Below, one piece after another: positions 1 to 64,000 of a DNA stretch of 64,000 bases. The notes beneath the pieces are model-generated. The model did no database searches. It had not been told where the DNA came from and was given only the letters and a program-made list of their open reading frames with translations. Source of the stretch: Sarea resinae (lineage: Eukaryota); assembly GCA_026026165.1 (NCBI GenBank), contig JAPEUD010000032.1, positions 62,001-126,000 of the forward strand. The letters are read 5' to 3'. Each line of letters starts with the position of its first letter. Within the stretch, counting starts at the first letter, position 1. A program made the position numbers and the translations under genes.

Positions 1-241
1 GATCCGTTGAACTGTGCTGCAAGTCAGTAAACAATTCAGCATCAAGAGAAAGGAAGAGAGGCGGACGTACGGCTGCTGTGGGCGTTCTGGCCGCCGACAG
101 GATATACGCATCCTGGAGCTCTCGCCTCGGCGCCGTCGTGGCACTGAAATGTCTCTGGACCTGCCTCAGGCGGAGCTGCGGTGCAGACGTCATGCCTCGT
201 TCCAGTCGTCGCAGGACAGTGTTTGAAGCCATGCTCGACAT
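1..241 (-). CDS. Acetyl-CoA acetyltransferase (thiolase), probably mitochondrial; 5' part only
   Basis: Not in the ORF track. Manual translation from ATG 241 (or 232) gives MSSMASNTVLRRLERGMTSAPQLRLRQVQRHFSATTAPRRELQDAYILSAARTPTAA, then a GTACGT...CAG intron (70-12), then FNGS. 'AYILSAARTP..FNGS' is the thiolase N-terminus, and the Arg-rich leader resembles a mitochondrial presequence. Confidence 0.85.
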   Translation of the reverse strand, partial: MSSMASNTVLRRLERGMTSAPQLRLRQVQRHFSATTAPRRELQDAYILSAARTPTAAVRPPLFLSLDAELFTDLQHSSTD

Positions 242-1343
242 TATTGGGAGAGATGGAGAGGAAGGGCGAGGGTGGTTGTCAATTGCAAGCGATGGTAGGG
301 AGCTGCGTGCTAATAATCAATATATACTCCTTAGCCTCGGGTGGGTTCGCTGAGGGCGGAAGGCAAGGACCGGAGCGAGCAGCATAGGTAAGCATGAGGG
401 TGGGTGTGGGTGTGTAGGCGTGTGGGCGCATGGGCGTGGGAGGCCATGCCGGGCTCTGTCTAAAGTTAGTCCGTCCGGCAGATGGATGGATGTGCTGTGG
501 AGGAGTGGAGTGGAGGTGGTGGGGGAACCATGGGGAAAGCTGGAGCTTGCTGGGGAAGCCTGCTAGGCGGAGGGCGGAGGGGGTGGAGGCGGGGAGAGTG
601 CTACTTGTTCGAAGTACCTAGGGGTCGAGGGTGGTGCTCCGGAAAAGAGAAAAACCCGTGAAGAGAAGTACTTCGTACCTGGACCGGAAGAGGGAGAGGA
701 TCAGCGGGAGACCATCATTGCATTCTACGTAGTTGATTCCTCTTGCCGGTCACGGGAAATGGAGGTGACCGCCTCCTGCCTCCTGTTCCACTCCAAGCGG
801 AGAAATATCGGGGCGCTGCACGGGACAGCGGGGCACAGCGGGGCAAGCCACGGCAAGTCAATAACTACATAAGTTGCTGACCAACTGGCCAATTCAGGCC
901 AGCCCACCTTGGACGGCCAGCTACATACTCCGGAGTAGTACTCGAGTAGAGCTCGAGTGCTTGACTCGTGGAGTCGTGGGCCAGACGAGTCAGTACCAGG
1001 AGTACGCACTACCTGATGGGTATGGTACTCGGAGTACACCGTAGGCTGACTCTGGCCGCCGCCAGTGCCTTCGAGGTATCTGATACCCGCAGAGACCCGC
1101 ACAGCTCCACCACGGCCAGAAGTACTGGCGACCTCTGACCGTACTCCCTTATCGTGCCGGGTCCCTACTCCGTACTATCACCATCATCAGAGAGCGTTCT
1201 CGTTGCCCTCATTGCCCTCACCGTTCTCACTGTTCTCACACCTCCATCCTACAAATCTCTTCCTTTTCACTTTGCTTTCGGCTTCTTCACCATTTGCCTT
1301 GCTCCTCTCCACCAAACACTCACTTGCTTAAAGGCCTTCCATC

Positions 1344-2084
1344 ATGTCTACATCAGCACGCCGTCGCCTCATGCGCGATTTCAAGGTCTGTACTATCCTC
1401 ACATGCACATCGCCACACGAAACCAATCCGATGAGGCGACGATATTGAATGCGACCAGAGGATGGGATTGCAGTTCCCTCCCTTTCCGATTCGCCGCATC
1501 CGATCACGATCCCGTTGCTGACATCTCCGTTTGGTAGCGCATGCAAACCGATCCCCCCGCAGGCGTTTCAGCGTCTCCCATAGCCGATAATGTCATGACC
1601 TGGTATGCGACTCTATTCTTGCTAGACTTTTATTGTCTGTTCTAGAGATGCTCATACGCTCTACCTTAGGAATGCCGTGATCATCGGACCCGCCGATACA
1701 CCTTTTGAGGATGGCACCTTTCGATTGGTCATGCACTTCGAAGAGCAGTATCCCAACAAGCCGCCAGGCGTGAAATTCATCAGTCAGATGTTCCATCCGA
1801 ACGTCTACGGGACCGGGGAGCTGTGTTTGGATATTCTTCAGAATAGGTGGAGTCCGACTTATGACGTGGCGGCCATCTTGACCAGCATACAAAGGTGCGA
1901 TTGGCATGCTTTCATGAATGACGACGACGAGATTGTCAGTACTAACAGCCAGTTCCGCAGCTTGCTGAACGACCCTAATACGTCTTCCCCGGCCAACGTC
2001 GAAGCCTCCAATCTCTACAAAGACAACCGCCGAGAATACACCAAGCGGGTAAGGGAAACGGTAGAGAAGAGCTGGGACGACTAG
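1344..2084 (+). CDS. RAD6: Ubiquitin-conjugating enzyme E2 Rad6/Ubc2 (uvsJ/mus-8 type)
   Basis: Exons ~1344-1385, 1538-1602, 1670-1894, 1961-2084. Reads [28 protein letters not shown]...[25 protein letters not shown]...VEKSWDD, with the catalytic Cys present and no acidic tail. Confidence 0.97.
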
Positions 2085-3021
2085 GCTTCACGACAATCTT
2101 CATTCGGGCTCCTGGGAAAGGATTGGCCGGTCTCGCGGAATAACACGGTTCTTGTGCCTTCACCGAACCATCGTCGGACCCAACGGAAGCCCGAAGAGCA
2201 TGCCAGATAATTACGATATCACGAACAACCTTTCTCCTCGGCAGGCGTGGGCTTATAGTGTGCATTTCGGGGCGTCAATGTTGAGGTCGATTACTGATTG
2301 TAATTACATGCTTGCTGCCTGGAGTTTGCAGGTTTGAAATGCATAGCCACGGATCCTATGATATCAAATATTACAAACCAATCTTCCAAAACAAGGAGTG
2401 AATTGAATGTGAATCTTCGTCGAGGTGATGTTTCAAATATCTGTTCGGGGATGCGCCACATCAGACAGTAGTGGTGCTCTACCGCAGTCGTAGCCTGTAG
2501 GACAGACATGAGGTGATCCAATTCTGCATAAGTTTCCATGTTGGGAATGGGAGGATAGAGAAAGGAAAACACTCATCACACACCTCCAGCGTAGGTACAT
2601 GAGAGTGTTACGTCCTCACACCTTGTCTGCAAGTACTCAACTCTGATGGCCGTTAGCGCGACCCGCCTAATGCCAAGCCGACACATTGAAAGTCAACCAC
2701 CCGAATCAATGTCAACAAATGAGTCTTTGGAGGACGACGTCGACGATATACGGCTGGAAGAGTGCTATTTGACGGGCGATCTTCATCTGTATATCTGCTG
2801 TAGCGGTGCATCTTAGGTTCACGCGGATCAGAGCCGATCACGACCTTCAGAGAGTCTATCGATCGCGCCTTCGCGCCCCCCTTGAACCCTAAGGAGTTCA
2901 TCTACGACCTTTGGCTCGGTGATCGGAACAGAACCCACCACAGATCTACTACCCCTAACTGCCTTTCTGGCTCTGGAAAGATATCTAGACACAAGGCTCG
3001 GACCGAGAGAGAGCCTTCATC

Positions 3022-6000
3022 ATGGCGTGAGCCACCTGCCCATTTCTGCCCTTATCGGCGGGACCCCATACTGATTGTCTCTTTTACCAGGTCTACTGGA
3101 GGGGCGGCGTACAACACCATCAAGGGTAATACCATGTCCACATACCTCGAATGCTATATACTGCCAGAAGGACCTGACTGACAAGTCGTAGTGGTGGCGC
3201 GTTTTCGGCCGCAAAACAAAGTGGAACTGGCCAGTGGGGGTGAGCCAGTCGTGGAGTTCGAGTCGGAGGATACATGTCTTCTGAATGTATGTTGCAACAC
3301 TCCTCTTACTCATTCCGTCGAAGCAACTGGCCCTCTCTATTATCATCCGTAGATTTCCAGTGCATGGATGAGTAGGTCAAATCAGGACCCCGTTGACCGC
3401 TCCCATAGTCCAAGGAAGCCAGTGGCTCCTTCACATTCGATCGCGTCTTCGATATGACCTCACGCCAAAGCGACGTTTTTGACTTTTCCATCCGTCCAAC
3501 GGTCGACGATATCTTAAATGGCTACAACGGTACCGTATTCGCGTACGGACAGACTGGAGCTGGAAAGTCGTATACGATGATGGGGTCCGACATCGATAGC
3601 GAAGACTCCAAAGGCATAATTCCGCGCATCGTCGAGCAGATATTCGCCAGCATATTGGCCAGTCCGGGCAATATTGAATATACGGTTAGGGTCAGCTATA
3701 TGGAGATCTACATGGAGAGAATTCGGGATTTATTGGCGCCTCAAAATGACAACCTTCCCGTTCACGAAGAGAAGAACAGGGGGGTCTACGTGAAGGGTCT
3801 GCTGGAGATTTACGTTTCGAGCGTGCAAGAGGTCTATGAGGTCATGCGGCGAGGAGATGCCGCTCGGGCCGTGGCTGCTACCAACATGAATCAGGAATCA
3901 TCCCGTTCACACTCGATATTTGTTGTTACCATAACCCAGAAGAATGTCGAGACTGGGTCGGCCAAGAGCGGTCAGCTTTTCCTTGTCGATCTTGCCGGTA
4001 GTGAAAAGGTCGGGAAGACTGGCGCAAGCGGACAGACACTGGAAGAAGCGAAGAAAATCAACAAGAGTTTGAGTGCTTTGGGAATGGTCATCAACTCGTT
4101 GACAGATGGCAAATCGACCCACGTTCCTTATCGCGACTCCAAGCTCACGCGTATTCTTCAGGAGAGTTTGGGTGGAAATTCCAGGACTACGCTGATCATC
4201 AATTGCTCTCCCAGCAGCTACAATGATGCGGAGACCTTGAGCACGATGCGCTTTGGCGTACGTGCGAAGTCCATCAAGAACAAGGCGAAGATCAACGCCG
4301 AACTGAGTCCCACGGAGCTCAAGCAATTGCTGAAAAAGGCTCAAAATCAAGTCACAACCTATGAGGGCTACGTCAGCAGCTTGGAGGGAGAGGTACAACA
4401 ATGGCGAAGTGGCGAGAGCGTACCTAAAGAAAGATGGGCGCCGCCTATCAGTGGAGATGGAATTGGTGGCCTCAAGGCCGACGCAAGGGGTCCCAGACCA
4501 GGCACGCCATCGAGGATCCAAAGTCCGGATACTGGAAGGACAGAGTCGAGGCCTGATTCGAGAATAGGGGAGCGAGCAAGCACACCCAGTATTATCCTTG
4601 AAAAGGACGAGCGCGAAGAATTTCTCCGCCGCGAGAACGAACTACAAGATCAAATAGCCGAGAAGGAGACTCAGATTACGACCGCGGAGAAGGGTCTTAA
4701 GGAAGCAAAGGAGGAGCTTTTGTACCTGAAGGAGCATGACGCTCGGACTGGGAGAGAGAACGAGAAGCTTAGTGGTGAAGTCAATGAACTGAAGATGCAA
4801 TTGGAGAAGGTTAGCTTCGAGAGCAAAGAAGCCCAAATCACCATGGATGGTCTCAAAGAAGCCAATACCGAGCTTACTGCCGAACTTGACGAGGTCAAGC
4901 AGCAGCTGCTGGACGTCAAGATGAGTGCGAAGGAGACGAGCGCGGTGCTAGACGAAAAGGAGAAGAAGAAAGCAGAGCGGATGGCGAGGATGATGGCCGG
5001 GTTTGAGCTTGGCGGCGAGATATTCTCGGATAATGAGAGATCTATCCGAGTCCTCATCGAACAGGTCGACGCTCTGCATGAGACTAGTTCATCAGGGGAA
5101 GCCATCGCGCCGGACGAGCTGAAGGAACTGAGGGCTAAGCTGCTAGAAACGCAAGGCATTGTACGACAGGCAGAGCTATCGCTGAACAACCAAGGCGAGC
5201 AGACCGAGGAAGAGCTCAAGCGGCGAGAAGAGCTCGAGCAGCGACTAGCGAACGTGGAGCGGAACTACGAGGAGATGCTTGAACGGAATCTGGGCGATGC
5301 TGATATCGAGGAGATCAAGGCGCGTCTGGAGAAGGCATATGCTGTCAAGCGTGAGGTACAGATCGAGATGGTGGAGAATCTCAAGCAGGATATTGCACGC
5401 AAGGTTGAAGAGAACAATAAATTGAAGGGTTCAATAGACGATCTCGAGCGGAGAGTAAAAGCCGGCGGAGTCAATGGTGCTGCGGGCGCTAATGGCAAGT
5501 CGGTCCAGCAACAGATCGCCGAATTCGACGTGATGAAGAAGAGCTTGATGCGCGATCTGCAGAACCGATGCGAAAGAGTCCGTCGTCCCCTTTACGATGA
5601 TCAATTTCTTGTCGGTGCTCACTAACTATCACTAGGTTGTGGAATTGGAAATCTCATTGGATGAGACTCGCGAGCAATACAACACTGTGTTGCGGACATC
5701 CAACAACCGGGCACAGCAGAAGAAGATGGCCTTCTTGGAACGAAATCTCGAACAGCTCACCCAAGTACAGCGACAACTCGTCGAGCAGAATAGTAGCTTG
5801 AAGAAAGAAGTCGCCATTGCCGAGCGGAAACTTATTGCTCGTAATGAGCGGATCCAGAGTCTCGAAAGCTTGCTTCAAGACAGTCAAGAGAAGTTGACGG
5901 CAGCGAATCACCGGTATGTGTGCACTCTCGCGCGAATGATTTTCGGATGCTAATTGAGAACTGCTACAGATTCGAAGCACAGCTCACGGCAGTCAAAGAG

Positions 6001-6240
6001 CGACTCGAAGCGGCCAAGACGGGATCGACGCGTGGTCTGTCTTCACCTTCAGGAGCCGGGGGCTTCAACTTTGGCGGCGCCGGATCGCGGATAGCCAAGC
6101 CATTGCGTGGCGGTGGAGCGGCCGAGACGAATGGCGGACCAAACATCCCCGTGCTATCTGGCATTCAAGCACAGGAGGCAGGTAGCGGCACGAGCACGGG
6201 TAAGAGGAGCAGCTGGTTCTTCAATCAGCGATCATCATGA
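3022..6240 (+). CDS. kinA: Conventional kinesin heavy chain (kinesin-1, KinA/Nkin type)
   Basis: Exons ~3022-3026, 3091-3125, 3192-3286, 3409-5577, 5636-5913, 5970-6240. Motor motifs GQTGAGKS, NQESSRSH and LVDLAGSE, a coiled-coil stalk, and the tail motifs RIAKPLRGG and KRSSWF. Confidence 0.97.
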
Positions 6241-7030
6241 GCTTTTTCTTTTACTCCTGTTTCATTGGCGATTTGGGCATTTGTCAATAGTTTCTCCTTT
6301 CTTGTCTTTTTTTTTGGCTCGGTTGTGAACACTCTCGTGTAGCATATCGATACCCTCCACTTGCATCGACGAGCGGGATATAGACAGCTATGAGGTCCTC
6401 TGTTCTACGGCTGAGATGGGCGTCAGTGGGTGTGGCTAGATCCTCGTACAAAGCTAGTTCTATTGTTATTGTCTGCATCATTGTGGCTGTTTATGCGCGC
6501 GCGATCTCTAAAGTGCACGATTGTGGTGAAGGATCTTGTGCTACTGATCTCTCCTAATTCCTTCGGCAGTCAATCATGAGATCGTTCGGACTGGCGGGTT
6601 GGAGCAATGGAGTCACAGCATGTCCGGTACCGGTATATGAGCCGAGAGGAGAGGAATCAGGGTTGTTGCGGCCGTGGGCCAAGGGACCGAGGTCCACAAC
6701 CCCCCTTTCCGCTTTCCGCTTTCCGCTGATTGCCCGCTGTAGCCTGTCGTAGCCTGTTCCCCGCCCGCTCGCTCTCCACCGCGGCCCCACGTTTTAGTCG
6801 GTAAACAAGAGCACAAGTATGTGTACCCGCAGAGTCGCAGAAACATGTACGTAAAAGAAGTATAGGTACTGCATCAACTGCGTCACACCCGGCGTGCTTT
6901 GTCGCTTCCCCAGCGCCGATCCCCCCGTCTACGACATCTTGACATTGAATTGGATTCTCCGTATAACCCAAACCAACCTCACTTTCGCATTCTCTCCAGC
7001 TCCATCATTCCATCCACACAGTCAATCACG

Positions 7031-8294
7031 ATGTCTTCCTCACCCTCGTCCTCATCCTCATCGGCCACTCCGGAAACGCACAAACACCACGTCCCGCACA
7101 ACAAGGAAGAGCTAGCCGCCGAGCTCAAAGAAGATGTCGCAGCGGCAACCAAATCGACGCTCTCGGGCCTACGGTCGTTTGTTGCCGGCGGCGTGGGAGG
7201 CGTCTGCGCCGTCATCGTGGGACATCCGTTTGACCTGGTGAAGGTCAGGCTGCAGACGGCGGAGAGGGGCGTATATTCGGGCGCGCTGGACGTAACGAGG
7301 AAGACGCTGGCGAGGGAGGGACTGGCGAGGGTATGTTCTGTATAAGAAACAAATGGCATTGATCAGATACTGAAAGAAGTCTCAGGGACTGTATGCCGGG
7401 GTTTCGGCGCCTTTGGTTGGCGTGACGCCCATGTGTGAGTTTCGCTTTATCCCTATTCCTACCTAACTCTCGCAATGCTAACATTCAATTTCCAGTCGCC
7501 GTTAGTTTCTGGGTAAATATCCCCACTCCTTCGCGGCATACTTTCGAAGCGAAGCCTAACCTGCTCTATTCCAGGGCTACGATATGGGTAAATCGCTCGT
7601 GCGTACCTTCTCGACCGTGCCCAACAACCAATACAGCATCGCGCAGATCAGCGCCGCCGGGTTCTTCTCCGCCATCCCAATGACAATCATCACGGCGCCC
7701 TTTGAGCGCGTCAAAGTGCTGCTGCAGATCCAAGGGCAGAAGGCGCTCGCGCCGGGCGAGAAGCCCAAATACTCGGGCGGCCTCGACGTTGTGCGTCAGC
7801 TGTACAAGGAAGGCGGAGTGCGTTCCGTGTTCCGCGGCTCGGCGATGACGCTGGCGCGCGACGGGCCCGGGTCCGCCGCGTACTTTGCCGCGTACGAGTA
7901 CATCAAGCGCCTGATGACGCCCAAGGACGCCAACGGCAATCCCAGCGGCGACCTCAGTCTCACGGCCGTCATGACGGCGGGCGGCGCCGCGGGTGTCGCC
8001 ATGTGGATCCCCGTCTTTCCCGTCGATACCATCAAGAGCCGGCTCCAGAGCGCCGACGGCCATCCAAAGATCGGCGAGACTATCAGGGGCTTGTATCGCA
8101 ATGGCGGATTGAAGGCTTTCTTCCCTGGCATGGGACCGGCCATGGCGAGGGCTGTGCCTGCGAATGCTGCTACTTTGTGAGTTTGGAACCCTTGGTGGTT
8201 GGTGGGGCTGGAACTGTGCTTGTGGCTGACTCTTAATTCTAGCCTTGGTGTCGAGCTGGCGCATAAAGCCATGACGAAGGCGTTTGATGATTAG
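7031..8294 (+). CDS. acuH: Mitochondrial carnitine/acylcarnitine carrier (Crc1/AcuH type)
   Basis: Three mitochondrial carrier signatures ([30 protein letters not shown]) plus [10 protein letters not shown] and [10 protein letters not shown]. Multi-exon, including a 17-nt exon (~7496-7512); stop TAG at 8292-8294. Confidence 0.92.
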
Positions 8295-8731
8295 ACTCGA
8301 GGATCTCATACCTGATCTACCCGACCGTGTCCCGGAAGTCATATTTTACACCTACGTATCAACTTCACCTCCACGACCTCCGACCTCTGACCTCCAATTC
8401 CGACCTCTATAACCAGAAACCCCTCATCCAACTCCCACCATGTTTCTCTACCAATGGTCCACCCTCTATCTACTGAAGTTTTCGCTCATCAAAGTATCAA
8501 TGACCGGCACATGATCTGTTCCCTCTTATCACACCTACACACTCACAAACACACACCTACATTTATACGAACAAAAATACAAGACGCAGGAATAAGACGA
8601 ACCTTCTTCTCTGACCCACATCTTCCTACATCTATATCTCCATCTAAATCTCAGGTCTCCCGGCTCGAGCGCTCATCACCCCTTGCTATTAGCTTTAGAT
8701 CAAGTCCTTTTTGGCTGGCGCGTTTCTCTCT

Positions 8732-8808
8732 ACCTGTCTCTCTGAACCTGTCTCTCTGAACCTGTCTGTCTGAACCTGTCTCTCCGAGTCTCCCTGTCTC
8801 TCTGACCC
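8732..8808. repeat. 14-bp minisatellite (AACCTGTCTCTCTG), about 4-5 degenerate copies
   Basis: acctgtctctctgaacctgtctctctgaacctgtctgtctgaacctgtctctcc... Confidence 0.85.
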
Positions 8809-9882
8809 TGCCCCTCAGACCTAACCTAAACTCGACCCAACTCAACCTGACCCGACCTAGCCTACCTCAACCCCTTCACCCCTTCCACACACCCAGCCAG
8901 CGATCCAGCCGCTTTTCTTCTCTCCCTCTCTACGTACTCTTCCTCGTCTTCCTAGTCTTCCTATCCTCTGGCAGCACTCCCTCCCCTGCGCCAGACTCTC
9001 CTACCGTTTTGTTTTCTCTGCAATGTCCTGCCGGGTATGTTTTTACTGTTCTCTTTCTCTTTCTCTCGGTCTCTCTCACTTCCCCCTAGTCATGATTTCT
9101 ACAAATTCAAGATCCCAGATCCCAGATCCCAGATCAAAAATCCACGAAAGGGGAAAAACCCCCCTAATCTAAACCCTAGATTTCGAACCCCCCAAAAAAA
9201 GAGAAAGTAGAGAAGAGATAAGAGAGAGAAAGGCGAGAGAGGGATATTGCGTTTCCATATATTTTTTTAGGTTTTGTATTTTGTTTCCCTAGCTAGGGAG
9301 GTATTTCTATATATGTATGTATGTACAGCAGGAGATCAGGCGGAGAGAGAGGGAGAGAGAGAGGGAGAGAGAGAAACGGGAGAGAGAGAGGTAGATAGAT
9401 AGATCTAACAAATGCATGCATGCACGTTGCACTTCACATTATATATGCAATACGCAAGATGCAGTACGCAATACGCCAGACGTAGAATGCAAAAGAAATG
9501 CGCGCGGCCCAAAACGGTTTACACAGATGTGATGTGATTTAGCATCATAGAAAAAGAAATCCCCCCCCCCCACCCCTGATGTCATGCCTGCGGATATATA
9601 TATATAAATATATATCCAGACCAGTCGACTGATTGATTGATTGATTGATTCATGACGCCCGAAACACCCCCTGTGACCCCTAACCCCCAAAACCCCTAAC
9701 AACACTCAAACCCCGCCCTCCCTCCCTCCCTCTCTCCCTCTAATGAAGGAGAAAAATGAGAAGTCGCTGGATTTGGACGGGTACCAGATTCGGATCCGGA
9801 TCCTACGACTGCATGAACGAACGAACGAACGAGAATGCAACACGTGATGACGAAAGTGGATTTTGAAGTCTCGAACCCCGGC

Positions 9883-9918
<36 letters not shown>

Positions 9919-9920
9919 TC
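9883..9920. repeat. (CTTT)n microsatellite directly after the GPI8 stop
   Basis: About 9 perfect TCTT units. Confidence 0.95.
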
Positions 9921-9922
9921 AT

Positions 9923-11334
9923 TCACCGCCGTCTCTTCTTCCCATCGACCCAGACGCCGACCGTCCAGGCGGCCAGCACGCCCGCTAGAGCCCAGACGCC
10001 CGTCAGTTTCTTCGTCCAGGTGTTGGACGGCTCGACTTTGAAGGCGCCGACGGGGCGGGCGCGAGCGCGGGCGGCGTTGCGGATGGTCTTTTGCTGGGAT
10101 GCCAGATTGGCGGCCGGGACGGTGGCCGAGGCCGAGGCCGACGAGGGTGGGAGAGCGGCGGCGGCGGCGGCGGCGGCGGTCGAATTGGCGGATCGCTTGC
10201 GCTCGGCTGCCATGAGCGCGCCCAGTGAGATCAGGTCGGCTTTCCAGTCCTCTTGTTCTTTGGACCGTTCGGTTGGGCTGTCTGCTGATGATGGCGACGA
10301 CGACTCGGGGTTGGCCGCACTTGCGCCTTCGCCTTCGCTGTGGCCATCGCCATCGACCTCTACGTTCTGCACGTTGCCGAAGAAATCCATAACGCGCCTC
10401 TCGCGGGCGGCCTTTTCGCCGCCAGGGAACAGGTCGTAGCGCACGCCGGGGTGCGAGTGGATCTTGGCCTCGTCGTAGCTGTCGAAGAGATCGCCCATGG
10501 TCATCTTGGACGCCGACTCGCGCACCTGCGACTCGAGGAAGTCGAGGTTGTAGTACGTGTAGCGGTCGATGACGGCGACGCCGACGTCGTTGTCTGCGTG
10601 GTGCGAGTACGACGATTGGTCGATCTCGGATGACCCCGTGGCCAGAATGTTCGGCGAGTAGAATTTGCTGTACATGGTGTTGGCCTGGCAGGTGTCGATC
10701 ATGAAGAGCATTTCGTGATATCTGATTCGGTCTCGTCAGCTGGGGCGCATGCATCTTCGAGACGGGGCCATCCCAAACGGAGGGCCTCTCAAGTACACAA
10801 AACATACCGTTTCTTCTCCCACATCTGCTCAAAGGCATCCGCGAGGTCGAATGCACTAATCTCCTCGGCATCCTGGAATTTCAAGAACTCGTTACCGCCA
10901 TGTCCCGTCATGTACACGAGAATGTTACTGCGATCGTCGGTCAACAGCCGCTTACTGCGGGGCATCTCCTCGCCGACACGGTCTGTCAGCAGTCGAATGA
11001 AATTCTCGACCGTGACCTCGTAGCCGCGGTAATCGACCTCGATATTGTCGCCGTAGAGATCCAGCGCGCGATCGGCGTTGTTGTAGACGGTGCCCGGGAA
11101 GGCGTTGCGCGGGTTGCAGGCCATGTCGTCCGGCAGCATCAGGATGATCTGCGAGTCGGGGATGCCCAGCCGCTTGACGGTTCGGTACATGGAGAGCACG
11201 TTGGCTAGATGGCGGTAATTGAACCAGAAGCGTGAGGTCGAGACCAGGACGGCCCAGTTCGACGTGTGCTCTGCGGCTGCGAGGCAGCATAGAGCTAGCA
11301 GCAAGCAGCCGCCCAGAAGGCCGCGGGCCTTCAT
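9923..11334 (-). CDS. GPI8: GPI-anchor transamidase catalytic subunit Gpi8 (peptidase C13)
   Basis: Signal peptide [21 protein letters not shown], then [20 protein letters not shown], catalytic GHGG and DTCQ, and a C-terminal TM segment followed by KKRRR. One intron at ~10722-10807. Confidence 0.96.
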
Positions 11335-11689
11335 CTTGCGCAGCCTTTTTCCAATTCTCTTGAAGCAGCTGAAAGGGAAAAATAGAAACACAAAAAACAG
11401 AGGCTAGATACCCGCAAAGTTTGAATCCGAAGTGGCGGGGAGCATCATGAGTTTGTTGATGGTGAAGGACGGCCGAGGGGTGAAGTGTAGTAGAGTAGCT
11501 TGATGATGTCGGATTGGTAAGCGAATGCCTTGGTATGCCCGTCGTATTACATCTACTCTGCGCCTGACCCGACTACTATGATTCTTTGACCATTTTCATT
11601 TCTATCTCTGTCTAAATGGACTATGTATCACGAGGTCATTGCTGCCAAACGGCCAATCCTCCCCGAATCTCGCAGTGATGCCACCAGGC

Positions 11690-14109
11690 TCATCTTCTAT
11701 CCTCGCCTGTGATCACGATCCGGCCCTATTTTACCGATTAGAAATAGAGACAGACGTCCAGCGGATAATGAGACTTACCTCCAGATGAGGGGCGATGCCT
11801 CGAGTCCAATGCGGCAAGAATTCACCTTCTTCTTCTCCAACCATGCCAACCTGATGATCAATGCCCGCCAGCCTGAACCACTTCCTCGTAACCTTTCTTG
11901 CAATAGCTAGCTTCCTGTTTCTCTCTGCATCTCGAACGGACTGAGAACGAGCCCGGGTGACATCTTCATCATCTGTATCCGAGTCAACCGCCTCACCCTC
12001 GACGGTCGTCTTTGCTCTCTTGCGACCTGGAACCCGACTCTCTACCGTCTGAACTTCTTCTCCCTTCCTTCGTGTCGGACTCGCTGGTTTGATGCCGCCC
12101 CCTTCGTTGATCTTCTCGTGAATGCCACTCCAATGTTTGTTCATGTGAGGGCCCCAGCGGTGCCATTTCCCCAGAACCTTGAGGCTCATGAAATATTGCC
12201 GTAGTATCATGCTTATCAGCAAACCGTTCTCTTCCGAGACGATTTCCTCAGCTTGGCCTCCCTCGCTTTTCACTAGCATCGAATCATAGCCATCTTTGCC
12301 TCTTCCCTGCAAATGATTAGAATCCAATCTATCAAGGGATGAATCCAAAGCTTACCATATAACCTCTGGTAGCAAGGACGTAATCCTTCTCAAAGTCGAG
12401 AGGTTGGCCACCGAGCTTGACCCACTGAAGCCGCGAGCCCGGTGGGCGCTTCGGATCGAATTCGTAGGAGATGTTTGAAACCTGAGGAAATCGACCTTAT
12501 CTATCCATCAGAAAGGCTAGTAAACGGGAGAGCTCCTCATACCTTCTAGTGCAGGGAGTAATCGAACGCCGTTCTCCAATGACTCGAAGATCGCCTTCCC
12601 TTTCAATTTGAGCACAACCACAGGATCCTCAAACGGAAAACAATCCATCAAATCCTTTAGCCGGAGAATTCCAGGCGGATACACTTGATCGCCCCTAATG
12701 GTGCCTCCCGCCATAATGCTACAATCGGCCCCATAGTGATAACGCATCAGGTCACACACAAAGTTACCCAGGTTCGACTCTCGAGTTCTGACTGTCGTGA
12801 AGCGTCCATCTAGAGGAACACTTGTGTACCCAATCGGTTTCTCCAATCGTTGCCTCAGGTTGTTCGTAAGCTTTTCGACCAGTGAAGCCGTTTCCGGATC
12901 TTCTGGGATTTCTCGCAGCAGATCTCGACGGATGATGTCAAAGTCCCACGATTGACTTCCGTCCGATTTTCGGCGCGCCTCAATATAGCTCAATTGTTTG
13001 AAGTCAGTCCCTGATCGGAGAATGTGAGTCTTGTTCACTATCTGGTGCGCATAAAAGTGATCGTGGCCGCCAAGTATAATATCGATCAGCCCGGGCGGTA
13101 CCTTCTCAGCAAGTTTCATGTCATTTGGCTCACGCATCTAATAAGAAATATGATTTAGCAGGGAGCAAAAGAAGAGAACAATATGACACACATGAGTCAA
13201 TGCCACGATTATATTAGCTCCTTGCTCACGCAAGCCTGGTACCAATTCAATCGCAGTTGCCGAGGCCGATTTATAAATTAGGTTCGGAGGTAATGAGTTA
13301 ATAGTGTCCAGCCTGACTGTATCAGCGGTGATGTCCTCTGAATCGAGGACGGACGGAGCACCAACCATTCCCGCTCTGCCAGTCCAATCAGTCCTATCTT
13401 GATCCCATTTGAAGAGGTGAGCAAAGCTGTTTTTGGACAATCTCCCAAAGATGCATTAGGGGTTGGAAGTCCAGGATCCAGCACATTCGCCAATAGCCAG
13501 GGAAAGTTGCACTGCTTTGTGAGATGACGGAGCTGCTTGACGCCGAAGTCCAGATCATGATTCTGCAGAATGTTAGCCTTGTCTCCCTAGTCGGGGACGA
13601 CTCGGACGGCTGGCATTGGCATCTTGGGAAGCATCCGTACTTACACCGATACACGCAATATCAATCCCAATTTGATTGAGCACCTTGGATGAGAGAAGTG
13701 AAGATCAGTAAATTACTTCATCAAGCAGCAGCACCAAGTCTATGAACCCCGCAATGTGTTCCCAGTCACGGTATGCATACCGGTGGCATATGAGCTCCCT
13801 TCGTTATGGCCGACTCGAGTGACGGATTAAACGAGTCTCCGGAGAAGAAGGTGAGTAGCTCTGACAGTCCGTCATAGCTGCTGCCGTGGCGATAATGGTT
13901 GACCAGAGTCACAAAGCGCGCGACTCCCCCGACGGGCTCTGCTGACTGGGCCTGCTCTCATGGTCAACAGCTGATCTATTTCCTGGCGTGGGACTCTGGC
14001 GCACATCGATATGGTAGACATCATTCAGATGGATGAAACGGAGATCTGGCGGCCCAGTACGGTGACTCGAGTAAGTAATGGACTCGCTCTTCAACTGTTC
14101 GGCTCCCAT
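11690..14109 (-). CDS. 5'-nucleotidase / calcineurin-like metallophosphoesterase with 5'-nucleotidase C-terminal domain
   Basis: Motifs HLNDVYH, GDSFNPS, GNHDLDFG, ALTH, ILGGHDH, RTRESNLGNFVCDLMR, GGTIRGD and GRFPQVS across many exons. The last exon encodes GRIVITGEDRR, with the stop at 11690-11692. Confidence 0.9.
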
Positions 14110-14761
14110 GGCTGCGACTGATCATCTATGGCGGCGGGAAGAGGAAGTGGTCGAGATCATCTGTATCTTATGCTGTCGTGTGAGCTTCCTAGGAAGACCC
14201 CGGGTGGTTATGCGGTGTAGAGAGAAAGCGATTGGCGGACCACCTTACAAGTAGCGGTCTCCAGATGCGCGCGCCAGAGATTGTAATATATTGCTCACTA
14301 TATAGCTATACTACAGCCTCCCCACGAGAACATTCATTGCTGTCTTGATCGCAGTCAATTCACACAGTGGATTTCGGGTGCTGAATGGTTCGTTGGTGAT
14401 GATTGAATGGCGACGCCCGAGACGTACACCGTACACAGATGACGCCATCACTCAAATGCACAGCGCAAGGTGTAAGACCGTGTACTGATTCGACTGATCA
14501 CATATGACACTCAATCACCACAATTACAATACACAGTCTATGAACTCTGCGCTTCCAGTCAAGCATGGATGATGCTTTTGTTCCGTGCACAGAAGAGAAG
14601 TCGACCACGAGAGAGGTGGTGGGATAGTGCGATGGAGAGCGCAAGAGCTCGAGCGGCAAATATGATGTCGGGTACCAACAAAAACAGAGGAATCGAGCAC
14701 CGGTTCGCCAAATATATCCCATTCCTTCTATGAAACGCCCCTCGATGATCCAAAGATACCG

Positions 14762-16889
14762 CTAGGACTGTCCCTGATCAACGGTCCATCTCCTCTTCGG
14801 GCCCCTCTCTCGCTCATTCGGTGTTCGCAAAGGCGCAGGAGGAGCGCCCCACAATCCACGTGGGCTGTCTGCCCTCTGTATGCCACTACTGGCATCTGAG
14901 CCCGACCTTTCCTTTCCGTTCCTGTCCGACTCGTCGTCTCGCTTGTCATCTGAAGAGTCATCAAGATTGGAAACAAGATCATCTTCCAAGACTTCATCAT
15001 GTTCCTCCGGTGCCACCACGGACGAGGGATGGCTCCAGAGCCCACTACCTGCTCCGCTACCAGGCTTCGAAGCGAATGAACTACGCAATGGTGACCTTGA
15101 GTTGGAGCTCTGCCTGATTCCTGCGCTAGCCGTTCTCGTACGGGTGTCTCTTTCGCCGAGGAAGTAGTTGCTGTCGATCGGACTGCCCGCAGAAGCGTGG
15201 GCGCCATAGCGGTTACGAAAGCCCGTCACAGAGGGTGGAACGTTGGCGGCCTGCAGCTGCGGCATATTCAGGGGATTGGATTCAGGGCGTAGATGCTCCG
15301 TAGATGCCACCAATTTCACATCATATGTCTCCGGCATGCAAGTATCCACAGACTCTCTTCGTGCCTTGGCCGAAGCGGATCGTCGCTCGGTTCTGGGAGA
15401 GGCGGGCTCACCCGGGGCCTTCTTACGGACAGCCATGGTGAGCGAAGCCATTCCTACGTCAAGGAGGACGGGCTGATTGGTGAGGGCTCCGATAAGTGCA
15501 TTGCATCCGGCTCCGTGGGTCACGAGAACGAGGACATCGTCGTATTCGGTGTCTTCGTCACTGTCGTGGGAATGCGATCCCAGTCCATCGGCCGAATCTT
15601 CTTTCTCCACCGCATCATGGTTCTCATACCAGCGAATCATGTTTTCAAGACCTTTGCGAAAGCGTTTATGCATGGCGCTCCACTCTTCGCCATATTCTCC
15701 ACCGCTTCCCCAGTTCAATGGTTCGCGCAAACTGTCCCATTGATAATCGACCTCAAGACAAGCATCACGAGCATGTCCGACGTAACCACGAGGAATTGGC
15801 TCTGACGGTGAAATCGCATATGCTGGCGTAGGAGGCGTATAACCGCCTGGCTGCTTTTTAGAATTTGGAGAGATTTCACCGAGGGCCCTCGCACCTCCAG
15901 GGCTACTTTGACTACTCGCTCGCTCTCTTCGTGGCAGTGCTTGACTGAGACTTGCCATAGAGGACAACGAGCCATTTGTCTCATCGGGTACGGCAACAGA
16001 CGCGCGGCCACCTCCCCAGCCCCCTGGAAAGTGTCCAACAGTGGAGTTGCTCCGGGCGTTGGAGATAGAGGCGTCGATATGGTCTCGACTCTGGAGAAGA
16101 TCCGCTTTTGCACCTGCTACCATCAAAGAGGAATTAGGAGGGGGCGTGATGAGGTCGAAGTAGTCCGGAGAGAGCCATTCGCCAAGGAAAGCATCTACCC
16201 GAAGGATAGGCTTTCCATGCGCTGGTCGATTGAAATTTCTTTTCTGGACATGTCGCGCCAAGTCTTCCTCGGGCTCAGGTATTGCGGGCAAACCTGGCGA
16301 CTTCGACGGGTCGACAGCTTGCAATCTGGGCGAGCCTGAAAACATCTTGGTCGGCTTGCTTGGCCTGTGCCCCGTAGATGCATGGCGAAAGAGATGACTT
16401 TGACCTTGATATTGAGCCATGCCGGCGCTGATAGCGATCGATGTTTGGATGCATCTCAGGAAAGGTGACGTGTGTATGATGACCCTGTGCTTTCTGCGTT
16501 TGGCTCGACCGCGTTTGTGGTCGCCATTTTGAAACACCTCTGCTTCGCCGCCGAACGTTTTGGCATCCGACGAACTGCGAGGCCGACTTCCATCGGTGGA
16601 CTTTTCGAGCTCCAATGCAGTCTCTCGAGCGTAGAGCAAACTTGCTATGCGAGCACCAAGCGCTCTTGATTGGACCCATCCACCGTAAGTCAACGGGGGG
16701 TCGTAGGGGGTTGGCGACGTGAGGTGCCATTGCTTGTCTGCTGCATCGAGACGTGCTCCATGCCTTTGTGTTGTAATCGTTAGCAAGATTGCGACGCTTG
16801 ACGTTCAAGGATTGGTATGGAATTCGAAGGCTTGGAGAAGATGCATTTGCATACCGAACGACGATGACGACCGCCGGAGCCTTACCCAT
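14762..16889 (-). CDS. Histidine phosphatase / phosphoglycerate mutase family protein
   Basis: Exon 1 encodes MGKAPAVVIVVR; after an intron comes HGARLDAAD (RHG motif), followed by HTSPFLRCIQT, LGEW and LVTHGAG. Confidence 0.9.
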
Positions 16890-19800
16890 TGCTCTGGCTG
16901 TCGTAATCTTATCTCTGCTCTCCCGACCTTGGAAAGAATCCAGTCGCTCAGATGACGGCCGATCAAGGATGATGCGTCAAGCAACGTTTTCTCGCAGGCT
17001 GGAGGCGAGAAGTTTAGCTTGAATTCTGCTCCTCGGCACCGTCTTTGTTTCAGCGTGCGATAAGATAACAAAAAGTTGCCAGGATTATTAAGCGGCAGTA
17101 GTTCGTCGGCGTCACTTCGGTGCAGTAATCTTGACGCTGTAGGCTTGATTGTTGGAATTCAAAGGAGTCTTCGCCGTCAGTGGATGCGATCAGAGCTCCA
17201 GAAGCTACTACATAAGTAGACATGTATCAGAGTTGGAGTTGGAGGCGGGAGTTGGAGAAAAGAGTTCGTCATGTCAATCGCGGGGCGAAATTCTAGCGAC
17301 GACCGATGCCCTTTGAGGCCACGGTGCTCACATCACCTCACTCGAAATCATCCAGGGACTCCACAAGTACGGAGGATACTGTATGGGGTGTAGAGCACGG
17401 CAGTCGGCTGTTTTCGACGGGGCGCAATGATCAATGAAACCCCCAGACCGGTCTGTCGAGTGATGGATGGATGTCCAGCAACGTCAAACTAGTCCAAGAT
17501 GATCGATCTGAGATTTGCTTCTTTTCAGCCGCGACTGTGCTTCTAGAAGACGGTTCGGGCACCAGGCATATGTGATGTTGGTGTCTGTGGCAGCCGGTCT
17601 CTTGATCATATGTGGTTCGTCTGTCATCGCCCTGATCTATGACTGATAGATGGGCACAGACAAAAGCGATCATAGACGGGCTTCTTTACATGTGAATCTT
17701 GGATGACCTGTCGAGACGTGATGACCTCAGGTAGGTAGGCAGTGAAGTCAGACGCCCAGGTACCAGCCAGGTCGTGTCCGCCGAAAAGTGTCATTGACCA
17801 CTGCTTCTCCGTCCGGTTCGGCCTGGCCGGGGTCTGATCTGTTCTGCCTCTGGCGCCATCTGGCATGATTGTTGGCCGCAGAGAGGGCCAAAGCGTCTTG
17901 GCTCGATACGATGATATGATCATCTGGATCGAGTCTTATCATTACGAAAGGGGGAAGAGCATATGTATAAGGAACCTGAAAGAGAGCGACAAGAACGGGA
18001 CAAAGAGTCGAGCTTGCCAGTGAGAGGGGGCGTGTCCGGCACGGGTCAATGCTCCATGGCCATCCATGATCGTTTACATGATTACACCGTCGCGGGAGGA
18101 GCAAAGGGCAAAAGGGCAAAAGGGCCGTGAATTGCTACCTTGGGCCGAGTGCATGGTGCCAAAGCGTGATGACGCCGATTCTCAGGCCCAGCCCTGCACG
18201 CTGGTGGCGAGCATGTCGGCAATCTTCACCATCCACCAGTCACAGCAGGAGCCCCTCAGGGATATGGATCAGTGATGGCTGCAGGGCGTGCATCGTACTG
18301 GAGGGGCATCAGGACTCCCTGAGCGACTACTACTGTATGAGTATGTACTACTACGGTGCGAGTACGATGAGAACAGACCCAGAGCGAGGTCCACGGGTGG
18401 GAGACGGGCCATCGGTCTGGGGCTACCTAGGGTACGATACGGATCACGTACCTTAGAGTACGATTCCTGAGCTTGAGCTTCATCTTCGGGAATCGAAAGT
18501 ACGAAGTACTCGTAAGCAGGAAGCGACTTCTACGATCGGAGAAGGATGAAGCATAATGATGATCATCTCAAGCTGAAGTGGTGTCAATACTCCGTACATC
18601 AATACCAGCCTGCCCAGTAGTGCTGACGATGCTCATGCATTTCACTGTTTTATCAGCAAACCCAGACCACTTGCAGACGGTCACAGAAGGCATCCACCAC
18701 GCTCACTACTACCTTTACTCTACCCGAGTGGTGCGCCGACATCCATCTTCGAATTTTGGTGTGGTGAAACACCGGGACCAACCGTGGCCGTACCTCGTTG
18801 GTAGTGGAGCAGAGGACCGGTGTCCCAGTGCTCATAAGCAGTCATGTCACATGAGGGAAGCCAACACCCACACTGCACAAGGAGTACTTCAGTAGTACAT
18901 GGAGTACTGCTGGGTACGAGTAACAGGAAGGTCCACGAGGGTAGACGGGAGTCTCTCGTAGGGGAGGCCTCGGGCCATCCTGGATCCATCAGCAACGATC
19001 GTTCCGGTCTACGAAGTACGTACCCCGTACGCACCAGGTACATAGTAGTCGTAGGTAGGGTCGATGGTGGTAGGGTCGATAGGGTCAATAGGGTCGATAT
19101 CAAGCCGTCCTGCGATATTAATTTGCCAGCTAAATCGTGATTGGGCCCCTTTCCCTCGTGGATTATGATGGATTTACGTGCCAGGTCTGCCAGGTCCCGC
19201 CTCCTTTTTCAGACTAGTGCTCCCGATGGTCCTTCCCGATGTGAAATCAGGGGGTTCGACCGACGACCTGTAATCAGCCGTAGTAGCCCAACGGCGTGCC
19301 TCTGGCGTGCATCGAAGAAACCTCCTCGGTAGGGGGCCCCAAGGCGGGCTGGAAAAGGATTACTTTCGAGAATTACACACCATCATACTGTTTCTCTGTG
19401 TGGCTCAGAGCCCCGAGTCGAGGATGCTGAAACGAGAGCACTCGACCACGTACTCCGGAGTATGTACCTAGTGCCCTAGCCCGGTGATGTGCGGACTTGA
19501 CCCGGAACTCTATCAACTCGATCATGCATGCTCACGCTCCCTAGGGACGAGGGACGAGGCGATCCATGGCTGTCGTTGCGGTTGAGGGTTGACAGGGACG
19601 GCGAGTCCTTCGGGATAAATTGCGCCCGTCTCTCTCTCCGCTCCAGCTCCCCAGCTCGCCTGCGTCGAGGTGGTCCGCATCGGGGTGGTCCCTTGCTCCC
19701 TCATTGCAGATCGTCCTCGCATCCGGCCACGCTGACCGACACTACGGGCATATTCTCGACCTCAGTAGGGCTGCTAGCAGCGTAGCAGCCATCTCCAGGT

Positions 19801-21028
19801 CCTTAGCCCCTCTCATGGTGGTCAACGCAAAACAACGACCATGGCGGCGCTCCGGTGAGGATCCCCTTGACTGACGACGGCCCTAACAGCCCAGCTCTCC
19901 TCTCTGCTGCTCTGCGAGGGTCTTCCCAGTTCGTGAGAGTGGGATCTCCACGCCTACTTGCTCGACTCAGAGTAGAGTGATTCTGGAAGATGTCCTATCC
20001 TCGAGCTACTACGAGTACTCTACCCGGTGTCTGTGTATCGGTGTGCCTGTGCCTGTGTGCGTCCTGTCACTGCCTGCAGCCAGCATGACATGTATTGGCA
20101 CAGCACAGCAAAGCACTGCACTGCACTACACTGCACTGGTACTTCGCTGGGTACACGGGAAATCGGGACTGTTCGCCCAATACCATCGAATCTATTCTAT
20201 TTTAGATGCATGCGAGTAACCATCTTGGACGTCGGTGGAGTCTAGCATGTATCATCTATCATCTCTGCTACTGACCGCTCCCCGGTCTGGACGTTGTTCG
20301 CCAGCAGATGCAGTAGTAGCAGCAATCAGGTTGAAGGTGTTCGTTTATCTTTGTCCATGGCCCTCGGCCTGGAAGCGTCTCTCGACTCGGTTTTCTGATT
20401 GTTATAACTCTTCGCGCGCCTTGACGGTGCACCATCACCACCATTATTCCTGCTCATTCTCAAAAATATCATCCGTTGTCAAATCATTGCTGGCTGGTCC
20501 GTTCTCACTAACATCTTCCCTTTTCTCCGAGCCGTTGTGGCTTACCTTCGAAACGTCAGTGCCTTCTTTAGATCCAATTCTCCGCAGAGTCGCACATAGC
20601 ATCAGCCTGCAGCGACCAATCAGCGTTTAGCGTCACCAAGCTCGAGAACTGCATCCAACAAGTCCGCCGCGTCTTACATGGCAATTGTCTGTCTCTACCA
20701 TTGGGCATCATCTTAGCATCCTCTCAAAGGTGGCAGGTGTCGCCGGCAAGAAGCTGGTGCTGCTGCTGGTGGATCCGTATCTGATTGCTGTTGGCCGCTC
20801 CCCACCCTCGTCCACCGCGGGCTGTCATCGAGAGACGGCGGGGAGTCTTGATGGTTAGGAATTCGAACTTCTGCTGAGACTTTTGTATGCGTTCGCCCTT
20901 CTACCTGGATTCGAGACCCAGTGCGCAGCATTTACAATCTTCTCTTTTGATCTTCACGTTCGTTGCGCGCATCTATTCTCGTCACACAACAAGCAATCCT
21001 TCGCCGGTATCTGCTCGCTATTTCCCCG

Positions 21029-22600
21029 ATGCGTCTGCTAGCAACCGTCATCGTCATTTCACTTCTAGCCTTCTTCTTGGTGCTCGCAAGCATCATACTA
21101 TTTCAGCAATGGTGGATAAATCGGCAACGACGGAAGCAAAAGGAAGGCTCGTTGGCAGTGGAAGAGTCAACACCGGTAACCAAGCTTACTGTCCGTCGAG
21201 GCCGAGTTGTCCCAGCTTCGAAGAGGAACAACTCTGTCGGCAGCGCAAAGCCCAACTGGCTGAGAAGGCTCAGCAAGATATCCGCGTACTCGGGGCCTCC
21301 CAGAAGTGAAAAAAGTGCCTATCCCCTACCGGATAGCCCTCTTACTCCTCGGTTTGGAATCTTTCATGCCTCAAATCGAGCGGAGTCCATCCAGACATCG
21401 ACAGCAAGTCGTGCACACTCGATAAAGACCAATGCCTCCTATGACGAACCTCCCGCAGGCGGACCAAGAGGTCTTCAAGTGTCGGATGCAAATCGCAGCA
21501 GATTAAGCCAGGTCAAGGAAGACCTTCCTAATCCAGCTCCTGTGAAAGGCCAGAAGATACCCCTAGTTCAAATACATCGACAGACAATGCCAGAAGAAAG
21601 TCCAACCCAGGGCCCTCATTCGCTCCATAGATTATCGGCCGGCCTCCGAATACCGCATCAAGGTATATTTTCCGTGGAATGCGTTTCTCATCTCGCCACC
21701 CATAACCCCCAGAGAAACTCGACGGCAAGTGTTCCAGCTGGTCGGAGGGATTCTGCCGCTCTACTATCAGCGCGAGCCAAGAGTGCAGAACCGATCCATG
21801 ATCAGGGGCATGAGTCTCGGCAGAGTTGCGGATATGGTAAATCGGACGACCAGCGTTTGATTACGGCCTCCCCAGCTGTCGCGTCTTCTTCAAGTATCAT
21901 TGAGAACGACCCGTTCGACTTGAGTGTACCTTCTCCGGTCTTCCTTCCGCAAGACAAGCACATGTCCGCTCACATCGAGCACCCATCGTCTACGCGACCA
22001 AAGCCCGATGTTAGGAATGGATCGGGTCGCAGCGCCTACGAGCTTATGGGGCCATTTGGCGCTTCTGCAGCCGATTACAGACCTTCACCTACCAAGCCAT
22101 CCATGAACCGCCCACTTCACATCTCCGAGATGACCTTCCTTCAGTCTGCGTCCTCGGAGTCCGAAGGTCTAAGCAGCAGTAACTACAACAACGACAAGGA
22201 CAAGGACAACGCTCCCGTGCTCTCTAAAATGCGCGTCCCGCTCTCCGCCTTCAATACCGTCTTTAGCCAACAGCCCTCTCACAACCACCAGCACCAACAA
22301 CCAATGGAACTTTCTTCGGGCGTCAGACGCGCCCGATCCGTCATCTCGGCCAAATCATTCGCCTCTCTCACCTCTGCAGATGGCTCCTCGTCCGTTCTGA
22401 CCGTCGCCCAGGAACTGCCTATGCCGATCCGAGACCAAGTGCAGGCGCGACGAAAGGAGAAGAATCTTCCCCCACTGCCGGCGCTCGAGAATATAATCTC
22501 TCAGCCCAAGATTATGCCGTCGTCTTTTAGCCGACCGGCGAAGGCGCAGGACCTGCAACGGATGCGGGCAGCGGTAAAGAGTGAAGCTTGGGTTGTGTGA
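21029..22600 (+). CDS. Hypothetical single-pass membrane protein with a long Ser/Pro-rich tail
   Basis: Stop-free ORF of ~520 codons from ATG 21029. N-terminal hydrophobic helix LLATVIVISLLAFFLVLASIILF followed by basic RQRRKQK. The start codon is uncertain. Confidence 0.7.
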   Translation: MRLLATVIVISLLAFFLVLASIILFQQWWINRQRRKQKEGSLAVEESTPVTKLTVRRGRVVPASKRNNSVGSAKPNWLRRLSKISAYSGPPRSEKSAYPLPDSPLTPRFGIFHASNRAESIQTSTASRAHSIKTNASYDEPPAGGPRGLQVSDANRSRLSQVKEDLPNPAPVKGQKIPLVQIHRQTMPEESPTQGPHSLHRLSAGLRIPHQGIFSVECVSHLATHNPQRNSTASVPAGRRDSAALLSARAKSAEPIHDQGHESRQSCGYGKSDDQRLITASPAVASSSSIIENDPFDLSVPSPVFLPQDKHMSAHIEHPSSTRPKPDVRNGSGRSAYELMGPFGASAADYRPSPTKPSMNRPLHISEMTFLQSASSESEGLSSSNYNNDKDKDNAPVLSKMRVPLSAFNTVFSQQPSHNHQHQQPMELSSGVRRARSVISAKSFASLTSADGSSSVLTVAQELPMPIRDQVQARRKEKNLPPLPALENIISQPKIMPSSFSRPAKAQDLQRMRAAVKSEAWVV

Positions 22601-23632
22601 AACAGCTTAGTCCGGCCATTTGTCCTTTCGCTCGCCAACGCTCCATTTTTGTTCGATGCCCTCCTTGTCATACTATCTCTCCCTGAATTGCTCGATTTAG
22701 TGATTAATCGGTTTGATCTATACCCAACTTGCATATACCCATGCCCCATTTTTTTTCGTCTCTCTTCAAGACTATCATCATCTCACCTGCTTGGCTGTGT
22801 CGGGCGTTATATAGCTCGCTTTGAGTTGCTGATACCCCCTTTTCGCGTCTCGCAATGTGCATTTCCATTGGGGAACAGGGCGCCTTTTACTCAAATGTCA
22901 CGATTGTTTAGTGGGATCGAATCATGATATATTTTATTGTCGTCGTCGTCCTATCTTGTTTTACTGTTGTACTGCGTGTTTGGGGGGAAGGTGGGCTGCT
23001 TGTTTAGAGGAGACGAATATCGTGGCGAATGGAAGATATGGGAAGACAAATGGATGTATTGGAGTCAGTGGGTGTGTGAGTGGGTATTAGAGCTGGGCTC
23101 TTGCTTTTCTCTGCGGGCGGGGGCTTGTTAGTCAGAATGAGTGTGTGGCTGACTCTCGGTTGGCTGGCTGGTAGTGAATTAGTGAGCTGCCCGATGTGAT
23201 ATCAAATATGAATATGACATTAAAGCTTTGAGATCATGTCTCCCCTTGTGTCTTCTGTTCCAAAGATGTTTCGTGAGTAGTCGAAAGTCACGTCTGTCTG
23301 TTGTAGGAAGAAGAGTTTCATATTCGATGTACCTTTCATGCCCATGATCCCATGACAATATCTAGACATTGGGTAGCCCCTTGAGTAGGGCAGAGAGATG
23401 GTTCTGTTTTGTCAGGCAGCGCATACATGCATGTGCAGTATGGGCAAACACTTTCGGAAAATCGTTTGCCCGACGGGCCGCAAACCGTGCCCGCAGTCTC
23501 AATCCGCCTTAGAGCTGATTGCAGTAGTTTTCTCGCCAGTGACGAAAGTATCACTTCCAGTATCACTCCCACTTCTTTTGCGCAACCATTCATTCACAAC
23601 CTCAATTCCGCGCCCGTATCATAGACTTGGCC

Positions 23633-26600
23633 ATGGGAAAGCGAGGTAAACCGGTAAGTCCATGCATCAACACCCGGACGGAAGAAGCTCAACTGACAAT
23701 GTCAAGTATCGCGGTCGTGGTGGTGGTGGGCGGGGCGGCCGCGGTGGCGGAGGTGGCCATCGTGCCGGCGTAAGAACAGACTACAAGGAGGTCGAGAAGA
23801 ATAATGAGGCCTTTGAGAATTACTACAATCAGCTGGGCATCGTCGAAGATGGTGAGCGTGAGGAGTTCTGGACGGCACTGCGGCGCGAGCTTCCAAATAG
23901 TTTTCGATTCACTGGGTCCAAAGGGTGTGTAATCCGTCCAAGAATGGACGAACGGCTCAATTGACTGACTTCCGTAGACATGCGCTCGCTGTTCAGCAGC
24001 GCCTGAAGGATTACTATATCCCCGAGATTACAGCTGTGGAGTACGAGGGTCAGCCGGTCCAACCTCCGACGCCGCTGCAATGGTATCCCGATCAGCTTGG
24101 ATGGTCTATGACCACACCGAAGAATGTTGTCCGTCGTTTCCCACCGTTTGCCTCCTTTCAGAAGTTTTTGGTTTCCGAGACCAGCGTCGGCAACATCAGC
24201 AGACAGGAGGTGGTCAGCATGATCCCGCCATTGGTGATGGATATCAAGCCCGGCATGACGGTTCTCGACATGTGTGCCGCCCCTGGCAGCAAATCCGCTC
24301 AGCTGATCGAGATGGTACATGGGGGAGAAGAAGCTCGCGTAAGAAAAGTACTGCACGATATTGCGAGGCAAGACGGCCGGGAGATGAGTCCAGACGGGAT
24401 GGAAATCGACGCGGAGAAGGACCAGATCGCGACCGAGGGTGACTGGTCTGACGATGGGAGAACTACAGGCCTGCTCATCGCGAACGATGCAGACTACCGC
24501 CGGAGTCAGATGCTTATCCATCAGGTGAAGAGGCTCAATTCTCCGAACCTCATAGTGACGAATCACGATGCCACCATGTTCCCCTCGATTAAGATCCGCT
24601 CGGATCCTCCTTCCAACGGCCAGCCTCCCAAAAACAAGTATCTCAAATTCGACCGTATCCTGGCGGATGTCCCCTGCTCTGGCGATGGGACCTGTCGAAA
24701 GAATCCCAACGTCTGGAAAGACTGGAGCGCTGGAAACGGTCTAGGTCTCTACCTCACCCAGGTTCGAATCTTGGTGCGCGCTTTGCAGACGTTGAAGGTG
24801 GGCGGACGAGTCGTGTATTCGACTTGTAGCATGAATCCCGTCGAGGATGAGGCTGTCATCTCCAGTGCAATTGATCGATGCGGTGGTCTCTCCAAAGTCC
24901 GCGTGGTCGATCTGAGTGATGCGTTGCCCGGTCTGAAGCGAGCACCCGGTCTAAATCAATGGAAGATTATCGATAAGCAAGGAAGGATATGGAGCTCCTG
25001 GAAGGAAGTAGCGGCAGCAAAGGAGGCTGCAGGTGAGGAAGGCTTTTCCAAACTCGTCGAAGGCATGTTCCCTCCGGTAGTAGCGGAAAACGAGGAGAGG
25101 ATTCCTTTCGAGAGGTGCATGCGCGTCTACCCTCACATGCAAGATACGGGCGGGTTCTTCATCGTCGCGCTTGAGAAGCTTTCGGAAATCAAAGCGCGAC
25201 CAGAATCCGATACCAAGAAGATCCAACCCAAACCGCCAGTTGTCGCCGCAGTGGACGAGATAGCCTCCAGGCCTACGAACGGTACGAACCCAACCGAAAA
25301 GATCGAAGCTCTAGACGATCTTGCCCCTCCAACGACCAGCAACGAAGTCGAGGGTCCTTCGGCGGTTGTCAGGCAGAATAAAGAGAACGCGCCGCAGGAG
25401 AAATTGTCACCCAGCAAACACCGACTAGACGACGAGGTCGATGCGGAACTTAGCTCCAAACGGCCCAGGTTCAAGGAAGAGTCCGATGAAGCTGCCTCTC
25501 GAGGCGAAGAGAACAGACAGGTACACTTCCCGCCACCGCCCGCTGCCGACACGGCCATCGTACAAGCTCCCAAGGCCACATTGCCGCCCTCGTCTTCGGA
25601 TAAGAAGAAAAACGGCAATCAGCCCTACGAAGAGCCATTCAAATACCTCCGCGCGGATCACGAGCAATTGCAAATCATCTACGACTTTTACGGCATCAAC
25701 TCGCGCTTTCCCCGTGACCGCTTCATGGTGCGCAACGCGTCGGGTGATCCCGTCAAAGCTATCTATTACACGTCGGCGCTGGCGCGCGAGATCCTCGAGG
25801 AGAACGAGGGCAAGGGCATGAAGTTCGTGCATTGCGGCGTCAAGATGTTCATGAAGCAAGACGTGCAGAAGGAGGACGTGTGTCGCTGGCGGATCCAAGC
25901 CGAGGGTCTGCCCATCCTCGAGGCCTGGGTCGACGAGACGCGCGTCGTCAGGCTCTATAAGCGCGAGACGTTGAGGAAGTTGTTGGTCGACATGTTTCCC
26001 AAGGTTGCCGGCGACGGGTGGAGGAATCTGGGCGAGATTGGCGAGCGAGTCAGAGATATCGGGATGGGTTGCTGTGTGCTGAGAGTCGAGACCAGTGATG
26101 AGACGGATGGGTTCAAGTGTGTTTTTGATCCGGGGCTACTGCTATGACACGTGAAGCTAATTCGGTTGTAGGGAGCGCATGGTGCTGCCCCTGTGGCGCA
26201 GTCTCGCATCTCTGAATCTGATGTTGCCGAAAGAAGAACGAAGGTCAGCCACACTCTCTCTCGAGAGAAAGAAAGAAACCGCAGCTAATGGATTGAATCC
26301 ACTAAACAGAGCCATGCTCCTGCGCCTCTACAACGACTCCTCGCCCCTGACCGACACGTCAAAAGACCGGTTCAAGCCGAAAGCGCAAAACGTCGACTCT
26401 ATCGATTCGCCTGCCTCGTCCACCTCGACGCCTCTTGTTGACGATTCCAACAACGACGGTGTCGCCGCCGACCCATCCGCAGATCACCCGCCGCCTCAAC
26501 AACAGCCTCTCGCAAGCGAAGAACAGACGGCAGGCGACGATGCCGACGTCAGCGCCGCTGCCGGACTCGGTGCCTCGTCCGAGGCCAAGGATTTCGCCGT

Positions 26601-26664
26601 CGACGTCGAAGACCACAGCCTTGCGGACGTCGAAGATGAGATTGCTGCCACGAAGGAGAGTTAG
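23633..26664 (+). CDS. NCL1: tRNA (cytosine-C5)-methyltransferase Trm4/Ncl1 (NSUN2 family)
   Basis: MGKRGK exon 1, RGG-rich N-terminus, ISRQEVVSMIPP, VLDMCAAPGSKS, FDRILADVPCSGDG, YSTCSMNP and PHMQDTGGFF. Introns lie near 23654, 23924, 26118 and 26244. Confidence 0.95.
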
Positions 26665-27370
26665 CGATGCATGCCAGGCGACGAAGGGGAATTAGCATGC
26701 CATACCATGCCATGCCAGGGAAGCGAAAAGATGAACCCACGAATGAGAGTGGGATTCCGGTGGGGAAGAAGAAGAAAAAAAAAGGGGGGGGGAGGGGGCT
26801 GAGGACGCTTTCTGTTTCAACACGATTGATCGATTAGCCAGGTGACTTGATTACTCACTCGACCTCGCTCATGAATCACTGGTCTTCCTTCCTCCGATGT
26901 CCTCTATTCCTTTCCCTCCCTTTTTTTTCCCCATCGCTTATCCTATACATGTAATCTCTCCTCTTTCACAATTCTCCACCTCCTTCCACATCCTTCCACC
27001 TCCTTCCACCTTCCCCCTCTCCCTCCCCCTTTTCCTCCCCTAGGACTCCTAGTGCTCCCAGTCCGTCCCAGTCCATCTCAATTCTAATCCTAGCCCTAGG
27101 CCTAGCATTATACTGGCCTGTCTTAAAAAAAAGTATTTTCTCTGTTTCCGCTGCGATTTTTGTTTGGCTTGATAAGTCGGTTGGTGGGTTAGAGGAGAGG
27201 AGCGTAGAGTCGGAAAGAATCGAGCAGAGCGGAGCAGAGCAGAGCAGAGTGGCTAGAGTGGGTAAGAGGAGAAACAAACCGAATAGAATATATCTATCCA
27301 TCTATCTATCTACTGCGCAGTCTTGTCTATTCGACGTGTAGGTGTGTAGTAGGGCAACGATAACTGTAAC

Positions 27371-27625
27371 GACGACGACGACGACGACGACGACGGCGAC
27401 AACGACATCAACAATGCTAGAGATCACGCTGGAGATGATGCTGGCGAGACTATAAACGAAGGAGGACGAAGGGGAAGAGGAAGAGGAAGAGGAGGAGGAT
27501 GCTAATGTGTGATACTTATGATGTATATGATGTTTGATGTCTGATGGTTTTGATCATGTTTGATGTCTGATGATTTTGATCATGTTTGATGATTTTGATG
27601 ATGTCTGATGTCTGATGTATCATAC
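27371..27625. repeat. Low-complexity block: (GAC)n, (GAA/GAG)n and degenerate TGATG repeats including a 26-bp tandem duplication
   Basis: gacgacgac... at 27371, and tgtttgatgtctgatg(g/a)ttttgatca x2 at ~27531-27582. Confidence 0.85.
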
Positions 27626-27978
27626 TGTATGACGCCTGATCGAGCGAAAAGGGGGAAACGAAAAAGGAAAGGGGGAAAACAAGATGAGGAATGAGAATTC
27701 CAAAAGAAAGAAAGAAAAAAAGAAAAGGGACTCATGTCTATTTGCGCCTCGCTCGCTCGCTCAGTCGCTCGCTTACTTTGCTTGAATTCATTTCACCCGA
27801 AACTCTCAGCCCAATCCAGCCCAATCCCGCGAATTCAGTCGATTCGGTCAGTCCAGTCAGTCCAGCCAGTCTAGTCATCATGCAACCATTGCTAGCTACC
27901 CCTTATCCATCACCTACCATATCGCCCTGCGTCCAAGCTACCCCTTATCCATCACTTATCACCCTGCGTCCAAAAACC

Positions 27979-30900
27979 CTACAGTCTTCCCGCCTTGACA
28001 TCCTTCCTGAAAATCCGGATACCGCGGATATCGTAGAACTTGCGGTCCTCTTTGGTCTCAATCTTCAAGCCGGCACCACTAGCGACGGAATCAAGGTCAT
28101 CGCTATCCTCGCTCGAGCTATCACCATCGGCCGTGCTCGGGCTCGCGTTGCCACTGCCGCTGCTCCCGTTGACGATAGTGTCACTCGGTGGCCCAGCACT
28201 CGGCGGCCCGTTCGTGGAAAGCTTCTGGTTCGGGTCCGCGAGCGCCTGGGCTTTCTTGGCCTTCTTGGGCTTGCGCGGCCGTCGGATCAACCGCTCCAGC
28301 GTGTTGTCCAGGGCAATGTACTCGAGTTTCATGTGCGGATTGTGCGCGATGTTGTCGACGGCGAAACGGCGCAGTTCGCGTAGCACCCACGTGCAGGTGT
28401 CTTCGGTGCGGAAGCCGAGGATGTGAAAGGCCTTGAGGTTCTCGAGGCCCGAGAAGGATTGGAGGAGGAGGTGCTGTAGATTTTATATGTCAGTCTGTGC
28501 CATCTGTGAGGAAGAGAGAAGCTGGTTGACGGTGGCTTACAAAGTTCGTCAGGTCCATACTAATGGCTAGCTCGGCCAACCGTGAGCCTTTCCTGGTCAA
28601 GAGTCGGATGGTTTTGCAGTTCACGTCCCAACTATAGTCATTCTCATTCTTGATCATCAAGCGGGTGAGGGTCTTGATATGCTTCTTGAGGACCAGCTTT
28701 CTGATATCCTCGATCTTGACTGTGGTCTTCGGCGCCAACGATTCCACTTTGGCTTTCGAAGAACGCTCGAGCATGAACACTTCTGTGAGCTTGTCGAGGC
28801 TGTTGACAAACGCTAGGAAAGTCGATGAGACATTGTCCGTGTAGATACTCCGGAGACTGAGCGGCGTCGTATTCTGCGTGGTGGTCATCAGAGCCCAAAA
28901 GGCTGTCTGCGGTCCGACGTTGAGAAGTGTGAGGCGTTTGAGTGTGGTGAGGTCGATGGCTCGTGAAAGCACCGAGGCCTTGATTGGAACAAGATACAAA
29001 GCCAAAGTCTGCAGCGGTATCTTGCGAGTAGAACGGATATATTCTTGGATCTCCTCGTCAGGCGTTTTTACCCCTTCTCTCTTAGGGAGCTCCTCTCTCG
29101 TTAACGACTCGAGCTGCTCTTTGGACATCGCCGACTCATCATGAATTGCAGGTCCCGGGCCCGCTGCGAGGTCTGGCTCAGACCCCAGAGCAGCCTGGCC
29201 GCCGCTCATGGTAATATCGGTATTCGAGTCTGTAGTAGCCAACGGTTCGGTTACTTGTAGACCGTTGGGGGCACCCGCAAGGTTCTCTGACTCTGCGTTT
29301 GTATCTGCGTTTGCAGGTGGCTCTTCTATTTCTTGATCCTCCCCTTCATCATCGACGTCGACATCGACATCGGGATGGTCGATATCGATATCCTCTGGCA
29401 TCGTGTCTCGAACTTTGACTGCGCTGCTTGTTGGTTTGATCGTTGGATTGTCGAAGAGCCCTGGTCCATCCGTGGAAGCGTCTTCCTCCTCTTTAGCTTC
29501 TTCCGCACTTGATTTTGAGTCGAGAGCCTTCTCTTTTCCCTTGCTATTCGTACTAGATTCTGCCGCATTTTTCTCGGAGTCATCCGCGGCCACTCCTGAA
29601 GCTTTTATATCTATTTCTGGCCCCTGCGTCTCCGTAGTAGACGGCCCCGGTGCAGCACTCTTCTCGGCGTCTGACAAACCCTGTTCCCAGTGCTCACTAG
29701 CTTTCAGATAGCGTACAGCTGCCTGCTCGAATGCATCCATTGCTCTATTCATCTTGGCTGTATTATCAGGAGATACCGACGTCAATTCTATCAGCTTGAC
29801 CATCGCCGTCTTCAATTCCTCAAAGAACTTTCGGTATTTCTCCACATCCGACAAGTTTTCATCGATCGGAGGCGGAGGTGGAGGCTTCTCTGCTTCATCT
29901 TCTGAAGAATCTTTCGTAGGAGGCGCCTTGTCAAAACCAAAAAGCCGCCCAAGTACAGCCTGCTGCGCAGAAAGCTCAGCTCGAGCCCGGGCGTCTTTGT
30001 CGGCTGCGGTCGACACCGGCTGCAGGTCTGGAGCGGCTGCAGGAGGCGGAGGCGGAGGCGGGGGTGGAAGAGTGTTACCGAACTCATCCATCTCTTGATC
30101 CGAGTCATCAGAGTCGTAGACTTGTGGTTTTCGTGCTCTCTGCGCCAGCGCCTCTGAGAATGACAATTTCAGCTTTTTCAGCGAGGAAGATGAAGCTCGT
30201 ATACATGCTTCAAGTTCGGGTACATAGTCCAGCGTATCCATATCAAGCACTCCTAGACTACTGAGAGACTTGAAACCAGAGAACGTAGGAGGCTCTGGCT
30301 TTTCTGGTCTCTCTTTCGACGGTGCTTTGGGCGGCTTTGGTAATGAAGCATTTAGAGAGCTGGAGGAGGGCTGCGGGAAGAGAGGGGAAGATAAAGGCAG
30401 GAAAGAAATTGTTAGGGGGGGAACATGTGGGTTGGCCAAGGACGGTAGCGGAGGAGGGGTCTCGTATTGCGATACTCCCGCCTGAAGTCGCACATGTAGA
30501 TGCTGAAGACACGGCAGTTTATGCAAAGCTCGGAAGACTGGTCTGCTCAATTCGATCCGGATGTTCCAACTACCAGACCGGGTTAGCACTTGGTCCTCGG
30601 ACGGCACAGCTTGCGCGACTTACTGGAACGTCTCTAATGCTTTCGCTTTCTTCAGGGTGAGGTATAACAGCGTGTTCAGAAACTTCCCACAGGACGAGTC
30701 ATATAGGCAGTGTCTATAAGCCTTCTCACCCTTTTCTCCTCCACTCAGAGTATCCAAAGTAATATCTTTGAGGTGCTGTGCATAATTATAGTCGCTGGAG
30801 ACGAGCGTATCGAGGCCGCCGGCAAGGCTGTCGGTCAGAGTAAAATCGGGATCATCCTCATCCCCAAATACAATGGTAAAATCGCGATAGAGTTCTGCAG

Positions 30901-31122
30901 AAGCTATCTCGTGGAAGCGCCGTGACACAAGCGCAAGCGCGATCAGGTCGTCGGTTTCGACCTGCAGCACCGGGTTTCGTCAGGAGTAGCCATCATCGCA
31001 CGGGGAAGTGTCCTCACATGCTTGAGTATCTCCTTCTGCGTCTCAACAGGTAGATCCATCAATTGAAGCTTTCTCCCATCTGGCTTCGAATTCCCCTCAC
31101 CTTCAGCGGAGGGAGTAGCCAT
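27979..31122 (-). CDS. F-box domain protein with LRR-like C-terminal region and acidic/Pro-rich insert
   Basis: F-box-like LQLMDLPVETQKEILKH / DLIALALVSRRFHEIASAELYR, followed by LxxLxL segments (LKKLKL, LKRLTL, LTRLMI). Joins ORFs 30943-31128, 30620-30970, 28490-30607 and 27979-28386 through GT-AG introns. Confidence 0.85.
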
Positions 31123-34117
31123 AGCCACCAGGTGCTGGAAGCTCGCCTCCTGCTCGAGCAGAGGCCACCCGGTCTGGAATGACGGACCTCAAAGGTCGGA
31201 GATGCGGTCGAGGTGAATGCAAAGACTCAGCTCAAGGCTGAAGGCTCGGTGAGATCTCGCACATGGACTGGGGGCGGTGGACGAATAATGCGGTGGGAAG
31301 CTCCGTCGATGTTGTTGACATGAGTGGTCGCCTTGTCGGAGATGGGAGTCGCTCGCGATTCAGCCTCGTCGCCTTTCAAGGTCGTAATGCCACGAATGAC
31401 GGTAATGGGTCAAATGATGTTTGATAGGACATGCAAGTGCTGGATATGCAATCTGTGACGGCCGCATCATCTGCAGAAGGCCAAGGTCGTCAAAGGTCAC
31501 TGTTCAAGCCACTGGACCAGCCACGCATGGATTATCGATGTGATCGCGTTCTCGAGAACAGCGACTCTGTAACAATCGAAGGAGGTACTTCGTACGAATA
31601 CCTTCGCGCGTTACATGGCAAAGACTCAAAGTCGACAAGAGGCAGGTTCTCGTTCTACGAGTGAATGGTCCTGCAATACTATGTGTCTGTACTCTCGAGT
31701 CATGCTACATGGCATTGGGAGAGGCCGAGCAGCGGTGCTTCAGTAGTAGATGAGAAGAGCATCTCGCCTTGGGGTTCAGTGACTGCAGGACGTGGTTGAT
31801 AAATATAGGAGCAGACACCTCCAAACAATCGCCTATTTACTACGTAGTATGTCCCTACACCACGGCACGCTGCTGCGGACATTTATGGATCTTACAGCCC
31901 CTACAGCTCAGGCTACCTAAGGTAGGATCCATTCGCTTTCCGTACCAGCCGCGTGTTTCGTGGTCCATTCTCTGCCTGAAGGATTTACGTGATATGCAAG
32001 ATGTACTCCGAGTATGTGCACGCCGATAGAGCAGATCAGACTGGCCGCAATCAAAGATAGACTCAAGCAAGGGCGCAAACAGTGAGGAGCTACTCTCCAA
32101 TCGTGGCCACAGACCGCAGACCGACGTAGCTGTCCAGATGTCTCGAGCCACTATTCGCCGAGTTGGAAACAGAGAGTTCAGCGAATTCGAAGGAAGAGAA
32201 TGGACACGCCGAGTGGGAGCGACCGAATGGACGGCCGTCTCTACGACTCCTAGCGCACAACCTCCGCCCCTCGAGCTCATGCTTATTCGAAATCGCCAGT
32301 AACATGAACCCGCTGACCTCTGAGTTCTTCGAGGACTCGTACATCATTGCCCAGCCTACCGTCTGCCCCAAACCAAGCTGCAGTCCAAGAAAACTGCCAG
32401 GGGTGGACAATCCGGGTCAGCCGACACCCGGTGCAGGAAGGAATCGTCCTTCCAAATTGGCTGTCTTTTGCTGAGAGCCTCAAAGAAGCTGTCGGTTGAG
32501 TAAAGCCAAGATGAGAGGGTCATGGAAGTTAGGATAATTCAGGGCTCTTGCTGTCACCAGCAAAATGCAACCGGACATCATCAAGCTTCCTGGACTGGGA
32601 CATGGCGGCTGGAAGTGTATTGGCTCGTCAAGGAGAAGAACCGTTACAGAAGAAGGCCGTAACCTGAACTCGCAGCTGCGCAGCTTGTAGAGATGTTAGA
32701 AGCCCGTCAAGCCCGTCATGCCCAAGCCTGTATTCCATATTGTGTCTGAAGAGATTCTGTCCATCGATCGCGCAAGGAAATGGGCAGGAGGAAGAGGGAG
32801 GGAAGGGAGGGGGTTTTCTTAGCTTCTCGGTTCTCTACCTTTTCTCTGTCCTCTGCGGGGAAATAGGCGGTGAGATAGTCCAATGATAGTAACCGATAGA
32901 TGTCATCCCGCAAACACGGTATCTCGCACTTTTCAGGGCTGCCAGAGCTGCCAGAGCTGCCAGATCTGCCGTCGTCCGTCCAAGCCTCACCCATCGTGCT
33001 CAGCTCGGTTGGCTGTTGGGCGCCATCTGAAGCCTTCCAGTTTGGCGACATGTGGATGACTGCTCTACAGCAGCTCCGAGGCCAGAGAGGGCACACAGCA
33101 CGGCCACCAGATGGCTCGTTTTCTGACGTGGACGGACGGACCACTTGGGCATGGTCGTGCATATGTATCCAATGTAGGTATCCATATGGTCTGGCCTGGT
33201 CCGGTCGACCTACAGTAGTCGTAGTCGCAGCCGCCCTCCGGAGTAGCTATCCATCAGCCAACGCATGATCGAGATAGTCGACCAGTCCAGTCGGCCAGTG
33301 AGCCTCGGATTGACGACAGAGTCCCCACCTCCGACCTGGGTATGGTGTCCCTACGTATGCGACAGGAGGTAGGTATCCAGTGATCATGATCATCTGGTCG
33401 CGAGCCCCGTCCCGCCATCTGTGTCTCCAATCCCGCATTATCCAGCATCCGCCGATATACTGTGTCCTGTAGCTGTCTGGGGCAAAGAGGAGCTGGAGAA
33501 CATCCCCAGCACGACGACCCCCGCTCGCGATATCGAGATTGCTTGCACGCCCATTGTTATTATTACCTACCTGATCCTTCCTCGTCCTGTACCTGACTCT
33601 CCGTCATTCCACACCGTTACTTGCCCTGGGCATCTCTCCTCCACAACTTCCTTGCTCCGTCCCGAATGAGATCCCGCAACTACTACTGGGCTCCGTGATA
33701 AATCCGTTATTGCGAGTCCAGTAAGGTAGCAGCAGCAGCACTCGCTTGGATTGGCTCCAGGTTAGTGCCACCGCGGGCGTCGATGTATCGTTCTGGAAGC
33801 CCATGTTGCTTCTGCTAATGGCCATCTCGATCGACCTGATCACACCCTGACGCTGCAAAATGATTTTGCTACGTGCTTTTATTTTGAGATTGCTGCTGTG
33901 CTTCGTTCTGATCGTTTCCGGTGTTGCTCTCAAATCGTAGAGGTCATCATCACTGCTCGCGTGCTTCTCTACATGCTTCTTTCCCTTCGCAGTTGCTGTT
34001 GCCCGTTCTCTTGCTGCCTTTCAATGTTTGCGACCACCAAGAATGCTAACGTTGGACCCGCATCTAGACTCTCTGCATTGTTGTCTATACATATCTGTCT
34101 AGAGACGGTCCAGGTCC

Positions 34118-34885
34118 ATGAACCCAGCAGAGCCTAATTGTGCCATCTGCAATGCCCCTCCACAGGCCCAATGCCCATGTGAGGCTGATGGTCTGAAGAT
34201 TGCCGTTCAGGATGCCGAGCGTCGTGTCATGGAGCCCGTGCTGGCTGAGGTTCGGTATGAAAGCCCGAGGATGCCTTTCATCTCTCTGCTGTATCAGGAG
34301 CTGCCGCAACCTCCGTGGTGCTTTGGGGAGATATCGTAGACTGTCAGGCTAATTCGACATGGCATCAACAGGGATTGGGTCATTCGGCACGCACGAAATC
34401 ATGTGTTACGGTCTTTCAATTCTCTACAATCCCATCGAAGAGCTCAGCACTCTGCTTATGTTTCTTCTCTACAACAAGCTGCGTACTATCACTACGCAGC
34501 GCCCAATCCGACGCTATTGCAAGCCGCGGAGATGGAGCTTCAATGTGGCATTGACGAAGACTGGCGCAGAAGCGTTCAAACGTATCCGGAAGTCCTCGAC
34601 TATTTCTACAATCTCGTGGACCTCGTACTGCCCGGAGACAATTCCGTTGAAGTCACGGATCCTCCGTTGGATGGGAGGACTCGAGTACGAAGAGGTCGAA
34701 GACGAGAGAGCATTGATCGAGAGTCCCCATCTGCTGAAAGGCGAAGCACCAGGGGAGGGCATGCCAGCAGGCATCGACGGACGGCACCTCCGACCGCTCC
34801 TCCGAGCGTCCCAAGTGTGCCGCCTCCGCCACCTCCACCATCTGCTGGGGGACCAATCAATATGTATAGGGCTTATGGGTGGTGA
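34118..34885 (+). CDS. Small fungal hypothetical protein with N-terminal CxxC-x7-CxC motif and Pro-rich C-terminus
   Basis: Exon 1 encodes MNPAEPNCAICNAPPQAQCPCE...EVR. After a GTATGA...CAG intron (~34255-34371), exon 2 encodes DWVIRHARNHVLRSF...GIDEDWRRSVQTYPEVLDYFYNLV. Confidence 0.75.
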
Positions 34886-35127
34886 TTCACGGGACTGGGA
34901 TGGTATGGATGTTTATCGATTCACAGCGAGTCCAATATTCTGAAATTGGATTCTACAAATCCTCTGACTGAAATCCTCTGACCCAAATGATTCTCTGAGC
35001 TATGACGATTGCCTACAGAGTATTTGTCTCTTGCTCCTCCGTAGAGTAGAGTCAGTGTTGACGGCCATCTGGCGTAGGCTAGCCTGCTTTGGCTAGCGTG
35101 TTCTGCTGGGCAGGCACTGCCGACCTG

Positions 35128-35529
35128 GACGTCGCGTCGTCCATGTCCACAGCAAAGTCGCGTTTCCGCCTACTAGGACAGTACTCCGAGTACACCAGAA
35201 CACCAGAACACTAGAACACCAGAATCCAAACCATATCCCGCCCCATTGCCTAGATCGCCAGCACACACGCCAAGAGTCCCATCACAGCATTTCGAGTCCC
35301 AGATAGGATCCCCGACGAAGCTATCTGCTTCCTATAATACATCGCAATTCTCTGACCATGGCGGCTGTTCCTCTCTGAAAGTTTGAAAGCTATAGTCGCG
35401 CTTCGCGTTGCTCGCGTTTGGCTAGGATCAACACTGCATCTGGACTGCATCTGCCACTCTCCGAGTTCTCAGAGGCATATATGTATCTTGCGTGCAAAGG
35501 TTCCAGCCCTTCGCCTGTTCTGGACGCGT
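35128..35529 (+). promoter_or_regulatory. Cluster of MCB-like CGCG elements upstream of CDC45
   Basis: ACGCGT at 35524-35529 and TCGCGT copies near 35133, 35158, 35403 and 35412. Confidence 0.55.
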
Positions 35530-35539
35530 CGCAAGAGGC

Positions 35540-38261
35540 ATGTTTTTGCCACGGAGCCTGATCTCACACCTCTACCTCCACCTTCTCCGCTCTCATCATC
35601 CGCTCTCTCCGCCCGTCTTGATCCTCGTCGCCCTCGAGCCTGATGCCCTCTGCGCGTGCAGGATCTTGACCGCACTCCTCAAACGCGATTACATTCCCCA
35701 TAAGATACAACCGGTTTCCGGATATGGCGATCTTTCGAGAGCGGGAGAGGAATTGGTGCGGCCCATGCGGACCTCCGAGGGAGGCTCAGGCGGGGTCGTG
35801 GTATGCTTAGGTGTGGGTGGCCTTGTCGACCTTGGAGACATGCTGTCACTACAAGTTGGTAGGGACGAAGACATGGGCGGAGTTGAAGTATGGGTCCTGG
35901 ATGCCCGCCGACCTTGGAACTTGGGGAACGTATTTGGCGGACACAACACGCTGCCTTCAGCACTCGAAAACGATGGCGCTGCTCTTAGGGAACCCGGCGT
36001 GGACCGCGGTCAGATAATGCCGTCATACAAGCCTGGGAGAGGAGGCATCATAGTATTCGACGACGGCGACATCGAGGAGGAGCTAAGGACTGAAAGAGAA
36101 GCATATTGCGCCCTCGAATTGATGCCAGAAGCTGGCGATGATGACGAAGACGATGACGAGAGTGATGGCTCTGATACAGACAATGAAGACGATCAGACGA
36201 ACGGCAAGAAGAAACGCAAATCATGGTCGGACAGGGAAGAGGAGGAGAGTGATCCAGACGACGATAGACCTCGACAACGGAGGAGGAGCAATTCGGTAAG
36301 TTGTTACCAGATTTCTCGTATAACTATGTTCTGACTTCAGAACCAGTCAAATTCAATACCATCATCTCCAAGTCGTCCGCCACAACACGGCCTGACCTCA
36401 TCCTCAGCCGGTGTTGCAAACGCGTCAAATCCTTCGAGATCTCCCTCCCCTTCAAACCACGACTCCGAACAAGCACCTGCAGTAAAGCAACCGTCCGCCC
36501 GCACCCTCCGCCGCCGTCTCCATCGAATACGCCTCAAACACGAATCTGTCCTGCAAGCATACTATTCCCTTGGCGCTTCCTATTCAGAACCAGTTTCCTC
36601 CCTTGCATACTCGCTCGCCTCGGAACTTGGACGAGATGACAATGACCTCCTCTGGATGGCAATAGTAGGGGTTGGCAGTATGGAGCTATATGGCAGGAGT
36701 ACGACCGGGGTGGGTATATCGAATCTGGACGATACAGGTGGCTCCGCTGGATGGGGGGGAGAGAGGGGCGAGAGGATACGGCAGATTCTACGAGACGAAG
36801 TTCGTCGATTAAACCCCCCTGAACTATCAGACATTGGAAGAGATATAAATCGTGGTGAAGCTCAAGGCGTCATTCCTACTACCGCGCGATCCCCCACAGA
36901 CACCTCTATCCGCCTATCTCCTGAACCCAGATTCCTCCTCGTACGACACTGGAGTCTCTACGATAGCATGTTGCATTCCCCTTATCTGTCTGCGAAACTG
37001 CACATCTGGAGCGACGCCGGTCGAAAGCGACTACACAAGCTCCTGGCCAAGATGGGCGTCAGCTTAAGCCAATGCAAGCAGAGCTACACGCACATGGACA
37101 TGGAACTCAAACGCAATCTCCGCCAAAGTCTGCTCAAGTACGCGCCGGTCTATGGTCTCGACGGCCTGGTTCCACCGGCGGTGAGCGTACATCGCGGCAA
37201 AGAGGGATGGGGCTTCGTCCGAAGTTGGGGCTGGAAAGCTTGTCTGAGCTCGACGGACGTGGGCGTGATAGCGGGAGCGATTCTGGAGGTGGGCAAAGCC
37301 GGCTTCACCGGCCTGGAAAGTGCTGGATGGGACCAGGGATCGAGTCAGCGACGCGAATTGGTGGATGAAGAAGGCACGGCCGAGAGCGAGGAGTGGGTGG
37401 GCCGATTCTGGGAGGCCTACGACGCGCTCGAGAAGTACATATCCCTTTGCTGTCTTGCTTGATTTTTCCAATTAGCTAACTCTTTTCTCTGATAGTATCG
37501 ACGCGCTCAAATCTGCCCTTCCGACGGCAATGCATCTACACCGCGCGATCCTGCGCACGGGCACCTCGCTGATCGAAAAACGCCAGATCCGCCACCTGCG
37601 CGCGTTCCGCATGGCGGTGGTCAAGGAAGGCCCTGACGTGCAATTGTTCACGCATCCGGCGGCGCTGACGAAACTGGCGCTGTGGCTGGGCGAGGCGATC
37701 GCGGAACAGGAGCGGGATCGAAAAGGGAAGTTGGGCGGGCCTAGGGGTCGAGGCACCCCACTGGTCGTGGCGGGCTTGAACGAGGCCAGGGGCGTGTACG
37801 TGGTTGTTGGCACGGGGGGCGGTGGAGGGGTGGTGGATGTCGTGGGACGGAGACGGAGTAGGGAGAAGAAGGCCGAGAAGGCCGAGGCTAGGAGCGCGAA
37901 GAGAGAGGAGAGGGAAAAGAAGAGAGTCGAGCGGGAGAAGAAGAGGAGAGAGAAAGCAAGGGATCATGATGGCGAAGACGAAGCTGAAGACCACGAGGCC
38001 GAGACCGAAACCGAAGCTTCTTCCTCTGACTCCTCCGACTCCGACTCCGACTCTGAAGACTCGGACGATGACGCCGACGCCGACCCGATCAGAAAACGCG
38101 GCATCGGCCTCAACCGCTTCGGCAACGCCTTCCAGGAAGTCGTCGACGACGCCAATGCCCGCGTCCGCATCGACTCGTTCGAGCACTGCGTCGTCGAGGT
38201 CAAGAAGGAAGATCTGGCCGGCTTTCTCGAGGGTTTGAGTCTGAAGAGCGTGGTGGGGTAG
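35540..38261 (+). CDS. CDC45: DNA replication initiation factor Cdc45
   Basis: MFLPRSLISHLY...LVALEPDALCACRIL, DARRPWNLGN, an acidic loop, FLLVRHWSLYDSM, LLAKMGVSL, NRFGNAF and RIDSFE. Introns at ~36296-36346 and ~37435-37494. Confidence 0.96.
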
Positions 38262-39099
38262 TCTCTGGTCGTTCAAGGGGAGAGTGGTTTTGCTCACCCC
38301 TTGGTAGAGAGCAGGTGGAGAGATACGATACGATACGATACGGGAGGGAGTCAGATCCTTCCCGGGCTTTGAACTTGGGTCTGGGGTTAGGGTTAGGGAT
38401 CCGGCTGGTGTGTACGGCTTGTGGCGTTTCTTGTACATCTGTTTCCGTTTGTGCATCTGTTTCTGTTTCTCTTTCTGTTTCTGCTTTTGTTTGCATTTGC
38501 GTCTGGTCATGTGGGCGTGTGGTCGTGTGGTTGTGTTATGTCATACCTTGAGTCGATTACTGCTTGTCTAGTCTAGTCTAGTCATGAATATCATATCTCA
38601 TCATGCCCTTGGGTTGACTGTCTGTCTCATTCATGCCCTTGCCTTTCTCGTCCTCGTCCTCGTCCTTGTGCTGGTCCGATTCTCCAGCCTTGACTGCACA
38701 ACGCCAAATTGATAGAGAGAGAAGAGTAAATGAGTAAGTAAGCGTGTTGACACCCCCTTTTTTTCTTGGCATTGTTCGTTCTACTTTTTTTTTTCTAAAA
38801 AAAGAAAAAACATAGGTTACTACTAGTGCCAGTGCCAGGAGTTCAGAACTAACTGGCTTTTTTCCCTGAGCGCGCATCACCTCCCTACGGAGTACACGAC
38901 CTGCTATCCACCGGGCCATCATCACCCACTACTGTATCCACCTCATACACACACTTGAAACTAAGGTCCTTGTATCTCTGTCCCTCGCGGGAGAAGTCCT
39001 CGGATCGGACCTTGGGTTCGGTGCTTGTGGCTACCTCCACTGTTATCTGTTGTTTCTCTCTTCACTTTATGGAGGCATGCGTAGATGAATGGACGGAAT

Positions 39100-39171
39100 C
39101 ATGAAAGGATGGATAGATAGACGGATGGATGGATGGATGGATGCGTTAGTGGGTGTTTAGGCGAGCGGGCC

Positions 39172-39204
<33 letters not shown>

Positions 39205-39525
39205 TGTGCACGCTATATACTAAGCCGTCATGGGGGAATCCAGCAGAATGACAGCAATCCGTCTCAAATGTCCGCCTTCGTTTCATTTCATTTCAGATAA
39301 AGGGGTTTCGAGCGAAATAATCAGGTCTCTAGCTTATCGTGTCTTTCTTCCAGGCTTGCTTGCTTGCTGTTCGGTTCCGGGCATGGAGACTCTTCTGGAA
39401 GTGAGACCTGACCTGACCTGACCTGATGGGCGGGGCCTGTCGTGTGGATGCGTTAATGAAATAGCGAGACGAGAGACCGAGCGGGACGCGATTGGATAGG
39501 ATAGGATAGGATAGGATAGGATGGG
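39100..39525. repeat. Microsatellite cluster: (GGAT)n, (GAT)n, (GACCT)n, (GGATA)n
   Basis: (GAT)~11 at 39171-39204, (ATGG)n at ~39125-39142 and (ATAGG)n at ~39495-39521. Confidence 0.9.
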
Positions 39526-40075
39526 ATGATCCTATGATCTGTTCTCGATTGACGAGGTTTTGAGTCTTCTGGCTTAGGTTCTGTGATATATTGGAGCAGA
39601 GACGGCACTAGAGAGGGGGGATTGAGATCATATTGAACGTTTGGAGGGGTAGAAAGTGTAGGTATGGTGATAATAGAAAGGTAGGGATAGTGATAGTAGG
39701 GAGGTAGGAAGATGGAAAGAGGACGATGATGCAGAGATCTAGAGATTGGTGTTGATGACGACGACTCCGAGGCCTCTGGATGCTTTGGGCGCAAAGCAAG
39801 GCTCTGAAAAGAAAGCGCACCAGGACATGGACGTGTGAGGCTTTCATTATTCAGTTGGTGGAATGACCTGTTCCTCTGCCGTCCACCTGTCCTGAATCCG
39901 TCCATCCATCCATTTGAAACGTCCATCTCTCTTAACTTATGTCCTCTCCGTGGCTTCGCCCATTTGGAGCCATGTTTCCAACTCCTGTCGATCCCTTCAT
40001 CTACGCTTGTATTCGCTTGGTCCTTTTAGACCTCCGGCCTCGCACTTTCCTCTCCCCTGTCCTATGTCTCTTGAT

Positions 40076-41113
40076 TTATGATGTCTCCGTCCTTTCATGT
40101 ATATGGGCTCGATTCAACAGTTCATTGCTGAGCATCCGCACAATCTCATCGTTTCCACGTATCTGTGCAGTCTGTACAATATCTTCCGTTATTGGTAGAT
40201 CAGCTCCTTTATAGTAAAGCATCCCTCGTATCATCCATTTTCCATGCACGTTCTGTGCGGCTGCCTTGACCACCCCTTCCGTGTTTGGAAGATCAGCTCC
40301 TCATCGATCAAGCAGCTGGCGCACTCAGTGCTGCCAATGGTCCAAATGGTCCGGTCCAAGGGTCTGGACCAGACCACTGGACCACTGGACCATCGACGGC
40401 ACTGGACGCATTATCTCTACTCCCGTGTAGAACTCCGTCACACGCCTCGACTAAACCCTCGTAAATGAGCCGGCGTTCATTGCAACTGCCAGCATAGACT
40501 CCTCGCTGATTGGAATCTCATCTCCTCGTCGGTCGAGAGGCAAACTGATTATCTCATTCCTTATCTTATTCCGAGCCGCGGTTTTGACTATCTCTTCCGG
40601 GATCGGAGCACCGAATCGAATGAGAAGGAAATCTATGACCTCATTTCCAGACGTGTTTTGTGCAGCTGCCCTCATCACGTTCGCAGTGATTGTCGTGTCA
40701 GGCTGTCTGTCAAGCAGCAGTACAATCGCGCCCTTTCCATGTGTGTTGCTCGCAGCTGCTATCATCGTCTCCTGTGTTATTGGTACACAAGCTTTTTGTC
40801 GCGAAAGAAGCAACTCGATCCCTTCGACATCCCAGTTCCTTGCAGCGGCCGCTAACAGCCATCCAGATGGCATGTCAGGCCCTAGTCGTTCAAGAAGCAG
40901 TCCAATAATTCCACTCAAATTATTATTGCCTGCAGCTGCCTCTATCACACCTTCAGTGATTGGTACATCAGCTCGTTGCTTGAAAATAATTTCTAACATC
41001 CCTTCGCCGCTCCGGTGACTCGCAGCTGCTTTTACCGCCTCTTCTGTTATTGGTAGATCAGCTCCTCGTCGGTCAAGCAGTAGGCTTAAAGTCTCTCTTC
41101 CGGCACACTCGTG
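40076..41113 (-). pseudogene. Detached 3' part of the NACHT/repeat gene (about 9 helical repeats)
   Basis: Continues the ITE-x-V-x-x-AA-x-N repeats in frame from the TSD (HECAGRETLSLLLDRRG). Carries in-frame stops at 40451-40453 (TAG) and 40301-40303 (TGA) plus the 79-bp insertion. Confidence 0.85.
40326..40404. mobile_element. 79-bp non-autonomous hAT mini-element (fused termini only)
   Basis: Begins CAGTGCTGCCAATGGTCCAAATGGTC, identical to the left end of the 41114 element, and ends GGACCATCGACGGCACTG. Flanked by GGCGCACT / GACGCATT (6/8 match, degenerate 8-bp TSD). Confidence 0.9.
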
Positions 41114-44100
41114 CAGTGCTGCCAATGGTCCAAATGGTCTGGTCCGGACCCTTGGACCAGACCACCTGGTGGTCCAAAGGGTCCGGACCATTTGGACCAT
41201 TTGGACCATTTGGACCACTGAGCTTACATAATCAGACGGTAAGTGGTACGTACCGAGCGGTGAATGATTCTGCCGTGGTACGTACCGGTACGTACCGCTC
41301 AATTAGGTACTGTGTTGCGGCAGAATCCTATGTGCCGAGGCAAATCCACTTCTAACATCACCTTTTACTCCTAATATGTGTATATCTTTAAGCAATTAGA
41401 TAACAACAACCATTAATGCTATAAAGCTATAATTTAAAACTCGTAATATTTAGATCTATCCCACTCTATATTTTTAACCATTTTTAATTATCTCCTAAAT
41501 TGAGTGAGACTGAAGCCTCCGCTTTTTTAGAAGTTATACAACTACTAAATCTTTAAAACTAGATAGATCAACAACGATAATTGCTATAGGCCTATAATTT
41601 AAAATATAAGCTCTTTTAAGCTATCTAATGTGTTAGTTTTAATTACAGCTAATTGCAATAGAAATTGGCTAATCCTGAGCCTCTGCAAGCTGTACCCTTT
41701 AAAACCTAGTATATTAGCTTTAAAATAATATATCTCTACAACTAATATTGCTATTAAATTAATATCTATAATTTAGACTCTTCTAGTAGTGTACTTAATG
41801 TATTAAAAGTGCGGTAGAATTAAATTAAAAGATAGTAGAGTTTACCCCCCCCCTTAAGTTACCCCTTTCTTTATAGATACTATCTTAAAAATTTCACATA
41901 ACTCAACAACGAATATTGCTAATGACCTAGGAATTGATTTGTAGACTAAATAGATAGTGCTAAAGAAGACACGCTAGTCAGAAGTAAAAAATTGTGGCCT
42001 ATTATTGCTCTGACCCCCCCCCCTCTATATGCTTATCCTTATTCAACTAATCTTTCAAACATTCAGTTGCGTTAATAGAAGCAACACTTAGAGAGTTTCT
42101 AGCATCAGTAATAGTATGCTTAGAAGAAGAAAAAAGCCTCTCAGTCTCAGCAGACATAGCAGGGATAGAGAGAATATCAATTGCTATTAGGTATAAACAA
42201 GGAAACATCTTTCTCTGTGTGCTTTCTAGCCACCACTCCTGTGCTTTTGTAACTTCTGAAATTGCAGGCATCTTACAATACCTCTCATACTTATCAACAG
42301 TGCTTGTCCTAGCCCTGTTCCGCTGCTTAAAAGCTTTAAGACCTCCTAGAGGTATAACAGATTCAATATCCTGTGCTTTAGGAATTGACACTGCTTTAGA
42401 CTTATAGTCTGTTTCCCAGAAAGTTTTCACCTTCTTCCTCAGGTCCACTAGCCACGTCTTAGGCTAGTTGTGCTCTATGTATTGCCACTTTAGAGCAGGA
42501 TCAAGAACTAAAGCTGCAATATAGATAGAAGTATTATTAGACTTGCTGTAATAATAATCAAGCTTTGCCTATGCTGTTTGAATGCAAGGATAGAGGAATT
42601 TGTCGGCCTTAAAGTCCTTTTTAGCTCTCTCACAATGGTCCAGAAGATAGTCTATAGATTGTAGAACAGTATTGACAGTTGAAGTCCTAGATTTAGAATC
42701 CTTTGTTGCTTCCTAGAATAGGTACAGGAAGTCCCTAATAGAGGCAAGCTTTTCCTAGTCCTAGAAGTGTATAACGTCTTGCTCAAGCTGTTTATGCTGG
42801 CCCTAGAATATCTGGATCCCTCTCCTAATATCAGGATCAAGAGCACTTTTCAACATAGTAAACTAAGAGTTCTAACGAGTTGCATTGTCTCTAGAGACAA
42901 GCTTGCCTCCTGAGACATGTCGAAATGATTGAATACGCTGAGGGGAACGTCTTATAAAGACAACGATATTGTGTAGGCGTCCTAAAGGTCCTAGCTTTCT
43001 CTAATTCTCAAGAAGTGTTGTAGTTTCTGCAGATTCTAAAACTGCTAATTCTTCGCCTTGAACTAGAGCCATAGCCTCTAGGTGTGTTTCAAATAGGAAA
43101 GCTTGTGCTGCAAGGTTGATAATATGTCCTAGACATCGAAGTCTATGCTAGATAGGGTTGTAGGTAATTTCTTCCAAGGTAAGGAGACTTGCAAGTGCTG
43201 AAAGCATAGTATCATTGTTTGACGCATTGTCTAGGACAAAGTAGCCTATCTTAGACATGATCTGATAGTCTTTTAAGACAGTATAGAACGTCTGAGCAAG
43301 GTTGGCTCCTGAATGATCCCCTTCTACCTCCTTTAGAGCAAGAACTGTGTATTGTAACCCCCCTTCTTCCCCTGTCAAATGCGCAGAAATTCCTATTAAA
43401 GACTTGTTGTTTAGGGAAGACCACATATCTACAGTGAAATGAATTGTTGACAATGCTGACTGTAAGGTTTGCTTGACTCTAAGCTGCTTATAGGCGTAGG
43501 TATCTTGGATTTTGCTAGATATTGTTGAATGTGACCTGATAATTGCAGCATTTGCTTCAGGGTTTAATGCCTCAATAAAGGCTCGAAATGCTGGCCATTC
43601 GACAATTGAGAAGGGTAAATTATGCCTTGTAATAAGGCAAATAAGCATCTGCTCTAGCGTTATAGAGTTAAGAGCTTCTTAAAAGATTGCTGTTGTTTGT
43701 TGTCTTTTTTTCCCCTTTTGCTGTTCCTTCCCCCTTCTTATAGCCTCTAGGATATCGGTATGGCTCCTCTTTAGTCTTTTCTCCTGCTCTGATCCTTGCT
43801 CAACAAGCCTGTGTATGCTTGCCAGGTGGTTCCGCGCCTTTGTTGTAGAATTGTAGGATTTTTGACAGTGGATACAACGCTACAATCTAGTCCCTCCTGA
43901 TGCTCTAAGAAGCTCTTCACCTTCGTCGTTTGGTATAGAGTGAGACCAGACCCAAGACGTTGCAGGCCTAGAAGATAGAGTTGCTGAGCTTTGACTCTGA
44001 GTCTCAAGCTGAAAAGGGGTAGGAGAAGATTCAATATCAAAAAGGGGTTCAAGGCTTAAAGCACTGCCTGGAGGGCTTGAAGGTAGTAAAGACATATTGA

Positions 44101-44355
44101 TTTCTGCTTGTAAAGAAGCCTAATAGCATAAGAAACTATAGAATAACAGCCGGAGTTGATAATATCTACAATTCAGGGTGTTTAGACCCCCCCCCCCCCT
44201 TTTTACCCCTTACTTCGCTAAAATTGCAAATGGTCCAAATGGTCCAAATGGTCCAAATGGTCCGCCCAGGACCCTTGGACCAGACCATTGGACCAGACCA
44301 TTTGGACCATTTGGACCATTTGGACCATTGGACCACTGGACCATCGACCGCACTG
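41114..44355 (-). mobile_element. hAT-superfamily DNA transposon (3242 bp), RIP-inactivated
   Basis: Perfect 8-bp TSD CACTCGTG (41106-41113 and 44356-44363). Imperfect 19-bp TIR CAGTGC(T/G)G(C/T)C(A/G)ATGGTCCA, subterminal 9-bp AAATGGTCC arrays, and an AT-rich interior encoding a transposase relic. Confidence 0.95.
42047..44095 (-). pseudogene. hAT transposase pseudogene (BED finger, DDE core, C-terminal dimerisation domain)
   Basis: SWVWSH...CIHC...HLASIH (BED finger), TVDMWSS, LDNASNN, RCLGHIINL, TR*NS*F (ancestral TRWNSWF; stops at 42872 and 42863) and ILSIPAMSAETERLFS. Many TAG/TAA stops. Confidence 0.93.
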
Positions 44356-47300
44356 CACTCGTGAGTAAAAAATGCCTCCACCACCTCTTCTGGGATTCGA
44401 GGATCAGCTCCTTCACAATCGTGAATCAAAGCTGCCTTAACCACCTCTTCTGTGACTGGAAGATCAGCTCCTTGTCGGTCAAGAAGCAGGGTCAATATCA
44501 TCGTTCCAGCAAAGCAGTTACTTGCAGCTGCCTTGACTACCTCCTCTGTAACAGGAATATTATTTGCTTGTCGGTCAAGCAGCAATCGTATTATTTGTTC
44601 TCCTGACCAACTCTGTGCGGCTGCCACCATGACGTCTTCCGTGATTAGCACTTCCGCCCCTCGTAGGTCGAGAAATAGCTCTATTAGCGCCTTCCCCTGT
44701 CTATAGTTGCGTGCAGCTTCTTTTACCACCTCCTCTGTGATTGGTATATCTCCTCGTTCGTCAAGAAGCAGCTCTACTACCTCCTTCCCGTATTGATAGT
44801 TGCGTACAGCTTCTGTCACCACCTCCTCTGTGATTGGTATGTCTGCTCGTTCATCAAGAAGCAGATCTAGAATTTCGGTCGCATCATAATTATAGTTACC
44901 TGCAGCTGCCTTTACCACCGCCGCCGTGATAGAGATATTTTTTCCTCGTTGGTCGAGCAACAGCGTTAAGATATTGATTGGGTTATGCCGGTTACTTGCG
45001 GCTGCCTTAATCACCTCCTCTGTAACAGGAATATCATTTGCTTGTTGGTCAAACAGCAATCTTATTATTAGTTCTCCCGACCAATTCTGTGCGGCTACCA
45101 CCATGACATCTTCCGTGATTTGCATTTCAGCTCCTCGTCGGTCAAGTAGCAGTCTTAGTATCTCTGTTCCAGTGTTGCTATTACTTGCGGCTGCTATTAC
45201 TACCTCCTCCGTGATAGGGATATCATTTCCTCCCCAGTCAAGAAGTAGGGTGAGGATAGAATCTCCATACTGATCTTGCGCAGCTTCCTTCACTACCGCT
45301 TCTGTGATCAGTATGTCCGCCTGTCGCTCGAGGAGTAGATTTGTTATCTCTGTCCCATTCGGATTCTTTGCAGCTGCGTTGAGGACCTTTGTGATAGCCC
45401 GAGCAAATTCAGTACTCCCCTCCCGATCGCTGTAGTCTAATGTCCAAGCACTCAACAAAATCTCCATAACGTCCTTAACGTTTGTTGTGATACCTGCTGC
45501 CACCATTTCAATGTCTGCGTTAGTAATTTGGCTAAATTTATGCACCAACTGCTTGACAATCTTTGTGTGACCTTGAATTGATGCTGCAACGATTGGGTTC
45601 CTTAGTTCGCCCCCTGCTCTGACCTCCACGCCTTCCTCGAGCAACTTCGATACACTACTTTGTAGACCCAGGAATGATGCATAGTAAAGTGGTTTGGGAA
45701 AATCGTCGATGTCAAGAGGATATAATCCTGCCGACAGGGGATCATCGCAGTTATATATCCGAAGCCAGTTGCAGTAACTGGTAGAATAGGTTGGACTGAA
45801 AATCTTATCGATCTGTTTCATCAAGTCTGGGAAGGCGGTAATGAAATTCGTCACTGGTTTGGCGTGTCGATACCAGAATGCCGAGGAATAATGGAGCCAT
45901 GGCATACTCATGACCACCTTCTCGGACAAATCCACGTCGTTGGTTTCGAGAAGACGTTCAAGAGAGGTTTGGGCAGCTGTAGCTTGAGCCACCATGTCTG
46001 AAAATTGATACCACTCGTGGCCAAGATGTGCTGTCGAGCGCTTCGAGATGAGATATTCCTTGACGGAGAAGTGCGCAAGCTTGATGATGATCATTGTCTT
46101 ATCCTCATCAGTATCCTCGTCTGTCTTGTCTTGAACCAGAGTGACCAGCATGCTCGTACAGATTTCCAAAACACTTTCTGGATGTGGAAGAGACACTAGT
46201 CCGGAGAGTTCCTCAAGTCGCAATGGTCGAAGTGCTGAGCTGAGGTATATGAGAATCAAACGTGCCGTCTCATGATCTCTCTCATCTATGTCTCCAAGTG
46301 TTCTTTGGTAAGTCGCCTCCAAAGATTTTGGCAGATTGTTCAAAGCGTGCCGAATTTGACTTTCGGTACGACATTTCCTAAGGCATTCAATTTGCAAAGC
46401 TGCCCAACGGAATCGGCTAGTCCTCAATTAACTCGCTGCTGATCTTTTGGGAACGAGGCTCACCTTTCTCCAGTTGCTGTAAGCTTTTCTTCGATTTCAG
46501 ATTTGATCTCGACTCCCCATCTGCTTAGCTTCTGGTCCTCCTCAATGGACTTCTGTACGTATAGTCTAACATCACCCTCTAGTGATCTCTCAATATCAAC
46601 GGTTGCGGTAGTGATAGAGCTCAACTTAGAAGCGATGTCGGGTTCTCGTCTACTTGTAGCCAGGATATGAACATTCTTTCTCCTTTGGCCTTCCCTGTGA
46701 AGAAGAATGTCGATCCAGCTGAATAATTTTTTTCGTTCTTCCCAGGGGCATTCGTCCAGAGCATCCATAGCAATATACACTTCCCCTCCAAGGCTAGCAA
46801 TGATCTCATCAAGAGCTTGGGTAAGCTCCTTCGGGCTCGGCTCGCTTCCGCATCTTTTGTGCTCCTCCCACAATCGATCGACAGCATTTGGAAGACTCAA
46901 TGTGCTGAGCTGCCTGATAAAAGACCGGATCATGTTTTGAATACTCCGCGTAGCTTCGTCATCAAATTGAAAGTACCAGAATACCAATCTATTTCTTGAA
47001 TCTTTGAGACACAACGCTCGCAGGTTTTCAATTGCGGTCGAGCTGATTTAAATATATGAGCATTGAATGGAACGTCTGGAAATGAAATGGTGATATTCAT
47101 ACCACAAGAATGTCTTTCCACACCCCGCTGATTACGCAGCTATTAGCGTTTTTGGAACTCATAGGCTTTTCGAAACTTACAAACTCCATTCAGCCACAAG
47201 AACTTATACGTTCCTGTGTTCAGCCAATGTTTGTATTCATACGAGTTGAGCAACCACTGTCCAGTATTATCTGTGCGATTCTCCTGCGAGCTGTTGTGTC

Positions 47301-48619
47301 GTGTCGAGAACCTAGCAGAAGATAGCCAGTCTAGCTTCTCAATCTCTTCCTTGGCTGTATCACAGTCAGTATAGAATGAATAATACAACGTAGCAATTCA
47401 TACTCAGTGCCTCCTTCTTCATCGTCAAGATTTCCACGATTACTTTCTCTATCTGGTCTAGAATGGCATCTGCTTGTGCTTCAATCTTGCGGGACTCTTC
47501 TTTTTGACCTTGATTTTTGTGAGAACAGAATTGACCAGGCGTATTCGGCTCACTTACACTGATGCCCAATCAATCCAGTCCAATTATTGACAATGTTCGC
47601 TTTCTGCTCAATGACAGATTTCAGTTTCGTAAGCGGCTGATCCACCATTGACACTATGCCGTGGAGCACACGTTCTTTGTTCTGTCAGTCTAGATCTGGA
47701 TACACATTACCAGGAAGCTCTCACTCATAGGACCAACATTACTCTCCTCCAATACAGTCGCCGTATAATCGAGAATGGCCTCATAGACATCAATGATGAC
47801 ATCCTCAAGTTGCGCCATGTCTTTCAATTTGGAATCCCTGTATTCAATTTCGACCCTGGCATAAAAGACGAGGGTTTGTGCGAGGAACTCAGATGCCTCA
47901 AAGGTAGCATCCAGTCGGTCGTTATCATTCTTGACCATCTATTTGGAATTTAGCTTCAGCATCGGACGAAATGTCAGGCTGACGTACCGCCAGTCCGAGA
48001 GAGACAACGGCCCAGGCACTTGATACTATTTTGGTTCAGCCAAGGCACTCCATCGGAGCCTGAACGTAGAATTACCATGCCCGGTAGGATCAAATTTGAG
48101 AGCAGCATCTATTATACCCTTGAAATCTAATGCAGAGCTCAAAATACTTTTGGCAGTATCACGGACGTTGATTTCACCTTTTCCGTGACGTCTGCTGATC
48201 TTGAAGCTTCCTTTTCGGTATTCGTCGTATTTCTTTTTTGTCTGTTCGACTACTTGCGTGACGATGTCCGTAGCTGATGATGGTTGGCCTGAGGTATTGA
48301 TTTGTTGTTTTTGTAAGATGCCCTTCGAGTTGTCGTCCAACTTCTCAAAGGCAACCTCCCAGAGATCTCTGGGTGCGTCATCTTTTGGAGCCTCAACTCC
48401 ACTGCCCACGGGATCCGCATTTGTAGGAGCGTCACGCGTGGCCCGCTCGCCTTGACCTTGGATACCGATATCTTGACTCGGATCAGGCTCTGGTTGACGC
48501 TGAAAGCCCTGCTCCGATGACGACGTAGCTCGCGCGCCATGCTCCTTGGGGGCCTCTGCAGGTCTCCTTAAATGTTTCCACTTTGCGTGAAGTTTCTCGA
48601 AAATTTTGCTCTCAGGCAT
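44166..48619 (-). CDS. Fungal NLR-like protein: N-terminal helical domain, NACHT NTPase, winged helix, ankyrin and ~35-aa helical repeats; truncated by the hAT insertion
   Basis: DLWEVAFEKL N-terminal region; TGQWLL...WLNGV|SGCGKT (Walker A, assembled across a 25-nt exon at 47103-47127); YIAMDALDEC (Walker B); ILATSR, FRWAALQI, LPKSLEATY, KLAHFSVKEYL and PLYYASFLG; about 11 ITEEVVKAAA repeats. My spliced model has no stop before the transposon. Confidence 0.88.
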
Positions 48620-49099
48620 CGCGAGAAAAAGCGCTATAGCGTCAGGTCATGGGAAAAAGAGATGGACGGGACGCAAGAATGAACGACTTTGTTCGGCGAT
48701 GAGGGGGAGTGCGGCTGAAAGCGAAGCCTCGAAGCATTATCAAGCCCTCTGCCTGCATGAGTGGCGGTGGCAGGACATGTTGTGTGGAGGCACAGCAAGA
48801 CGTATGAGAAGACATGCCCATGTTAGCGGCAGGTTGTCTCAGACAGCAGAGCAGCAGAAGAAGATACTATGATAATACCAATCGATTGACAGTGTCAAAA
48901 GGGCAGCTCATGAAGAAGCAAACAAAGTATTTTTTGGGGATTGGTTGAGGGTTCAGACCATCCCAGACTATTGTGACCGGCGGTGGAAGGCGGCACGCCA
49001 TTTGGACTACTACAGTAGAGCTGATCTGATTAGATCCTAGATCATAGATCATCGAATGTCTACCATAGGTATGTTTCGATAATTCTTGTCCACCTCGCC

Positions 49100-50030
49100 A
49101 TCTCATTCACTAGATTTCAGCGATACCACTAATAATCTCTAATTTTGCCTATAACACAACCAAAATCAAAGGAGATGCTTGGTTCTTTTATGATACTCTT
49201 ATCCTGCCCTAGCTCCTAGCCATAAATCATTATATAGGCCGATTAGTGGCGACAAACTCTAAAAATACGCCGGAACACGTCAAATTACTGTGTTTATTGC
49301 CTTATTTTAGCATGGCTAGGAAACAGCTATTAACCTCCGCAAATTCGCACTCAACTAGGGGCCTCTAGGGTCGCCAGAATTTAGGAGACAGCAGTCCTTA
49401 GTATCACTAATAATCACTATTTTGCACCTCTATAGTATTCTCGCTCGCTGCCTGCCTATATATGCTTAAGATTTTGCACCTCCTAGCATACTTCTAGATC
49501 ACTATATACTCGGAATAATCTAGCAGGGCCTAAAAAGTTTTTAATATTCTAGGATATAGAGAGAACATTCTTATAGCTAGTTTCTTATTATCTAATTTCT
49601 TATTATCTAGTATAAAGTTAAGATAGTTCTAAGATACTTATATAGTTAGAGATTATATACTGCTTGTAGTATAGTCTCCTTAGAGATAGTTACTGTATTA
49701 GCTATTACTTTATATAGCTTGTGTACCTTAATACAGACCTGAATGATGCAAATTCAATGATTCTATTTATCACAAATAGAAGATATATGCTAATCCTAAA
49801 TTGTTTTCAAGATACAGAGCTTCTCCCTTAATTCTAGTGGTGGTATAGGCAAACCAGTAGAATTTGCTAATATCTAGTTCATTGAGAGTAGGTGGCAGGC
49901 GAAATCAGCGAGGTGTCAAGAATTAGCAAACAGTGAGTAAATAGATATACAAAAACTGTAATTTCTCAACTATAGAACGATTAGATGTCCTAAGCATTGT
50001 CCCAAATCCTAATTCCCTAGCTGCCACTCC
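49100..50030. other. AT-rich, TpA-enriched segment, probably a RIP-degraded repeat relic
   Basis: Abrupt drop in GC content, abundant TAG/CTA/TATA and no ORFs of 60 aa or more. The family is not recognisable. Confidence 0.55.
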
Positions 50031-50301
50031 GACTGCCTCTCCGACTCCTACTGCCACTACCACTGCCACTCCAACTGCCAGCTTCCAGCGGCAAGGACGT
50101 GGTTTCTGACGCCGTTCTTTGAGTAATCGGGCCTCACCATCACCAATCCAATAGGCATCATGATAAAAGTCCGGAGGATGACAACGACGGTGAACGTGTG
50201 GCCATCAAGGCCGAGGAAGAGGACGAAAAGGCAAGAGAAGTATTGCCAAGCAAGACCTATATAGCAGTGACATAACAAGAACTCTCCCCGACACCATTCC
50301 T

Positions 50302-52685
50302 TCAAGCCGAGTGAACACCACCTCCCGCCCAACCCCTCCCGGTCCCACGCATCTCCACCTCCCTAAATCCGCCCAATTCCATCTCTACCTCTCGATCCTC
50401 GCCACCACCACCACCACCACCACCTGCATCATACTCATCGAAATCACCCTCCACAAAGATCTCATGCCCACTGCCCTCCCTCACAAACCAGGCGACCGCG
50501 GCCCCGAGCGCAGCAACAGCAGCGGTGCCCCACCAAGCGCCGCCGACGCCCCAACCGACACCCTCGTCGCCTGCCTCCCGCGAAGCCTTCAAGCCGGCGC
50601 CGAACCAGCGGCCCACGACGACGGGCCCCAGCGTTCGCGCGACCGACGACACGGACTGCCCGAGGCCGTGCACGGTGCCCAGCACGCTCGGGTGCGGCGA
50701 GCAGTTGTTCAGCAGGATGATGCTGGTGGGGAGGCTGAAGGTGCGCGCGCCGACCTGCAGGCCGACGATGGCCACCAGGCCCGCCCAGACGAGGAAGCCG
50801 GATGCCGCGCCCGGTGCGGGCGTCGAGGAGGGTAGGAATCCTATTAGAGGTGCTAGCGCGTAGGCGGGGATGAAGAAGGGGAGTGAGAGCCGGTAGGACA
50901 GCGTGGTGCCGAGGAGAGCGTGCAGGGGTGGGTAGAAGAGGAGCTGCAGCGGGAGACCGAGGATGCCGAGGAGCGAGGTGGCGAGTCCTACTAGGGGTGG
51001 AGGGAGGGCCAGACCGCCCGAAAGCGGGGAGGAGTTCGTGGGGCGCGGGGTGGAGAGGAAGAGGAGAATTAGGTTGTTGAATGCGCTTTTTGGTATTTGT
51101 TAGCTACGTTGTGTGCGGCAGGGAGATATTGTGACTAGGAGGATTTTCAAGGGTGGTTCGAGGTTGGGGATATGAGGAAAGGGGACTAAAAGGGCTTCAC
51201 GCACCCCATATGGAAATCAAAAAATGCCTGCGCAAGCAACGTGCAAAGAACATTCTTCGTCCAGATTCTCCTTAGAGGAAGCTGGGGCCTCCTTCGCGGT
51301 TTCTCGTTCAAGATGGGCGAGACCAGCGGCGCGTCTTCGGGGATCGACGACGTCTGCAGCGCCGAAGTGCCGCTGGAGTTATTTGGGTAGTTAGAGGTGG
51401 CAGGCTTAGGCTCGTCGAGCTCGAGCTGAGTGTAGGCGTGTGACGAGGTCGTTTGCTGGTAGGATGGCGTGGTCGGGTAGGAAGACGAGGAAGGGTCGAG
51501 ACGGGACAGGAGTTGGCTGACGCGTTGGGTGATGTAGATGCCGGAGTCGAAGTGATATTTGCGAGATTCAAGAGTCTGGCTAAATATTAGCTTTCATTCG
51601 TTGAATGAAGGGTGCTTGATGGGTTCTTTGATTCCTGGTCTGGAATGTTTTAGGGGACTTACTTCTTCCAATGCTAGATAGACACTTGTTGCGGTTAGGA
51701 ACAGCATAATACTGCATATGATACTCGGGAGAGCGTAGGGGAACGCGCTCATCCATCGAATGCCACTTTTACCGCCGAAAGCCGAATTGGGACCGAAAAG
51801 ACTTGGATAGTTGGTCGTTGGATTGACGAGGAGGCCGCCCATCACTTTGCGTAGGTCAGCCTCCGATAGAGGATCAGAGAGGGGAAGAAATACCTGGTCC
51901 GAACAGAGCAGCTATGTTGAAGGATACAGGAAGGATCAGGAAAGCTCGAGATTGGTATCTGGGACAAGGATAAGTATAGAGGTATGCAAAGGTTCTAGAG
52001 AGAGCAGACTTCTTTTCTCTGATAATCTCCGCTATCATAGTCCGACTACAGGAAAAATCAGCTTTACGATTCCCAAGCTCTAATCTACGAACACCAAAAC
52101 TCACATGATCCCAACGGTGCCATTGATTGCCCCCCCAAATGTTCGAAATATCACAGCCTGTGCAAACGTGCGCGAAAATCCCAGTCCGATGCACGACAAG
52201 CCCGTGCCCACCAGCCCAATGAGCAAAACACGTTTTCTGCCTCCCCATCTCGCATCCGCAACCCTCCCCCACAAGATCGCCGTCGCAAATTGCGCCGCCG
52301 TGAAACTGCCCTGCAGGACTCCGGCCTGCCAGCTGATCTTCGAGTCCGGCAGCGTCTCATCGAACGATTTGAGCTGATAGAACATGTACGCCTGTAGGCT
52401 CGCGACCTGCAGGAAATCAAAAAGCCGCGAGAGAAACAACAAGGCCAGTTGACCCTTCCGAGGCAACGAGAGCCATGTCACGGGGGTTTGCTTGGGCGCC
52501 TTGCCCTCGGCGTCGGCGGCGGGGGGAGGGCTGCTGGGGATTTCCAGAATCTCGTCACGCCCGGACATGCTGCGTCTCAGCTGGAGAGAATCATGGCGCC
52601 GGCTGAGGCCATAGTCGGTGCTGATCTTTCGGGAGGTAGAACGAGAATGCTTGAATGACGATGCATTCTGCCCAGCGCCGTCCAT
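50302..52685 (-). CDS. MFS transporter (DHA1/TetA-like, ZIFL-type)
   Basis: TPVTWLSLPRKGQLALLFLSRLFDF, motif A (WGRVADARWGGRKRVLL), RTMIAEI, YQSRAFLILP, FPYALP, RIWTKNV and LNNCSPHPSVLGTVHGLGQSVSSVARTLGP. About 6 exons; the exons I translated are in frame. Confidence 0.92.
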
Positions 52686-53762
52686 CTGCGGAAGACAATG
52701 ATATAGTCCTTCTTGAAAAAGTTGGCTTTCAGCTACCTGAGTTAGCAGTGACCACAGGAAACCCGCTAACGGTACAGAGCTCTGGCTGGAGACGCGTAGA
52801 CAAAAAGGCGAAGCCCAAAGAACGAAAGGCAAAAGGCCAAAAGACAAATCAAGACATGAGGCGCGAAAACGGTGTCCCCAACCGACCACAGTAGAGCAGC
52901 CCTTTTCGACACCTTTGACGTCGCCGGCGGACGTGCAGGGGTCCGGTCGCTGCCCGCCGTCTCTACCTCGAATGCTACCATTATTTGCATAACTTATCAA
53001 AAATGGGATGCGACGGCGTCATCGCCATGCGAGACGAGTCTCCACTTGCCCTTAGCACTTTTAGGGCGCGGCGGGCCCCTGGCGGCGCCACGAACGCCAA
53101 GAATGCCACGAATGCCAAGACCGCCAAGCGGACAACGCGCGGCGCCGTCGCGCGTCAGACCCAAATGCCATGCTCCACCTATCAATGTATCAATGAAGCC
53201 TATGAGACTTTCGATTTTCGAGCGGACGTGGACGTCAGGCAGACCGCGTCAGCACCTGTAGAGGGTTTGCTTGGCGATAATGTTCGGAGTCTCCACGCTC
53301 TCGTGAGAGGTCCAAAGAAGTACGTAAAATATGCTGTACTCGTCTGAGGTGTCAAGCTTTTCCGATGATTGCCCATTGGGAACGGGATCACTTAGAGGGA
53401 GTGATGCACGTCGATACCAGCGATTACAGATTATTGACGGGGCGTGCCCTGTACGACTGTGTCGTGTGTAGCCACCGGGGACTCGAACAATGTTTGAATT
53501 CTTCCCCGGCGTCTGCGGACAGAAGACAGAACCTCTGAACTTGGAAACCACAGTGCCAACGACAAGAATCAGAATCAATCGATATCCTATTATACTTTTT
53601 ATTGCGTGTGAACCCGGGATTTGGGTATATCTCATCGTCTATGTAAGAAGTAAACACCTCAGTTTTCCCACCTAGATTGATACCATGCAAATGCAACAAT
53701 GCCCCCCCTCCCAAAGAGACGAGTGAAATATTCGTGCCAGAAATGCATGCACACGACCACCG

Positions 53763-55781
53763 CTAGAACGATACCAACAGGACAGCCACCACTCCCGCCA
53801 ACGCCACAGCCCTGATAATCCATTTCCACATCAACCAGCTCGTCCCCGCCGAAGTAGTCACATCGTCTGTATCTTCTTCAACCTGTATATCAGGAACACC
53901 ATCACCGTTAGTGCCCTGTATTTCGTCGGCCTTCGTATCGGTTTCTGGCTCCCCTACCTGCTCCTCTTCTGGCTCCCCCTCCGAGGCCGGTGGGGGATTT
54001 GTTAGAACGTCGTCAAACTCTAGCTGTGTCGCAACGCCGCAATCTCCGTCGTCACAGAATGCACTCAGCGATTCGGAGGGCACAAAGACAGGGACGATGG
54101 ATGAATTGCGAAGGGACTTTCCATAGACATCCACAGCTTCCGCGAAGACAAAGCCAAGTGGTCCCGTTCTCTCATCATCGCCGACATCGGTGTACTCGGT
54201 CTCGAAACCCTGCTTGCGGACATAGGTTCCAGGGCTAAAGGGGCCTGTGCGGTTCTCCGCGGTCCAGAAACGCCACCAGCGGACCTCCGTAGCGCCATTC
54301 CATGAGGTATAGAAGGAAGTTGCGGTGTCTGGTTTCCGGTCGTGGGCGTAGGCGTAGATGGCCGGAGAGTCGTGCGGCTCTGCAGTCCAGTTGAACCTAA
54401 AGGCACGATAGTTCATCGTCCATTGGGTTTTGAGTGAAGCAAAGAAGATGGGCGGGCCATCGGGGAGGTTCTCCGATACGGAAGGGAGGTTGCCCCAGTT
54501 GAGGAAGGCATGGGAATTAGGGAGGAGTTGGAAATTGCCTTGGGATGAAGATAGGAAAGGTCTATTATCCACCTCCACATCGGCATTTCCGGGGTCAGAG
54601 ACAGGGAACGTTGGGGAGGCGTAGGAAACGAGAAGCGTGGCCGTTTTATGGATGTGATCGAGAGCGATGATTTGACCTGTAGAAAAAGGAGCGGTGTTGT
54701 TGAAGCCATTGGAGGCGTTGTTGAAGAGGGTCAGAATGGTCGTTGTGGCGTTTGATTTGGACCGGTGCAAGCGCGCGTGGTGCTGTTGTGAGAAAGAGAA
54801 ATTGATAAGGTGGAAATCAGAGTTTGCGCCATTGAGGCGCCAGATTATGGAGCCGTCCTTGCCCGAGATGAGGTAGACGCACGATGTGTGGCGCGAGGAG
54901 ATCAGATAATCCCCGTCTGCGTTCTTGTCAATTGAATTGATGTGGAAGTAGTCCCATGGCGTGCCCTTGCCCAGGCCGTCTCCAGATGTGTCAGTCGAGC
55001 CGGGAAGAGTGTAACTGTCAGACGGATCGACGTGGTCGAGTGAGCGCCATTCGAAAATCACCTCGCTAGTTGTGACATTAACTTCTTGAAAGATGCTCTC
55101 CATGATCCAACCTAGCCCGCTCTTCACACCAAACGCGCTGAGGTCGTATTGCCGTTGCCGGTAAACCGTCATGAGGGCTGTTTCGCCGCCATTGGCGAGA
55201 TTGAACTCGTGCATGTCGCTGGGTGGAACTCCTCCACCGGCTTGCACGGAGTTCACGATTCGATAATGATTATCCATGATCACCCCATGCCCTCGCGCAT
55301 AGCCCTTTTGCTGATTCCCTTGGAAGAAACATAGGTGGTTGGCGCCTCGATAGTCGCAAACGTGGATGCCATGAACATTGGCAGCGCCGGAGACACCCCA
55401 ACCGCTCCAGACGAGATCCTAGAGACTTCAGCACGACCGTTCCCATGTAAGCTCCAGAGCATTTCGTACCCCATTATTGTCGTAGATGTACGGCCCCGGG
55501 TTTTCCAACTCGTATGGTGCTATGAAGATATACCCCGGAGTGACCAGGTCAGCATCGTTGAGTGTGACATCGAGAATAGGTGCGCTCAAATCAGGTCTCT
55601 AGGATAAGGAACGTTAGATCGGCACAAAATCATTTCATCTGTTCGTTCCACTCACAGAACGAAAGAATGTCACTTCCTGGGCCCATGTCCGGGTTATGAG
55701 GACATCGATAACGATAAGAAATATAGGAAAGCCCCAGAAGAAGGGACGGAATAAAGGAGAGACATGAATATGAAAAGTCAT
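53763..55781 (-). CDS. Arylsulfotransferase (ASST, PAPS-independent), with signal peptide and C-terminal membrane anchor
   Basis: Exons ~55781-55656, 55598-55470, 55418-53763. Hydrophobic N-terminus ending TWAQ, then FRSRPDLSAP, PGYIFIAP, GPYIYDNNG, DMHEF, WDYFHINSI, ISSRH, QQHHAR, SSQGNFQ, NYRAFR and SWNGATEV. An acidic linker precedes the terminal TM (WIIRAVALAGVVAVLLVSF). Confidence 0.9.
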
Positions 55782-56858
55782 GGATCAAAGCATCAGGGCA
55801 GATAGCCGCGAGAATTGCAAGATCGAATCAGTCCCAGCACGGGACCTTTCTATGCTCTGCCTCCGATATGAACAGGCAGCACGATTACAGCCAAAGACAG
55901 CACTTTTTGGTCAAATCATCCTAGCGCCAAGCCAAGTCGTCGAGTCGCCGACGCGTCCCTAAGGTGCATATCTCGGGGAAGATCGAAGGAGACGAAGGGC
56001 AATTGTTGGGTTGTTTCGATCCGGTCAGTAGCAATCAAGGGTTCGAAGTGGATCAGGCCTATTAGCGCTGCTAACAGGAAGAGGCTCTTGGCACCTGTAC
56101 CACTCGTACAGCCGTCAATCATCGAGGCGGATTGTCGAGACTGCGTCATGCCCACCATTACCCCTGGGCCCTTGCTGTACGGATTAGCCTGTCTCGACAA
56201 GCACGGGGCCGTGGGCCGCGTCAGTGGGCTACTCAGAGTATGTACTGCGAATACTTCAGTAAGTGGAGACCCGCGAGAAAGAAAAGCCAAATGAGAATGG
56301 ATCGTAAAGTGAATTGGCATAGCGGGTGGGCTGCGGGGGTTGCCTGATACCACATGTTAGTACTTGGTACAGTAATAGAGAGAGGTGCAGGGTAACGGCC
56401 ACTAAGCGCTACAAGCCACGACATGCCCTGAACCCGACATCCGCGTTAAATCCGTAAAGGTCAGTGATCAACAGGGGAAGTGCGCCATCGCCGCACTTGG
56501 TAGGAACCAGCAACCATGGCGGCAGGGGAGGTGGGGGGCCACCCACGGTCCACCGTCGCAAAGACTCTCCTGGAATGGCGCATGGTCGAACAAGATAGGA
56601 GATTGCTAGAGTAGTACGTAGGATATTTGCGCGAGGTGGACCTGTCCACATGATGTCTACAAAGTACAAAAAAAACCAGATCTGTTCTGCCGCCCAGTAC
56701 GCCCCCCAGTCGTCTAGGATAAGTGGTAGACAGACATGCACGAAATGAAATCCCGTAGGCAAGCAATGTATGCCGTCCCAGATCCGACCTGTCACACCGA
56801 AAATGCCGCTTCCAGAGAGCGCAAAGACAAAAAAGAGAAACGAAAAGAAAAGTTGAGA

Positions 56859-57888
56859 TCAGGCAGAGAAGCTCTTGTAAGCCCTGGAGAGAGCATATAG
56901 ACCACCGAGTAGAATGCCACCGTAGAGAGCGAAGCGCAAAGCTGCATTGCACATTTGCATCCTATTCCGCCATCGACATCGTTCCTTGAAGCCGGCCGTA
57001 TCGTTGCAGCGTGGGAACTTGACGCACGGAATGTCCTCACCGAGGAAGTCACAGAGTGGTCCCCAGCCGTCACTGATCTGGTACTCCAGCAGGTTCTCTG
57101 GCGGTACCATGTCGCGGACCTCCTTGTAGTGTCGTTTGTAGATTTCCTTGCCTTTATTCGGAAAATCGCCTTCGAAGAATGTGTCGAAGAACTTCTTCAG
57201 CATGGGGTAGTACATGCTTGCACCCCAACTGACGTACGAAGCAATGCGAAGTTCAGGATCGCATACGCGCCACCAGACTGTTTTCATAGTAGATCTGTTT
57301 CTTCGGTCAGATATCTCCGGATGTAAGTTTTAGACATTGCGCATCTGGCTCTTACGCGTGCCATGAATCCAAATCCCGACCAATCAAGACAACTTTTGCG
57401 TTGGGATATGCTTCAATGAGCTCCTTAGCAAATGCAGAAGCTGGCCAGTCGCAGAGAGCCTAGAGCAAGGCTAGTCAGCGTTGAAGTAGAAGCCATCGCA
57501 TCAGAGAAGAGGTACCTGGCAGTGACCTAGCAGCTGGTCCCAATCCTCTCGTGTGAACTTCCCAATACCGTCATATTTTGCAGCAAATGCATCTTGCCAC
57601 ATTAGACAGTCCGGAGGATTCTCAACGCTGGCGTTCATCATGTGGTACGTGTCAACATAACCCAGTTGGCGCAGGGCGGCACGCATTGCTGTTGGACGAG
57701 GCTTTGTATCAGCGGACGATTCCACAGCTCGAGGATCCAATTCACGTACATGTCGTTCCGGTCCTGCCCAGTCCTAAGACAAGCACTTTCATCGGTACCA
57801 CCCGATGGCATTCTCGGCGATTGATGTTGGTATCACTTGTGAAGATGTCCGTGATCGGTTTGGAAGTATAGTTTCGAGAGAAAGCCAT
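56859..57888 (-). CDS. P-loop sulfotransferase (Sulfotransfer_4-like family), C-terminally anchored
   Basis: Spliced protein MAFSRN...MKVLVLGLGRTGTTSMRAALRQLGY..TYHM, DWDQLLGHCQALCDWP, YPNAKVVL..RDLDSW, HYKEVR..VPPENLLEY..DGWGPLCDFLG..P...FPRCN, ending in hydrophobic ALRFALYGGILLGGLYAL. Four exons. Confidence 0.88.
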
Positions 57889-59442
57889 GCTCAACAAAAG
57901 TGTAATAAATTGCTCTGGTGTCTAAGATCTCGAAGCTTTGGCTATTGAAAGGAGTGACGACTGAATTGAAAGAAAGATGGATATAACGATTGACAGATTG
58001 ATAAATTGACAGTATGATGGTTTGACAGCTTTTGACAGGGCTTTGACAGCGGCCTAAAAAAGCTGAGCACTTTGACTTAAGAGACGGCCCCAATTGCCAA
58101 GAGAGCCCGATAAGGCTTATCGTTGCCATTTTCGACGGCCACTGCGAGCACCTACGTAACGACGTGCGCAGTCGTTCTTGGCGCGAGACATTTCTTAAAC
58201 CTGTAGCTACCGAGATAACATGTGGGGTCAGTAGTTTCGGACCCTCGAACCATGTTCGGTATTCCTGCACTCGTCAGCGAGAGACGTACGCTGATCAAGC
58301 GGCCTCTATTCCTAGACAACGGAGAGACGCAAACCAAGAACTATCCTTCAAGTTCCTTGGCAAAGGTCGAGAATTCGCAACTGTCAGAGGCTGAGATGTT
58401 CATGTGGAGAAAGTTTCAGGGGATGATATTGAAACGAGTCAGGCGGACGGCTTGGGATAAAGCGACAAACTTGACAACGGTAGACCATGAGAGGTGACGG
58501 CGGTACGCCAGAGAGCTAGAGACTAGTGCCCTAGCTCTTAGTGGGTGAACCATGAACCGGACCCCATATGGGTGAAATTGGAATGAAAAGGAGGAACACC
58601 GAAGCAGTCTTCCGATTGTGGGTGCCCTCGATCCGATCTGTCAGTTTAGTCATATCAATGCCCGGCCACGAAGGTTGCCAGCCATTATTTCTCGTCCACA
58701 AGCGATTGTTGGTCCTCGTATGATCTGTCATGTTGGAGGCCCAAGAAAGAAGGAGTGTATTCGTACTCGTCGCAGCCGCCTGCTGCTATCAGTGCGGACC
58801 GAGGCATGTAAAGGAATTGGTTATCCCGAGTTTCATAAGGGAGACGTCTGACATCTCGTCGTTGCATTATCGTCCCGTCCGTCGGTGGCCTTCGACACTG
58901 TCTTCGGTGGCCGTGCGGTACGAAGTTACACAAACGTCCGGCATGGTAGAGCTGCAGCACCCTCTTGCTTTCTGTGCGAGCAAATGAGGGCAAAGTCGCA
59001 CAGAGAAGACGGTGATATGAGAGGAGAAAGAAAAGGCTCAGAGAGCAAAGGGCGCGGTGGGATTCTTATATCCCCACACTCCCCGTATCGATGTTCGTAT
59101 AACGATAGTTGAGGCCTGCATGGCGTGCTTCCTTGGCCTGTTCTGGTGTGGTTGCCTGGCTTCAATGCTGCCTTAGAGCGGCACTGCATCAGCGGAAAAA
59201 GGTGTGGCCGGGCAGACAGGAAGACAGTCATTTCGGAAAAACATTGCGCCAGAGGCCCCTTCACGTGTAGGCGGCATTCCGACCGATAGAGGGGCAATTG
59301 ACCTTGAATGCAGCTCATCATCACGAATCCAAGCCCCACCTACGTCAAAGACAACAGAGTCTCCACGACCGCCCCTGGAGAGTTCCTACGATATTCTTAT
59401 CCGAGGCGCCACTGTAGTACCACGTTCACCACAACACTCATC

Positions 59443-60260
59443 ATGGCTGGCAAGAAGGCAGCCGGAGAAAACTCCAAGAAGGTCGCAGGCAATGCCAAAA
59501 AGGCCGAGGCGGCCGCCCAGAAGAAAGCCAGCGAAGATGCCGTGAAGCGCCAAGCCGAAGACAGCGAGTGGTCCAAGGGCGCAAAGAGCAACTCCAAGAA
59601 GTAAGTGCGCGACTCACTCACTCCCTCTCCTCCCTATGCAGTTTCAAATCAGCCAGCCAGCCAGCCAGACAGCCAGCCAGTGCAACAAGAAGGAAGTACA
59701 AACAAGCTAACAAAATCGTGTGATCAACACAAAACAGGCAGGCGGCCGAAGACAAGAAAGCCGAAGCCGCGAAAAAGAAGGCCGAGAAAGATGCGCTGCT
59801 GCGCGAAGAAGAGGCCTCGCTGCCGAGCAAGGCGCCCAAGGGAGCCAAGACCGCCACGAAGAAAACCCGCGGCCTCGACCTCTCCCAGCTCGACGACAAC
59901 GACCCGTCCAACAACTCGAAAGCCGCCCCGACGCTCTCCGCCACAGGCATCGACAACGCACTCGATGCACTTTCCCTCGATGCCGCAGACACGAATTCCG
60001 CCAAGATCGACCGCCACCCTGAACGGCGTTTCAAAGCCGCCTACGCTGCCTTCGAGGCTCGCCGATTGCCGGAGCTGGAAGAGGAGCAGAAGGGCTTGCG
60101 ACGGCAGCAGAGAATCGATATCATCAGGAAGGAGTTCGAGAAGAGCTCGGAGAACCCGTTCAACCAGGTGTCGGCGAGGTTTGATAGTACGAGGGAGGAG
60201 ATTGCGGAGATGAAGGCGCGCGAGAAGGAGAAGACGGAGAAGAGGCTGGCTGCCAAGTGA
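59443..60260 (+). CDS. CCDC124/Oxs1 family (DUF1014) coiled-coil protein
   Basis: MAGKKAAGENSKKVAGNAKKA...WSKGAK, then an intron at 59601-59737, then ATGIDNALDAL, IDRHPERRFKAAYAAFE and KSSENPFNQ. Confidence 0.9.
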
Positions 60261-60556
60261 GGAGATGGAACACCATGAGCATATGTGTGGTGCGGAGTGC
60301 AGCGTTGCTTCATTCATTTCATAAGAAGCTAAGTACATAGAAGGAAAATCCAAACATCACGAATATAATGATCATTACCACCACTGCTACTACCAGCTCA
60401 ATCAGAGTCCCACATATCTTGGAAGTCCGAATTCTTGCACAAAGCACGACACGCAGTCTCTCCAGATCATGACCCGCCTTTCGTCAACCAAGCGGCCAGC
60501 CACACTAACAAAAGGACAGTCCTAGCCCATGGCATTCTTCATCAAGCGTGTTGCCC

Positions 60557-60979
60557 CTAGGCAACAAAAGGGACGTCTCTCGGACAGTCAGAGCAACTCG
60601 GCGCACAGGAACCCTCGATCGTGGCGCCATCATAAGAGAAGCATGTGCCAGGATAATTCATGTGCCAGCACCCAGACGCACTGGGCGCATAGCAGCTATC
60701 CATCTCATTACCACCACTGCAGTCGGTGCTATCTGGCTCGGTGCAGGTATAGAAGTTTCCATAGCCGTTGCCGTTGGTATCGCTGAAGGTGAAATAGGCG
60801 CTATTGGCCGTCTGTCCGAGGCCTTCAATACAGCCGCCGGTGCCCACGTTGTCCCCAAAAGATCCGAGACTGGTCCCCGCGCAACTGTTGTCGCTGAATA
60901 GCTCGATCGTCCATCTTCCCGACTGGGCCAAGGCGAGACCCGCCGTGCCTAGCAAAACGGCTGCGGTGGAGAACTTCAT
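60557..60979 (-). CDS. Small secreted cysteine-rich protein (140 aa, 10 Cys)
   Basis: Intronless ORF with signal peptide MKFSTAAVLLGTAGLALA and a CACCACG ATG start context. The mature part is Gly/Ser/Cys-rich. Confidence 0.85.
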   Translation of the reverse strand: MKFSTAAVLLGTAGLALAQSGRWTIELFSDNSCAGTSLGSFGDNVGTGGCIEGLGQTANSAYFTFSDTNGNGYGNFYTCTEPDSTDCSGGNEMDSCYAPSASGCWHMNYPGTCFSYDGATIEGSCAPSCSDCPRDVPFVA

Positions 60980-61658
60980 CGTGGTGGTGGTGGTGGTGGT
61001 GCTATTCGGTATGTCGTCAATGGGCTTGCTCGATTTCCCTTAGAGCTCAGCGTCCTCACCTGGGGTTTTCTTTGCGAGCAATTGAATTCTGAAGGCTATC
61101 TGAGGGTGGATGTAATGAGATAGCTCGAGGGTAAATGTCGAAGATGCTCTCTGGCTTTCTAACCCAACTCTCTTCCGCGGGGCATTTCTTCTCTCTTTAT
61201 ACACGAAATCTCTCAGTCTCTTATCGTAGCATCAAGCCCAGCCTCCCCTGGACCAACACGACCGTCCAGACATTGCGGTCCAGACGTAGAGTCGGCCGTC
61301 CGCGGATCAGCACGGATAGCGAGGGATGCATATAGAGACAGTCACTAAAGAAAAAGATGCCCATGAGACAGGCACGGTCGTACAGAGAACAAATCACGTC
61401 AACGGGACCGAACGAACATGACAGCACCGTTCACATCGAATGCGGATATGCAAACGGAAGCGCTCAAGCGTCGGACGTAGAGTACTACCTAAGGTAAGTA
61501 ACATATGTACAGATTTCAATCCCCATGGAGCAGGTGAGAAGCTGCCCTAGTTTCTAGATGAATGACGCTCGAAACCGAAGCTTTCCATTTCCAACAAACA
61601 GTCGTATAAAGAACGAATTGGCGTGTCCGAATTTGCTTTCTGCATGTTCTCCCCGGTC

Positions 61659-61659
<1 letters not shown>

Positions 61660-61713
<54 letters not shown>
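61660..61713. repeat. Poly-C / poly-G homopolymer of about 54 bp
   Basis: Uninterrupted run of C. Confidence 0.95.
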
Positions 61714-62676
61714 TGCACCTTTATCCGAGAAAGGATCTGCGCCGATAAAGGCGAGATCGAGATTCGTCGGTGCGATTTTTCTCAATACTCGTATTCTTTT
61801 GTAGCAATGTTGAGCAACGGTCGCCGTTTTCAATCTATTAATCATCGCCCCCGCTGCCAGCTATTTGCAAAGTGGGAAAACCCCGGACCCGGACTTCCAG
61901 TATGAAAGGGGAATCATCGATTGATTGACCTCTCCAGGGAAAACCTGACCGCCTATGTCTCCCCCCTCCCCCCTTCCCGACCTTCCCCCCTCTTCTCGGG
62001 GCTTCAGCCATAGTGCCGGAACCGCGGGAAATATTGCCGAGTACTACCCTACTGTTGTCTGTGAGTGGACAAGTACTTCATGGATTGATGGATGGATTAA
62101 TAGATTGATTGAATGAGCGAGAAGGCAAGTCAATGGGTGCAGCGACAGTCATACGAAGCGGAGTCAACAGGTCCCACAAAGACCGCGGACCACAAGCCAC
62201 GAGTCACAAGTCAGGGGGAAGGGGGGGGGCACAGAAGGTCAATCGCATGAGCCGCGCTCCAGCTCTTCAGGGCTCCAGCTTCGCTCGTAAACAGCCGATA
62301 TAGCGAGCGATATCTCTGCGTTCCCCCCGGGAGAAGATGCCCACCCGCCTCTCAAGCAGGAAAGCACCCTAAAGCATATCGCATCGAGGAGATAAGAAAC
62401 ATACGTTTTTTGAACGTTGTGGGATCGGGGATCAGGAATGATGGGATTAGGGGTACTGGCATGACCTATGTACACTAGAGACAAAGGGGCGGGAAAAAGA
62501 GAGGAGAGGTAGGGAAAAGAGCACAGGGAAAATAAAAAGAAAGGGTTACGAGAATAAAGAGGATAGAGAAAAGACAAAGAAGCCGGAAGGAGAGAGGAAG
62601 AAAGTAATGAGATACCAAAGTCAACCATTTCCCTCTTTCTCTCGCTCTTTTTACATACCACTCAAACCTAATCAAC

Positions 62677-62677
62677 C

Positions 62678-62710
<33 letters not shown>
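62677..62710. repeat. (CAGA)n microsatellite
   Basis: About 8 CAGA units. Confidence 0.95.
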
Positions 62711-62800
62711 GCCAACGCCACCTTCTAGAGGATCGACAAATGTGTGAAAAGATCATTCATGTCTTCCCCGCCTTCATTATCTTCACCTGCTCTACCTGCC

Positions 62801-64000
62801 CTACCCTCGTTTTTCGGCCCCATCAACATTAAGATCGAGACCGAGGGTGAAATCCATGTCTAAATCAACGTCCACGTCCATGTCCATGTCCATACTATCA
62901 GACATCAACGGAACGAAACTAGACGCAGGTGCCGAATGCGAGATTTCTGGTGGGACTTTCGGTGCTGAGGGATATGTGGTGTCAGCGGCACCGGTTGACG
63001 CTTCAGCACTATTCCCCGTGCCGTGCGTCCACGGCCAGCCACCATGGTCGGGTGGCATTGAAGTGGGTATGCTGCTGCCCCAAGGGTCGTAGTTCCTAAA
63101 AGACGGATCGGTAGCCTCCACCACTTCCTTGTTGAGTGGGTGGGAGGGGTGGCCTTGAAGATGCTGACCCGCTGGAGCAGACGTAGGGGCAAAGGCAAAT
63201 GGAGCTGGCGAAGGAAAGGCCGAAGGAAAAACAGAGGCAGAGGTAGATGATGATGATGGAAATGCCGAGGCTGATGTGGAGACCGGGATGGGAATTGAAT
63301 AGGCCGCGTACAAGGGACCGGAGGAAGATGATGCGCGGCTGGAGAGTTGGTGCGAAGGAGCGGACATGGGAACAGCGAGAGAGGCGGATCTCGGCATACC
63401 ACCACCACCACCATCACCACCACCACCACCGTCGTCGACGCCTGCATCGCCGAACTGGCCTGGACCCCCTTCAAATCCTAACCCTAACGGTCCGACCCAC
63501 TCGCTCATCTCTCTGCCCTCCCGAAAGTGCAGAGCTAGGTGGTCGGCTCTGCCCTGCCATGTCTCACAACCCTCCTCACAGAAGCCGCACCGCGATCTGA
63601 TATCCTGTAATTCGCTCTTCCACTCCCTCTCCATAGTTGCCGTAAGCTGCTTGCAATTGTGCACGAGCCTCAAATGCTGCCGGAGGTGGTCTTTGCGGAA
63701 GAACGTGCGATCGCAAAGGGCCTTATCGGCACAGGCGCGGAAGTTGTGGTGGGTTTCAAGGTGCGAGGAAGGGTGCTTGGGGTCGTCATTCAGAGGAATG
63801 GGATGCTCGCAGAAGGCGCAGTGCAGACTTGCCATCCCTGTGGCGGTAGAGGAGACGAGCAGACCACCGTATGGCGCGCATGTCCATTTGGAGACTGTGA
63901 GATGCAAATTTTGCTCGTGGCGCTGCCAGTCATATTTTGTGCGGAATCTATTGGATAATCAATTGAGGTGATGTGGATATATGGTGACAAGACATACCTG
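62801..64000 (-). CDS. C2H2 zinc-finger transcription factor (fungal homeobox-C2H2-like family), 3' part only
   Basis: After an intron at ~63949-63997 the frame reads FRTKYDWQRHEQNLH..WTC, CAFC...HLETHH, FFRKDHLRQHLRLVH and SRCGFC...WQGRADHLALHF. The 5' part, and any homeodomain, lies outside the window. Confidence 0.85.

What the first reader, a model, noticed from the sequence alone, without database searches (positions are those of the whole stretch)
50302..57888. Candidate membrane-spanning two-step sulfate relay: sulfotransferase + arylsulfotransferase + MFS transporter in one co-oriented cluster
Seen in sequence: three adjacent minus-strand genes about 1.1 kb apart encode a P-loop sulfotransferase (GLGRTGT, no signal peptide, C-terminal anchor), an ASST (signal peptide plus C-terminal TM) and an MFS transporter. 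No PKS/NRPS/terpene core gene lies in the window. Established: these are two unrelated sulfotransferase chemistries. P-loop enzymes use PAPS, while ASSTs move sulfate from an aryl sulfate via a sulfo-His. In Streptomyces caprazamycin biosynthesis, PAPS-dependent Cpz8 sulfates a small shuttle that the ASST Cpz4 then uses. Inference: a cytosol-facing enzyme charges a small carrier, the MFS moves it across a membrane, and the lumenal or surface ASST sulfates a secreted metabolite, glycan or wall component without a PAPS transporter. I do not know of such a relay being characterised in fungi, and a coreless cluster like this would be missed by standard BGC finders.
Basis: partly seen in the sequence, partly recalled or inferred. 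Interest (0 to 1): 0.82.

Follow-up and report, generated by a model that had tools for sequence, protein, structure and literature searches.

The report
Conserved fungal sulfate-relay gene trio
Many filamentous fungi keep three genes side by side (two different sulfate-transfer enzymes that appear to face opposite sides of a membrane, plus a transporter), which suggests an undescribed way to pass sulfate from the cytosol to secreted or surface molecules.

Summary
Three intact, co-oriented genes lie 1,077 nt apart: a PF17784 sulfotransferase (ST), a PF14269 arylsulfotransferase (ASST) and an MFS transporter.

The linkage is conserved, not local. The same order recurs in 5 of 7 related fungal loci with long flanks, while flanking genes differ between classes. 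Consecutive accessions link pairs or trios in about 25 more species. Two sister-clade ASST loci lack both partners, and in Trichoderma ST sits directly beside MFS.

The ASST model's best PDB match is Cpz4 itself. An ST orthologue matches SgdX2 and Cpz8. Catalytic motifs are retained. Hydropathy across orthologues supports opposite faces: ST tail-anchored in the cytosol, ASST a glycosylated lumenal or surface protein with a YxxΦ-type tail. A PacC-like motif, TGCCAAGA, sits in all three promoters here and in 12 of 18 promoters overall (background about 5%).

The best reading (about 0.55) is a Cpz8/Cpz4-like two-step relay split by a membrane. The carrier, the acceptor, the MFS cargo and the direction of flux are all unshown, and published expression data are only partly concordant. 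Ten literature searches found no description. Verdict: new variant of a known kind, testable in A. nidulans.

The parts
56859..57888 (-). PF17784 (Cpz8/SgdX2-fold) PAPS-type sulfotransferase gene; exons 57888-57750, 57688-57516, 57459-57356, 57294-56859; 283 aa
   Evidence: 67-72% identical to orthologues; orthologue model matches SgdX2 8Y9P and Cpz8 9KF2
57754..57774 (-). P-loop (5'-PSB-type) motif GLGRTGT, aa 39-45
   Evidence: G41 R42 T43 G44 T45 invariant in 30 of 30 aligned orthologues
56889..56945 (-). ST C-terminal hydrophobic helix (probable tail anchor), aa 256-274
   Evidence: 90 of 104 full-length orthologues have one, median tail 6 aa; low hydrophobic moment
53763..55781 (-). PF14269 arylsulfotransferase (Cpz4-like beta-propeller) gene; exons 55781-55656, 55598-55470, 55418-53763; 636 aa
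   Evidence: model pLDDT 81; best Foldseek hits Cpz4 9KF6/9KF4, TMt 0.92/0.90, E 1e-40
55683..55751 (-). ASST N-terminal hydrophobic helix (signal peptide or signal anchor), aa 11-33
   Evidence: 61 of 67 orthologues with an intact N-terminus have an h-region
54780..54944 (-). ASST active-site stretch H244-x-N246, R261, H298 (candidate sulfo-carrier His); H155 lies upstream
   Evidence: all invariant in 40 of 40; motifs in 116-120 of 120 homologues; role assigned by motif correspondence to residues named
53766..53819 (-). ASST C-terminal hydrophobic segment aa 619-636, ending at the stop (TM without tail, or GPI-like signal)
50302..52685 (-). MFS transporter gene (YCR023C-like by database names; weak match to human MFSD10); exons 52685-52105, 52045-52010, 51958-51894, 51844-51663, 51575-51205, 51085-50302; 672 aa
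   Evidence: orthologue P0250 vs MFSD10 6S4M E 1e-4
58095..58102 (+). TGCCAAGA (PacC-like) site upstream of ST
56086..56093 (-). TGCCAAGA (PacC-like) site upstream of ASST
53113..53120 (+). TGCCAAGA (PacC-like) site upstream of MFS

Best explanation
The trio is a conserved filamentous-ascomycete sulfation module that works like the Streptomyces Cpz8/Cpz4 two-step relay but is split by a membrane. (1) The tail-anchored ST faces the cytosol and uses PAPS to sulfate a small endogenous phenolic or enolic carrier [fold and motifs shown; activity and carrier inferred]. (2) The MFS moves the sulfated anion into the late secretory lumen, vacuole or outside [inferred from linkage and family only]. (3) The membrane-anchored, glycosylated ASST takes the sulfo group on His298 and passes it to an acceptor in that compartment, such as a secreted metabolite, glycoside, or wall or membrane component [active site shown by conservation; compartment predicted; acceptor unknown]. 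The genes probably share pH-linked (PacC-type) control [motif shown; factor inferred]. That the three genes serve one sulfate-transfer process is about 0.85 likely; this particular forward route is about 0.55.
For: Trio in the same order and orientation in L007, L008, L014, L015, L016. Compatible partial trios in L010, L011, L013, L019, whose contigs end too soon to show the third gene. Flanks are shared only between the two Eurotiales-like loci L007 and L015, never across classes. Consecutive locus tags or accessions: Cirrosporium trio; A. granulosus and A. unguis (ST beside a merged ASST+MFS model); ST+ASST in A. affinis, A. melleus, A. egyptiacus, Arachnomyces, Xylogone; ASST+MFS in P. angulare, P. 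capsulatum, P. roqueforti, A. nanangensis, A. fumigatus, A. nidulans; ST+MFS in Helicocarpus and three Trichoderma. Xylogone pairs ST with an ASST from a different branch, a possible second pairing. Best structural matches are Cpz4 and SgdX2/Cpz8. Topology census: ST 0 of 104 with an N-terminal hydrophobic segment, 90 of 104 with a C-terminal helix; ASST 61 of 67 with an h-region, 54 of 67 with a C-terminal TM, median 5 sequons. ASST tails carry [RKSHNT]Yxx[LVI] in 72 of 89 versus 10 in shuffles. TGCCAAGA in 12 of 18 promoters versus 13 of 294 background tiles and 6 of 122 other upstream regions; 3 of 8 held-out promoters.
Against: L017 and L018 (sister ASST clade, 48-50% identical, 10 kb upstream and 4-7 kb downstream held) have neither partner. 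In Helicocarpus and Trichoderma ST and MFS are directly adjacent, and I saw no ASST beside them, so ST+MFS may be the core. In Trichoderma sp. CBMAI-0711 the two are 14 tags apart. In P. chrysogenum the gene next to ASST is an APH-domain gene. Expression is only partly concordant: A. nidulans AN0723 (probable ST, identity inferred) is +7 log2 in vosA and velB mutants while the ASST AN10116 is +1.3 and unchanged. In A. fumigatus the ASST rises in the pacC mutant but the MFS and AFUA_1G13990 are not listed. No carrier-making enzyme is in the cluster and no type III PKS was found in this genome (which cannot show absence). A second close MFS (51% to this one) and a second ASST lie unlinked elsewhere in this genome. 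The motif also occurs upstream of unlinked ASSTs (L017, L018, the second ASST here). This ASST lacks the conserved tail.
Confidence: 0.55

Rival explanations
1. Conjugate-and-export module: ST sulfates phenolic compounds (own or environmental) and the MFS exports or sequesters the conjugate as the end product. The ASST is an accessory that recycles or redistributes the sulfate outside and can be dropped.
For: ST+MFS directly adjacent in Helicocarpus and Trichoderma. The MFS is nearest to MFSD10 and NorA-type exporters. Cpz8 sulfates various phenols (PMC11677658 passage). The sister ASST clade stands without partners.
Against: The ASST sits between the other two across Eurotiomycete- and Dothideomycete-like loci and shares the promoter motif. 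ST is 55-86% conserved and was found at one locus in this genome (lower bound), which fits a fixed endogenous substrate better than broad detoxification.
Confidence: 0.2
2. Membrane or lipid route: ST sulfates a lipophilic substrate on the ER or lipid-droplet face. ASST and ST work on the same pool, but the MFS moves something else (the desulfated carrier back in, or the final product), so it is not the forward shuttle.
For: Two A. oryzae PF17784 proteins (LdrG, LdrH) are lipid-droplet associated and a double deletion could not be obtained (bioRxiv 2022.11.24.517872 passages). Whether they are this orthologue is unknown, because their gene ids are in supplements I could not see. The MFS cargo is wholly inferred.
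Against: LdrG binds through amphipathic helices, while the C-terminal helix of this ST family is hydrophobic with low moment (median H 0.73, moment 0.14). A charged sulfate ester needs a carrier to cross a membrane.
Confidence: 0.12
3. Reverse relay for sulfur scavenging: the surface ASST lifts sulfate from environmental aryl sulfates onto a carrier, the MFS imports it, and ST runs backwards to regenerate PAPS from PAP.
For: The anatomy does not fix direction. ASSTs are ping-pong enzymes. The tail-less ASST here and the GPI-like ends in the sister clade suggest surface exposure.
Against: No CYS-3/MetR-type palindrome (pattern recalled) in 18 of 18 promoters. The genome has ordinary sulfatase-family genes. 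The bacterial homologues act biosynthetically.
Confidence: 0.08
4. Inherited neighbourhood with no shared function.
For: The ASST tree roughly follows species relationships, so order could be ancestral. Expression is discordant in places.
Against: Flanking genes are not kept across classes while the trio is. Two unrelated sulfotransferase chemistries sit together, as in bacterial cassettes L187 and L118. The promoters share a motif.
Confidence: 0.05

Closest known systems
Streptomyces caprazamycin two-step sulfation (Cpz6 type III PKS, Cpz8, Cpz4; PDB 9KF1/9KF2, 9KF4/9KF6)
   Same: The same two folds: ASST model vs Cpz4 TMt 0.92, 30% identity; ST orthologue vs Cpz8 TMt 0.82-0.84, 32-33% identity. 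Both are genomically clustered. A similar ASST - type III PKS - ST cassette was seen in Streptomyces locus L187.
   Different: The fungal cluster has no PKS and no acceptor pathway. Both enzymes carry membrane anchors on opposite predicted faces, and an MFS is a fixed member (0 of 80 bacterial PF17784 loci had this MFS type, 2 of 80 had an ASST). It is conserved across fungal classes rather than pathway-specific. The shuttle mechanism of the Cpz system is recalled (Tang et al. 2013, cited in a PMC12142624 passage), not read.
SgdX2 (8Y9P) and schistosome oxamniquine-activating sulfotransferases (PF17784)
   Same: Family and fold of the ST.
   Different: No ASST or MFS partner is known to me; the fungal ST adds a conserved N-terminal extension and a C-terminal anchor.
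Periplasmic bacterial ASSTs (E. coli 3ELQ/3ETS; D. hafniense)
   Same: Extracytoplasmic beta-propeller with the His / His-x-Asn / Arg / His centre.
   Different: Only 14% identity, TM about 0.48. Natural donors are mostly unknown, and no linked PAPS enzyme or transporter was described in the passages read.
Characterised fungal sulfotransferases (FgSULT1, HwSULT, AsSULT) and A. oryzae LdrG/LdrH
   Same: Fungal sulfation enzymes; LdrG/H share PF17784.
   Different: The survey behind HwSULT and AsSULT used PF00685, a family not found in this genome. That paper has 0 occurrences of PF17784 or ASST. LdrG/H have no reported enzymology in the passages read.

Membership tests
PF17784 Sulfotransfer_4 (Cpz8/SgdX2 type) | HMM score above curated cut-off | tested here: met
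   87 and 45 bits on exons vs cut-off 22.8; 245 bits for orthologue P0121
PF17784 Sulfotransfer_4 (Cpz8/SgdX2 type) | P-loop GxGRTGT and downstream R-x-x-x-x-W-x-x-S PAP-binding segment, same fold | tested here: met
   (fold tested on orthologue P0121, 67% identical to the window ST); motif roles recalled
PF17784 Sulfotransfer_4 (Cpz8/SgdX2 type) | PAPS-dependent sulfuryl transfer | not testable with these tools
   needs an assay
ASST (EC 2.8.2.22; PF14269) | HMM score and beta-propeller fold | tested here: met
   195 bits vs cut-off 27; Cpz4 TMt 0.92
ASST (EC 2.8.2.22; PF14269) | His, His-x-Asn, Arg and carrier His conserved | tested here: met
   H155, H244, N246, R261, H298 invariant in 40 of 40 and aligned to Cpz4; mapping to E. 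coli numbering is by motif, not by a residue-level superposition
ASST (EC 2.8.2.22; PF14269) | Ping-pong transfer via sulfo-His | not testable with these tools
   needs an assay
Cpz8/Cpz4 two-step relay | Clustered PAPS-type ST and ASST | tested here: met
Cpz8/Cpz4 two-step relay | Co-clustered type III PKS that makes the shuttle | tested here: not met
   none in the window or in flanks shared across loci; PF00195 search of this genome found 0 candidates (cannot show absence)
Cpz8/Cpz4 two-step relay | ST product serves as ASST donor | not testable with these tools
   needs a coupled assay
   by hydropathy census and sequons only; no localisation data
   two PF08449 loci found; one matches SLC35B1 structures, the other has no PDB match; counts are lower bounds
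PacC regulon | GCCARG sites and PacC-dependent expression | tested here: inconclusive
   sites enriched (37 vs 20.9 shuffled, max 32; consensus from PMC3618310); only the ASST appears in an A. fumigatus pacC-mutant list, and it is up; the site also fits the loose VosA element CCXXGG only partly

The most novel reading that the evidence does not exclude
Filamentous ascomycetes have a general, pH-regulated system for sulfating molecules in the secretory lumen or at the cell surface without a PAPS transporter or Golgi sulfotransferases. A recycled small-molecule sulfate shuttle is charged by a tail-anchored ST, moved by a dedicated MFS and discharged by a type I membrane ASST onto glycans, lipids or secreted proteins. 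This would be an unrecognised eukaryotic surface modification pathway built from bacterial antibiotic-tailoring parts.
Probability: 0.25. Interest if true: 0.9.

Novelty: new variant of a known kind. Interest (0 to 1): 0.66.

Why it matters
The natural donors and acceptors of ASSTs are mostly unknown (PMC13426309 passages), and fungal sulfation is described as largely unexplored (PMC11677658). This trio gives a fungal ASST a genetically linked candidate donor source and transporter. It is present in model species (A. nidulans AN10116 and neighbours; A. fumigatus AFUA_1G13970/13980), so three knockouts and one metabolomics run can test it. If it holds, it extends the Cpz8/Cpz4 logic to a membrane-crossing eukaryotic pathway that cluster finders keyed on PKS or NRPS cores would not flag, and it reannotates a large family now labelled 'NAD dependent epimerase/dehydratase'.

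Tried and rejected
No RNA holder was listed for the window, so splicing, the ASST 3' end and expression could not be checked on reads.

Earlier scan findings: nothing by sequence, words or place.

The five CTGTCAA copies upstream of ST are not conserved in other ST promoters, so I rejected them as the shared signal.

Choline-O-sulfate synthesis was considered as the ST's role. One search gave no link; it remains untested.

Extra recurrent neighbours such as glycosyltransferases: none across classes.

Merged ASST+MFS database models (33 in hand) and one ST+ASST model (P0099) are treated as evidence of adjacency, not as real fusions. A. nidulans AN0724 was later split into two genes, and L007 has a stop and a gap between the genes. 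A true fusion would still be topologically possible.

Gene-id searches in main texts gave only false leads. Supplements of PMC5423626 had no hits. The N. crassa sulfur-starvation supplements had no sulfotransferase annotation, which is uninformative without NCU ids.

The first tree held a wrong-frame row for L187 and was redone. Both are quick trees without bootstrap and say nothing on donor or direction of transfer.

The ESM Atlas only returned PF17784 clusters. No complex prediction was run, because binding is not claimed.


Full report
OBSERVATION. The region is fungal, with short GT..AG introns. Three minus-strand genes splice cleanly: ST 57888-56859 (283 aa), ASST 55781-53763 (636 aa), MFS 52685-50302 (672 aa), each gap 1,077 nt. 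Pfam gives PF17784, PF14269 and PF07690. A 636-aa database protein is 100% identical over the exon queried and is labelled Sarea resinae. None of 44 scanned frames (of 184 of at least 100 aa) holds a PKS, NRPS or terpene domain. The neighbours are a CCDC124 gene upstream and an ankyrin/NPHP3_N gene with transposase remnants downstream. In this genome the searches found one PF17784 locus, two ASST loci and one further close MFS. All counts are lower bounds, and the paralogues have no ST, ASST or MFS partner within about 9 kb.

IS THE LINKAGE REAL? An ASST alignment fetched 79 metagenome loci, which I searched for ST and MFS by tblastn and HMM. Fourteen are at least 43% identical. Five carry ST>ASST>MFS co-oriented (L007, L008, L014, L015, L016). 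One shows ST+ASST and three show ASST+MFS, with the contig ending before the third gene. Three are too short (L009, L012, L031). Two with long flanks (L017, L018) have neither partner and lie between a zinc-knuckle and a caleosin gene. The other 65 loci (29-39%, many short or bacterial-like) have neither. By best hit the trio loci are Eurotiales-like (L007, L015) and Dothideomycete-like (L008, L014, L016) (class names from my knowledge). Flanks match only between L007 and L015, so the trio is kept while its surroundings change.

Locus tags and accessions agree. Cirrosporium has three consecutive tags in the same order. A. granulosus and A. unguis have ST next to a merged ASST+MFS model. A. wentii, Rasamsonia and Annulohypoxylon have two members one tag apart, the middle gene unchecked. 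ST+ASST are consecutive in A. affinis, A. melleus, A. egyptiacus, Arachnomyces and Xylogone. ASST+MFS are consecutive in three Penicillium species, A. nanangensis, A. awamori, A. tubingensis, A. fumigatus and A. nidulans. ST+MFS are directly adjacent in Helicocarpus and T. gracile, T. citrinoviride and T. parareesei. These pairs were picked from overlapping hit lists and are not a census. Misses: Trichoderma sp. CBMAI-0711 has ST and MFS 14 tags apart; the Phlyctema ST and MFS hits sit on contigs of different length; P. chrysogenum has an APH-domain gene beside the ASST. A quick tree groups the window's ASST with Cirrosporium and Eurotiomycete proteins (SH-like 98), puts L017/L018 in a separate nearby clade, and places the Xylogone ASST on a more distant branch.

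WHAT THE ENZYMES ARE. By sequence the ASST's only PDB relatives are 9KF4 and 9KF6 (E 6e-51). Its model (pLDDT 81) matches them at TMt 0.90-0.92, and they are Cpz4 of caprazamycin synthesis; E. coli ASST follows at about 0.48. H155, H244-x-N246, R261 and H298 are invariant in 40 of 40 aligned proteins and their motifs occur in 116-120 of 120 homologues. They correspond by motif to the centre described for the E. coli and D. hafniense enzymes. The ST orthologue P0121 (67% identical to the window ST) matches SgdX2, Cpz8 (9KF1/9KF2) and schistosome enzymes by sequence and fold. So the fungal pair are homologues of both halves of the known relay. In bacteria the pairing is uncommon: 2 of 80 PF17784 loci (48 of them at least 15 kb) had an ASST, one with a type III PKS and one with an APS-kinase gene between the two, and 0 of 80 had this MFS type. 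The MFS is only weakly placed (MFSD10, E 1e-4).

TOPOLOGY. Of 104 full-length ST orthologues (of 120 listed), none has an N-terminal hydrophobic segment and 90 have a C-terminal one a median 6 aa from the end, hydrophobic rather than amphipathic. This indicates a tail anchor with the catalytic domain in the cytosol; the window's own helix is on the weak side (0.59 vs median 0.73). Of 67 ASSTs with intact N-termini (of 120), 61 have an h-region, 54 a C-terminal TM, and all at least 3 sequons. Tails carry a [RKSHNT]Yxx[LVI] motif in 72 of 89, against 10 in shuffles (maximum 19), which resembles post-Golgi sorting signals (recalled). The window's ASST stops at its TM. Reading past the stop gives an open 112-codon frame with a similar Y motif, so a recent truncation, read-through or a GPI-like end are all possible.

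REGULATION. De novo counting on 18 promoters from 6 loci (starts approximated from HMM hits) ranked GCCAAGA (14 of 18, 2.4 expected) and CTTGGCA (13 of 18, 2.6 expected) first. The merged 8-mer TGCCAAGA is in 12 of 18, against 13 of 294 background tiles and 6 of 122 other upstream regions. It is in 3 of 8 held-out promoters, one of which is a close relative of a discovery locus. Three of its four copies in the window are in the three promoters, though four copies overall is not above chance. Either 7-mer was upstream of 6 of 19 non-cluster ASSTs, including L017 and L018. It contains the PacC consensus GCCARG (PMC3618310 passage). In A. fumigatus the ASST is up in a pacC mutant (log2 1.9, 0.3, 2.7, 1.5), while the MFS and AFUA_1G13990 are not listed. 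In A. nidulans conidia AN10116 (ASST) and AN0723 (its neighbour on the ST side, identity inferred from gene order) are both VosA-peak genes that rise in wetA and vosA mutants, but by +1.1/+1.3 versus +2.4/+7.0. VosA peaks cover 1,734 genes. In a blood-culture set 13980 and 13990 fall together in one contrast only. Co-regulation is thus suggested, not established.

MECHANISM. Shown: families, folds, active-site residues, conserved order, shared motif. Predicted: opposite faces. Inferred: ST charges a small carrier from PAPS, the MFS moves the anion across a membrane, and the ASST discharges it onto a lumenal or surface acceptor. An extracytosolic ASST needs a sulfated donor, and the two genes that travel with it could supply and deliver one. 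I put shared function at about 0.85 and this forward route at 0.55. Rivals are conjugate-and-export (0.20), a lipid-face route with another MFS cargo (0.12), reverse scavenging (0.08) and chance (0.05). The carrier is unknown, since no type III PKS was found. The claim of no PAPS transporter is inconclusive.

NOVELTY. It works like Cpz8/Cpz4 but is not a member, because the shuttle-making PKS is absent from the cluster and a transporter and anchors are added. Ten searches of the open-access library returned no description of this cluster; subscription journals are not covered. A 2026 ASST review and a 2026 ASST preprint have 0 hits for 'fung'.

WHAT I READ. PMC11677658: first part, passages, first half of the Discussion. 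PMC12135136 and bioRxiv 10.64898/2026.10.08.757636: first part, plus passages for the latter. PMC13426309, PMC12142624, PMC3618310, PMC3598899, bioRxiv 2022.03.28.486018 and 2022.11.24.517872: passages. PMC7885118 and PMC4199764: passages and supplement rows. PMC6106085, PMC4551469, PMC5423626, PMC8550094: supplement searches only. Tang et al. 2013: not read (recalled). The closed supplements of bioRxiv 2022.11.24.517872 would tell whether LdrG or LdrH is this ST.

VERDICT. A real, widely conserved and apparently undescribed three-gene module with a plausible but unproven trans-membrane relay. New variant of a known kind; interest 0.66.

Noticed in passing
window 57990-58049 (- strand): Five CTGTCAA copies within 60 nt, 100-160 nt upstream of the ST start. 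Not conserved in other ST promoters. TGTCA is a TALE-homeodomain-type site (recalled), and a Homeobox_KN gene lies just past the window end (L107:3-1328).
   Followed up: partly
window 53424-53765 (- strand): The ASST stop follows its TM directly, and an open 112-codon frame continues in phase with a Y-x-x-I motif like orthologue tails. Possible recent truncation or read-through.
   Followed up: partly
P0242, P0246, P0449 and others: 33 Aspergillus database models merge ASST and MFS into 1,133-1,372 aa proteins that keep the ASST TM; P0099 merges ST and ASST. Probably annotation merges, but a real ASST-MFS fusion is topologically possible.
   Followed up: partly
L017:10001-11550, L018:10001-11608; P0070, P0073, P0085: A sister ASST clade without ST or MFS neighbours in the two loci seen; P0070, P0073 and P0085 end in a tail-less, GPI-like hydrophobic C-terminus.
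   Followed up: partly
P0207 and P0525 (Xylogone): A Leotiomycete has a Eurotiales-like ST (78% to Helicocarpus) next to an ASST from a distant branch: possible independent pairing or transfer.
   Followed up: no
L118:7069-10639; L187:7340-10636: Actinobacterial cassettes ASST - APS kinase/inositol-monophosphatase fusion - ST (Actinokineospora) and ASST - type III PKS - ST (Streptomyces).
   Followed up: partly
window 40451-49900: Low-GC stretch (41-47%) with DUF7104/ankyrin and NPHP3_N frames, a hAT dimerisation remnant, and an AT-rich tract near 49300-50000 that looks RIP-decayed.
   Followed up: no
window 9699-10880, 14765-16804, 20951-22597, 28493-30619: Four long frames (394-709 aa) with no Pfam match.
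   Followed up: no
G000:C65:169601-171370: A second MFS of the same subfamily (51% to the cluster MFS), between a lysophospholipase and a pyruvate kinase gene, without the promoter motif.
   Followed up: partly
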